Assembly: GCA_002269645.1 (NCBI GenBank)
Contig: NIVC01002102.1
Coordinates: 1-64,000, forward strand
Length of the DNA stretch: 64,000 nt
Source of the DNA: Macrostomum lignano
Taxonomy: Eukaryota
Reading direction: 5' to 3'
The position numbers were made by a program, and so were the translations under genes. How positions within the stretch are numbered: position 1 is the first letter of the stretch; each line of letters starts with the position of its first letter. Of the stretch, positions 1 through 64,000 are shown piece by piece. The notes beneath the pieces were generated by a model. That model saw only the letters and a program-made list of their open reading frames with translations. It was not told the origin of the DNA and did no database searches.

Positions 1-190
1 TGTACGGCGCTGCCAGAAGCGGGGCTTGGAGTCGCTGCCACAGAGACTGTCTTTGTACGGCGCTGCCAGAAGCGGGACTTTGAGTCGCTGCCACCAGAGA
101 CTGTCTTTGTACGGCGCTGCCAGAAGCGGGGCTTGGAGTCGCTGCCACCAGAGACTGTCTTTGTACGGCGCTGTCAGAAGCGGGCTTTGA
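1..190. repeat. 54-bp tandem repeat (~3.5 copies, runs off window edge)
   Basis: Unit TGTACGGCGCTGCCAGAAGCGGGGCTTGGAGTCGCTGCCACCAGAGACTGTCTT is repeated. It may be a subterminal repeat of the adjacent CACTA-type element. Confidence 0.9.
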
Positions 191-2163
191 GTCTGGACTC
201 CGGAAAGCAGCTGGCTTCCTGTGCGATGCGACCGCCCCTTTAATCGGTCACCGCCATGCTTTAGCTGCTGTCTGCAAGTATTTCTTACAGATTGTTCAGA
301 GGGCCTGCCGGCTTCAGCGGTCGCGCCATAGATGAATGTGATTGCTTCTGTTAGGAAAAAAGTTGAAAGTTACTATGAATAGCATGCACTGTGCTCGACT
401 AATTTCTTGATATTTAGCTCTAAAAGTCTCATTGAACGTTGATTAAGTAGACTTACTTTGGAAATGGCTGAGCAGAGTGCTCTGAAATCCAAGCTGCGCA
501 TCAGTAAGGTTGGTCGCAACTCCAGCAGCAACAGCTCGGCTTCGCATGTCTGACCCGATTAAATTAATAACCGCCTGCATCTCTTTCGACAAGCTCTCGT
601 TAAGCATTGCCATTAAAGCATCGGACCACTTGTCTCGCTTGCATGAACGTAGCAGGCTCTTCTGTTTAGATTTTTACAGGTGAGAATACTTATAGATTAT
701 TATTTCAGTGATAGTACTAGTGCGCTTTGAGTAGTAGTTAGAGCATTTCTTCTGAAGAAAAAAAAAAAACTCTGTCATGAACTTACCAAAGTAGAAATAT
801 GTTCATTTGGACTGGAAGCGAATTGCACATATTTTTCCCAGGAGTTGATCGGCCAGAATGAAGGCTCAGAATTATCAGTTGGAATGTCAGCGCCAACAGG
901 TTCCAAAAAGCGTAGCACGCTCTGCACTTCAGTGCGCATTGCGGTGATTTGTTTGGTCAAACTATTTTCTAATGCTTTCAATTCATTCTTGCGCATAGTA
1001 AGTTCGCGTAGGGCATATAAGGACAGAAACTTGATGCCTCTTGGACTTTCCAGCTCAAAGCTAACACCGGCTTGGATCTGCTCTTCTAGTTTTCTAAGAA
1101 AGCCAGAACCAAAATTAAAAGATGAAATGGTGGGAGGCGACTTAGGAATCGTCGATCGATCATCTGCTACGAACTCAGCTTCTATTTCAGCTTCCGCCTC
1201 AGCTTCCACCTCAGCTCCCATCTCAGCTTCCACCTCAGCTTCCGCCTCAGCTTCCGCCTCAGCTCCCATCTCAGCTTCCACCTCAGCTCCGATCTCAGCT
1301 TCCACCTCATCTTCCGCTTCAGCTTCCGCCTCAGCTTCCACTTCAGCTTCCGCCTCAGCTTCCACTTCAGCTTCCGCCTCAGCTTCCGCCTCAGCTTCCA
1401 TATCGGCGTCTACGCCAGCTTCTGCTTCATCATCACTAATAGGAGGCATTGGCGCTAACTGTGCAATCGTAGGCGGATGTTGTTTAGGCAGCAAAGCTGG
1501 AGGTTGCAAACAGCGGCTGCTCTTATCTTCGAAGATTGCCTCGGAATCGGTGGCTGAGCCGTCTGACAGATTCTGTTTGGGATGGTTACGGCATGAGAAA
1601 TTATCAAGTTAATGTCAGTTTTAAAGATTATTTTCACATTTAATTTCTTCCCTTTTCTTAAAAAATAGTTTAAAAGGTAAAACGGAGAAAACAAAGTTCT
1701 CGATAAAAATTATATGGGCTGTGCTTAATTTTACCTTAGTCTGGTAATGCCTTCGTGCTTTCTTCATGTCACGCTCCTGAAAGACTCTGGGTTGAACCAA
1801 CTCGAGAATTCGGTTCAGTCGGGTCTTTTTGGCCACCAATTCACGCACAAAGCGGAAGCTCCCAGGCTCTAGGTTGTTGCTTAGTATTACCTTTAAATTA
1901 ATGAGAAAATATGAGCGTACAAATATTAGATCGATTCAAGAATTTTAACATTTCAATCGTTGGGATCGGTTGCTTACCTGAATAATTAGAGCAGAGTAAA
2001 AACAGCCTTCATACAAGGCTTCACACTTCCACTTCTCAGTGGAGTCCCTCTTTTCTAACCATTCCTCTTCCTTAAGGTTTTGAAAGCCTTCAGGAAGCTT
2101 CACTTCGCTTTCCGAGACCTCAACAATTTGACGGTCGTCTTTAAAGATCACTAAAAACTTCAT
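1..2163 (-). CDS. Spliced accessory gene of the CACTA/EnSpm element, DUF4806-like, with an (EA)n acidic tract; 3' end not resolved
   Basis: Exons 2163-1978, 1890-1735, 1572-787, 661-457 and 347 onward join in frame through canonical GT-AG introns (donors GTAAGC, GTAAAA, GTAAGT, GTAAGT). The N-terminus is [14 protein letters not shown]. The C-terminal motif [10 protein letters not shown] resembles the DUF4806 end motif. The frame stays open into the 54-bp repeat to position 1. A GAAGCT-type coding microsatellite lies at ~1180-1400. The domain call is by motif resemblance only. Confidence 0.6.
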
Positions 2164-2527
2164 TGTAGCATGCAGACTAGACTATGCTAGTGCAAAACTG
2201 AGTACCAAATAAAGCAAGAGTTTGGAGCTCACACTATAGTTTATGCTTATTTAATGATTCAGTGGTTTAGGTTGCTTCTAGAAGCAATTGTCTTCTATAG
2301 TTCTTCGAATGAAAAAGGCCGCCCTGGCTTTTCCAATTTCATTGGCCCTACCGTCCCCGCATCCATACCTGTCCAATCAGCGCGCACAAACCCCCAAAGG
2401 AATAGTTTTCAATTCTTCCCAGCTTTTGTTCATATCCTTTCTTTAATACGAAATAAGCAATCGTAGTAATTACTTTATTATTATTACAACAGTCAACTAT
2501 CATCAAAGTCTGATTCGGACGAAAACA

Positions 2528-4531
2528 ATGACAAGGCAATTGAGGCGACAAGCAAATAAGGATTTGCTGGGCTTGTTCATGGAAGGAGAACAAGAAGCTT
2601 TGGAAGACATCGCACTGCAAGAGAAAAAAAGAAAAGTATTCGAAGCAGATGATTCTGGGAGAGTCGCCGGTTTCATCGCTTCGGAGTCCTCTGTAGCAGA
2701 AGTCAATGAAGGTACGGATCCAGATCTTGACAACGACAATGGCAGCTATCCTGATTTTGACGAGTTCGCGCGAGTTTGCAGCGATGAAGATGAGGAGATT
2801 GACAAGAAAGAGGATGACCGCTCTTTAGAAGATAAAATATTCGCCTTGCTGGTAGTCTACTTTTCTTGTTTCAACCTAAGTCGTGGATCTAAAAAATTCC
2901 TTGTTGATGGTCTAAGAGACATAGGCTTGCCTGCGCCGAAGTCTGTCAACTCTATTGAGGCCGTCATCAATGCTGGCGATCCAACGGAAAAATTGGAGCC
3001 CATGGGAAAAGGCCATTTTCGCTACATTTCGATTCTGAAAAATCTAGAACTAATGTTTCGCAAAAACCAGCTGCACATGAAGCCAGAATATCTACAACAC
3101 GATAGTGAAACTGAGAAGGTTTACAAAATTGAAGCCATCGTTAATTTTGACGGCTTGCCTTTGTACCGAGCAAGCCACTTCGGTCTTTGGCCCATACTTA
3201 TGTCTATTCCCAGCATATTCAGCAGACCTTTTCCAGTAGCCGTATGGGCTGGTTGTGGCAAGCCACCTCTGAATGATTATCTTCGACAATTTTGCGACGA
3301 GGCTAAACGTTTTCTTACGGGTCCAATAAAAATTATCGAAAATTTAAGCATCAGCTTCTCGACTATCCGATTTGTTTGCGATGCGCCTGCTCGAGCCTGG
3401 GTCTCAGTAACTCAAGGGCACATGTCGTACGTCGGTTGCATGTACTGCAGGGCTACTGGACCTTATACCGACAACAGAGTAACATTTTCAACGAGCGTCG
3501 GGGAGTCTCGTAGCAGCCAACAATACCGAGAGGGAAAGGAGTCTAACCAGGAAAATAAAAAAATCGCTCTATCGCCCCTTCTAAATTTGCCTAACATTAG
3601 TTTTGTCGATGCTTTTCCCCCTGACTACCAGCATGCCGTATGCCTTGGAGTCACAAGGAAGCTATTTTACCTATTTTTCGACAAATCTAATGGCAAGAAG
3701 TGTCTCGTCTATCCCGGTCCGATGAGCCTATTGGGCGACCGAATTACTATGGCTGCCGGTTGGACACCTTCAAACTTTCAACGAAGACCCCGGAAAATCG
3801 ACTTGGAACTGAAGCACATGAAGGCTACTGAATTCAGACAGTACTTGCTGTACCTAGGACCTGTCCTCTTCAAAGGCATTTTAAATGAAGAAAGGTATAA
3901 CCACTTTCTTTACCTCCATTTCGCCATTTACGCATACTCCAACGAAAGGTACTCCAAGTGGTGGACGCAGGCAAAAACTTGCATTGAAGTTTTTGTTGAA
4001 CGGGCTGCCCACCTTTACGGCCAGAAGTTTATAAGTTTCAATCTTCACACTATTCTTCATTTGGATGAGTTTGTCCGAAAGCTAGGCAGTTTAAACAACT
4101 TTTCGACTTTCCCTTTCGAAAACTTTCTTGGATCTGTAAAGCGCCGCGTAAAGGTGACAAGGCACATGGCAGCGCATTCAGTTAAGCAGGTGCTCAGAGT
4201 TCGCGATCTTCTGTTGAATGAGCAGCGAATTCCACCGTTGAAATTCAGCACAAAGCGAGGTGATAATTGTTGCATAATCGACAAAGTATGCGTCCTAATC
4301 GAAGCTGTAAGTGAAGCTAATCAAGTCACTGGCAGGATTTTACACCCAGTTGACAACATCTACGCCAACCCATATCCATCTTTGCGTCTGGGAATCGGCT
4401 TGTACAGGATGACATCTGGTGTTCTAACTGGCACACCTGAGCGAAAGTGCTGGATTTTGCCTGCGAATCTGCTTGCCAATCTTGCTGGAGCGGACAGGAT
4501 CCAGCAAGCCATTTTTTTGTCATTCCTCTGA
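2528..4531 (+). CDS. EnSpm/CACTA (CMC superfamily) DDE transposase, intact 667-aa ORF
   Basis: Motifs DGLPL..S..GLWPI, CDAPARA, CxxC (CMYC), DYQHAVCLG, KATEFRQYLLYLG, SFNLHTILHL and FPFENFLG are typical of animal EnSpm-like transposases. Confidence 0.85.
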   Translation: MTRQLRRQANKDLLGLFMEGEQEALEDIALQEKKRKVFEADDSGRVAGFIASESSVAEVNEGTDPDLDNDNGSYPDFDEFARVCSDEDEEIDKKEDDRSLEDKIFALLVVYFSCFNLSRGSKKFLVDGLRDIGLPAPKSVNSIEAVINAGDPTEKLEPMGKGHFRYISILKNLELMFRKNQLHMKPEYLQHDSETEKVYKIEAIVNFDGLPLYRASHFGLWPILMSIPSIFSRPFPVAVWAGCGKPPLNDYLRQFCDEAKRFLTGPIKIIENLSISFSTIRFVCDAPARAWVSVTQGHMSYVGCMYCRATGPYTDNRVTFSTSVGESRSSQQYREGKESNQENKKIALSPLLNLPNISFVDAFPPDYQHAVCLGVTRKLFYLFFDKSNGKKCLVYPGPMSLLGDRITMAAGWTPSNFQRRPRKIDLELKHMKATEFRQYLLYLGPVLFKGILNEERYNHFLYLHFAIYAYSNERYSKWWTQAKTCIEVFVERAAHLYGQKFISFNLHTILHLDEFVRKLGSLNNFSTFPFENFLGSVKRRVKVTRHMAAHSVKQVLRVRDLLLNEQRIPPLKFSTKRGDNCCIIDKVCVLIEAVSEANQVTGRILHPVDNIYANPYPSLRLGIGLYRMTSGVLTGTPERKCWILPANLLANLAGADRIQQAIFLSFL

Positions 4532-5345
4532 CAGGTGACTCCGAGGAGGCCTGATGTAGGACGCGTGAGTCGCAAGTGAGTACTAAAAATATCTTTCTCT
4601 GGTTTTTTATATCAATCCGATTTCCTTCTATCTCGATTCTCGTATTCCCTGTATTCTGCAATTCTGCAATTTCTTCCTGTATATGTTCTCAGCTTCAACA
4701 CGCAGACATGATTGTAGATTGTGAGTTAAATATTAGTATATTACGATGCATACTCGATCGCAACTGCCATTTTATCTTTACTTTTAGGATCCGCAGTTTC
4801 ACGAGTTTACTACAAGCCTGGCGATCGGTCATTCATGAACTGGAGTTATTTTAGAGACTGATTATATTGATTCTATCTTTATTGTTTACATTCTTGAACC
4901 CTAGAATTAGGTACAGCTTAAAATTCGGTGTTATAGAGGCCGGAGGGGTAATTTAGCTCAAAACTGTGTAGGAGGGGTGGAGGGGCCGGAAACTTAGTGG
5001 GAGGTGATGCCGCTGTATGTGGCTGAAATGGGGGATTTATTTTCTTAAACCCCAGTATACGAGTATGAAATACTAATGGTATTGTATACAGTATTCCTAC
5101 CTCCAATTCAAGCCAACAGAATTTTTGTAATATTTTACTTATCCCATTGATAATAATCAACTAGCTGCACAACTGTAATTTCCATCTGTTACCATCTGGT
5201 TTTACTTTTAAGCACATATAAAATGCTATGAATATTTTCTTTCTTTTGCTGGCACCTATTTTAGGTCAGATCGAATCAATACTTTCCGTATCAAAGTATT
5301 TATGTGTTTATGCTAGGTTGTAACTTATAAAATATATATATATGA

Positions 5346-6372
5346 ATGAATGACCGATCGCCAGGCTTGTAGTAAACTCGTGAAACTGCGGATCCTAAAA
5401 GTAAAGATAAAATGGCAGTTGCGATCGAGTATGCATCGTAATATACTAATATTTAACTCACAATCTACAATCATGTCTGCGTGTTGAAGCTGAGAACATA
5501 TACAGGAAGAAATTGCAGAATTGCAGAATACAGGGAATACGAGAATCGAGATAGAAGGAAATCGGATTGATATAAAAAACCAGAGAAAGATATTTTTAGT
5601 ACTCACTTGCGACTCACGCGTCCTACATCAGGCCTCCTCGGAGTCACCTGTCAGAGGAATGACAAAAAATGGCTTGCTGGATCCCTGTCCGCTCCAGCAA
5701 GATTGGCAAGCAGATTCGCAGGCAAAATCCAGCACTTTCGCTCAGGTGTGCCAGTTAGAACACCAGATGTCATCCTCTACAAGCCGATTCCCAGACGCAA
5801 AGATGGATATGGGTTGGCGTAGATGTTGTCAACTGGGTGTAAAATCCTGCCAGTGACTTGATTAGCTTCACTTACAGCTTCGATTAGGACGCATACTTTG
5901 TCGATTATGCAACAATTATCACCTCGCTTTGTGCTGAATTTCAACGGTGGAATTCGCTGCTCATTCAACAGAAGATCGCGAACTCTGAGCACCTGCTTAA
6001 CTGAATGCGCTGCCATGTGCCTTGTCACCTTTACGCGGCGCTTTACAGATCCAAGAAAGTTTTCGAAAGGGAAAGTCGAAAAGTTGTTTAAACTGCCTAG
6101 CTTTCGGACAAACTCATCCAAATGAAGAATAGTGTGAAGATTGAAACTTATAAACTTCTGGCCGTAAAGGTGGGCAGCCCGTTCAACAAAAACTTCAATG
6201 CAAGTTTTTGCCTGCGTCCACCACTTGGAGTACCTTTCGTTGGAGTATGCGTAAATGGCGAAATGGAGGTAAAGAAAGTGGTTATACCTTTCTTCATTTA
6301 AAATGCCTTTGAAGAGGACAGGTCCTAGGTACAGCAAGTACTGTCTGAATTCAGTAGCCTTCATGTGCTTCA
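5346..6372 (-). pseudogene. Inverted near-identical duplicate of 3810-4836 (transposase 3' part plus downstream flank)
   Basis: The reverse complement matches 3810-4836. Differences seen: one TAC->TAG nonsense change at ~5777 and two 1-bp homopolymer indels near 5665-5685. Confidence 0.92.
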
Positions 6373-7270
6373 TGTGCTATATATAGTTCAGACCTTGTCA
6401 AGCCTCGCACGAAATTCGTCTTTGTTCTTCCTTTATCTTTGGTGCAATATGGGAATAGAAAAAACTTGATGACCTGCACTGATAAGGAGTCAGGACAGTT
6501 TGTTTGTTTCGCATAGGTTCGCTTAAGCAGGCAAGAACGGTACAACGTAGAAATTCCCATATCACTTCTCTAGCCTTTCTTCTAACCCCCCCCCACCCAA
6601 CTGAAATGAATTGGCCAAAATTAGCTGTCACCTCTAGGTTAAAATAATTCCTTGCATTGCCCTGTCATTACGGGTTATTGCCACTGGCCAGGAAATTCAA
6701 AACATTTTTCTAAGAGCAACTCAAAATGAGTAAGCTTTATACAGGCTATAATTGATGAGAGATTTCTGTTAATGAGAGATAAAGCCCACACGGGTTTTAT
6801 TGATGTCGGGTTGTAAAAGACGATCGCAAATAGAGAACAATAATATAGCGAGAATATTCAAGCTGGCGGACGTGCGCCGAGCTATAATTTTCTGTTAACT
6901 CGGGGATTCAGTAAGACTAGAATAATTGAGTGGCAAAAACTGTCATGAGAACGCAAAGGCACTTTGAAACCTTTATGATTCAGTGGATTTATTCATCCGG
7001 AAAAATGACAAGGCGGGGGTTAGATTGTTATTTATTCATGACCTGTCCCATTTGAGCTCTGACCGCCTCTGAATATGAAAACTGAGAAAATATCTATGTC
7101 TATGTATCCCTCCTTATCAAAATGTGACTGAGTGACTGTGCCCTACTCGTAATCGGGGAGATAAATGAAGGGGAGACAGGGGAGACAGTCTCCTATCTCC
7201 AATCTCCCATGTCTCTTATTTGCCATTATGCAGTTAACTGGGCCCGTCATGCATAGCCTACTGCAGGCTG

Positions 7271-7320
7271 CAGGGGTCAGCAAACTCCAGCCCACGGGCC
7301 ACATGCGGCCCGCAGTCTCT
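7271..7320 (+). mobile_element. hAT-Charlie-like terminal fragment
   Basis: CAGGGGTCAGCAAACT...CCCACGGGCCACATGCGGCCCG resembles Charlie-family 5' ends. No partner end was found. Confidence 0.45.
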
Positions 7321-7472
7321 CTATCCAGCCCTCGGGTCCTTTCTAACTTCCCATGCCAATAACAATCCAGCCCGCTCAAGGTTTGCATCTCTTCTCAGCT
7401 TTTTTGCTAATTTCTTCTCCTTTTCTCATCAAAATCTCCCCTCTCTCCTCCTTTCCCCTCTTTCCTTGCTCC

Positions 7473-7662
7473 CAGTGGCGCAACCAGGGGGGGGCGGGGG
7501 GGGGGGGGGGGGGCCCCCCCTTAGGCGGAGACCCAGAAAAAATTGAAGGGGGACCAAGCGAATTTTCGCCAAAAACAGAGCCTCCCCTCCGCCCCCTCCC
7601 TCACGGGACTTTACCTTCCAGAATCCGCCCCCCCCCTCAAAAAATTTCTGGTTGCCCTACTG
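7473..7662. mobile_element. hAT-type MITE, 190 bp
   Basis: Imperfect TIRs CAGTGGCGCAACCAG / CTGGTTGCCCTACTG. Exact 8-bp TSD CTTGCTCC at 7465-7472 and 7663-7670. Confidence 0.88.
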
Positions 7663-8546
7663 CTTGCTCCCTTCCTCTGACATCTCTCCTTTCGCCTCTC
7701 TCCTCTCTCCCTTTATCTCCCTTCTTTCTCTCATCTCGCCTCTCTCCTCTCTTCCCTCCTCTCACATCTCACATCTCTCCCCTCTCCCCTCCACTCTCCT
7801 CCTTCTGGCCCGCAGTCTTGAGCTAGATTCTCTATCTGGCACTTAAAGTAAAATAGTTAGCCAATCCCTCGCAAGGAATTTCGATCATTACAATGAGCAA
7901 AAGTTGACATTAACAAAATTTTGGCGGGCGCGTTGTGCCAAGCCTGAACAGCTTCTCTAGACAGCACTCTGTGCTCTCCAGAATTACTTGAACTGTTAGC
8001 AGTGGCGCAAGCAGAATTTCTTATGTGGGGGGGGGGCGGATTCTGAAGGGTAAAGACCCAAGGGGGGCGGAGGGGTGGCTCTGTATTTTGGCAAAAATGC
8101 GCTTGGTCCCCCTTTAATACAGCTTGGCAAACCTGATTGATTTTCCGGGATTTCCCCTGTCCTAGTTGTATTTCTCTAAAATTCTGGAAGATAAATCGAG
8201 ATTCTAGATAATAGCTGCATCTAAGATTAGTTTGTTTTGCTATCGCATTGTACCGTACAATTAATTATTGAAAATTTTAAACCTTTGCTGGCATACGCAT
8301 ATGTTATCTTTGACCTTACCTGTTGTTTAATAGGTAAATTATTACTGTATGGAGGTACATGTAGATATAGGCATTTTGACTGTCAACTGTCCACCCCATA
8401 CAAGCATACGGCTTTCAAATAATTATGCAACCTTGTGCAAGGGTATGCCGCCTACTTACATGTAAAACTTTGAAATGAGTATTTATTTACGCCACTATCC
8501 AAGGGGGGGGGGGCGCGGCCGCGGGAGACCGACAGCGGAGACCGCC

Positions 8547-8944
8547 ACAATTTGCCCGCCAGACAATTTGCCCGCCAGACAATTTGCCCGCCAGACAATT
8601 TGCCCGCCAGACAATTTGCCCGCCAGACAATTTGCCCGCCAGACAATTTGCCCGCCAGACAATTTGCCCGCCAGACAATTTGCCCGCCAGACAATTTGCC
8701 CGCCAGACAATTTGCCCGCCAGACAATTTGCCCGCCAGACAATTTGCCCGCCAGACAATTTGCCCGCCAGACAATTTGCCCGCCAGACAATTTGCCCGCC
8801 AGACAATTTGCCCGCCAGACAATTTGCCCGCCAGACAATTTGCCCGCCAGACAATTTGCCCGCCAGACAATTTGCCCGCCAGACAATTTGCCCGCCAGAC
8901 AATTTGCCCGCCAGACAATTTGCCCGCCAGACAATTTGCCCGCC
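8547..8944. repeat. 16-bp minisatellite (ACAATTTGCCCGCCAG) x~25
   Basis: Essentially perfect tandem array, flanked by a 15-bp inverted repeat at 8540-8554 / 8975-8989. Confidence 0.97.
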
Positions 8945-9786
8945 GCCCTATTTCACCTTGAATAGAACGGCGATCAAATTGTGGCGGTCAAATGTACTCG
9001 TAGATGTAGTAGACCCGGCGGCCGCCCCCTTTGCCATGGCTGGACTTGCATATAAGGGGGGTAAATTTTGAGCTTACTTTGGCTTTTTAGACCAAAACAA
9101 AAATTTGGGCAAATCTGCCCCCACTACTTTAAAAATCCTGAATTGACCACCAAATCGGACTCATCTAAATGAAAACTTAAGAATACAAGCAACATTGTAC
9201 ATGCGCTAGTGCTTAAGTAGTGGAGTATTAAAAAATATATTTTTTGTTGCGTTGATTTCGAAGATCAAAAGGTATTACTTATAAGTAGGTAGGCTAAAAC
9301 GCACACTTTTGCATTCACATCCAATTTCTGAAGTGTATGAAACTCAGAAAAATTTGCACGAGTCGCCTATACCCCACTTTGGAGCTTGCAGCAATTTTTC
9401 AAAGAGATGGCTGCTCAAAGGGTTAAAAGTTCAAGTTAGCTGTAGTATGAGGATTGGTCAATGCAAATAAATAATGAGCTCATTATACAAGAAAATAATT
9501 AATAAGGATATCAATAGTTCGCCCCACTGTCCACTGCACGTACTGAAAGGCGTACTGTCAGGTTCGAGCACAAAAACACCCGAAACTAAAAAAATCAACT
9601 TTAAAAATTCTGCTCTTTACATAATTTCCTCACAAAAATATTTCATACGTACAAAGAAGAAAACCTACAAACTTTTATCTTGCGGGATGGGGCGTACCCT
9701 TGAGGGCCGCCGGGGCGCCGGCCTAGAGGGTACGCCCCAATTTTTCTAACCACTGGGTTGAACAATTTCTAAAACGGGTCGCTTAC

Positions 9787-12100
9787 GGGTCACGCAGAGT
9801 TGCTTCAAGAAAGTGCGTCCGATTGCTCCACGCGATAATGGTCGAGGCTCCGGTTGGTCCTGACGTTTTATTATAGATTATTTTATGATTAAATAGTATA
9901 GATTTCTTACCGAGGAGGCTAGACAGTACAAGCACAAATTTTAATTTACCTATCAGTTTCACCGTGAGCAGTTTGGAAAATTCGCTGGTAGCCTCATCAA
10001 CACCGACCTTGCTGGCGGACTGGGGCAGTGCACTCACTGCCTCTAGAAGGATGCTTATCGGCTGCGGCGAAGCTAAAAATTTCCACCTGCAGTTCCTGGG
10101 AGCGGGAGCCTCATCAGGCAGATGGAGCAGTATGGAGTCGGGTTGGTTGATCCAATGGTCGGCCTGGACTAGCTGAGGCGAGCTCGAGCAGCGCAAGGAA
10201 TGCACGGACACCTGCGCTGCGGAGCTGGAGGCGGGGGTTGGGCTGAGTTGGAGACCGATAATTCAGACAGACCGACACTTCAGATAGACCGACACTTCAG
10301 ATAGACCGACACTTCAGAGAGACCGACACTTCAGAGAGACCGACACTTCAGAGAGACCGACACTTCAGATAGACCGACACTTCAGACAGACCGACACTTC
10401 AAAGAGACCGACACTTCAGAGAGACCGACACTTTGAGAGACCGACACTTCAGACAGACCGACACTTCAGACAGACCGACACTTCAGACAGACCGACACTT
10501 CAGACAGACCGACACTTCAGACAGACCGACACTTCAGACAGACCGACACTTCAGACAGACCGACACTTCAGATAGACCGACACTTCAGATAGACCGACAC
10601 TTCAGAGAGACCGACACTTCAGACAGACCGACACTTCAGATAGACCGATACTTCAGACGACAGACCGACACTTCAGATAGACCGACACTTCAGAGAGACA
10701 GACACTTTAGAGAGACCGACACTTCAAAGAGACCGACACTTCAAAGAGACCGACACTTCAAAGAGACCGAAACTTTAGATAGACCGACACTTCAAAGAGA
10801 CCGACACTTCAGAGAGACCGACACTTCAGATAGACTGACACTTAGACCGACACTTCAGACACCGACACTTCAGACAGACCGACACTTCAGAGAGACCGAC
10901 ACTTCAGAGAGACCGACACTTCAGAGAGACCGGCACTTCAGAGAGACCGACACTTTGAGAGACCGACACTTCAGAGATACCGACACTTCAGAGAGACCGA
11001 CACTTCAGAGAGACCGACACTTTAGAGAGACCGACACTTCAAAGAGACCGACATATCTGACAGACCGACATTTCAGAAAGACCGATACTTCAAAGAGACC
11101 GAAACTTTAGATAGACCGACACTTCAGATAGACCGACACTTCAGATAGACCGACACTTCAGATAGACCGACACTTCAGAGAGACCGACACTTTAGAGAGA
11201 CCGACACTTCAAAGAGACCGACATATCAGACAGACCGACATTTCAGAAAGACCGATACTTCAAAGAGACCGAAACTTTAGATAGACCGACACTTCAGATA
11301 GACCGACACTTCAGAGAGACCGACACTTCAGACAGACCGACACTTCAGATAGACCGACACTTCAGAGAGACCGACACTTCAGACAGACCGACATCTTAAA
11401 ACGACTGATAATTTAAAGGCTGTAAATTTTACAGAGCCTATTGTCGCAGCTCCTTATCACTCCTGTTAGTTATAAAAGATCGAAAAATGAGTACCAATGC
11501 AAGGACGAATTGAGTGTAAAGACTGAACACCCATTCATTCGGGAACTTCTGCAGGCCCCCTTGCGATAAGTTATACGACATACTCGTAATACATACTCGT
11601 AAAAGCAGCGGGCTGTGTGCACCCTGGCGCACTTCAAGCGACATTGTCACACAACCGGCGAGAGGCATTGCTGCCCATTCCGCCGACTCCTGCACTTGGA
11701 ATCGAGCCTGGGCCGCTAATACATAAGACCACCTTTCCGTTACACAAACAAAAGAGCAAGAAGCAGTCAAGCAAGCAAAATAGGCAAAAGTCACATTTTA
11801 GTAAAGAAAAAAGAGAAGCTAATTTTGATTTGTTGCAGTCATGGATTTGGAAATATTCAATAAAACTCGTATGAAAATAAATAAATAAGCAATTATGGCT
11901 CTTTCACGCAGCAAAATATGTAATTTGTTGATAAAAGGCTTGCGAAAATCCCCTATTAAATATTGGTGACCCTTACTTAATTGGCTCTTGGGCCAATGCC
12001 TATCTGAGACAGATTACTGACGCAGTAAACTCAAATGGATTTACCTTTTATACTCGCCAACCAGCAGCACAGAGCACAGGAGCAGCTTCAGCTTGAGCAT
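9787..12100 (-). CDS. Secreted/membrane protein with CUB-like domain (paralogue 2); 3' exons not located
   Basis: Exon 12100-12045 encodes a signal-peptide-like MLKLKLLLCSVLLVG. Exon 10224-9950 contains NCRWKF. Exon 9859-9787 ends at donor GTAAGC. Intron phases are 2,1,2 and all joins are in frame. Confidence 0.55.
10251..11393. repeat. 16-bp minisatellite (AGACCGACACTTCAGA variants) x~70, intronic
   Basis: Tandem array inside intron 1 of the 9787-12100 gene, ending ~27 nt from the acceptor. Confidence 0.97.
11611..11735 (-). mobile_element. tRNA-derived SINE family B, internally deleted copy
   Basis: Shares GGCTGTGTGCACCCTGGCGCACTT...GGCATT.CTGCCCATTCCGCCGACTCC and CTTGG.ATCGAGCCTGGGCCGCT with 43281-43598. 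Confidence 0.65.
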
Positions 12101-12399
12101 TTTGAGATATAAGAGCTTTCTATCCGATAATTTTCGCAAGCCCAAGGCATTGCGTGCAGTTAACAAGTTTTTGTGGGGCTTTATATAAACACGAGCCGTT
12201 AGTTTCCGGGGGAAAGCCGTGAATAAAAATAGCCTACTTGGTACCAACGCAACTACAACGCGCAGTGTGTGGAATGCTAAAAATAGCGCCATATTAAACG
12301 GCGTCACAAGCAAGGCACACACAATATTCCTTGACTGCAATTTAGTAACTGCGCGCATTTCATTTGACTGGTAAAAAAGATTTTGCTTAGGCAAAAAGC

Positions 12400-15300
12400 T
12401 CAGAGCCTTGGGCATTTGCAATGCTTTTTCAAACAAAGCACGACTAGGACAGCAAGCAGCGCCAGGATCACCAGGGAGAACAGCAAGGCGGTGAGACGCT
12501 CAACCGGCCGTTCCTGTCCCCGCCGAAGACAGTCGCAGCAGCGACTTGCCAGGAGCTCCAACTGGCACTGCTTGGCCGTGGCCGCGGCGCCGCTGTCGGC
12601 GCAGATCCCGAGGCTGCCGGTGGCGGGCTCAGAAGGGAATCCGAGCAGAGTCGGTTGAGCATCTCCAGAACAGGCGGTGGTGTTCAACGGCTTGGACAAG
12701 TTGAAGGACTGAATGGCGAGACAGTGGCCGGAACCGCTGATGATCAGCCTGTGCAGTGTCAGTGGAAGTCGGTGGTTCCATTCACATTCTGAAATCTCCA
12801 ACTCTACCGATGAGAGTGCGTTGCCTAGTCGTCAAAAAGTGTGACCCTGAAACGGCCCATTGCGCTGATTCTTGAGCCCACGCACTCACAAGAATGCGTA
12901 AGCAGGCACACGCTCACACAGCATGTACACTCTCTGGGCCTGGTGGGTTGGCCCTCATGAAGTAAAACGTTTTCATCGGGTCTAATCTCTATACTGTATT
13001 TCCATCGTGTCGAAGGTTAATTTGATACGCTAGGTCACGTGACAGCTAACAAGCGGAAATTCCGCGGCGCCAACCACCCCATGATGTGTACTGACTCGGG
13101 CACCCACCCCAGCCACAAGCCCCCTCTCCCAGAGGTTCATTATTGAGCGATAGCTCAGCCAGCTCCAAAGCCCCCAGACCTGTCAGCTGGCAAGGTGGCA
13201 GCCCCGCATGCGCAGCCGCCGTTGGCAAGCCGGCGCCAGTACACCAGCTGGTGCTCGCCCGCCTCGGTGGTGCAGTCGCAGCGGGCCATGCCGAGTCGGA
13301 GCGGCCCCTCCGTCAGTTTGGCCTCGTCTGGCTCCAGGCCGCCTGACTGCTTGAGCTCGAAATCTGCTTGCGGAAAGCCAAGAAGCCATTTTACATGAGA
13401 CTACATGCTCAAAGTTAAGTTTCAAGCTCACTCCATGATCTCTGAGCAGGCTCACTCCATGATCTCACAGCAAGCTCACTCTATGATCACACAGCAGGCT
13501 CACTCCACGATCTCACAGCAAGCTCACTCCATGATCTCACAGCAAGCTCACTCTATGATCACACAGCAGGCTCACTCCACGATCTCACAGCAAGCTCACT
13601 CCATGATCTCACAGAAAGCTCACTCCATGATCTCACAGCAAGCTCACTCCATGATCTCACAGCAAGCTCACTCCATGATCTCACAGCAGGCTCACTCCAT
13701 GATCTCTGAGCAAGCTCACTCCATGATCTCTGAGCAAGCTCACTCCATGATCTCACAGCAAGCTCACTCCATGATCTCACAGCAGGCTCACTCCATGATC
13801 TCTGAGCAAGCTCACTCCATGATCTCTGAGCAAGCTCACTCCATGATCTCACAGCAAGCTCACTCCATGATCTCACAGCAAGCTCACTCCATGATCTCTG
13901 AGCAGGCTCACTCCATGATCTCACAGCAAGCTCACTCCATGATCTCACAGCAAGCTCACTCCATGATCTCACAGCAAGCTCACTCCATGATCTCACAGCA
14001 AGCTCACTCCATGATCTCACAGCAAGCTCACTCCATGATCTCACAGCAAGCTCACTCCATGATCTCTGAGCAAGCTCACTCCATGATCTCTGAGCAAGCT
14101 CACTCCATGATCTCTGAGCAAGCTCACTCCATGATCTCACAGCAAGCTCACTCCATGATCTCACAGCAAGCTCACTCCATGATCTCACAGAAAGCTCACT
14201 CCATGATCTCACAGCAAGCTCACTCCATGATCTCACAGCAAGCTCACTCCATGATCTCACAGCAGGCTCACTCCATGATCTCTGAGCAAGCTCACTCCAT
14301 GATCTCACAGCAAGCTCACTCTATGATCTCACAGCAGGCTCACTCCACGATCTCACAGCAAGCTCACTCCATGATCTCACAGAAAGCTCACTCCATGATC
14401 TCACAGCAAGCTCACTCCACGATCTCACAGCAAGCTCACTCCATGATCTCACAGCAAGCTCACTCCATGATCTCACAGCAAGCTCACTCCATGATCTCAC
14501 AGCAAGCTCACTCCATGATCTCTGAGCAGGCTCACTCCATGATCTCACAGCAAGCTCACTCCATGATCTCACAGCAAGCTCACTCCATGATCTCACAGCA
14601 AGCTCACTCCATGATCTCACAGCAAGCTCACTCCATGATCTCACAGCAAGCTCACTCCATGATCTCACAGCAAGCTCACTCCATGATCTCTGAGCAAGCT
14701 CACTCCATGATCTCTGAGCAAGCTCACTCCATGATCTCACAGCAAGCTCACTCCATGATCTCACAGCAAGCTCACTCCATGATCTCACAGAAAGCTCACT
14801 CCATGATCTCACAGCAAGCTCACTCCATGATCTCACAGCAAGCTCACTCCATGTTCTCACAGCAAGCTCACTCCATGATCTCTGAGCAAGCTCACTCCAT
14901 GATCTCACAGAAAGCTCACTCCATGATCTCACAGCAGGCTCACTCCACGATCTCACAGCAGGCTCACTCCACGATCTCACAGCAGGCTCACTCCACGATC
15001 TCACAGCAGGCTCACTCCACGATCTCACAGCAGGCTCACTCCACGATCTCACAGCAGGCTCACTCCACGATCTCACAGCAGGCTATCACATATCCTACTC
15101 TATTAAACAGAGCCTGCACTCACACGAGGCCAAGAATTGCTCTGCCTGGCTCCATCGCGTAAAAGCCGCGGCTCGAGCGACGCGACTGGTGACTCGCACA
15201 GCCAGGCAGCGGTCATCCAGCAGGACGAGGCCGCGGCTGCAGAAGCCTGCCTTCGCGTGCGAGATGCGCAGAAAGAATCGGTGGGCGAGGCTGCCGAGGG

Positions 15301-17321
15301 CTTTGCTGTTCAACTGCAGGCTGACGTCCACGTAGTCGGAGCTGGTGATGAGGATGCGGTAGTGCTGTGCAGGTCGAATCCTGAAACTACCTCAGGCCTC
15401 GTGGATAATCAAAGGCTATCCCGCCTTGCCTAACCTCGCACATAAATGGGTCTTTTTCGGTGTAATCCATGTACATACAAGCATTGTAGAATACACATTG
15501 AAACCATACTCAATCACGCTTTGTTGAACCATGCACCAACGCTAGCTTGAAACTATAGCAGCTTAAAAGATGTAGATGTATATGAGCTTGTATTGTACTA
15601 ATGTGATCCCCTTAATGCAAATTGGAATGAAAATTCATTTCAGCACTTAAAACCCTGTGGCCCAGGCTCGATTCAAATTAACGCCCAGCTTGAGGGCCAA
15701 CCCCCAAAGCACAGTGAAGTGTACATGCCTACGATAAATAAAGTTAGGGCCGCTGTACATTCCTGTATCCGCGCGCTTGTGTGCCTGCTCAGGGGAGTTA
15801 AGCGACAATGTCGCTTAAAGTGCACCAGGGTGCACACAGCCCCTTTACCTTTAACTAAGATTCTTCCCAGATTTTCAAAAGACAGCTCGGCAGTGCAAGC
15901 ATGTACTCACTCATTGTGCAGCTGAAATAGTTGAAAGTGCAGCCTTTCATCCCACTGGTAGTGCCTCGTGCACAGGCCTACATGAAAAATAAAAAACTCA
16001 CGTATAAAAATCAACCTAGAAAATTTTAGAAAGCCGAAACCCTGCCATCCTACCGTGCTGGGTGGTGTTCAGAATCTGCACAAACGCGCTGCTGTTGCGG
16101 TCCATCGTGCTCATCCTCTGTCGCCACATCTCCGTGACGAACAGCTCCAGAGCCAGGTGGGCCGGCTGGCGCAGCGCTTTGAAGCCAACCTGCCACTGGC
16201 AGTTGCGAACGGTCTCGGCCAGCTGTTTCTCGCCCCGGGCGTAGGTGCACAAATTGTTGTTGCTCTGCTGCGGCTGCTGCTGGTCCGAGTCAATCTTCAC
16301 TTGGATGGTTGAGCAGTACAAGTTGTCCGCCGAGCAGCTGGGCGAGTTTAGATAATGGCCAATACAGCAGGTGTCAGGCTTTAGCACCAAGGGGCTTTAG
16401 CACCAAGGGGTGCCAGCACCAAGGGGCGCCAGCACCAAGGGGTGCCAGCACCAAGGGGCGCCAGCACCAAGGGGTGCCAGCACCAAGGGGCGCCAGCACC
16501 AAGGGGCGCCAGCACCAAAGGGGTGCCAACATCAAGGGGCGCCAGCACCAAAGGGGCGCCAGCACCAAGGGGCGCCAGCACCAAGGGGCGCCAGCATCAA
16601 AGGGGCGCCAGCACCAAAGGGGTGCCAGCACCAAGGGGCGCCAGCACCAAGGGGCGCCAGCATCAAAGGGGCGCCAGCACCAAAGGGGTGCCAGCACCAA
16701 GGGGCGCCAGCACCAAGGGGCGCCAGCACCAAGGGGCGCCAGCATCAAAGGGGCGCCAGCACCAAAGGGGTGCCAGCACCAAGGGGCGCCAGCACCAAGG
16801 GGCGCCAGCACCAAGGGGCGCCTATGCCACAATGTAGACCTTACGCTTCTGATTGCACAACGCTGTTTTGAATTTACTTTTGAAAACTAACCGCATTGTT
16901 CAGTATGTATAGTACAGATATTGTACAGAGAGCTATTTATAGAAAACTCTGGGGTTAACGTAAAGTCTATTTTTAGCCTACAGTACACGGATATGCCGCA
17001 TCTACACGCTAAGCTAAGTCAATATTCAGATTCTTAGCTGTTGTCTGGGTCGTTTCGTCCGATTTTTGGCTAGGGCGAGGCCGCCCCCGTCAATTACGGG
17101 TAGCTCAGACCAATAGAACGGACTATGGTCTCTCAAACAAAAAGCATTGCTTCAATAATTCACCTGAATAATTGTCACAAGCTATTGATATCTAAATAGG
17201 TTTTTAATTGATAAATTCCAAGGTTCAGCTGTGTACAGCAGCACAAAACAGAGACTTACCGGATGCCCAGCAGCAGCAGCAGAGCTGCGTACAGAATGAA
17301 CGGAGTGTTCAATAATAGCAT
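12400..17321 (-). CDS. Type I membrane protein, 400 aa: signal peptide, CUB-like, C-type-lectin-like, TM helix (paralogue 1)
   Basis: Exons 17321-17260, 16337-16054, 15977-15911, 15380-15124, 13363-13180 and 12748-12400 total 1203 nt, all GT-AG and in frame. Signal MLLLNTPFILYAALLLLLGIR; NCQWQV; RCLAV..RWSQAEQF; HCLAIQ..TTAC; TM LTALLFSLVILALLAVLVVLCL followed by KKH. Domain names are by motif resemblance. Confidence 0.7.
13423..15084. repeat. 24-bp minisatellite (CAAGCTCACTCCATGATCTCACAG) x~69, intronic
   Basis: Fills intron 15123-13364 almost completely. It explains the spurious 585-aa QQAHSMIS ORF. Confidence 0.97.
15650..15843 (+). mobile_element. SINE family B copy
   Basis: Reverse-complement similarity to 43281-43560 (CCCAGGCTCGATTC head; GTGCACCAGGGTGCACACAGCCCC tail). 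Further fragments occur at ~12880-12955 and ~26690-26795. Confidence 0.6.
16381..16825. repeat. 16-bp minisatellite (AGCACCAAGGGGCGCC) x~27, intronic
   Basis: Tandem array in intron 1 of the 12400-17321 gene. Confidence 0.97.
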
Positions 17322-17970
17322 TTAACAGAAAAAAAACCAGTTCGAAAATAAAATATGCACGAGCGTTATAATAAAACGCTAGTTTCTCAGGCAATTTATT
17401 TACAAACACACTGTAAATGTAGATCCGTATATATATTGCTTCTCCATGGAAATGCCATGGAACTTCCATGGAAAAAACTAGGAAACACAGTCAAAGTGTC
17501 AAACAGTCACAGAGAAAGAGAGAGAGATACGTGCAAGTGGTATTTTTAGTTATCATTTTAATATCTGAGAGAAATTATTATCAAACAAAATTCAAGCTTA
17601 GCTCCAATATAAGGCTTTACAAGGTACTTGCCAGAAATTAATGGCCAGGCATGTACACTGCTGTACACTGTACAAAAATAGTTTTGTGCATTGTATTGTA
17701 TATGCTGGCAGTCAAATGTGCATCCAATGCTAATACCATTCCTTTATATACGAGCTACATATAACTATAAATATGGGCTAGCATAGTCTAAGAGAAATTT
17801 TGCAATGAGTAAAGTTAGCTGCGATACATATCGGCCCAAAGTGGCCCTTTAGTCAACTGGAGGATCCGATCCTATTGGGAATTCTATGCAAATCAGCATC
17901 ATGCTCATTTTAGACTACTGAAGAAAGAGTAGCTTGAATGAGAATTAATATCTAAGCACGAGTGCACTAT

Positions 17971-18339
17971 CTAGGGTTTTAGCACCTGAGCCCCCGGGTC
18001 CGCAGTGGCTGCCAGCCGCCTGTAAAACTCGGCAGCAAAGGCCGGGTCCAGCTGCTCCAGCCGGCCAGCCAGCCGGTTCCTCATCTCCGCTGGCCAGTTG
18101 GCGAACCAATCCCGGAACAGGCGCAGCTGGCAGCGGAACAGGCTGGGCTGCTGCTGGCCAGCGATGCTCAGGCGGCTGCACACGAGGAACAGGCCCTCGT
18201 CTGACTGGCACAGAGCTGACGGCGCCGCGGCCAGCACCAGGTCGGTGAGGAACTCCGCCTTCTCGGCTGGTCCCCACTGGCTGAACCAGTGGCTGACGCA
18301 GGCCAGCTGCTCCTGCTGCTGCTGCTGTTCGCCACTCAT
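17971..18339 (-). CDS. C14orf119: C14orf119/DUF4508 homologue, single coding exon, 122 aa
   Basis: LACVSHWFSQW...EFLTDLV..A.P...PSLFRCQLRLFRDWFANW..EMRNRL..RLEQLDPAFAAEFY parallels the recalled human C14orf119 sequence. ATG at 18339. Confidence 0.85.
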   Translation of the reverse strand: MSGEQQQQQEQLACVSHWFSQWGPAEKAEFLTDLVLAAAPSALCQSDEGLFLVCSRLSIAGQQQPSLFRCQLRLFRDWFANWPAEMRNRLAGRLEQLDPAFAAEFYRRLAATADPGAQVLKP

Positions 18340-18477
18340 TCCACGCCAAAATAGCAAAAGGCGCTAATTATGCTACTGAATTTATCGTGCGGGCAGTAGC
18401 AGAAATGGATATGGATGCATAAGTTTTAAATGAAGTTCGAAATTTGATTTAATAAATAATTATATTTGATAACAGCT

Positions 18478-18659
18478 GCGGGTCGCGTACACACGTACAC
18501 CCTCAATTACCCCAGCTAATGCTGGCACCCATTTTACAGCTGTGTGAACTGAAGCAATGCAGAGTTAAGTGTCTTGTTCAAGGGCACAGATTTTTGCGAC
18601 TGGGTTGAGAATCGAACCCCCGATCTTTCAGTCGTGAGTCCGACGATCTAGACTACACC
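18478..18659 (-). mobile_element. tRNA-derived CORE-type SINE (family A)
   Basis: The minus strand has A-box and B-box-like head (GGTTCGATTC), then GTGCCCTTGAACAAGACACTTAACTC...CAGCTGTAAAATGGG, which resembles the MIR/CORE domain. Confidence 0.75.
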
Positions 18660-19143
18660 CCCCAATGGCACAACGCCCTAGGTGACATTGTCCAACAACC
18701 AGCGCTGAGGCAATTCTGTCCAAAATTTTCATGCACAAAAATTCAAATGAGACACACTGAAAAAATAGCTGTAACTGCTAGCAGAGCTAGCTTTTCAAGC
18801 ACTACGCGAAACACACAAACACCAATAATTAAAGCATGGACTGAACAGCAGTAGCAATTTAAGCGATTTATTAATATTTTTTGCAAAAATGACACTAAAA
18901 AAACAATTTCATTTTTTAAGCTTATTACAAACGCTTTTAGAGAGAAAAGTTAAACATGTAATTAATCTCCAAAATCAAAGGCACTAGATGAGTCTTTGTT
19001 TCTCTAGAATATCTAGATATCTAGACTGGGCCGATATGTAGCGTAAATCACTTTTCTTAGCATAGAAATCTAAAGGTGGAGCAGAACAGAATGGAATAAT
19101 CATTGGAATAGAACTGACAAACAGATGCAATACTTTTTTAATT

Positions 19144-22568
<3,425 letters not shown>

Positions 22569-23448
22569 TGCAACTGGAGAATTTTATTGTTCAATTTAAG
22601 CATCGAACATACGCTTAACATACTACTGGTCTGTTAATTTTTAATTAAAAAGCATGCGCTAATATACTACTTAACTGCGAGTGGCAGTAGGATGTTTCGC
22701 CTATTTTTAAAGCAAGAAGCGAAAAAAACTGTTTGTAAGAAAACAACTGGATAATTTTAGCTCACAGCGAACGAGCCGGAATTGTTTATAAGCGACCAAT
22801 TTAATAGGCCATAAATAATGTAAAATAGGTTTATATTTGTCAGTTTTTCAATGTTACAATACAATAATAAAATAGATTGCAAGCTGGGAGGTCACACGCG
22901 CTGCGGTTGGGATGGTTGGCGATGTTTAAAAATTATGGTAAAAAAATTAATAGTTAGGAAATTGCATTGAAGAGTACGGTTATATGACTATGTAATTGTG
23001 GCACAGTGAGTATGATTATTAATAATATAACAGACAAGGAGGCCGTGTATTAAATATTGATTACAGAGCCCGCTTGTCATGTAGAAATGCACAAAAATGC
23101 AGATTTAAACAGCACGTTTTATTGTCTAGCGAAGCTGGACGAGTTCATTTCAAATAATTAATGATTCAAACAAAAATGCACCAATTTTAATAACTATTAT
23201 AATAGGAAAAAAGTTACGTCTTAAAAAAATAGAAAATGCACTAATAGTTGAACAAAAGGACTATTTTGCAAAAGATTGTTGAAAGCATGTTGAAGCAGCA
23301 ATTGAAAATATGATTTTAATAACTCATATGGCTAATATGATTATTAAATATTAACGTGCTATATGAGATACAAAAAGAGGTGTATATGATAATAAAGCAA
23401 CACTGAGCTGCGAAAGTCCTGCTGCCGGGGTCAAACAAGGTCAAAGGC

Positions 23449-26400
23449 CTAGCTGAGGCCGGCGGCAGAACGGAGCGCCTCGCCCGTACCGTCCAGCTCA
23501 GGCCAGGTGCTCACCATGCTGCCCGAACTGCTGGAGTACTTCTTGCGGATGGCGGTGTACCTGCGGATGGAGGGGCGGAGATTGAGAACAACGGCTTCAC
23601 TGAATGACTAGGGAGAGGTCAGCTGACCCCCATCGCACACTGAAGGATTCGGGAAGGGTCAGCTGACCCCCATCTCACACTGAATGACTAGGGAGAGGTC
23701 AGCTGACCCCCATCGCACACTGAATGACTAGGGAGAGTCAGCTGACCCCATCGCACACTGAATGATTAGGGAGGTCAGCTGACCCCCATCGCAAACTGAA
23801 TGACTAGGGAGGTCAGCTGACCCCCATCGCACACTGAATGACTAGGGAGAGTCAGCTGACCCCCATCACACAAATGATTAGGGAGGGGTCAGCTGACCCC
23901 CATCGCACACTGAATGACTACGGAGAGGTCAGCTGACCCCCATCGCACACAAAATGATTAGGGAGGGGTCAGCTGACCCCCATCGCACACTGAATGACTA
24001 GGGAGAGTCAGCTGACCCCCATCACACAAATGATTAGGGAGGGGTCAGCTGACCCCCATCGCACACTGAATGACTACGGAGAGGTCAGCTGACCCCCATC
24101 GCACACAGAATGACTAGGGAGAGGTCAGCTGACCCCCATCACACACTGAATGGTTAGGGAGGGGGTCAGCTGACTACAAGGGCGGCACCAAACTCAGAGC
24201 TCACTTGGCATTGTCCCCGGCCCGCACAGCCAGGCCAGCAATCTGCCTGACCAGAGGCTCCAGCTGCTGCCTGCTGTAGCCCGAGAACACTTCAAGCGCG
24301 TCTGTCCAGCCGGAGCCGCCGCAGGCGCCCTCCCGGCTAGGCAGCAGTTCGCGGGCCAGACAGAATGCGCCGGCGGCCAATCCGGAAGGTGGCAGGTGAG
24401 CGGCCGAGTAGTCAGCCCTAGCCAACTCGGCCAGGTACTTGGCGGCCTCGTGTACGGCTGGAGTGGCCGCGGCCACCTTGCTGTATCGGCGCAGGAAGTG
24501 AATGGGCAGCGGATAGCCCAGGAAGAAGTTCAGTTGCTTCAGCAGGCGCTGCTCGGTGGCCCGGATCTCGGCGGCTGAGTGATTAGAGTGAGAAGGGGGG
24601 CATTGTAGAGCTGACGGCGACGCTTGTACAAGGAGTGTGCTTCTAGTACAGGATACTAGCACTAGACTATTGCACATGTACAGAAAAGGGTTGGGTCTAG
24701 TACAGGACAAACTGCCTCTTGTACTTTTACAGAATACTGGATTTCTTGTACAAAAGAGTGGTTTTAGTACAGGAAGGTGACTTGTACAGGAAACAAGGGT
24801 TGTTCCAGTACAGAATGACTTCTACAGGAAACAAGGGTTGTTCTCGTACAGAATGACTTGTACAGGAAGCAGGGGTTCCAGTACAGAATGATGACTTGTA
24901 CAGGAAGCAGGGGTTCCAGTACAGAATGATGACTTGTACAGGAAGCAGGGGTTCCAGTACAGAATGATGACTTGTACAGGAAGCAGGGGTCCCAGTACAG
25001 AATGATGACTTGTACAGGAAGCAGGAATTCCAGTACAAAATGATGACTTGTACAAGAAGGGCTTGTTCCAGCACAGAATGACAACTTGTACAGGAAGCAG
25101 GGGTTCTAGAGCAGGTTTCTAGTAAAAGGCCCGAAAGATTTTAGAGACAAAGGCAGGCTTTTTTTCGCCGCGTAGAAAAAATTAGTCAGCAAAAATATCA
25201 TATAGTCTACTTACAGTAGGCAAACTATGCTTGACAAGAGAAACTGTTTCCAGCCGTTAATATTTCATCATTTTGATTCGGTAAATATTGATATATAGCA
25301 TGCACGGTCCACAGTGCAGGCACAAATACTCGCATCTCAGGCTAGGAAATGCCAGAGCAGAGTGGCGCAGTGGAAGCGTGCTGGGCCCATAACCCAGAGG
25401 TCCGTGGATCGAAACCACGCTCTGCTAAAAATTCTATTTTTTATTTAAATCTTCTCGCGATTTTTTCCAGTCATTGAGGAAGTTAATAAAAAGCAATTAC
25501 CAGTAAAAGCCTGATCAGTGATGTACACAAAGTCGGCAACGTTAGGCGGGTAGATCTCTTCGTACTTGCTGGCCAGAAGCATAGCAGACACGCCGATTAG
25601 CTGGAATTCGCTTTTCTTCACGCTGGCCCCAGCATCCGAGGACATGAAGGCGTCAATGATGTGATAGGTGAGGTACAGGCTCTCCGGCAGCAGGGTGTAG
25701 CGCTGGTGGACCTGAAAATGCGGAGCGGCATGGCCGGCTATAACTAGGAGTGGAATAGAGGGGACAGCAGAGTGGAATAGAGGGGACAGCAGAGTGGAAT
25801 AGAGTGGACAGCAGAGTGGAATAGAGTGGACAGCAGAGTGGAATAGAGTGGACAGCAGAGTGGAATAGAGGGGACAGCAGAGTGGAATAGAGGGGACAGC
25901 AGAGTGGAATAGAGTGGACAGCAGAGTGGAATAGAGGGGACAGCAGAGTGGAATAGAGTGGACAGCAGAGTGGAATAGAGTGGACAGCAGAGTGGAATAG
26001 AGTGGACAGCAGAGTGGAATAGAGGGGACAGCAGAGTGGAATAGAGGGGACAGCAGAGTGGAATAGAGTGGACAGCAGAGTGGAATAGAGGGGACAGCAG
26101 AGTGGAATAGAGTGGACAGCAGAGTGGAATAGAGTGGACAGCAGAGTGGAATAGAGGGGACAGCAGAGTGGAATAGAGTGGACAGCAGAGTGGAATACAG
26201 TGGACAGCAGAGTGGAATACAGTGGACAGCAGAGTGGAATACAGTGGACAGCAGACGGACACACAGCAGAGAGGAATACACTGGACAGCAGACACACAGC
26301 AGAGTGGAATACAGTGGACAGCAGAGTAGAGCACACAATGACAGCAGCAAAGCCGCACCTGCACCAGCCAGTCGCACAGGATGGTCCGCATCCTAGGCGT

Positions 26401-27778
26401 AATCTGCAGCCGACTTGGGCTCTGAAGAAAATCCGGCCTCACAGCCGCGGCGCTGATCTCCAGCTGCTGCAGGTAGGTGAAGATGTCCTTGACGTAGGCT
26501 GACACCAGCAGGCAGTCTCTGCTATCCTCGGACTCATTGTCCACATCGCCGACCTACGAGATGCATGAGATTTATGAGAAACCTCAGTTGCTGATGCTGA
26601 TATAAGATAACTGAAATAAACTAGCCGATAAATAATAGACAGGTCACAACCAGCGCTGCGGCACTGCTGGCCATTCCGCTGGCTCCTGAGCACACACAAG
26701 CGCACCAATACTGTACACAGACACGCACTCATGCACACGCTCACACTGGGTGTACAGCAGCATGTACACTTTCTGTGCCTTAGGGGTTGATCCTAATGGT
26801 TTCAAATTGCACGACATTACATACATGCGCAACCTTGGGATTCACCCGGCCGTTTCGATTGGCAACACACACATGATGATGCAAGTCGCTATTGGCTGAG
26901 AGCAGTCACGTGACTACTATTCTGTCCAATAGCGACTTTTATGTGCGTTGCCAATAGAAACGGCCGAGTGAATGATGTAAGTCGCTATTGGCTGAGAGCA
27001 GTCACGTGACTACTATTCTGTCCAATAGCGACTTTTATGTGCGTTGCCAATAGAAACGGCCGAGTGAATGATGTAAGTCGCTATTGGCTGAGAGCAGTCA
27101 CGTGACTACTATTCTGTCCAATAGCGACTTTTATGTGCGTTGCCAATAGAAACGGCCGAGTGAATGATGTAAGTCGCTATTGGCTGAGAGCAGTCACGTG
27201 ACTACTATTCTGTCCAATAGCGACTTTTATGTGTGTTGCCAATAGAAACGGCCGAGTGAATGATGTAAGTCGCTATTGGCTGAGAGCAGTCATGTGACTA
27301 CTATTCTGTCCAATAGCGACTTTTATGTGTGTTGACAATAGAAACGGCCGAGTGAATGCCAAGGTTGCGCCCAAGCATGCACGACAAGCCTCAAATGAAT
27401 GTGGCAGCGCAGGGAATCGAACCAGGGCTCCTGACACAAGAGTCAGACACTACCTCAAACAAACCTCAGAGTACTTCTTCTTCAGCGACTCGGTGCACCT
27501 GTCCGCAGCATTGCCAGTCGCCGGAACTGCCGCAGCAGCTGGTGGCACATCAACAACAGCAGGCTTAGCCTTGACAGCCGGCAGTCTGACAGCTTTGTTA
27601 TTATTGCCTGGCTTAGCAGAGGCGGCATTCTCTTTGTTTTTATTTTTGGAGGCCGCGGCGGCAGCGCCCGGCTTGGACAGAGCAGCCGGCTGCTGTTGAC
27701 CGGCTTTCGCTGGGGCTTCGCCGCCTCGCCGATGCAAGCGAAGCCCTGCGGCCTTGTTGATGTCGGCAACTTTGAGAC
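23449..27778 (-). CDS. CCNB: B-type cyclin; first coding exon not located
   Basis: Exons 27778-27465, 26553-26359, 25711-25501, 24574-24205 and 23560-23449 join in frame. Motifs SAYVKDIFTYL, cyclin box MRTILCDWLVQVH, LLPESLYLT..IID.F, QLIGVSAMLLASKYEEIYPP, LGYPLPIHFLRRYSK, AKYLAEL. Confidence 0.93.
23595..24175. repeat. ~40-bp minisatellite with a 12-bp palindrome (GGTCAGCTGACC), last cyclin B intron
   Basis: About 14 units of TGAATGACTAGGGAGAGGTCAGCTGACCCCCATCGCACAC, leaving only ~30 nt unique at each intron end. Confidence 0.95.
24730..25110. repeat. ~38-bp minisatellite (TGACTTGTACAGGAAGCAGGGGTTCCAGTACAGAATGA), cyclin B intron
   Basis: Tandem units with degenerate edges. Confidence 0.9.
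25356..25427 (+). tRNA. tRNA-iMet: Initiator tRNA-Met (CAT), second identical copy, antisense in a cyclin B intron
   Basis: Identical 72 nt to 21297-21368. A T-run terminator follows at ~25437. Confidence 0.97.
25745..26340. repeat. 22-bp minisatellite (GAGTGGAATAGAGTGGACAGCA) x~27, cyclin B intron
   Basis: Homogeneous on the acceptor side, degenerate on the donor side. Confidence 0.96.
26827..27370. repeat. Palindromic MITE-like element whose right 96 bp is amplified 5x in tandem
   Basis: Units start at 26885, 26981, 27077, 27173 and 27269. The outer arms GCGCAACCTTGG.ATTCAC.CGGCCGTTTC.ATTGGCAAC and GTTG.CAATAGAAACGGCCGAGTGAATGCCAAGGTTGCGC are inverted repeats. Confidence 0.88.
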
Positions 27779-27894
27779 CTGGTGTAGCAAAATGGTTTTA
27801 TTTAGTTGGAATAAGTTTGGTACATTTTTAGCCTGTCGTTTTGAAAATTTATATACAATTATACAGGGTGATGAAACAACTGAAACAGCTACAA

Positions 27895-28015
27895 TAGTTA
27901 CTGGAAGGTTGGGAGCTCGATTCCCGATCCCACTGGAACAATTTGTGTCCTTGAGCAAGACCCTTAACTCTACAAGCGTACATTGCTTCAGTTCACCCAG
28001 CTGTCAAACTAGTAA
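27895..28015 (+). mobile_element. CORE-type SINE family A copy
   Basis: GCTCGATTCCCGATCCCACTGGAACAATTTGTGTCCTTGAGCAAGACCCTTAACTC...CATTGCTTCAGTTCACCCAGCTG matches the 18478-18659 and 54475-54615 copies. Confidence 0.7.
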
Positions 28016-28214
28016 ATAATGAAGTCATTTTGTATGATGCTAGCAATAAATGACAACCTCTTTGCCATAGATAAGTATGTCAAAAAGACTTAATAAGATA
28101 ATAATGAAGGACACATTCATATATTTTTTGCACATGGCCCTACAGTATGTCTTAGCTAGAAGTGGCGTCCTTGTAGTCATCTTTATTGCTACTACCTATT
28201 CAAATCTATTCAAA

Positions 28215-28430
28215 TGGTCAGGAAGTGGGTGGAAGAAATTTGAGAAGGACGGGACAACATGGAGGACAAAGGACATTCTAGACAACCAAGAACTGCAACA
28301 ATAGATGCCAATGCTGATTGCATAATGGCTGCTATGAGTGAAGACAATAGAAGGACATGCAGTGAGCTGGAGGAACTCATTGGCATTCCCCACAGCATTG
28401 TGCACAACATTCTGACCAAGAATTTAGGCT
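28215..28430 (+). pseudogene. Mariner-type transposase HTH fragment
   Basis: EDKGHSRQPRTATIDANADCIMAAMSEDNRRTCSELEELIGIPHSIVHNILTKNLG resembles the mariner motif ED..RSGRP.T.....N...V...I.EDRR.T..E.AE.LGIS..SV..IL...LG. Frameshifted. Confidence 0.7.
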
Positions 28431-30559
28431 TATACACCTTTTTCCATTCTATTTTGGCAAACGTGCAATCAAAGTCGAAATCTTTTCATTCAATTCAGAT
28501 AGTTTATGGTAGTTCTTGGCCAGATGTGCATTCAATTCCGACAAATGTGCTTTCAAAAGCAACAATTTTAAAACAAAGCAAACAAGCTACCACGAGAAAC
28601 CAACACTTTGCAATCAATTCAAACAATTTGCAATAAATTCCGACAGTTGGCTATGAATTGGCTTTTTCTGTCCTCCTATCTATGGCTCATACTGCGAAAT
28701 TTCCAATCAATTCCAACAAATTTCAATCCAATGGTAGTGTGAGCCAATGGTAGTGTCTTTGTGGCCAGCATTTTGGATCTAGAAAGCAGGTGAACAATAG
28801 TGCTTTATCAGCTCTCCAACATCTGGCAATTGCCAGCTGCAGGCCTGCCTTTAAAATGTGAGTGCGCCATTAGGAAAAGTGTGTTGAGTTTGGTGGCCAA
28901 TTTATAGAGTGATAAATACTTCAAGTTGTAATTGGACAAAGTTAACATTTTTTAAACTACTTGTTCATTGTTAGTAGCTGACCAAAACTTACTTTTGGGA
29001 TACACCTTCTATTCATAAAAAGTCAAGGTCAAAGCTAAGATTTTTTGGTATTCATATGGGCATGTTGTGCTTTCAGCATAGTCAGTTATATGTTACGTTC
29101 AGTCATGCTTGTGACCCTAAACATTCCAAAGTATTGGCATCTGGAAAACAAACACAGAACATAGTTTAAAGCATTTTTTTAATTGATTAGTTTTATTTTT
29201 GTGTCACTATACTTCATTCTTCTCTATTTATCACCTTAAGTTAAGTAGCTAATAGCTGATTCTACTTAACTGCAGTTAAAATAGCTATCCAATCTTGAAT
29301 GAAATGAAGTTTTGAAATAAAAAATGAAAATGAAACTATAGTTCTTTAATAAGGAAGAATTTAGATGTCTTGTAACAACATTAAAAAGATATACTTATTT
29401 CCATCATTTTTAATACTATTATATTTAATAGTAAAATATTATTATAGCTTATACCTGCTATGATTATCTCTCTTTTATCATATCATATCATTTTAGTATC
29501 TTTCAACATAACCAATAGAGCTAGAATTGAATTTAAATATAAAAATAGGCTAATTGAGCACAATGTTATTTACTATCTTTGCTAGGCAAATAAAATTCTT
29601 GCCCATAAAGTGCTTATTTGGGACTAGGCCTATGGGACATTAGACAAATATATAAAAATTTTACTTTAACTTAAAAAAACTTTTGATATAAACTTTCTTT
29701 TGAAATATATATAAGCTACTAGTGAACCGATATACAATCCTTTCAATTTCAAATAAACAAAGTTAGTTGATCAGCTAACTTTTGCTTTCTTTTCATTTGA
29801 AACTACTGTCAGGTTTTTATGTCTTAGTTTTGAACATGCCATTTCTACATTGTAGTAAGCAAAATATAAGGTGATTGTAAACCAAAACTGGAAAAATAGG
29901 TGATTGTAAACTGAAACTGGCAAAATAGACAGTGATTGTAAAACCAAAAGACCACACTCCGGATCATGTAGTCCTATATACTAAAAATGAGTTGTCTGTG
30001 GGTAGGTAGGTATGCGATAGATTTCAGAAAAAATGGCTCAACCGATTTTCTTCAAACTTGCACCATTTGATCAGAAATTTTCCTGGGACGGTACATGCAT
30101 CTTGGCTAAGAAATTGCTCTATGATAAAGGGATTAAATATTCGAAAAACATGCTTTTTTGCAAAGGTCAAGCAAAATTTTCGACTTGAAATGCATTGTAA
30201 GAATGCTAGAGAAAAAACTGACTGGCTGAATTCCGATTGTGATAAAGATTGCATCACAACAAGTTGAAAACAGTGTCGAAGAAATGCACACACGACTTGA
30301 TTAAAATTGCGTAACCATATTGCTAACTTAAATTGAGACTGATACTGGCTGACTGAAAAATTGATTATGTCATAACTTTTTACTTCAATTGACTTGCTGT
30401 AAGAATTGAGTTATAAGGGCCACAATTCACGTTCTCCAATTGAAAAGAGATAGCCAAGATGCGAACAGACTGGAATGCTAATGTAGCGACCTGGGTTCGA
30501 ATCTTAGTAGTGCAAAAAGATTTTTTTGTCAAAACACCTTAAAAAGACAACAAAACTGC

Positions 30560-33270
30560 TAAACATAATAGAAGCGCAATGTCAAACATAGAAGAGCCAC
30601 CATGTCGAACATTAAAGAGCCACCATGCCAAACATTAAAGAGCCACCATGTCAAACATTAAAGAGCCACCATGTCGAACATTAAAGAGCCACCATATCAA
30701 ACATACATGTAGAAGAACCACCATGTTAAACATAGAAGAGCCACCATGTCGAACATTAAGGAGCCAACATTTTGAATGTAAAAGAGTTACCATGTCAAAC
30801 AAAAAATAAGCACTATGTCAAACATATACGTGACTCCATGTCAACGATTAAAAAGCCACCATTTCAAACATAGAAGAGCCACCATGTCAAACCTAAACAA
30901 GCCACCACGTCTAACATTTAAGAGCCACCATGTCAAACATTTAAGAGCCACCATGTCAAACATTTAAGAGCCACCATGTCAAACATTTAAGAGCCACCAT
31001 GTCAAACATATATGTGACTTTATGTCAAACTGTAAAGAGCCACCATTTCGAACATTAAACAGCCACTTTGTCAAACATTAGAGAGCCGCCGTGTCAAACA
31101 TAAAAGAGCCACCAGGTTAAACATTAAAGAGCCACCATGTCAAACATAAAAGAGCCACCATGTCAAACATTAAAAAGCCACCATGTCGAACATAAAAGAG
31201 CCACCATGTAGAATATTAAAGAGCCACCATGAAGAACATTAAAGAGCCACCATGTCAAACATTTAAGAGCCACCATGAAGAACATTTAAGAGCCACCATC
31301 TCAAACATATATGTGACTTTATGTCAAACTTTAAAGAGCCACCATTTCGAACATTAAATAGCCACTTTGTCAAACACTAGAGAGCCGCCGTGTCAAACAT
31401 AAAAGAGCCACCAGGTTAAACATTAAAGAGCCACCATGTCAAACAATAAAGAGCCACCATGGCGAACATTAAAGAGTTACCATGTCAAACATAAAAGAGC
31501 CACCATGTCAGACATTTAAAGCCACCGTATTGAACATAAAAGAGCCACCATGGCGAACATTAAAGAGCTACCATGTCAAACATTAAAAAGCTATCATGTC
31601 AAACACAAAATAGCCACCATGTCAAACATAGAAGAGACACTATGTCAAACGTATAAGTGACTCCATGTCAAACATTAAAGAGCCACCATGGCGAACATTA
31701 AAAAGCCACCATGTCAAACATAAAAGTGCCACCATGTCAAACATTAAAGAGCCACCATGTCGAACATTAAAGAGCCACCATAGCGAACATTAAAGAGCCA
31801 CCCTGTAAAACATAAAAGAGCCACCATGTCAAACATTTAAGAGCCACCATTGCGAACATTAAAGGGCCACCATGTCAAACATAAAAGAGCCACCATGTCA
31901 AACATAAAAGAGCCACCATGTCAAACATAAAAGAGCCACCATGTCAAACATTAAAGAGCCACCATGGCAAACATTTAAGAGCCACCATGCCAAACATAAA
32001 AGAGCCACCATGTCAAACATAAAAGAGCCACCATGTCAAACATTAAAGAGCCACCATGGCGAACATAAAAGAGCAACAATGTCAAACATAAAAGAGCCAC
32101 CATGTCAAACATAAAAGTGCCATTATGTCAAAAATATACGTGATTCCATGTCAAACATTAAAGAGCCACCATGTCAAACATTAAAGAGCTATCATGTCAA
32201 ACACAGAATAGCCACCATGTAAAACATAAAAGTGCCACCATGTCAAACATAAAAGTGCCACCATGTCAAACATTAAAGAGCCACCATGGCAAACATTAAA
32301 GAGTTACCATGTCAAACATAAAAGAGCCACCATGTCAAACATTAAAGAGCCACCATGGCGAACATTAAAGAGCGACCATGTCGAATATTAAAGGGCCACC
32401 GTGTCAAACATTAAAGAGCCACCATGTCGAATATTAAAGGGCCACCGTGTCAAACATTAAAGAGCCACCATGGCGAACATTAAAGAGTGACCATGTCGAA
32501 TATTAAAGGGCCACCGTGTCAAACATTAAAGAGCCACCATGTCAAACATTAAAGAGCCATCATGTCAAACATAAAAAAACTATCATGTCAAACACAAAGG
32601 AGCTACCATGTCAAACATAGAAGAGCCACCATGTCAAACATTAAAGAGCCACCATGTCAAACATATATGTGACTTTATGTCAAACTGTAAAGAGCCACCA
32701 TTTCGAACATTAAATAGCCACTTTGTCAAACATTAGAGAGCCGCCGTGTCAAACATAAAAGAGCCACCAGGTTAAACATTAAAGAGCCACCATGTCAAAC
32801 ACAGAATAGCCACCATGTAAAACATAGAAGAGACACTATGTCAAATGTATACGTGACTCCATGTCAAACATTACAGAGCAGCCATGGCGAACATTAAAGA
32901 GCCACCATGTCAAAAATAAAAGAGCTACCATGTCAAACACTAAAGAGCCACCATGGCGAACATTAAAAAGCCACCATGTCAAACATAAAAGTGCCACCAT
33001 GTCAAACATTAAAGAGCCACCATGGCGAACATTAAAGAGCCACCATGTCAAACATTAAAGAGCCACCATGTAAAATATAAAAGAGCCACCTTGTCAAACA
33101 TTAAAGAGCCATCATGTCAAACATAAAAGAGCCATCATGTGAAACATTAAAGAGCTATCATGTCAAACACAAAAGAGCTACCATGTCAAACATAGAAGAG
33201 CTACCATGTCAAACATTAAAGAGCCACCTTTTTAAACAAAAAAGAGACCCTATTTCAAACATAAAAGAAG
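30560..33270. repeat. 23-bp satellite (AAAGAGCCACCATGTCAAACATT) x~115 with higher-order structure
   Basis: Period 23 verified at 30640/30663. A variant block recurs at 31011, 31310 (299 bp = 13 monomers) and 32666. Confidence 0.96.
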
Positions 33271-33339
33271 TGTCATGCCAAACAAAATGGAACCATTATA
33301 AAGCTAAGGAAATTGTTGCACTAGCAACTTGTTCTCTGG

Positions 33340-33790
33340 TGGATGCTTGCTTTTTAAGGATGGATACTTGCTTACAGGGGATGCTTGCTCTTGTGGGTGG
33401 AGGGTACTTGCTATCTGAGAGGGGGTTGCTAGATATCTATAAGGTATCTTTGTATCCAGGTTATGCTTGCTATCAGGGGTTGCTTGCTGTCTGGGGGATG
33501 CTTGGGATCTGGGGGATGCTTGCGAACTGGGGGATGCTTGCTATATGGGGTCTGAGGGAATGCTTGCTATCTGCGGGATGCTTGCTATCTGGCGGTGCTT
33601 GCTATCGGGGGGATGCTTGCTATCTGGGGAATGCTTGCTATCTGGGGTCTGGGGGAATGCTTGCTATCTGGGGATGCTTGCTATCTGGGGGATGCTTGCT
33701 ACCTGGGGGATGCTTGCAGTCTGGGGGATGCTTGCTATTTGGGGATCGATGCTTGAATGCTTTCTGAGGATGCTTGCTGTCTTGGGATGT
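33340..33790. repeat. ~18-bp degenerate minisatellite (GGGGATGCTTGCTATCTG)
   Basis: Visible tandem units. Confidence 0.88.
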
Positions 33791-36700
33791 TTTGTTTTTA
33801 GAGGGAATGTCTGTTGTTGTTTCTTGAAGGTTTTATTTCGCTGTCTATTTGTTATTTGTAAAGAACAAGGATTCTATCCAGATGTCCCCCATCGGGGGGC
33901 GAAGATTGCTAGTATATGCCTAAAAATTTGGGCATGCATTGGCCTTGCATGCCAAAATTAGGTTCCATCACTCCTGAGAAAATAGTATACATGCACACCT
34001 GGCATGCACTTTATAGAATCATATGTAAAAGTTATTGTGAAATAAAAAAGATGAAAAAAGTTCATTTTTAAGCACAAATTAACTTTCCAGATTTTTAAGC
34101 TTGTAAATGAGCATTTAAAAAAATCTTTGCATGCATAAATTTTTTACTGTAAATAGTATCACCAAAAAAGCATAAAAGCAACCAAATTATTTAGTAATAA
34201 AGGTCTATTATATATTTTTTTGTAACAATGTAAAAAAGGTCATTTATTGTTGCAACACTAGCATATTTTTAAGAATGGGCCTGCACTATATTTTTTCAAC
34301 ATGCATTTGTAATTATTCAATTTTTGTTCGGGTATGCACCCAGCATAATCTGGACTGTGACCAAAAGATTGCCAAATAATATAGTAAAAATATAAAACTT
34401 ATTACATTAGAAGCATAAACAAACGTGTATCTAAAAATATTTTTACCAAGTGACCTAAACATTGACCTATAGTATAAGCCTAGGCTATACATGTGTATAA
34501 AGTTTTGTTCATAATAAATAAGGTTTGCAATAGAGACAGCAAATGCATTATCATCATTGGATGAGGCTTATAACAATGCTTATAACATCCAGCCAATCGT
34601 ATTCAACTGCAAACTTTGCCTTTAATAATCTTAACCACAATTTGTTTACTTTTCTTTTTCAATAGATAGGCCTATTTAGATTTTAAATTATATTTCTTTA
34701 AAATATTGCAATAAACAAAGTTATATTTACAGAAAATGACATCTTATTATAATTCTTTTTGAATAAAATTTAATATCTCATTAGGCCCATGAAAAAATAG
34801 CTTTATAAGCTATGTAGCTATACTTAAATTTTTCTTTTTAAAGTCATTGTCTGCCAGCAGACAAAAAGGCAATAGACAAAATGACTATGTACTTACTCCA
34901 TAAGCCTAACCCTAACAAAAATTTTTGCACATACTTCAAAAATGTTATATAGGCTATTACTAGAGATATGAAAGAGAAATGTTGCCAAAATACACTCTAG
35001 CACAAGGTCTTCCAGACTTAACTTTTTGAACCCTAACAAAAATTTTTGCACATACTTCAAAAATGTTATATAGGCTATTACTAGAGCTATGAAAGAGAAA
35101 TGTTGCCAAAATACACTCTAGCACAAGGTCTTCCTGACTTAACTTTTTGAATTATATACAATACAACGCAAAAAAGCATCTTACCCTTCATTCTTAGAAA
35201 TATTGTATGAAGACAAAGCTAGATAGTAGCCTCAGATGTGTACTTTAAATTTAGAATTAAAAATACAAATTGAATAATAAATAAGTAGGTAGAGATAATT
35301 TTTTAAACTATATACAGCACGTTTGCTTAGTAGACTGAACTAAGAGTTAGCTTGAGACTGGCTTATGCTTTTCAATTTACTATTTTGTGTAATTAGGAGG
35401 CTGGAAGTAGTACACTTTCTTTGATAACTGCAGTTAGAAGTATTGTAGCATAGGTCTCAATTCATAGGTCAGTCACATAAGCGAGATTTCGGGCCCCTCG
35501 GAGTTCTAGAATTTTAAAACAACGACTAAATCCAATCAAAATCTAATCTTGTGTGGCAAAAAAATAACAAAGCTTTGTTAATATTTGCTTTATTTAAATT
35601 AATATTCCTAAGTACTGTATTTCTTAAGTGCTGCTTTGTTAACAACGGTTTTATATTTAAGCTGGGGTTTTCTAGGAAACTTTTTAGCGCGCGCGTTTAT
35701 TGAGCGTCGGTATAGGTACGATGCGCAAAAGTTAGTTAGCACAATTTGAAATTATTTTATGTCTTAAATTTCAAATGTAGGCCTATGTCAATTAATTATT
35801 AATAATATGATTAGCTTATTCATTCAAAACTATACGAAAAATTTTTTTTAACTTTTAGTATAGACAAAAAATTATCATTTGTATTTTTAATATAATATTA
35901 CTAGCAACTCACTTATAGCTTAGCTCAATTGTTAATCCCTTTCATAGTCAAGAAAGTGGGTCTATGCCTTGTTTTTGCAACAGATAGATTTGGTATGCAT
36001 AATCAATATATAAATTTGTTATAAAAACAATTTTTTATTTATCTAACATTTCTTTTTATTCTTTATTTTTAATATTATCTAGTAAGTGTTCAAGTAGTAG
36101 GACACTAAATTGGCTCTCCTAAATTGCTTTTATTTAATTTTTTCTATTGAGTCCACTTAGGACTAGCTATTGGTTAACTGAACTTGCTTAGCATAACCAA
36201 CCATTGTCCTTTTTTGCTATAATTTAATAACAAAAAATTATTCTTTTTTTCTTACTACTATCAAAGCTTTCCTTTACTATAAAAAAACTAAATCAATTTA
36301 AAAATGCCTATTTCTTGAACCAAAACTATAAAAAAATCATGAGAAAATGATAGAAAGTAAAAAAACTAATAAAGAAAATTGGTTTTTTGTCATATGATTA
36401 TAATATATAATAGAGATTAGAAAATCTCTATAAAATGCTAAAATAGAATTATAAAATTATAAAATAGAATTATAACAAAGATTGATTTAGATAAAAAGGC
36501 TAGCCTCTTTAATTAAAATACATTAGATTCAAACAAATTTATAAGTTTATAATTCTAGCTTTTCTTTAGACATATTTATAAATAAAATGCTAAATGAGTA
36601 AATATATATTAGAAAATTAGCATAGGTACAAAGATATAAAAAATGTAATAACACAACATATGCAAATAAAAAATTCCTAATAGGCAAAATATAATACTGA

Positions 36701-36985
36701 ATATAGGTACAAAGATTGAATATTAGCATGAAATCAATATAATAGAATTAAATTTGTTTGTAAAGTTCCTCAATTTTATTCATATTAAAACCTTCAAGAA
36801 ATAAATCATAGAATAGCTACCTGATTAAAGTGGCTAGTAGCAAACTATGAGCCACATTCCCTTAATGATTAGTAGAGTCCTACAGTAAAGCTACCTAGCT
36901 ATCTCTAGATCATGCAAGGTATAGTTTACCTCTTGCTGCTGAAGTACTTGCATTTTTCAAATCTTGACAGGTATTCAAATCCTAC

Positions 36986-37941
36986 TGTTACAACTAATAA
37001 AGTGCTAGTGATTCTTGGGTTAATGTCTGGTATCGTCTTGAGATAGCCTGACAGGTCTTTGAGTAGCGTGCCACTGCTACTAATATTGTATAGGCATCTC
37101 GCTTAGGTTTTTTCTCAAGCCCTCTTTCTTAAAAACAGTATTTGTAGCATAGGTAGTGCTGCCACCAGCTTCTTGGAGTCCCAGCCTTCAGTGAGGTGCT
37201 GATCTTGTAGAAGCAAATAAATAAGACAAGAGAGAGACAAGCACTTTGTGCAGATTTGGCAGTTCTTTATCAAGGGTGTCCACAGTTAGCAGTTCCTATC
37301 AGGCTTATGAGGGGTAAGATAGATGGTGCTAGCTCTGCAAACTTAGCACATGGGGCTTAGAGATTTTGGCTGAAAGGTGGGCTGCAAGGCCGAGAAATGG
37401 AAAGGCAGGCTAATAAGAACTTGTCTGAACCAAGCCATGAGAGGGGCTGCATTTATAGAAGGAATCGATTGGACCACAAAAACTGCAAGTCATGATTGAC
37501 TCTGTTGCAAACAGGTTTGTCTCAGATGAGACAGGGGTCTAGGCGCATGTGATTTCCCTATAAACACAAGCCCAGCATATCATTGTACTTTGGACTGAAA
37601 AGAAGGAAGAGGGCCCTGTCATGTGACTGGCTCAGAGCACATGACAGGGGAAAAAAGCCCACAGTGAAGTCACTCATGTCCTTGGGACCAGAAAACAGAA
37701 TGGCACTCCAGAAATAGAAGTGCCAAATGGAGAACAAAACAGAGGTAGGCTAGACCAAGCTGTCTTGGCACTGCAAACAAGAGCACAAGACACAAGGGGG
37801 CAAACAAGGATAGACAAACAGACAACCAAGGACAGGCAAGAAGGGACAGGCAACTGCCTAGTGGCAGACAGAAGCCTGGGGTGAGGGCAAGGGAAATAGC
37901 TAACTAGTGCGGCGCCTAAACTAAACTAGTGACTCATTATA
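36986..37941 (-). mobile_element. Old, CpG-decayed solo LTR related to 50047-51042
   Basis: Shared minus-strand blocks with the young LTR: CCCT.GCCCTC.CCC..G...CTGTCTGCC.CT, CTGTCATGTG..AGTCACATGACAG, TATAAAT..CCCCTCTC and CACCTCA..GAAGGC.G.GAC...AAG.A.CTGGTGGCAGCACTACCTA.GCTAC. The lower boundary is approximate. Confidence 0.7.
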
Positions 37942-38599
37942 CTCTCCCCATTCAAATAGAGGCAGAGTAAAGTGGCGCGCGTTTTATTTAAAATCAAATG
38001 CAAAAAAGGTTTAATAATAAAAAACTTTGAAAAATTAAATGCAAGACTGCTGATCTCAATGCTATGGCTTGACTAAGGCCAAAGATGACAGCCCGATACT
38101 GCGCCAGCCTGCTAAGAAGACGCCTAAATATGGTTGGGGGCACCAGCCCACAGAGCTGGCGCCTACTGGTAAATATGGTAGAAAAACACAACTTAGGGCT
38201 CCAACCCAAAATTAGCACCTAAAAATGGCTCGCGCAGCACCTTCCCTGAATACAATAAGGGTGGCCAGCCCCAGAAAAGCCAAAGGACTGAGCTACAGGC
38301 TTATAAAACCATGCAGAAGAAAAAGAGGCGATCATTTGCCAAAAGGGCACAGGCACTTGCCAAAAATAAATGCTGGGTAGGCCATAGAATTCTAGATTAC
38401 TACTGGAAGTGAAGGCTTTTTGGGGAGTGTACACAATCGGGCCGACTTGAAAACTTGCTTCATATTGAATAATACAAAAGTGATACTAATTTTTAAAAAA
38501 TTCATTCCTATTAATTATTTTAGTGAAATTTACCTGTTATCTAGTAGAAATATTGAACGATTATAATGATATTCACCAAGAGATAAAAACTTACAGGTC

Positions 38600-41500
38600 A
38601 CTGTTTGTCAAATTTTGCAAGCTTTCTTGCAGGAGTTGCTAAGGCGGAAAGCCGCCAAGTCCAATTTTTTGCTGCAGTGTTGAACATTTTCTGGCACAGA
38701 AGTTGCAAGATCGGATGTTGAAACTCGCAGTGCATTTGAAATCGCAGATCTAGGGAGTCCCTCGAAGATCCTTGAGCAAATCGAATTGAACAGAACAACA
38801 TAGCGGTGTTGCAACTCCATAAATTGTTGGCTGCTCTGCAAATGCAAGATTACTTTCTATGCCTCCTTACAAATTGTGAAAGCAAGATCCGAAGGTTTAG
38901 CTAAGCCTCCTCTATTAACTTGCTGCAAAAATATAGAAGACACAGCGACGGCATCAGTAGCGAGGTCATTGTTCTAAGTAGCAATGAGTAGTTCGGCACA
39001 TGCTGGACATTGCTTTTGTGTAGCAATAGATCTAGCAAATTTTCCTGTGACATAATATGTGATGTTTGAATTGGTGGGTGCACTCTCTTGATCCAGATTC
39101 AGTAGGCTCACTATTTGCTCAGCTTCCTCTTTGATTCCTGGACTATCAATAATTCTGTCCGTTGCAAGAGACTGGATGTCCTGAGGTGCTACACAACTAA
39201 ACTTTAGGAGTGAAACAGAATGAACAGCCTTCTCACCATCTAAAACATCTTTACATGAGACATAGTAGTTCAGTCCCTTCCGGTGACAATACCATCCGAA
39301 TCTGCCCTCAAGTGGGTCAGATTGCATCGCCCCTAGGAGAATGTACTCAAACATGAGACTGTTCAACAGGTGCCTAATGCTTCAATCAGCGCATCCAGTG
39401 TGTGGCTAAGAGCCATAGAAGTTTGGTCACTCAAGCCTTTGCTTTTACAGGTCTTCCACTCGCGCACGTAGCTCACCACATCTTTCAGATATGCCAACTT
39501 CCAATCCATATCGGACCTAATGGGGTCTCTACTGTTGTCTCGCTTGTGCTTGCTGATTGTACTCATCTTAACGTTGAGAATGTGCCAAAGTCGAGCAATC
39601 AAAGTAACAAAAAGTGCAGTACCAGACCATAGTTTGGCATAATTTAATGAGTAAAACTCGAGTGCACTTGCGGTGGATTCAGAAAAAACTGCCAGTGCAA
39701 GCTTTGGGAATGTTTTTTGGATGCTTTTAGGTTCAATCACATTTGCGTTTAGTTTTGGAGCCAGCTTCAATGGTCGTTCTTTTTCCATCTCGTATAATTC
39801 TTTGATGTGGTTAAAATCTGCAAGAATGAAGTCCGTCCCTGATTCTTTTGTTGATGGGTTGGCAAAAAATTGACTTTCTTGATTGGGAAGCTCCAGAATA
39901 TGCCTGTTCCTAAAGTTGTTGTAGATATTCTTTATTGTGTGAGTCGGATCAAATAAGAGAAAAATTTTCTTGCTGGCATCGAATGGGTAAGTAATCCAAG
40001 GTTGGATATTTCCCTGACAGAGCTTATGAACAAAGAATGCGTGGTTAGCGGCATGATTATCTACCAAGATCGTCACAATATTTAAGTTGGTGAGCTGCAG
40101 CATTTCCATGACACTTAGGTAGTGTTCATGCAAGATATCTGGCTCATTCCATATAAGCATGGTCGTAACATGACAGGTTATTTTTACTTATAAAATGAAA
40201 TCTAATAATAGAATATACTAAACCAATATTTTAAATGAAAGATTATTTTGTCTAGAATATATTTATAGAGTTTCATATAGATATCATCATTAGTATAGAT
40301 GCTATTAAACCTTAAATGACACTTATGGTCGTAATGACAGGATTTTTGACATATAGAAACTAAAAGGTAAAAGTCTTATAACATTTTTCATTTTTTGATA
40401 TTTTGCAATACATTTTTAAAATTTGACTAAGAACATCTTTAGAAATCATACTCTTTTATAAGAATATATAAACTCAAAAGGCAACAAAGATACAAAAGAA
40501 AAGGCAGCCTTATGGTCGTAACATTATGGTTGTAACATATTTTTTTCTGTCAATTCAGTAACTTTGAGGTACTAATACATTAAAAATATAATAGATTATT
40601 TGGTCACCAATGCTTTTATCTGATGATGCAAGTACTATACTTTTATCTATAGTTTGTTTCAACCTTCAAAAGCTTTCTATTTGTTTTTAAAAGGTACAAA
40701 ATCTTAATGATGTCTTTTGCTTCGAAAAATGTCCAAATTTTTACAAAAATGACTTTTTGCCAATTGATAACATACTAATCCAACATTTTACCATTCCTTT
40801 ATTCTTAGATTGTATATATTGCACAATATAAACATTTGGTAAAAAAATAGGCTAATTAGGCAATGGCAAGCAAAAATATTGACTTTTTTCTATTTTCCAA
40901 ATATGTCCATCTTATATGGAATGAGCCATCTGCAGTCAGCTTGATTAGTGGAAAAAGCCCAACAATGTCGCGGAATTTTCCGGCAATGGATTTAACCATG
41001 AAGCAAAGCATAGTCAATGCTGGAGTAGCTTCTTGCATGCCCACGATCGTGCCTGAAGAGTAGTCTATTCTTCGATTAAGATGAATCTCATCAATTATGA
41101 GATTTACATTGCATTCCGCAATTGAAAGATCTTGCGTTCTTAAATGAATATACCTTTTGTCCGAGACACCAGGACTGACAGATAGAGGACTAGCTATCGC
41201 AGTCAATCGTCTTATAGATGGCAGCGTCATGACAACTTCGTCTAACAGCGCTTGATAGCAAGCCGTGCTTGTTGATTTTAGCATCATCGCAAATACGATC
41301 AATTCTGGGGAATAGCGCACTGACTGCTTTGACTGGCAGCACAGCCTGAGCTGCTCTAAAAGAAGCATTATTTTTTTCTGATTTTGGGGCACAAGCATGC
41401 CGTCAGCTGATTCTTCAAGGCTGCTGCACAGGCACTCAATTGCAGCCTCAATCCATTTTGAATCACAATTGTTCTGTGACGTCCAGGATTTAATTAAGGC

Positions 41501-42172
41501 AAGCAAGTTTTGGACTTGTGAAAAAAGATTCACCCTACCAAGCGTCAAAAATTGCTCCATTTTTTTCTGTGGTACAGGCTGTCCCCTCAGACTCACCACG
41601 ATACTCATGTCGTCATTCACCTTCAGAGAGCACATCAGTGTTGGAACGTCTTCAACAACAATGAAACAGAATGTAATGGATCTGAATGAATCTGGTTGCT
41701 TTCAAGCTGGGTTTTTATGTCCGCCAGCGATTCAATTTGGTCAGATGACATAAAATCAAATGCTTCATTCTCTAAACGATTAGACTCTGATTCGTGTCTC
41801 TTTTCTGCGGTAGTTGAGTCCCCTCTTGATTGAGAAGCTACTGGCTGAAGCCGCGCCGGAAGTTGGGGAAAAATTGAAGGAATTGCGTCTTTTTTAAGCC
41901 TTCTTTTGTTCAATAGCTGCTGATCTCTTTTGCGCTTGCGACGAGAGTTGGTGTCCAAAGAGTTGCAAACAAAATCCGACTCTGTGAAGTGCAAGGAGCA
42001 CAACCGGGATTCTTGTTGGAGTGTAATTCTCCCGCCGAATGCGTCGAATCCATTCCTGCAGCAGTTGAGCATCGTGCAGTGGAAATTCGTGGAAAGACAC
42101 TTTTCAAATTGAAGTAGCTGGTGCATGGGTATCTTTCCTGGCATATCCAGAATTGCAGTCGAAAGCGGCGCA
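38600..42172 (-). pseudogene. THAP-domain P-element transposase pseudogene
   Basis: THAP pieces CAAFDCNSGY, SFHEFP..D..LLQEWIRRIRR, LCSLHF, AIPSIF. Core LIIDEI, LCFMV, DNHAAN, FDPTHTIKN, QSDPLEGRFG. It has an in-frame stop, at least 3 frameshifts, no start codon, and an insertion at 40141-40927. Confidence 0.88.
40141..40927. mobile_element. Non-autonomous DNA element, 787 bp, nested in the P transposase
   Basis: 17-bp TIRs GGCTCATTCCATATAAG / CTTATATGGAATGAGCC and 4-bp TSD ATCT. Removing it restores ...LTAD|ILHEHYLSV... in frame. Confidence 0.9.
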
Positions 42173-42503
42173 CTTCCAGTAGTAATCTAGAATTCTATGG
42201 GTAGGCCATGCTGTTGAGATGCGCTCAACCGAGACAGAAAAGTTTGAGCCTTCAAAAAGGTCTTAACTAGCTTAGTCCCAAAGGTCTAAAGATCTAAAGA
42301 TCTATATCGCCACCAGGCAGACAGTGGCCGGCCGGCGCAGCCGATGCATCTCCGGGCCGGCCCTGCAAACTGCCTCTTCAAGGAGTTCCCGCCGCTCCCT
42401 GTCTGTCACGAGGCCAATTGATTCCAGACTAGCCCGAGATCCAAGGGCCAGGTCCCATTCCTGGCCTTATTGACTAGTAAAGTGCTCACTATGTTGCCAC
42501 CCA

Positions 42504-43280
42504 TCAACAGTAAGGTGGCTCAGGCTTCGGCCGGCGACAGCAGTTGCCAATGGTCGTTGGCGGCTCCTTGGGGGTGGGCAGCGGAGCCCTGGGAAGTTCA
42601 CCTCGCAGGGTCTCCACCAGGCCATTCCAGGTGGTGGTTGATTCCACTAGCTCATTGGGGTCAGTGGCCAGCCCCGGCATCCCGTCTGATCTGATCTGAT
42701 CTGACTGGGCCGCGGACCTCATTGAACTCTGGTAGCCTTCCGCCATGGCTTTTCCGGGGTCACGCTGGTGCATCTCCGGCCGGATGGAGGGCAACAGGTC
42801 GACGAAACCTGTAAATAAAGCCCTTACCTGGTGTCAGACTTCCGCTAGGCCGCGGGTCACTTGCTGCTCTAGCTGAGCATAGGCTAGGGCTGCCATTAAC
42901 CTCCGAGCTGTCATGCGACGTACATGTACATCCGCTGGGGGCGACTCAGCCGTGAGGTCGATGACCTCTGGGCAGTCGCCAGTCGCGGTTTGGGGCTTCG
43001 GTGGCGACGTCTGTGCCTTTGGGCTTCTCGCTCCTCCGGCCGGCTCTGTCGCGAAGAGGCGGAAGCCGCAAAGAGGGCCACAAGCATCGCCGTGGTTCGG
43101 GTGAGGGCGAGCGACTTCGCCGGTTCTGCCTGCGGCTGTGTCAGGATGACCTCTCTGGGTCATCTCCACAGCGGTTCTGCAGCCAGTGCTGGACGGCAAG
43201 AGGGCGGCGCGGAATACCCATGATCTCTGGGGATGGCGGCGTTTCAGGCCTGCGCCTGGTCCTGCTAGGAGAGGCAGAGG
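42504..43280 (-). pseudogene. Unassigned degenerate ORF (one internal TGA at 42834-42836), cut at its 5' side by a SINE
   Basis: Track ORFs 42834-43373 and 42504-42794 are in the same frame and separated by one stop. The part above 43280 is SINE-derived. No family recognised. Confidence 0.3.
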
Positions 43281-43598
43281 GGCTGTGTGCACCCTGGCGC
43301 ACTTTAAGCAGTATTGTTGCAAAACTGGCGAAAGGCATTTCTGCCCATTCCGCCGACTCCCCTGAGCAGGCACACAAGCATGCGGATTCGTACGCAGTCA
43401 TACGCACAGGCACACACTCACACAGGTGTGTAAAGCGGCCCTAACTTTATTTGTTGTTAGACATGTACACTTCGCTGCGCCTTGGGGGTTGGCCCAAGCC
43501 GAGATTCCAATTTAGCCCCAAAATTAACATGACTACACTTGGTATCGAGCCTGGGCCGCTGGTACATAAAAGCGGCGTGCTGGACCACTAGGAGCCCC
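43281..43598 (-). mobile_element. tRNA-derived SINE family B, most complete copy
   Basis: The minus-strand head GGGGCTCCTAGTGGTCCAGCACGCCGC...GGCCCAGGCTCGATACC has A-box and B-box-like motifs. The body is shared with at least four other loci in the window. Confidence 0.7.
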
Positions 43599-43650
43599 CA
43601 TTAGTTCATCTCGAATAACACTAATAATAAAAATCGTTTATTTATGCTCC

Positions 43651-46503
43651 ATGTCGGGCAAAGACACGCTTATAATTGATCTGGGCGCTGGCTATGTAAA
43701 GATTGGGTCAGTCAGCGAGTCAGAGCCTCGCCAGGTGATCAACTCTGTAACAAAGGCTAAGCACGTGAAAACTCGAGTATTTGTTGGCAATGAACTCGAC
43801 GAGTGCAAGGACTTGTCCGGTCTGTACTATCAGCTGCCTTTTCAGAAGGGCTATCTGCTCAATTGGGAGCTGCAGAAGCAGGTATTGGACCACTGCTTAA
43901 AGCCTTACGCCGATAAACGGCCGTTGTCAGAGTGGCAGGTGAGTGCCGTGGTAAAAATAGGCGAGCGTTCTGTGTCGCAGGAGCCTTGTCATCTAGTTAG
44001 TACTTTTTTTGAAACAACCCAACCAAGCATCTAGTCATTGTGTTAGCGCTTAATTATATGGTTTCTACTAAATCAATCTTAAATAGGCTAAATAGAGTTG
44101 TTATAAATGCGAAATGCGATTCTAATTCATGAGACGCAACTCAGTGATTCTACAGTGACTCCCGCACACCTCAGATACGACTCAACGGCCCCAGAGTCAC
44201 TTCACTTGTGTCGCCCCAAAGTCGCTCTTTGGCAACTCTGATGAATTTTTGGCGATTTTTAGTGTGACATCTAGTCGTTTTAAAGTCATCTAGAGTCACT
44301 TCTTTCCTATTTTACCTGTGCTATCTACAGCGACTCTGAAACGACTCTAGGGCGATGCAAGTGACTCTGGGACGCTTCTTGGCCTAGGTACGGTTTTCAT
44401 CGGGATAGGCTAGTCAAAGTTGCTCCAGTTGTCTACTCAAATTTCCGGAAAAATGTTTTCAACAACGCCAGGTAATAGTCACCGAGCCGTGTATTAATTT
44501 CTCGCCTGTGGCCGAGGCTCTCGACGAGGTGCTATTCGAAGAGTACGGATTTAAAGCTGTCGCCCGGCTGCCAGCCGCATTCCTGGCCGCTCAACGAGAT
44601 CAAAGGCAGCGCGGCGTGTCGCCAGCCGATCACGCCTGTCTAGTGCTCGACTGCGGCTATTCGTTCAGCCACGCTGCCGCTTACAGGCGAGGCCGCCTCG
44701 TGCCCGGCAGCGTCCGGCGGGTCAACGTTGGTGGCAAGGTTCGTAGTGTTTTATCAACAAGATATTCAACTGATATTCCCTTGAGAATACGTATTGGGTC
44801 TCGTTTCAGTATCCTTGGTCGATCCAAAATTTAGTCTATTGGACTAGCTGATCGGCTCCCCTTCGGAGAGATCGTGTGCTGCACACTATTAGGTAGCCAT
44901 CGCACATTTAGCATTGGTATTATCCGGTTAATTTGATTCTGGAGTGATTTTTTAATTGATTCTAGATAGAATATCAGACTTGAGATAGGAAGGAAGGAAG
45001 AACGGAGTATATATCGAAGGGAGTGAAGGAAGAAGGGAGGGAAGGGGGAGAAGGAAGGGAGGAAAGGAACGAAGGAAGGAAAAGATTTACCCCATTCGGT
45101 CTACTATGCCTACAATATATTGGGCACTACTATGAAAATAACAACTAGCAACCCCGCCGTCTACCCGCAGTACCATATATGCAATTATAACATAATTGTG
45201 CATTGCAGGTGCTAACCAACTATCTGAAAGAGGCCATCTCCTACCGGCAGCTGATGGTGATGGACGAGACCCACGTGATGAATCAGTGCAAAGAGGACGC
45301 CTGCTTTGTATCGGGAAATTTCGACGCAGATTTAGCTGCCATGTCGCGTGCAGCGCAGCGTTCACCGTTGGATTCTGAGGCGCAGGAGAGGTGCCAAAAG
45401 CTCTGCTGCGAGTACGTGCTGCCCGACTATGCTCAGCATCGGAGAGGCTTTGTGCGCCAGCTGGGCTCGCAGAAGCAGCAGCAGCAGGTGGTTGCTTGTT
45501 GCTTTTGTAGCTTCTTATTCGTCTGGGAGCGGGGGTTACCGATTCACCAAGTTATTTTGAGGTTCACCAACTTTATATGATAGATGGTTATGGTTATGTG
45601 ATAGTTAAGGTTCACCAACTTATGAGATAGATGGCTATGGTTCACCAACTTTAGATGAGAGATTGTTAGGGTTCACCAACTTATATGATAGATTGTTAAG
45701 GTTTACCAACTAATGCGATAGATGGTTACGGTTCACCAACTTTAGATAGTAGATTGTCACGGTTCACAAGTTTAGATGGCAGATTGTCACGGTTCACAAG
45801 TTTAGATGGTAGATTGTCACGGTTCACAAGTTTAGATGGTAGATTGTCACGGTTCACAAGTTTAGATGGCAGATTGTCACGGTTCACAAGTTTAGATGGC
45901 AGATTGTCACGGTTCACAAGTTTAGATGGCAGATTGTCACGGTTCACAAGTTTAGATGGTAGATTGTCACGGTTCACAACTTTAGATGGCAGATTGTCAC
46001 GGTTCACAAATTTAGATGGCAGATTGTCGCGGTTCACCAACTGCGATCTGACATGGCTAGCGTGTGAACTTTCTTTATCACATCCGCCGCAGGAGCAGAC
46101 CCTCCGTCTGGGCATTGAGCGCGTGGCCACCCCAGAGCTGCTGTTCCGGCCATCTGACGCGGGCATACCCGAGATGGGCGTGGCCGAAGCCCTGTGCGAC
46201 ACCCTGTCTGGCCTGCCGCCTCACGAGCAGCCGCTGTACACCGACGCCGTAGTTCTCGCCGGCGGCAGCTGCCGTTTCGCCGGATTTGCAAACCGGTTAG
46301 AAACGGAATTGCGAGCCTCTCTGCCGGACGATTTTCCGCTAGGCGTCCGTTGCCATGGCGACCCGGCCGCTCAGGCCTGGTTAGGCGGTCGCGACTTGGC
46401 CCTGTCGCCCGACGGAGCTTTGGAATGCTATGCGGTGTCGCGGAAGGACTATCGGGATCACGGGGCCGCCTTGTGCAACGAAAGATTTGCTCAGTTTACC
46501 TGA
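43651..46503 (+). CDS. ACTR6: Actin-related protein 6 (SWR1/SRCAP complex), 414 aa
   Basis: Exons 43651-43938, 44472-44738, 45209-45487 and 46093-46503 are all phase 0 with GT-AG. Motifs LYYQLPFQKGYLLNWE.Q, VTEP..NF, LVLDCGYSFSH, GGKVLTNYLKE.ISYRQL.VMDET.VMNQCKED.CFVS, EYVLPDY, ER...PELLF.PSD.GI.EMG. Confidence 0.96.
45540..46040. repeat. 30-bp minisatellite (AGATTGTCACGGTTCACAAGTTTAGATGGC), ARP6 intron 3
   Basis: Degenerate units on the donor side grade into near-identical units on the acceptor side. Confidence 0.94.
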
Positions 46504-46599
46504 TGCGTGTCGTGGAAAATCCGCGGAATTACCGTAGATTTGGCGCTTTGAAGTTGAATTAACTTTCGGGTTTCTGGCTACTCATATTGGATTTCTGGG

Positions 46600-46835
46600 T
46601 CTTGAGATTGGGTTTCCACTAGGCGTTCCAGATCCTCAGGTTGGGTTTCCGGATCCTCAGTTTGGGTTTCCGGATCCTCAGGTTGGGTTTCCGGATCCTC
46701 AGGTTGGGTTTCCGGATCCTCAGGTTGGGTTTCCGGATCCTCAGTTTCGGTTTCCGGATCCTCAGGTTGGGTTTCCGGATCCTCAGTTTCGGTTTCCGGA
46801 TCCTCAGTTTCGGTTTCCGGATCCTCAGGTTGGGT
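46600..46835. repeat. 21-bp minisatellite (GGTTTCCGGATCCTCAGGTTG) just 3' of ARP6
   Basis: About 10 units, starting ~100 bp after the stop codon. Confidence 0.94.
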
Positions 46836-47675
46836 TATGTGTCAATAATTTTTTAACTAATTAAGTCAATCTTTTTACAAATTAATGCATTATTTTAATT
46901 ATCCAATGCTGTTAATAAGTGGTCAATTATTCTGACTGACAAACTCGCATTTCACTCTACTGTAAGTAACAACCTAATTGCAGTATCAAACTTTCGTTAA
47001 CTACTATTATAAACAGATTTTGGTTAAAACTGTGTTCTGTGCGCAGTTCTGTTTAAGCTGCTGTTTGAGCAAAGTACACAGCTGTACTTTGACCATAATA
47101 AACTTGCGCAACCGTTGTTATAAATACGCGAATTAACCCATTGCATGTTGTAGTCTAAGTCTAATTAAAGATTGAAAACATATCGAGCTTCAAGGGTCTC
47201 TTATTTATTGGAAAAAATTCTTGGAAAAATTATCTGGTACCCAAATTTCAGAGGACTGGGACAACTACAAACTTATTTAAGCGTTTATCACGATGTTAAT
47301 TCTCATTTTACAAGACTACTGAGAGGTCAGTCAGTCTACCAGTGTACAAGACTGCTTTACTGAGAGGTCAGTCAGTCTACCAGTGTACAAGACTGCTTTA
47401 CTGAGAGGTCAGTCAGTCTACCAGTGTACAAGACTGCTTTACTGAGAGGTCAGTCAGTCTACCAGTGTACAAGACTGCTTTACTGAGAGGTCAGTCAGTC
47501 TACCAGTGTACAAGACTGCTTTACTGAGAGGTCAGTCAGTCTACCAGTGTACAAGACTGCTTTACTGAGAGGTCAGTCAGTCTACCAGTGTACAAGACTG
47601 CTTTACTGAGAGCTCAGTCAGTCTACCAGTGTACAAGACTGCTTTACTGAGAGGTCAGTCAGTCTACTAGTGTAC

Positions 47676-49845
47676 CCCGACCGAAAATATTGTCCTTCTA
47701 AAACGGTAAGTGTGCCAGTTGTGCCACAAATATGCCCTTTGACAGAGTTAACGAAACGAAAACGAAACCAATTGGCACACTTAGCACACTTGCTATAATT
47801 GAGCCAGTTGTGCCACAGCTATACCATTTAGCACAGTTACGAGTATAAATGTCTTTGTATGTCCTATTTGGAAAATTTGGCACACCTGGCACAAATAACC
47901 TTTTTATAGCTAATTGCCCTTGGAAACCATTTGGGACACTTAGCACATTTCCTACAAGTGTACCAGTTGTGCCACAGCTATACTATTTGACACAGTTATA
48001 CAACTGTCTTGGACTGTCCTTCTTGGCACACTTGGCACGAATATCCTTTTTTAGCTAATTGGTTATTAAAACAGACTGGCACACTTGGCACACTTGCTAC
48101 AATTGTACCAGTTGTGCCACAGCTATGACATTTGGCACAGTTATATGTCTGTCCTTCTTGGCACACTTGGCTCAAATAACCCTTTTTATTGCTAATTACC
48201 TAACAAAACTGTTTGACACACCCGGTGCAACTTGCACTGAGGCTGCGACGTCAGTAGCGTCGATTTCGGCAGATGACCGGCAGGTTTTCACTCCCAACTT
48301 GCGGCATGATCTGCTCAGACTCGAAAATGGCGCAACCGCGTTTGATTCACGCCATTACAAAAGAACTAAAGCAGCAGATCACGCAGCATCTCGCCGTCCA
48401 TCTAGATCAGCTCTTGGACAGTTGACAACATGCTGGTCGACGAAAATGGAAAGAAATTATACTACGGTAAGAAACTAATAGTCCTTCATTTATGATCGCG
48501 CAAATATCCTATTGTTACTCTCAAACGCTCTCCAATCCTTAAAAAAACTACCTCTGCAGCCAATCGGTTTCGCCTTTACGTCGAATGTCGCCCGGACCAG
48601 GGCCATAGCCCGGGTACGGATGTACAAAGAATCGACGAGCTTTTGGTCACGTCGTTGCGCGGTCGCGCTTCTGAACCTGGTCGGGCACGCCTGCCAGTAG
48701 ACGCGCGGCGTCTACAAGCAATCATCGATTACTTGGCCGGCCTTGACATCCACACCAATATGAAAGCGGTCGAACAGGCATACGTCCAATGCTCCATCAC
48801 CGTCAGTCGACGTGAAAAGCGCTCCGGACGTTTGCCTGTAAAGAAACGACGTCAAGGAGTAGCTGCCGGTGCCACTGACACTGTGCAGTCGGAGGCTATT
48901 GATGCATCTCGCGAAGCCTGAGCACGGGAAGAGCTGCTGTAACTTCTGTCCTATAACACTAAACCTGTTTGCCAAATGCGGGAGCGATCTAGCTTGGCAT
49001 GTTTTTCCCCCACGTTTCTGTTTTTGTTTTCCACTGGAAATTTGCTCCTTCCCACATAGACTAACCAACTATATTACTATAGTTAGCTCCAGGCTCGTAA
49101 ATTAGAATAACACCAGGAATCAGATTTGGTCACTGACTAAAATAACTATAGGGTACAAGTGGTGTATGAGTAGTTTCCCTTGTTTTTTCGGTTTGTCTGG
49201 TTGTTTGTTTTGTTCTTTGTTGTTCTTTCAATTTTTGTCGCCTCTTTTTCTGCTGGCTTCCATTTATGCTTTTTTTACATTTCGCAGCCTTTTCTTTTTC
49301 TGTTTTGCACATGTTTTTTGTCACGTTTTCTACTTTCCATCAAATATATACGTATTTATGCAACATCCCTTTTTCCTACTGTTTTAATTATTTGACAGTT
49401 TAATTTTCATTGACAGCTCTTTTCATTTTGTCTTCCCTCATTTAAACATGTACTTCTCGCAAAATGTTGGCTACTTCATACATACACTTCATAACTCGTA
49501 GTTGACTAACGGGTGTCAACTATAACAGCATCAGATAGCACATTACGCGCCAAGTTTAACTGCTTCAAACTGCACATTTACTCGTATGGTGCCAAATGGT
49601 ACATTTATGGCACAGTTGTGCACAATTATAAGCATTCAAAAATGGCTTCGACAACTGGCACAGTTGTGGCACAGTTGTGGCATAGTAAGTGCACAATTAA
49701 AAATTTGATTCTTAATTGTCACATGTGCCACCAATTGTCAATTCTCCCCAATTTCGTGTCGTTTCGACAATTATTTTGGGATTCCCCCCAATTCATTTTT
49801 TATGTGCTATTTGACGAATTTAAAGAACAATTATTTCCGGTCGGG
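47676..49845 (+). mobile_element. Non-autonomous CMC/EnSpm-type element, 2170 bp
   Basis: CCC...GGG termini with imperfect TIRs CCCGACCG(A/G)AAATA. 2-bp TSD AC. Numerous subterminal TTGTGCCAC/GGCACA repeats at both ends. Confidence 0.88.
48327..48921 (+). pseudogene. BEN-domain-like accessory ORF inside the CMC element (one intron, one frameshift)
   Basis: Intron 48467-48559 (GTAAGA..CTGCAG) joins KKLYY|ANRFRLY in frame. IDELLVTSLRGR...LPVDARRLQAIIDYL resembles the BEN core. There is a frameshift near 48420. Confidence 0.5.
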
Positions 49846-50046
49846 ACAAGACTGCTTTACTGAGGGGTCAGTCAGTCTACCAGTGTACAATTGACTGCTT
49901 TACTGAGGGGTCATACAGTCTACCCGTGTACAAAACTACTTTACTGAGGGGTCATACAGTCTACCAGTGTATAAAACTACTTTACTGGGGGGTCATACAG
50001 TCTACCCGTGTACAAAACTACTTTACTGAGGGGTCATACAGTCTAC

Positions 50047-51042
50047 TGTAGTGATCCGCTAGTTGATGTTAGGCGTCCCACTTTGTCAGCAGTCTCCCTC
50101 GCCCTCGCCCTGGGTTGCTGTCTGCCGCTGGTCAGCTTCCCACCCCCCTTGGCCCGTCTGTTGCTGCCCTTGGCCTGTTCTGCCCTTCTGCGTCTCTGTT
50201 CTCAGCCCTCAGCTTCTCTGCTGTGGGCTGTCTCTGTTTCGTTCCCGTCCCGTTTTCCTCTGTCATGTGAGCAAGTCACATGACAGACTCTGCGTTCTTC
50301 GAGTCCTAAAGTGCAGTAAACATGTTTACTGCACTCGTTGGCCCTGTTTACCGGGAGAATCACGTGCTTTCGGAACCCTCCCTTCTCTAAGGAGAGGAGT
50401 GACTCATGTTGCTAAAAATAGCAACTGAGTCACAGCCGCGTGTACTCTGGCCGGAGACCTCAAGTGACGTCAGTTCTAAAAATAGAACGAGTCACGAGGT
50501 CTTGCGCGCACTGAGACCCTGCCTCGAGATCTCAAGTGACGTCAGTTCTAAAAATAGAACAAGTCACGAGGTCTTGTGCGTGGGTGTTTCCCGGCTATAA
50601 ATAGGACCCCTCTCCCCTTGTTTCCGTCAAGGATTTTGGCTTCTTATCTGCGGAGAATTCACTAAGAACCCGTGTGCGTCAGTGTCTAACTAAGTGCCCT
50701 TTGCGTACTGAATCCGTTTGTACTGGTCTGACTGAGACCCCACTAAAGCCCAAGCCTAAGGGAGGCTAACACTGCCTTCCTAGCCACCCCTGAGCCCGGC
50801 GGGGATCTGCTGATCAGGACGCCTTGTTCATTAATCTGCAAATCTGCACACTGTGCTGAGTTCGTTGACTTGTTTATTTCGTTCCGACGGGAAGCTCACC
50901 TCATCGAAGGCCGAGACCTGAAGGAACTGGTGGCAGCACTACCTACGCTACTGAGAGAGTTGAGAGAACTTCCCACTGAAGAGGCTCAAGATTAAGGTAA
51001 TCCGCAAGGGCCTAAACCGGGAAGAAAACCCCAAGTATTTCA
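50047..51042 (+). mobile_element. Young solo LTR (Gypsy-like), 996 bp
   Basis: TG...CA ends with 4-bp TSD CTAC. TATAAATA at 50596. An internal duplicated block contains TGACGTCA (~50460-50500 and ~50531-50576). CpG-rich. Confidence 0.82.
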
Positions 51043-53111
51043 CTACCCGTGTACAAAACTACTTTACTGAGGGGTCATACAGTCTACCAGTGTACAAAAC
51101 TACTTTACTGAGGGGTCATACAGTCTACCAGTGTACAAAACTACTTTACTGAGGGGTCATAGGAGTCTACACAAGACTGCTTTACTGAGGGGTCAGACAG
51201 TCTACCAGTGTACAAAACTGCCTTGCTGAGGGGTCAGACAGTCTACCAGTGTACAAGACTGCCTTGCTGAGGGGTCAGTCAGTCTACCAGTGTACAAAAC
51301 TGCCTTGCTGAGGGGTCAGACAGTCTACCAGTGTATAAAACTACTTTACTGGGGGGTCATACAGTCTACCAGTGTACAAAACTACTTTACTGAGGGGTCA
51401 TACAGTCTACACAAGACTGCTTTACTGAGGGGTCAGACAGTCTACCAGTGTACAAGACTGCCTTGCTGAGGGGTCAGTCAGTCTACCAGTGTACAAAACT
51501 GCCTTGCTGAGGGGTCAGACAGTCTACCAGTGTACAAGACTGCCTTGCTGAGGGGTCAGACAGTCTACCAGTGTACAAGACTGCCTTGCTGAGGGGTCAG
51601 TCAGTCTACCAGTGTACAAAACTGCCTTGCTGAGGGGTCAGACAGTCTACCAGTGTACAAGACTGCCTTGCTGAGGGGTCAGTCAGTCTACCAGTGTACA
51701 AAACTGCCTTGCTGAGGGGTCAGACAGTCTACCAGTGTACAAAACTACTTTACTGAGGGGTCATACAGTCTACCAGTGTATAAAACTACTTTACTGGGGG
51801 GTCATACAGTCTACCAGTGTACAAAACTACTTTACTGAGGGATCATACAGTCTACACAAGACTGCTTTACTGAGGGGTCAGACAGTCTACCAGTGTACAA
51901 TTGACTGCTTTACTGAGGGGTCAGACAGTCTACCAGTGTACAAAACTACTTTACTGAGGGGTCATACAGTCTACCAGTGTACAAAACTACTTTACTGAGG
52001 GATCATACAGTCTACACAAGACTGCTTTACTGAGGGGTCAGACAGTCTACCAGTGTACAATTGACTGCTTTACTGAGGGGTCATACAGTCTACCAGTGTA
52101 CAAAACTACTTTACTGAGGGGTCATACAGTCTACCAGTGTACAAAACTACTTTACTGAGGGGTCATACAGTCTACACAAGACTGCCTTGCTGAGGGGTCA
52201 GTCAGTCTACCAGTGTACAAAGACTGCCTTGCTGAGGGGTCAGACAGTCTACCAGTGTACAAGACTGCTTTACTGAGGGGTCAGACAGTCTACCAGTGTA
52301 CAATTGACTGCTTTACTGAGGGGTCAGACAGTCTACCAGTGTACAAGACTGCTTTACTGAGGGGGCAGTAGTCCATACCAGACTGCTTATAGACAATCAA
52401 GCAAAGGTGTACATGCAGGCTTACTGCACTAGTGATAAAACTAAAGTCAATGATGTCACTATGCGAGTCGTGAAAAGCGCAAAATCTAAATATTAATTCT
52501 ATTTTGACAATTTTCTCTGTTCATTTTTTTATTTCTTCGGTCTCAAAAGGCGCACAAGCTGACATTTGCTTTCAATATTTTCAAACAGATCGATAATAAA
52601 TATAATGCTGCCAGTCAACCGGCCGCATGGTTCCTAATTAACGAGAACGATCTTACGAAATATTTTTTTCTATTTAGCGAAGGCATTAAAATACGGAACT
52701 TTCATGGCACATTTAGCTTTGCACGTTGCAGAACTATATACAGGAAATCTGTCGTCTTAAAAAGCAGCAAAATAGTTTTAGTACCTAGTTCTGCTCGCTC
52801 TCTTCTTTCCCGCTAAAGTAAGGCAACTGCTGTCGTGCGTTTGTGACTCACTCTGCTTGATGCTATTTTTAGATCTATGACCTACAATTGCAAGGATAGA
52901 AAATTTTAGATTTTATTAGCTTCGTGGATAAGGCGCCAGGCATAAACTGCATTACGCTCGTAGAAAAAGAACTTCATGACGTGTGCGCCATGAGTGCGCG
53001 CGTGCGTACAGAGAGGAGTGACTGTACGCGCGGCCGGGGCGAATGTACACAGTCTCGCTTTAGTCTGCTGAACATATAAATGGCATACAGAACTGCGATT
53101 TTTACAGCTAA

Positions 53112-53594
<483 letters not shown>

Positions 53595-54166
53595 ACCATG
53601 CGGCATACAGTACATTAATCTTTAATTGGGAGTGACTGTGCTTTTTGACATGTTGTAGAAGAAAATATATATCGCGGTATCTCACGTTTGTAAATAGTAT
53701 ATAAGTGCGTAGCCAATTACTGTACATGCTTTAATTATGGCTTTTATAATTGTACGCGTGCATTATCACTCATATTTTAACGTTATAGCTTACGTCAAGT
53801 ATTCGGTATTGGTTATACTAGCTATAATATAGTTTACCTGCTGCTATATTCAACTTCGTTTAAGTAACTTAAAATACACGCATATATATTATACATGTAA
53901 ATGCGTCATACAATTATACTTTTGAGCGATCATTTACAGATGTATGCAGGGTGCTGTGCAAAGTTTGTCGTTCTGTACATGTATTGTATTCATATTACGA
54001 AGGCAAGGTGAATACAATATTAGTTAGATTCAATATTTGACATTGCATAGATGTACACAGAACTATACTATAGTGCGAGCATGCAAAGCTAAGCACCTTA
54101 ACCTTAACAGTTTAGGGTTGAATTTAACCTTAACAGGATGTCAAGTTAAGATATGACAAGCAGGCG

Positions 54167-54420
54167 CGTCGCCACCCAGGGGGGACAGGGTGACATGTCC
54201 CCCCCCCCCAGTAAAGTTTTGGGAGCTATAGGACATGTCGATGCTTTGTCCCCCCACCCCACAGCCTCTGACTCGTTGAAGTAACCAGTCGATCATTTTC
54301 TTCAGGGCGCAAAATATAGCGCCTGCGGCGCTAAAATACATGTATAATGTGCTTACGGCGCCAATATAATTAATCACACCTGCTCTGATCGGCAGATGTG
54401 CAACCGACAGCTCAGCCGCA
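54167..54420 (-). mobile_element. hAT-like MITE family C copy (partial)
   Basis: CAGGCGCGTCGCCA end and a shared interior with 54886-55260, 61245-61518 and 62225-62537. Confidence 0.6.
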
Positions 54421-54474
54421 GCTATTGCGCGGAGCATCTGAAGGCTGCGTAAGGGCTGGGGGGGGGGTCGCCAC

Positions 54475-54615
54475 ACACACCCTCAATTACCCCAGCTAAT
54501 GCTGGCACCCATTTTACAGCTGGGTGAACTGAAGCAAAGTCCCCTGCTCAAGGACACAAAATTGTTCCAGTGGGATCGGGAATCGAACCCCCGACCTTCA
54601 AGTCGTGAGCTGCCC
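54475..54615 (-). mobile_element. CORE-type SINE family A copy
   Basis: CCCTCAATTACCCCAGCTAATGCTGGCACCCATTTTACAGCTG is nearly identical to the 18478-18659 copy. B-box GGTTCGATTCC on the minus strand. Confidence 0.78.
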
Positions 54616-54885
54616 TTGCAGTCATGCAGTTTACTGTACTATATGCAGGGGCCGGCTTTCTATATAGTGGCTCCTAAAATTCTGAAAACATTTTAAGCCG
54701 CTTCAGTGCTTCCGCAGTACGCACTGTAAATGCATACATGTACGAAAGGAAATTCTGGAGATGTTCCAGGTTCCAAAAGTACATGTATCAATATTATAAA
54801 AAGCGACATGTTAATTTATAACAAACCGATTTTACTGCAATCGATGATAACTTTCTCAGACCAGTCGACTAGAAACACCATAAGA

Positions 54886-55260
54886 CAGGGGGCGTCGCCA
54901 TGGATTTTACTGTATGGTGGGGGACAAGCCAATAATTCAACATGTACACATGTATATGACTAATAAATTCCTACCTGTATGTCCATTATTTTGAGAACCA
55001 CGGTGTTGTCAGCGCTCATATTGGCGCCGCAGATACAGTACTCATTTTGGCGCCGCAGGCACTGATTTTAGCGCCGCATATTTTTAGCGCTGCATATATT
55101 TTAGCGCTATATTTTGCGCCCTGAAGAGAAATTGCTGATTACTAAAACGGGTCACTGGTGGGGTGGGGGGACAAAGCATTCCCATAGCTTTTACTGGGGG
55201 GGGGGGACATGTCGTCCCGGCCCCCCTGTCCCCCCTCTGCTGGTGCATGCGACGCGCCTA
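54886..55260 (+). mobile_element. hAT-like MITE family C copy
   Basis: Termini CAGGGGGCGTCGCCATG / CATGCGACGCGCCTA and internal TTTTGGCGCCGCAG repeats. No exact TSD found. Confidence 0.65.
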
Positions 55261-55886
55261 CTACCATAAAGACTTCCATGCCGCGTGTATCTCTCTTTTA
55301 CATATTGCTGCAGCACCCTATATAGCCCTTTGTGAAAAGTTACAGCTAGTACGTGTACATAATTTTGTCAATATATTTTTGGTAATGTAAATTAAATGGT
55401 CATTGTCTTTTGCTCGAATCTTTAAGTTGGCCCAGTAAAAGTTGTACCATATTTACCGGGAAATTTCAGTGAATTTCTGAATATTAAGGTTACTTTGTTA
55501 AAAAAATTGCTACTTGACACGAATTCCTGAAATCATGCGTTTAGTTTCAATATACGGTATACCTTAGGTCAGTTGTCAGGTTGTCAGGTTCATCACAGAA
55601 AAAGGATTTCTTAACTGTTTTTAAGAGTTGTTCAGTAGTATAAGGTATAAATACTTGCTTCTAGATAGAAATCCTAGATAGCATTTTTAAATAGAAATGC
55701 TCCCAAATGTCTGTTAGTGTCTAGGTAAATTTTGTTAAAACTGTAATAACAGGTTAAATTTAAAAACGGTTTTGTTGCCTCTAATTTTCAGATTTACTAA
55801 GTTCTTGGCAACATTTAAGTGAATCTAAGTGTGATCCGTATTGTTCATATCGTTTGAAATTACAATACCCAAGCCGTTCCGACAAT

Positions 55887-56195
55887 ATGAAGTCACATGC
55901 AACCGAAGTTAAAACATTTTCTCAACTTCTTCGTCGACTTACGTCTTCTGTGGACAGTATTCCGCTTGTTGGAGCACTGACCACCGCAGCTATTATCTGT
56001 TCTGGATACATAACCTACCAGTTTGCTGTCCGGCCTGACTTCAAAGTTCTGCGCACCAGTGGAAATCGAGTCGATGGCATCGACAAGCCTCTGCCGATTA
56101 ACGGAAATCATGTTTTCTGGGTGTTGGAGCCACACGACAACACTCCACCTGAAGTGAAGAGCACCATGAAAGAACTCCGGGCTATTAGCAAGTAG
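55887..56195 (+). CDS. NDUFA4/C15orf48 (B12D family) cytochrome c oxidase-associated microprotein, 102 aa
   Basis: FSQLLRR...IPLVGALTTAAIICSGYITYQFAVRPD...R resembles the IPL-TM helix-PD pattern of NDUFA4/NMES1. The upstream TTG start in the track is probably not used. Confidence 0.65.
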   Translation: MKSHATEVKTFSQLLRRLTSSVDSIPLVGALTTAAIICSGYITYQFAVRPDFKVLRTSGNRVDGIDKPLPINGNHVFWVLEPHDNTPPEVKSTMKELRAISK

Positions 56196-57886
56196 AATAT
56201 TTAATACAGAAATGTGACACAGTTACTGAATTAAGGAATATGAGTGACCATTTTTAAAAAAGTATCTGTCCTGTTCACTGTTGGTTTAAAGGAAATTTTT
56301 ATTAGACCTAGGCCTTAGTAAGCTACTATAAATTTAGTCTTTAGACTTATAGGCCTAGGCCTATTACGGCTATTAGTTCATAGCCCCCAGCCAATAATTA
56401 CTTTTAAAACTTAATAAAAGTAGCTAAATGTAGCTTCACACACTTCATTTTTTAAATGTCCCACTCTTAGGCCTAATAATTTAGAGTTGAGGCCTACATT
56501 GATCCTATGCTATAATAAATAAATTTATTGTACCTTATATCAAAATAAACTAAATACTGATTAGAGTTTGCACAACTTCACTTCAAAACAAGTTTAAGTA
56601 ACATTGTTAATCCCTTTTCTGTACTTGTAATAATACCATCTAAACAGTTAATTGATACAAAAATAAAATATTTAAGCAATAAATAAATATTAATTTTAGA
56701 CTATCATCAAAAAGACCTTATGGAAATTTCTCAAGTAGTATCCATAAGCTACTTGTTTAATTATAAATGAGTTAATTAAATTTGACTGTGTTTTTTTATT
56801 TTTTCTTATAAGTTTAAAAAAATTGATTTAATTTTATGAAGTTATTAATAAAAATTTATAAAATACAAGATTTTCTAAAAAAACAAATATCAAATATTGA
56901 GTAAACAAGCTTTTTTATTGACACCTATAGTTATAATTGCAACATATTTTAATAATAAGTATTTTATTTGTATTTTGTATAAAATATATAACTAAACAAA
57001 TCATTTACACATTTAATCTAAATACTAAATATTCATATTGAATATTAAATATAATAAAATATGAAATCAAAGAAGGAAAAGGCTAAAATATTATATTTAC
57101 TAACAGATATTGAAGAGTATCTACCTTTGTCTAGTGAGCCATTTCCTTAATTGCAAGTATAAATTATTTAATGATATTATTTGATTATATACTTTAAGAA
57201 CTAATAAGTCATAATTATATACATATACAACTACTGGCTAACCTGGCCAATCCAACCACTGTAAATTGTGGTACACTAGGGGTAAGTCACAAAAATGTCT
57301 TTCCCAAAGAATAGACATAGTACTAAATAGATAATGAAGCATTTTGCCTTATCAAGACAGTCAGTTACTTTTGCTATTTACCAAAAATTGCATTAATTTT
57401 TCTTTATGTTTTTTCACAAGTTTTCACAAATTTGCATTTTTGGCCAAAAAGTAAGTTGCATGGCCAGTATAATTCAAGGGTATTATGCATGTATAAGTCA
57501 AATTTATCTTTTATTATCATAATACCAAAATAGTCCCTTGTCCCAAGTTGCATGGCCAGTATAATTCAAGGGTATTATGCATGTATAAGTCAACTTTATC
57601 TTTTATTATCATAATACCAAAATAGTCCCTGGTGTGGAGAGCCAATTAATGTAAATTGCAATTGCAATTAGAGAAAAATGGCTCATTAGATCAAGGTAGA
57701 CATTTTTCAATGTCTTGAAGTGTATTTGTGTGATTAAAAGGATGTAATATAATATATAATTATGAATTGCAATTTTGAAACTATTAAATTAAAAAATCAA
57801 ATATAAAAGGCAAGTTATAATTAATAAATCTTTATAAAATGTTTGAATCATTTGACTGATATTTCAATGTTTGATCATTGTTCATT

Positions 57887-59393
57887 TTAACTGAAATACA
57901 AATCTGAAGGAATGTTAGGACAATAGCAAAAGTCACCAGAGATGCCCAGCACCCAGAATTTGCCTTTCTTGCCTTTGCTATATTTATATAGCACTTTGGC
58001 AATAGGTATGCAATGCTTTGTTATGCGCTGGTGTGTTATATTTTCATTGGCCATTAATTGCATCTTGGAGTGCATTCTTTGTAGCTCAGCTTCCACTGCT
58101 TTCATTGCTGTTCCACCATCTTGTAGAAGCAAGCCTTCAGCCTGTGCCACTAGTGACTTGTCCAATTCGTCTGGTAGATCCAGCACATGGTAATTATGCT
58201 GGACAGTGCTACAAATGTAGTTAGAGTGAAATGCTATTGATCAGAAAATGTTTTGTGGCAAACCAAGATAGGTTTCTGTCTTGTTTGCCTTTATTAGTCA
58301 GACATAGCCATAGGCCATCTTCTCCCAACACTAGGTGTGCACCAACATTTTTTAGTTGCTCTCTTTTTATGGCAACATTTTCATTCAGGTTATGGGAGAG
58401 ACTTTACAATTTAAATCTGTATTTGTCTACTTTTTTAGTAGTCTAAATTGAATCTCAAACGATTTTCGGGGATTTTGTTGATGTTGAATATAAGATTATC
58501 AAGAATAATGGGGAACTTTATAGCAACTTAAAATCTAATATGGGTTACCGTGTAATCCAGACTTGAGGCACATTTATAGTGTCTCCTTTTCCATCGCAAG
58601 CTTTACACTTATTCAGCAGTCGGCCATCGCAGTGAGAACAGACGTAGCAGTGGGTGCATCCGTCGCACAGTTCGCAAGGCGCTTGGCCGTAGATAGATTC
58701 GGAAGGCAGCTCTGGCAGGTACGATTCCTCCAAGCAGTCGCAGTCAATGTGGCCCCTGGCGTTGCAGACTTTGCAGTCTGTCAGGCCGCTGCCGTTGCAC
58801 TGGTTGCATGCCTCGCGTTGGGCTTTGCTAAAACAGTTCACGATTCTTTCGCAGCTATCAAACTCTCGGCCTGTCTCCGGGCCGCTTGGCTCTTGTTTGG
58901 CTGAATCGGCCTCGGCTAGACTGAATATGGAGTAGCCATAGTTTCTGCGCCGCTCAATAACGGATTCTAGTGTAACCTGCATGCATGGTATCAATAGCGA
59001 TAGATTGGTTGTCTGCAGGAATTATTGTAATTTTCACACATAACAGTACTTCATTGTGAAAACTTTCATAATGGAAATTATGCGTGTTTAGTTGAGTACA
59101 TGCAAGTGTTGGGGCGCAAACTAGGAGTGAATTCTATCGATAATAAACTATCATGTACTAAGGTTTATGTGCTACTCTTTATATCGTCTTAATTACAATA
59201 CAATTTGTCTAACCTTGTAAGCCAGATGATTCTCTACGCTGTAGATTGTGACCTCGCCGTCGGGAATGCAGCCGCGCAACAGCCCAGCTAGGCAGCTAGA
59301 TAGCTTTTTACGGTGTCGCAGATAGCTCCGCAGTGCAAGGCGACAGTCCTGCTCGCTGAAGCTCAGCTTGCTGCTGTAGCAAAATGATACCAT
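57887..59393 (-). CDS. SSUH2: SSUH2 (ssu-2 homologue) with DnaJ-type CxxCxGxG zinc finger
   Basis: Exons 59393-59214, 58976-58549 and 58208-57887 join in frame. SEQDCRLAL, VTLESVIERR, four CxxC(xGxG) motifs, QRIT..CIPIAKVLY.Y...FWVLG...Y.PN.P. Confidence 0.8.
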
Positions 59394-60085
59394 TGTAATG
59401 CAAATATTTGGGAGAAAAGCAGCAAAGATTTTTACTTTTACTTACGCGCAGTGATATGACATTCTTGACTTTGTAGAGCAATAGTTTGCAACAACAAAAC
59501 GAGCAAAATTCCTGACTGATAATGAGTTCTTAAGCGAAACTTTTCAATGTTGAATCTAGACTTCATATATATACTGCATAGTAAGTAAGAAGACCTATTT
59601 ATATACTCAAGCTGTGTCACTATAAGACGGAACTTCCTTTTGATTGGGTTGGGCTTTGATATCGCTGTTAGTTGCATCTGATCAGCGCAATAGCTGATAT
59701 TAGCCATGGCCTGCTATATTTAGATTTTTTGTTCCGTTTTATTAGCTTGCTTTCTACTAAACCGCCACGCGACTTCGGGATTGGGATTGACTTATTTGCT
59801 AGGGAAGCAAGAAACTTTTCTATCCTCGAATATTTTAAATATGAAATTTTCTATTGCAGACTACTTACTGAGTGTAAGTAGCTACTAGAGTTTGTGTGTT
59901 CTTTCGAATTAACAGTAGAACTACCAAGAGGGGGGGACTGACAATTTTTTTTGCTGCGCCGGAACGGAGCAACGCAGGCACACGAAATTCAAGAATACGT
60001 GCCAATTTTTTGTTTCGCACCTTCTCAAACAAGAATCAAGTCGCCAGCCCTCCAGACCGTCGAGATATTCGACGATTCTGCCAGA

Positions 60086-61240
60086 AGGTCGGATTTTTTT
60101 CCCATAAGCGCTAGTGTATTCAGTACACCCCTGTGCGCCAATCAGCACTGGGCCTCAGTGCAGCCTTGCCAAGTCTTCAAATTTCATCAGTATGTCTACC
60201 ACATGTGTCTTCATCAGTTGTGGCCTAAATTTCACACAGGCGGAGCTTCTAGACCTTCAACAGGTGACACCATGCAGGTGACTATGGACACCCTGATGCG
60301 AATTTCACTATAGTTTCGCCGATCAAGCCTCAACTGCTGGATATCCTCAGCTAGTCTCTCGAGCATTCCGTCATCACCCCGACGCCGTCGGCACCTTCAG
60401 CAGATTACACCAGGCGATTATGTGGACATCTGGTTGCAAATATGTCAGATTTTTCTTATCAAGCTTCAATAATGGGCAAACCTCAACTGCTGGTCATCCT
60501 CAACTAGTTTTTCAAGCATCCGGTTGTCATTCAGCCGACGTCGGCACCTTCAAGGAGACGAAACCGACTAAAGACACCCAAAAGAGATGATTTTTTTAAT
60601 TTCTTAACAATCCTAGCAACTTTTTAAGACAAGATTAGGATTTAGTATATTATAAATTGATCTTCATTTCACACAGAAAATTGGATAATTTCTTGTAATT
60701 TTTTTCTTCGCGAAGATTCTGTTGAATTAACAGTTTAATTAACAAATTATGTCATCACGTTTACGTAATAATGTCCGGTGATGATAGACTGTTTGATAGT
60801 CTATAAGCTGAGAACGACCAGAAGTTAAAGTTTGCCCAATATTGATGCTGGTCAGCGACATCAAAGAAATTCGCAACAGCGTGTCCATAGTCACCTGGTG
60901 TCAACTGTTGAAGAAGCCAACGGCGTCGGGGTGATGACGGAATGCTCGAGAGACTAGCTGAGGATGTCCAGCAGTTGAGGCTTGCCCACTGTCGAGGCTT
61001 GATCGGTGAAACTAGAGAAATTCGCATGTCAATAGTCATCTGCATGGTGTGACCTGTTAAAGGTCCAGAAGCTCCGCCGAGTGAAGGTTAGTGACCAACG
61101 AAGTTACAGCTGATGCAGACACATGTGATCGACGTTCTGATGAAATTTGGAGACTTGGCAAGGCTGCACTGAGGCACAGTGCTGATTGGCACACAGGGGT
61201 GTACTGAATACACTGGCGCTTATGGGAAAAATCCGACCTG
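60086..61240. repeat. Diverged inverted repeat pair (~60086-60450 vs ~60860-61240)
   Basis: Long shared blocks in opposite orientation (GTCGGATTTTTCCCATAAGCG..GTGTATTCAGTACACCCCTGTG; CAAGCCTCAACTGCTGGA.ATCCTCAGCTAGTCTCTCGAGCATTCCGTCATCACCCCGACGCCG), with indels. Confidence 0.85.
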
Positions 61241-61244
61241 CGTA

Positions 61245-61518
61245 GTACATGACTAAATTCCTACATTTCCATTATTTTGAGAATCGTGTTGTCAGCGCTT
61301 ATTTTGACGCCGCAGACAGTCATTTTGGCGCCGCAGACAGTCATTTTGGCGACCCAGGCATTCCTTTTGGCGCCGCAGACACATTTTGGCGCCAAAGGCG
61401 CTATATTTTGGCGCCCTGGAGAAAACTTATGGATTGCCACAACGGGTCACAAGGTGGAGTGGGGGGGGGGGGCAAAGCATTGGCATGTCCCTAGGGCGTA
61501 CTATTGTGACGCCCCTGG
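61245..61518 (+). mobile_element. hAT-like MITE family C copy (5' truncated)
   Basis: Interior matches 54950-55200 and it ends in GACGCCCCTG. Confidence 0.65.
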
Positions 61519-61879
61519 GACACGGGTTTCTCAAAAGTCTTTCATGCATGAAGCTCGCGCATCCCTACTAGTTGTTCGTTATCGCTTAATTATTCCAGTC
61601 TTCATTTCAATTTAGGCTTTTGTGCACTGATGACGCACCTTATTTGACATCGCTTCCCTTTTATTTGTTTTGCTTTCAACAGTGTGACTGAGATATGCTA
61701 TAATTTTGGTATTCGGCTGTTCAAACATCATCACGAGCGTATATGCTTTGGTCCGGAGAGAGAAGGTTCGGAAAGCAGTGTATGCATGTACGCTCGTACC
61801 CCGGGTTAAAATGCCGCAACCAAGCTATAAGATCGGCGCTTGCTAGCTGGACCATAGTTGGCAGTCACAAGCTCTCCGT

Positions 61880-62200
61880 ATGGACGGCACTCGTCAGCGG
61901 CAGCAGCAGCAGTCGGCGACTCTGGCCAACTTCAAGGAGGATGTGGCGCTCCGTCACCGGCTAGCGGAGCTGACCCGGGCCGGCGCCATTGTCAGCGCAG
62001 CCGTGGCTTCCGAGCAGGCGGCGCTATTTCGGCGCTACAATCGGCGCCTGGCGGCCACGCGAGCGGCGCTGGCGAAACGAAGCGGCGATCGGGAAACCGC
62101 CAGGCGTTGGCGACTTCGCCTGCAGGCAGCCTCGGCGACGCCTGCTGAGCGGGAGCTGGAGCGGCGAGACCTGCAGATGGTGCTCCAGCAGCGGGGGCAG
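61880..62200 (+). CDS. Exon of an unassigned, helical Ala/Arg-rich protein
   Basis: GC-rich open frame of 107 codons from ATG 61880 to donor CAG|GTGACT. No family recognised and the next exon is uncertain. Confidence 0.45.
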
Positions 62201-62224
62201 GTGACTCATTTTTTTCACAAGACC

Positions 62225-62537
62225 TACGGCTTCCCCCCTCCCCCCCAGTAAAAGCTATGGGGGACATGCCAATGCATTGTCCCCCTCCTCCCTACCTAGT
62301 AACCCGTTAGGGAAATCAATAAATTTTCTTAAGGGCACCAAAATGAGTGCCTGCGGCGCTAAAATGATTGCCTTCGGCGCTAAAATGAGTGCCTGCGGCG
62401 CCAAAAGAGTGGCTGCGGCGCTAAAATGACCGCTGACAACACCGATTCTCAAATAATGGACATGTAGGAATGTAATCATGTACACGTTGAATTCTTGGCT
62501 TTGTCCTGCCCCCATAAAATGCATGGCGACGCCCCTG
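62225..62537 (-). mobile_element. hAT-like MITE family C copy
   Basis: Reverse complement of family C. It ends CATGGCGACGCCCCTG and sits 25 nt inside the putative intron. Confidence 0.68.
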
Positions 62538-62832
62538 TGTTTGCCTATAGGCCATGGACAACTAGATTAGGACACTACGGTTTCACAGCAAAAGGTATTG
62601 TCGGTATTGGGAGTTTATATGTTTTATAATACATTTTATTCCTCCATAGAATTTTAATTCTATTAATATAACTACACCAGCAGTATCAATTACATGTACT
62701 GATACGAGTACTCAGAGAAAAAGGATGTTTACAAAGGACGGGAAACTTTCTTTCTTTAGAAAATACCTCGAGACTGGTTTCTCGGGAAAAGCCCTACCGA
62801 CATGGGCTTGATCTTTTCACTTTTCACCACAG

Positions 62833-64000
62833 CTCCCCTGTGCCCCATCCTCCCCTGTGCCCCATCCTCCCCTGTGCCCCATCCTCCCCTGTGCCCCATC
62901 CTCCCCTGTGCCCCATCCTCCCCTGGGCTCCATCCCCCCTTTGCCCCATCCTCCCCTGTGCCCCATCCTCCCCTGTGCCCAATCCTCCCCTGTGCCCCAT
63001 CCTCCCCTGTGCCCCATCCTCCCCTGTGCCCCATCCTCCCCTGTGCCCCATCCTCCCCTGTGCCCCATCCTTCCCTGTGCCCCATCCTCCCCTGTGCCCC
63101 ATCCTCCCCTGTGCCCCATCCTCCCCTGGGCTCCATCCCCCTTTGCCCCATCCTCCCCTGTGCCCCATCCTCCCCTGTGCCCCATCCTTCCCTGTGCCCC
63201 ATCCTCCCCTGTGCCCCATCCTCCCCTGTGCCCCATCCTCCCCTGGGCTCCATCCCCCCTTTGCCCCATCCTCCCCTGTGCCCCATCCTCCCTGTGCCCA
63301 ATCCTCCCCTGTGCCCCATCCTCCCCTGTGCCCCATCCTCCCCTGTGCCCCATCCTCCCCTGTGCCCCATCCTCCCCTGTGCCCCATCCTCCCTGTGCCC
63401 AATCCTCCCCTGTGCCCCATCCTCCCCTGTGCCCCATCCTCCCCTGTGCCCCATCCTCCCCTGTGCTCCATCCTCCCCTGTGCCCCATCCTCCCCTGTGC
63501 CCCATCCTCCCCTGTGCCCCATCCTCCCCTGTGCCCAATCCTCCCCTGTGCCCCATCCTCCCCTGTGCCCCATCCTCCCCTGTGCCCCATCCTCCCCTGT
63601 GCCCCATCCTTCCCTGTGCCCCATCCTCCCCTGTGCCCCATCCTCCCCTGTGCCCCATCCTTCCCTGTGCCCCATCCTCCCCTGTGCCCCATCCTCCCCT
63701 GTGCCCCATCCTCCCCCTGTGCCCCATCCTCCCCTGTGCCCCATCCTCCCCTGTGCCCCATGCTCCCCTGTGCCCCATCCTCCCCTGTGCCCCATCCTCC
63801 CCTGGGCTCCATCCCCCCTTTGCCCCATCCTCCCTGTGCCCCATCCTCCCCTGTGCCCAATCCTCCCCTGTGCCCCATCCTCCCCTGTGCCCCATCCTCC
63901 CCTGTGCCCCATCCTCCCCTGTGCCCCATCCTCCCCTGTGCCCCATCCTCCCCTGTGCTCCATCCTCCCCTGTGCCCCATCCTCCCTGTGCCCCATCCTC
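62833..64000. repeat. 17-bp C-rich minisatellite (CCCCTGTGCCCCATCCT) x>68, runs off window
   Basis: Tandem array that explains the three ~390-aa minus-strand ORFs. Confidence 0.97.

What the first reader, a model, noticed from the sequence alone, without database searches (positions are those of the whole stretch)
3810..6372. Mu-killer-like locus: 1027-bp inverted duplication of the transposase 3' end can fold read-through RNA into a ~1 kb hairpin
Seen: 3810-4836 and 5346-6372 are near-identical inverted arms around a 509-bp spacer. The arm contains the last ~240 codons of the transposase and its 3' flank; the copy has a nonsense change and lacks the N-terminus. Transposase read-through on +, or minus-strand read-through from the co-oriented gene cluster to the right, would give a perfectly paired ~1 kb stem. 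Known: maize Mu killer is an inverted partial duplication of MuDR whose hairpin transcript triggers heritable siRNA silencing of the family in trans. Inference: this could be a self-generated, family-wide silencer for an animal CACTA element, directly attached to an intact copy.
Basis: partly seen in the sequence, partly recalled or inferred. Interest (0 to 1): 0.8.

Follow-up and report, generated by a model that had tools for sequence, protein, structure and literature searches.

The report
Inverted copy of transposase gene tail
A flatworm (Macrostomum lignano) transposase gene is followed 509 bp downstream by a reversed, almost identical 1 kb copy of its own tail, so read-through RNA could fold into a long hairpin, but nothing available here shows that it is transcribed or silences anything.

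Summary
Bases 3810-4836 and 5346-6372 are inverted copies that differ at 3 of 1027 positions, around a unique 509-bp spacer. The arm holds codons 428-667 of an intact 667-codon ORF plus 305 bp of 3' flank. The copy carries TAC>TAG at codon 626.

The window is the first 64 kb of contig NIVC01002102.1 of the Macrostomum lignano assembly Mlig_3_7. That assembly was built from PacBio reads with Canu and polished only with Pilon. The repeat therefore lies 3.8-6.4 kb from a contig end, and two of the three arm differences are homopolymer indels.

The ORF is a distant relative of CACTA (Transposase_21/DUF4218) transposases. No terminal inverted repeats, target-site duplication or second copy could be found.

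The copy is flanked on both sides by (TA)n, with 4-bp and 9-bp junctional duplications. This fits a templated repair or replication insertion, not transposition.

The hairpin potential is real: MFE about -2144 kcal/mol, and no AATAAA/ATTAAA on the + strand for 4.7 kb past the stop codon. The minus-strand route is disfavoured.

Transcription, siRNAs and trans targets cannot be tested here. The locus differs from Mu killer because it duplicates the 3' end, includes no terminus or promoter, and is linked in cis. I read it as a plausible but unproven hairpin locus of a known kind. Moderate-to-low interest.

The parts
2528..4531 (+). Single-exon, uninterrupted 667-codon ORF of a CACTA-related (Transposase_21/DUF4218-like) transposase. 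It is full length relative to 15 homologs.
   Evidence: ORF list. Homologs down to 7.6e-128, with Macrostomum lignano best at 39% identity. Alignment A1 has invariant D208, D285 (CDAPARA), C304, C307, H369, K432, A433, E435 and R437. 9 of 16 homologs hit PF13960 and 2 of 16 hit PF02992; the ORF itself hits none.
3810..4836 (+). Arm 1, the original: codons 428-667 (722 bp) plus 305 bp of 3' flank.
4837..5345 (.). Unique, non-palindromic 509-bp spacer (35% GC), which would be the loop of the predicted hairpin. It has no + strand AATAAA/ATTAAA, only weak variants (TATAAA at 5217 and 5326, AATATA at 5331). It has two minus-strand AATAAA (5041, 4883).
   Evidence: No SMRTbell adapter word of 10 nt or more.
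5346..6372 (-). Arm 2, the inverted copy. It has 3 differences from arm 1. On the + strand it reads antisense to the transposase.
5777..6373 (-). Truncated 198-codon ORF in arm 2, equal to transposase residues 430-625. Its ATG is created at the outer junction, and it ends at the derived TAG (5777-5779) that replaces conserved Y626.
5331..5345 (.). Left flank of arm 2: an (AT)n tract running into the junction 'aatatatatatatga|ATGAATGACC'. ATGA occurs three times here against twice in the donor.
6373..6386 (.). Right flank of arm 2: 'TTCA|tgtgctatatatag'. The 9-bp unit TTCATGTGC is tandemly duplicated across the junction and is followed by (TA)n.
4496..4512 (+). Two compensating homopolymer indels 16 nt apart (GG/GGG and T7/T6). 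They recode 5 codons in arm 2 (RIQQAI > RDPASH) but keep the same stop codon.
2164..2527 (.). 364-bp interval between the transposase ATG and the ATG (2163, minus strand) of a divergent multi-copy host gene. This is the only room for a 5' terminus or promoter, and no TIR was found in it.

Best explanation
This is a real and very young local rearrangement in the Macrostomum lignano DV1 genome. A 1,027-bp copy of the 3' end of an ORF-intact but terminus-less CACTA-related transposase gene was pasted in reverse orientation into a (TA)n tract 509 bp downstream.

The most likely origin is replication template switching or synthesis-dependent (microhomology/theta-type) end joining at a break in the TA repeat. 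Transposase-mediated integration is less likely.

It is probably a neutral by-product, not an evolved device. The gene has no canonical poly(A) signal for 4.7 kb past its stop codon. Any transcript of the transposase gene that is not cut at a weak signal would therefore run through the antisense arm and fold into a roughly 1-kb perfect hairpin with a 509-nt loop. In an animal with Dicer and AGO that responds to long dsRNA, that hairpin would be diced. It would mainly destroy the very mRNA that carries it (cis self-limitation).

Shown: the structure, the junction anatomy, ORF integrity, the missing poly(A) hexamers, and the fold energy. Inferred: the mechanism of origin, transcription, dicing, and any silencing.
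For: Arms are 99.7% identical and the spacer and flanks are unique. Arm 2 is bracketed by (TA)n on both sides, with 4-bp (ATGA) and 9-bp (TTCATGTGC) junctional duplications and no TSD or TIR. The flanks outside the two arms are not complementary and the spacer is not palindromic, so two separate novel junctions are needed. A missed-adapter or fold-back read does not produce that, and no adapter word was found. The 2.56-kb structure is shorter than typical PacBio reads, and coverage was 130x (PMC5730564). The ORF is full length with invariant family residues. There is no AATAAA/ATTAAA on + from 3554 to 9227, against about 10 expected from the stop codon to 9227. MFE is -2144 kcal/mol with 1025 of 1027 arm pairs. 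Dicer and AGO are present, and RNAi by soaking in dsRNA works in M. lignano (PMC4604429).
Against: No read-level or independent-assembly support could be obtained. The locus is 3.8-6.4 kb from a contig end in an assembly that later work describes as containing errors and many chimeric scaffolds. Two of the three arm differences are homopolymer indels of the kind left by PacBio consensus where Pilon cannot place short reads. They are therefore not proof of two independent genomic copies. Weak poly(A) variants (TATAAA at 5217 and 5326, AATATA at 5331) lie just before arm 2 and could end transcripts. There is no expression evidence: the ORF is not in any M. lignano protein set in the database. 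TE control in M. lignano is documented for piRNAs, not endo-siRNAs.
Confidence: 0.5

Rival explanations
1. This is a Mu-killer-like trans silencer. The hairpin transcript is made and diced, and its siRNAs heritably silence all copies of the family.
For: The same structural preconditions as the best explanation. There are precedents in maize: Mu killer (PMC3440606) and Ac/Ds composite insertions whose inverted duplications give dsRNA and siRNAs (bioRxiv 10.1101/2020.01.07.897926). There are also precedents in Drosophila, where hpRNAs are born from their targets (PMC10317233, PMC10292708).
Against: No other copy of the family is detectable. The best protein match anywhere is 52% identity over 56% of the length, and there is no DNA match in the window or in five relatives' loci. 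The arm holds no promoter or terminus, so transcriptional, heritable silencing of the Mu killer type has no obvious target. None of five homolog loci carries such a duplication, so it is not a recurrent feature. Function is untested.
Confidence: 0.12
2. This is an assembly artefact. The inverted arm comes from chimeric long read(s) near the contig end, and the genome has only one copy of the 1027 bp.
For: The window is bases 1-64000 of NIVC01002102.1, so the repeat is 3.8-6.4 kb from the contig start, which itself lies in a tandem repeat. The assembly used PacBio CLR reads with Canu 1.4 and was polished only with Pilon. Two of the three arm differences are homopolymer indels. The assembly is known to contain errors and chimeric scaffolds.
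Against: A missed-adapter or fold-back read gives arms that abut and flanks that are also complementary. Here there is a 509-bp non-palindromic unique spacer, no adapter sequence, and non-complementary outer flanks, so two template switches within one molecule would be required. Arm 2 interrupts what reads as one (TA)n tract, as a genomic insertion would. A C>G substitution is not a typical PacBio consensus error.
Confidence: 0.2
3. The origin is transposition-linked. Base 4836 is the true 3' terminus of the element, and arm 2 is a 'fractured' terminal fragment placed 509 bp away. This happened either by alternative (sister-chromatid or reversed-end) transposition with re-replication, as for maize Ac composite insertions, or by a second 5'-truncated insertion.
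For: Both copies end at exactly the same base (4836 and 5346). A shared boundary is what an element terminus would give. The outer end lies inside the ORF with a messy junction, as in fractured Ac.
Against: No inverted match to the putative terminus exists anywhere upstream: score 16, against a shuffle mean of 18. The end has neither the CACTA motif of plant elements nor the CCC motif of animal TRC elements (PMC1636069), there is no clean TSD, and there is no second element end nearby to take part in alternative transposition.
Confidence: 0.1
4. Arm 2 acts through protein. The 198-residue N-terminally truncated ORF (residues 430-625, without D208 and D285) is expressed from the minus strand and poisons the transposase, as truncated transposase derivatives do in other systems. 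That comparison rests on my own knowledge.
For: The junction creates an in-frame ATG directly downstream of TATATATAG. Minus-strand AATAAA at 5041 and 4883 would end such a transcript.
Against: The TATA-like run is only 6 nt from the ATG. The ORF carries a premature stop that removes the conserved C-terminus. There is no evidence of a promoter or of expression.
Confidence: 0.03

Closest known systems
Maize Mu killer (Muk)
   Same: It is a partial inverted duplication of a DNA-transposon transposase gene with arms of about 1-1.3 kb. It is proposed to give a long hairpin RNA by read-through transcription (PMC3440606).
   Different: Muk duplicates TIRA plus the 5' 1.298 kb of mudrA. It is a rearranged derivative without an intact gene, is unlinked to its targets, and causes heritable silencing through the plant's own silencing machinery. 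Here the 3' end plus flank is duplicated, there is no terminus or promoter in the arm, the copy is attached in cis to the intact ORF, no other family copies are visible, and the host is an animal in which piRNAs are the documented TE defence.
Maize Ac/Ds composite insertions from alternative transposition (Wang et al., bioRxiv 10.1101/2020.01.07.897926)
   Same: Self-generated inverted duplications of fractured transposon fragments lie next to the element. They are transcribed from the element or a flanking promoter into dsRNA, giving 21-22-nt siRNAs from transcribed regions.
   Different: Those arise from the termini of two nearby elements and carry element ends. Here no termini are identifiable, and the junctions look like repair or replication slippage inside a (TA)n tract.
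Drosophila hairpin-RNA (hpRNA) loci, e.g. Nmy/Tmy-type suppressors
   Same: They are animal loci made of inverted duplications derived from their own selfish target genes, and they yield endo-siRNAs (PMC10317233, PMC10292708). In mechanism this is the closest animal analogue.
   Different: hpRNAs are dispersed, separately transcribed loci with demonstrated Dicer-2/AGO2-dependent siRNAs and genetic function. Here the repeat is in the 3' region of the target gene itself and nothing is demonstrated.
Animal CACTA-related TRC elements (SmTRC1 of Schistosoma mansoni)
   Same: It is a flatworm element with a single large ORF distantly related to Transposase_21. The authors note that in many animals the TIRs cannot be found and the genes may be domesticated or immobile (PMC1636069).
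   Different: SmTRC1 has perfect 54-bp TIRs starting CCC, a 2-bp TSD and 30-300 copies. None of these was found for the window gene.

Membership tests
Mu killer-type silencer locus | Inverted duplication of part of the transposase gene of an autonomous element | tested here: met
   The arms 3810-4836 and 5346-6372 are 99.7% identical and cover codons 428-667 of an intact ORF.
Mu killer-type silencer locus | The arms include the element's terminal inverted repeat or promoter and the 5' part of the gene (TIRA + 1.298 kb of mudrA) | tested here: not met
   The arm is the 3' end plus 305 bp of 3' flank. No TIR was detected.
Mu killer-type silencer locus | One transcript spans both arms, giving hairpin RNA | not testable with these tools
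   There is only indirect evidence. The + strand has no AATAAA/ATTAAA from 3554 to 9227. The minus strand has such signals before and between the arms.
Mu killer-type silencer locus | siRNAs from the arms, and heritable silencing in trans of other copies | not testable with these tools
   No small-RNA data are available here. In addition, no other copy was found.
CACTA / En-Spm (CMC) superfamily, including animal TRC | Transposase with a Transposase_21 (tnp2) domain, usually followed by DUF4218 | tested here: inconclusive
   The window ORF hits no Pfam family at E<=0.1. Among its homologs, 2 of 16 hit PF02992 and 9 of 16 hit PF13960, with best E 2.6e-6. The DG, CDAPARA and C..C motifs are invariant.
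CACTA / En-Spm (CMC) superfamily, including animal TRC | Terminal inverted repeats beginning CACTA (plants) or CCC (animal TRC) | tested here: not met
   The best inverted matches between 2164-2527 and 4532-5345 or 6373-7400, and for a terminus at 4836, are at or below the shuffle mean. Related M. lignano loci L002-L004 show no flanking TIRs either.
CACTA / En-Spm (CMC) superfamily, including animal TRC | 2-3-bp target-site duplication and multiple genomic copies | tested here: inconclusive
   There are no identifiable termini to check for a TSD. There is no second copy in the window or in the protein collection. The rest of the genome could not be searched.
Animal hpRNA / endo-siRNA hairpin locus | Long, near-perfect inverted repeat derived from its target gene | tested here: met
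Animal hpRNA / endo-siRNA hairpin locus | Dicer/AGO-dependent small RNAs of about 21-22 nt from both arms, and target repression | not testable with these tools
   M. lignano has Dicer and AGO and responds to dsRNA. No data exist for this locus.
Long-read palindromic artefact (missed adapter or fold-back chimera) | The arms abut at the centre (with or without adapter), and complementarity extends through the flanks | tested here: not met
   The spacer is 509 bp, unique and non-palindromic, with no adapter word of 10 nt or more. The flanks outside 3810 and 6372 are unrelated.

The most novel reading that the evidence does not exclude
This would be a naturally arisen, cis-linked 'self-killer': a DNA-transposon gene in a flatworm that acquired an inverted copy of its own 3' end. 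Its read-through mRNA then becomes a Dicer substrate, producing endo-siRNAs that shut down the gene and any diverged relatives. It would be the first animal counterpart of maize Mu killer or the Ac composite insertions, caught at about 0.1% arm divergence.
Probability: 0.1. Interest if true: 0.6.

Novelty: new member of a known kind. Interest (0 to 1): 0.3.

Why it matters
How a host first recognises a DNA transposon is an open question. Inverted self-duplications are the best-documented trigger in plants (Mu killer, Ac composite insertions), and hpRNAs play that role for selfish genes in Drosophila. A freshly formed example in a flatworm with working RNAi, transgenesis and public small-RNA and PacBio data would allow a direct test of whether the same route operates in animals. 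As it stands, this is one locus in a draft assembly, close to a contig end, with no visible trans targets. Its value is as a cheap, well-defined hypothesis to check against existing data, not as a discovery.

Tried and rejected
(1) Independent confirmation of the junctions. I made exact look-ups of window ORFs, including the junction-spanning ORFs 4576-4854(+) and 5521-5856(+), in the 15-billion-protein collection. None is on record. In one search the minus-strand coordinates were mis-set by one codon, so those seven look-ups are void. would in any case have shown any protein 90% or more identical to the arm.

(2) Fetching the paralogous loci. The genome is about 85% triplicated, so I tried to reach the other copies through the neighbour gene. 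Its six near-identical M. lignano homologs exist only as UniRef entries without contigs.

(3) TIR and TSD search. I used seeds of 9 nt and local alignment against shuffles and found nothing above background. A CACTA pentamer at 2232 and a TAGTG near 4996 have no extended match and no matching flanks when read directly, and I rejected them as chance.

(4) SMRTbell adapter in the spacer: none.

(5) A recurrent 3' inverted duplication in relatives: absent in L002-L006. The ends of the Hydra locus L005 could not be defined because of dense satellite-like arrays.

(6) Rfam found nothing in or near the locus. The PDB profile search gave no relative.

(7) The neighbour gene as part of the element. 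I rejected this: it is a multi-copy host-like gene whose paralogs differ in tandem-repeat number.
Full report
**1. The observation**

The inverted repeat is there, at exactly the stated coordinates. The repeat finder gives arms 3810-4498/5684-6372 and 4513-4836/5346-5669, with 509 nt between the inner ends. A gapped alignment and blastn join them into one 1027-bp pair at 99.7% identity.

The only differences are these:
- C>G at 4405.
- An extra G at 4496 (GG versus GGG).
- One T fewer at 4512 (T7 versus T6).

Neither the arms, the spacer (4837-5345), the 5' part of the gene, nor the right flank has any other match in the 64-kb window. Folded as RNA, 3810-6372 pairs 1025 of 1027 arm positions. 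The MFE is -2144 kcal/mol on the + strand and -2126 on the - strand.

**2. Where the window comes from**

A ubiquitin-conjugating enzyme ORF in the window (53148-53591) is an exact NCBI protein that clusters with Macrostomum lignano proteins. Its encoding contig is NIVC01002102.1 of GCA_002269645.1 (Mlig_3_7), and the coordinates show that the window is bases 1-64000 of that 204,360-bp contig. The gene to the left of the transposase is 96-100% identical to M. lignano UniRef proteins.

Mlig_3_7 was assembled from PacBio reads (about 130x) with Canu 1.4 and polished only with Pilon, using Illumina and RNA-seq reads (PMC5730564). Later work found about 85% of the genome present in three copies and 36% of the assembly length in chimeric scaffolds (PMC10733133).

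The repeat therefore lies 3.8-6.4 kb from a contig end, and that end lies inside a 54-bp tandem repeat.

**3. The gene**

ORF 2528-4531 (+) is an uninterrupted 667-codon frame. It hits no Pfam model itself. It has 146 homologs with E down to 7.6e-128 in flatworms, Hydra, ticks, spiders, insects, molluscs and fish. Some of these carry PF13960 (DUF4218) or PF02992 (Transposase_21, the CACTA tnp2 family). Of 16 aligned members, 9 hit DUF4218 and 2 hit Transposase_21, all weakly.

The alignment shows the ORF is full length at both ends. It keeps the invariant residues of the family: D208 in NFDGLP, D285 in CDAPARA, C304/C307, H369-VCLGV, and K432-A433-x-E435-x-R437. That these include the catalytic acidic residues is my inference.

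The arm begins at codon 428. The copy therefore lacks D208 and D285, and it carries TAG in place of the conserved Y626.

The gene is thus a distant CACTA-type (animal 'TRC'-like) transposase gene with an intact reading frame. That is not the same as an intact element:
- Only 364 bp separate its ATG from the ATG of a divergent, multi-copy host-like gene.
- Sensitive inverted alignments between that interval and everything downstream score at or below shuffled controls.
- There is no CACTA- or CCC-type terminus as described for plant elements and for Schistosoma SmTRC1 (PMC1636069).
- No protein more than 52% identical exists in a collection that includes the M. lignano proteomes.
- The closest relative I could fetch, L003, is 46-61% identical at the protein level, is frameshifted, and has no DNA similarity.

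'Family-wide' silencing therefore has no visible targets at present.

**4. Anatomy of the duplication**

On the + strand, arm 2 is bracketed by TA repeats:
...cttataaaatatatatatatga|ATGAATGACC...CCTTCATGTGCTTCA|tgtgctatatatagttcag....

At the inner junction ATGA occurs three times, against twice in the donor. At the outer junction the 9-mer TTCATGTGC is tandemly duplicated across the breakpoint. Removing arm 2 and these few bases restores a continuous (TA)n tract.

There is no TSD and no terminus. The flanks outside the two arms are unrelated. I read this as a templated insertion at a break or stalled fork in a TA repeat. The nascent strand copied the + strand of 4836>3810 and then returned, leaving slippage duplications at both joints. 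This is an inference from junction anatomy and from what is generally known of template-switch and polymerase-theta-type repair. It was not tested here.

The alternative is that 4836 is a true element end and arm 2 a 'fractured' end placed by alternative transposition, as in maize Ac. This would explain why both copies stop at the same base, but it lacks any supporting terminus.

**5. Real or artefact?**

For an artefact:
- The locus is close to a contig end.
- The assembly was polished only with Pilon.
- Two of the three differences are homopolymer indels, the residual error type expected where short reads multi-map.
- The assembly has a known error load.

Against an artefact:
- A missed-adapter or fold-back read gives abutting arms and complementary flanks. 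Here a unique, non-palindromic 509-bp spacer without adapter sequence separates the arms, and the outer flanks differ, so two switches in one molecule would be needed.
- The insertion neatly interrupts one TA tract.
- The whole structure (2.56 kb) is shorter than typical reads at 130x coverage.

I put 'real' at roughly 0.75-0.8. I could not obtain read-level or independent-assembly evidence.

The two indels lie only 16 nt apart and compensate each other in frame. That is odd under either view and remains unexplained.

**6. Would a hairpin RNA be made?**

+ strand:
- There is no AATAAA or ATTAAA between 3554 and 9227. This is the largest such gap in the window. There are 138 sites in 64 kb, so about 10 are expected between the stop codon and 9227.
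- Only weak variants precede arm 2: ACTAAA at 4582, TATAAA at 5217 and 5326, and AATATA at 5331.
- If the gene is transcribed, read-through into the antisense arm is plausible.

Minus strand:
- AATAAA hexamers at 7036, 6993 and 6801 precede arm 2 for a transcript coming from the right. Two more (5041, 4883) lie in the spacer.
- The nearest recognisable minus-strand genes are a histone deacetylase at 19.6 kb and a cyclin at 24-26.5 kb. Tandem arrays lie in between.

M. lignano has Dicer, Drosha and AGO proteins, and soaking in long dsRNA knocks genes down. The documented TE defence, however, is piRNA-based (PMC4604429).

If the hairpin forms, it sits in the same molecule as the transposase coding sequence. 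The first-order effect would be cis destruction of that mRNA, and trans effects would need other copies. None of five homologous loci (L002-L006) carries a comparable duplication, so this is a one-off event and not a design feature of the family.

**7. Comparison with known systems**

In mechanism, the nearest analogues are the maize Ac composite insertions and Mu killer, and in animals the Drosophila hpRNAs born from their targets.

The locus is not a Mu killer equivalent in anatomy. Mu killer is TIRA plus the 5' 1.298 kb of mudrA on both halves, and it is separate from the intact element. Here the 3' end is duplicated, without terminus or promoter, and in cis.

Membership in the CACTA superfamily is supported only by a remote protein relationship. 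The TIR criterion was tested and not met.

**8. Verdict**

The locus is a new, unproven example of a known kind of structure.

It is worth a quick check against existing PacBio, small-RNA and poly(A)-site data. Interest is 0.3. The most novel reading, an animal 'self-killer' hairpin caught soon after birth, has a probability of about 0.1 and would merit about 0.6 if true.

Noticed in passing
window 3554-9227 (+ strand): This is the largest interval in the window without AATAAA/ATTAAA on the + strand (5673 bp; 138 sites in 64 kb). The transposase gene therefore has no canonical poly(A) signal for 4.7 kb past its stop codon, even if arm 2 is discounted.
   Followed up: partly
window 4496-4512 vs 5670-5686: The two indel differences between the arms are only 16 nt apart, both lie in homopolymers, and they compensate each other in frame. 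This is unexpected both for independent sequencing errors and for independent mutations.
   Followed up: partly
window 1-202 and 775-2163 (minus strand): The contig starts inside a 54-bp tandem repeat. In UniRef paralogs (P0126-P0131) this repeat is read as the 3' coding end of the neighbouring gene, and its copy number differs between paralogs. The gene also contains an EA-rich 12-bp repeat array (1174-1400).
   Followed up: partly
window 38974-42144 (minus strand): Four consecutive ORFs form a P-element/THAP9-like transposase (THAP, TNP-like RNase H N-terminal and TNP-like GTP-binding domains). It is split by frame changes or introns.
   Followed up: partly
window 60096-60422 and 60886-61231: A second long but imperfect inverted repeat, in two arm segments of 126 nt (92%) and 99 nt (91%) around a spacer of about 460 bp. 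It is a foldback- or MITE-like structure of about 1.1 kb.
   Followed up: no
window 7542-7636 and 8028-8118: A MITE-like inverted repeat (78-91% complementary) containing long poly-G/poly-C runs. It lies 1.2 kb to the right of arm 2.
   Followed up: no
window 21297-21368 and 25356-25427 (+): Two tRNA genes with identical Rfam scores. The second lies among the cyclin exon ORFs, on the opposite strand.
   Followed up: no
window 8547-8944, 10251-11393, about 30620-33000: Three large tandem arrays: 16 bp x 25 (100% identical), 17 bp x 68, and 23 bp x about 100. They fit the very high simple-repeat content reported for M. lignano.
   Followed up: no
L003 8013-9864 (NIVC01000586.1): The closest relative of the window transposase that I could fetch (46% and 61% identity in two blocks) has a frame break near 9218-9232 and is annotated as a 414-residue protein. 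It is probably a decayed copy of a sister family.
   Followed up: partly
L005 (Hydra vulgaris CP147925.1) 750-990, 6750-8450, 14000-14650, 18590-18750: The Hydra homolog is surrounded by dense arrays of a repeat of about 150-250 bp in both orientations. These may be CACTA-style subterminal repeats, but the element ends could not be defined.
   Followed up: partly
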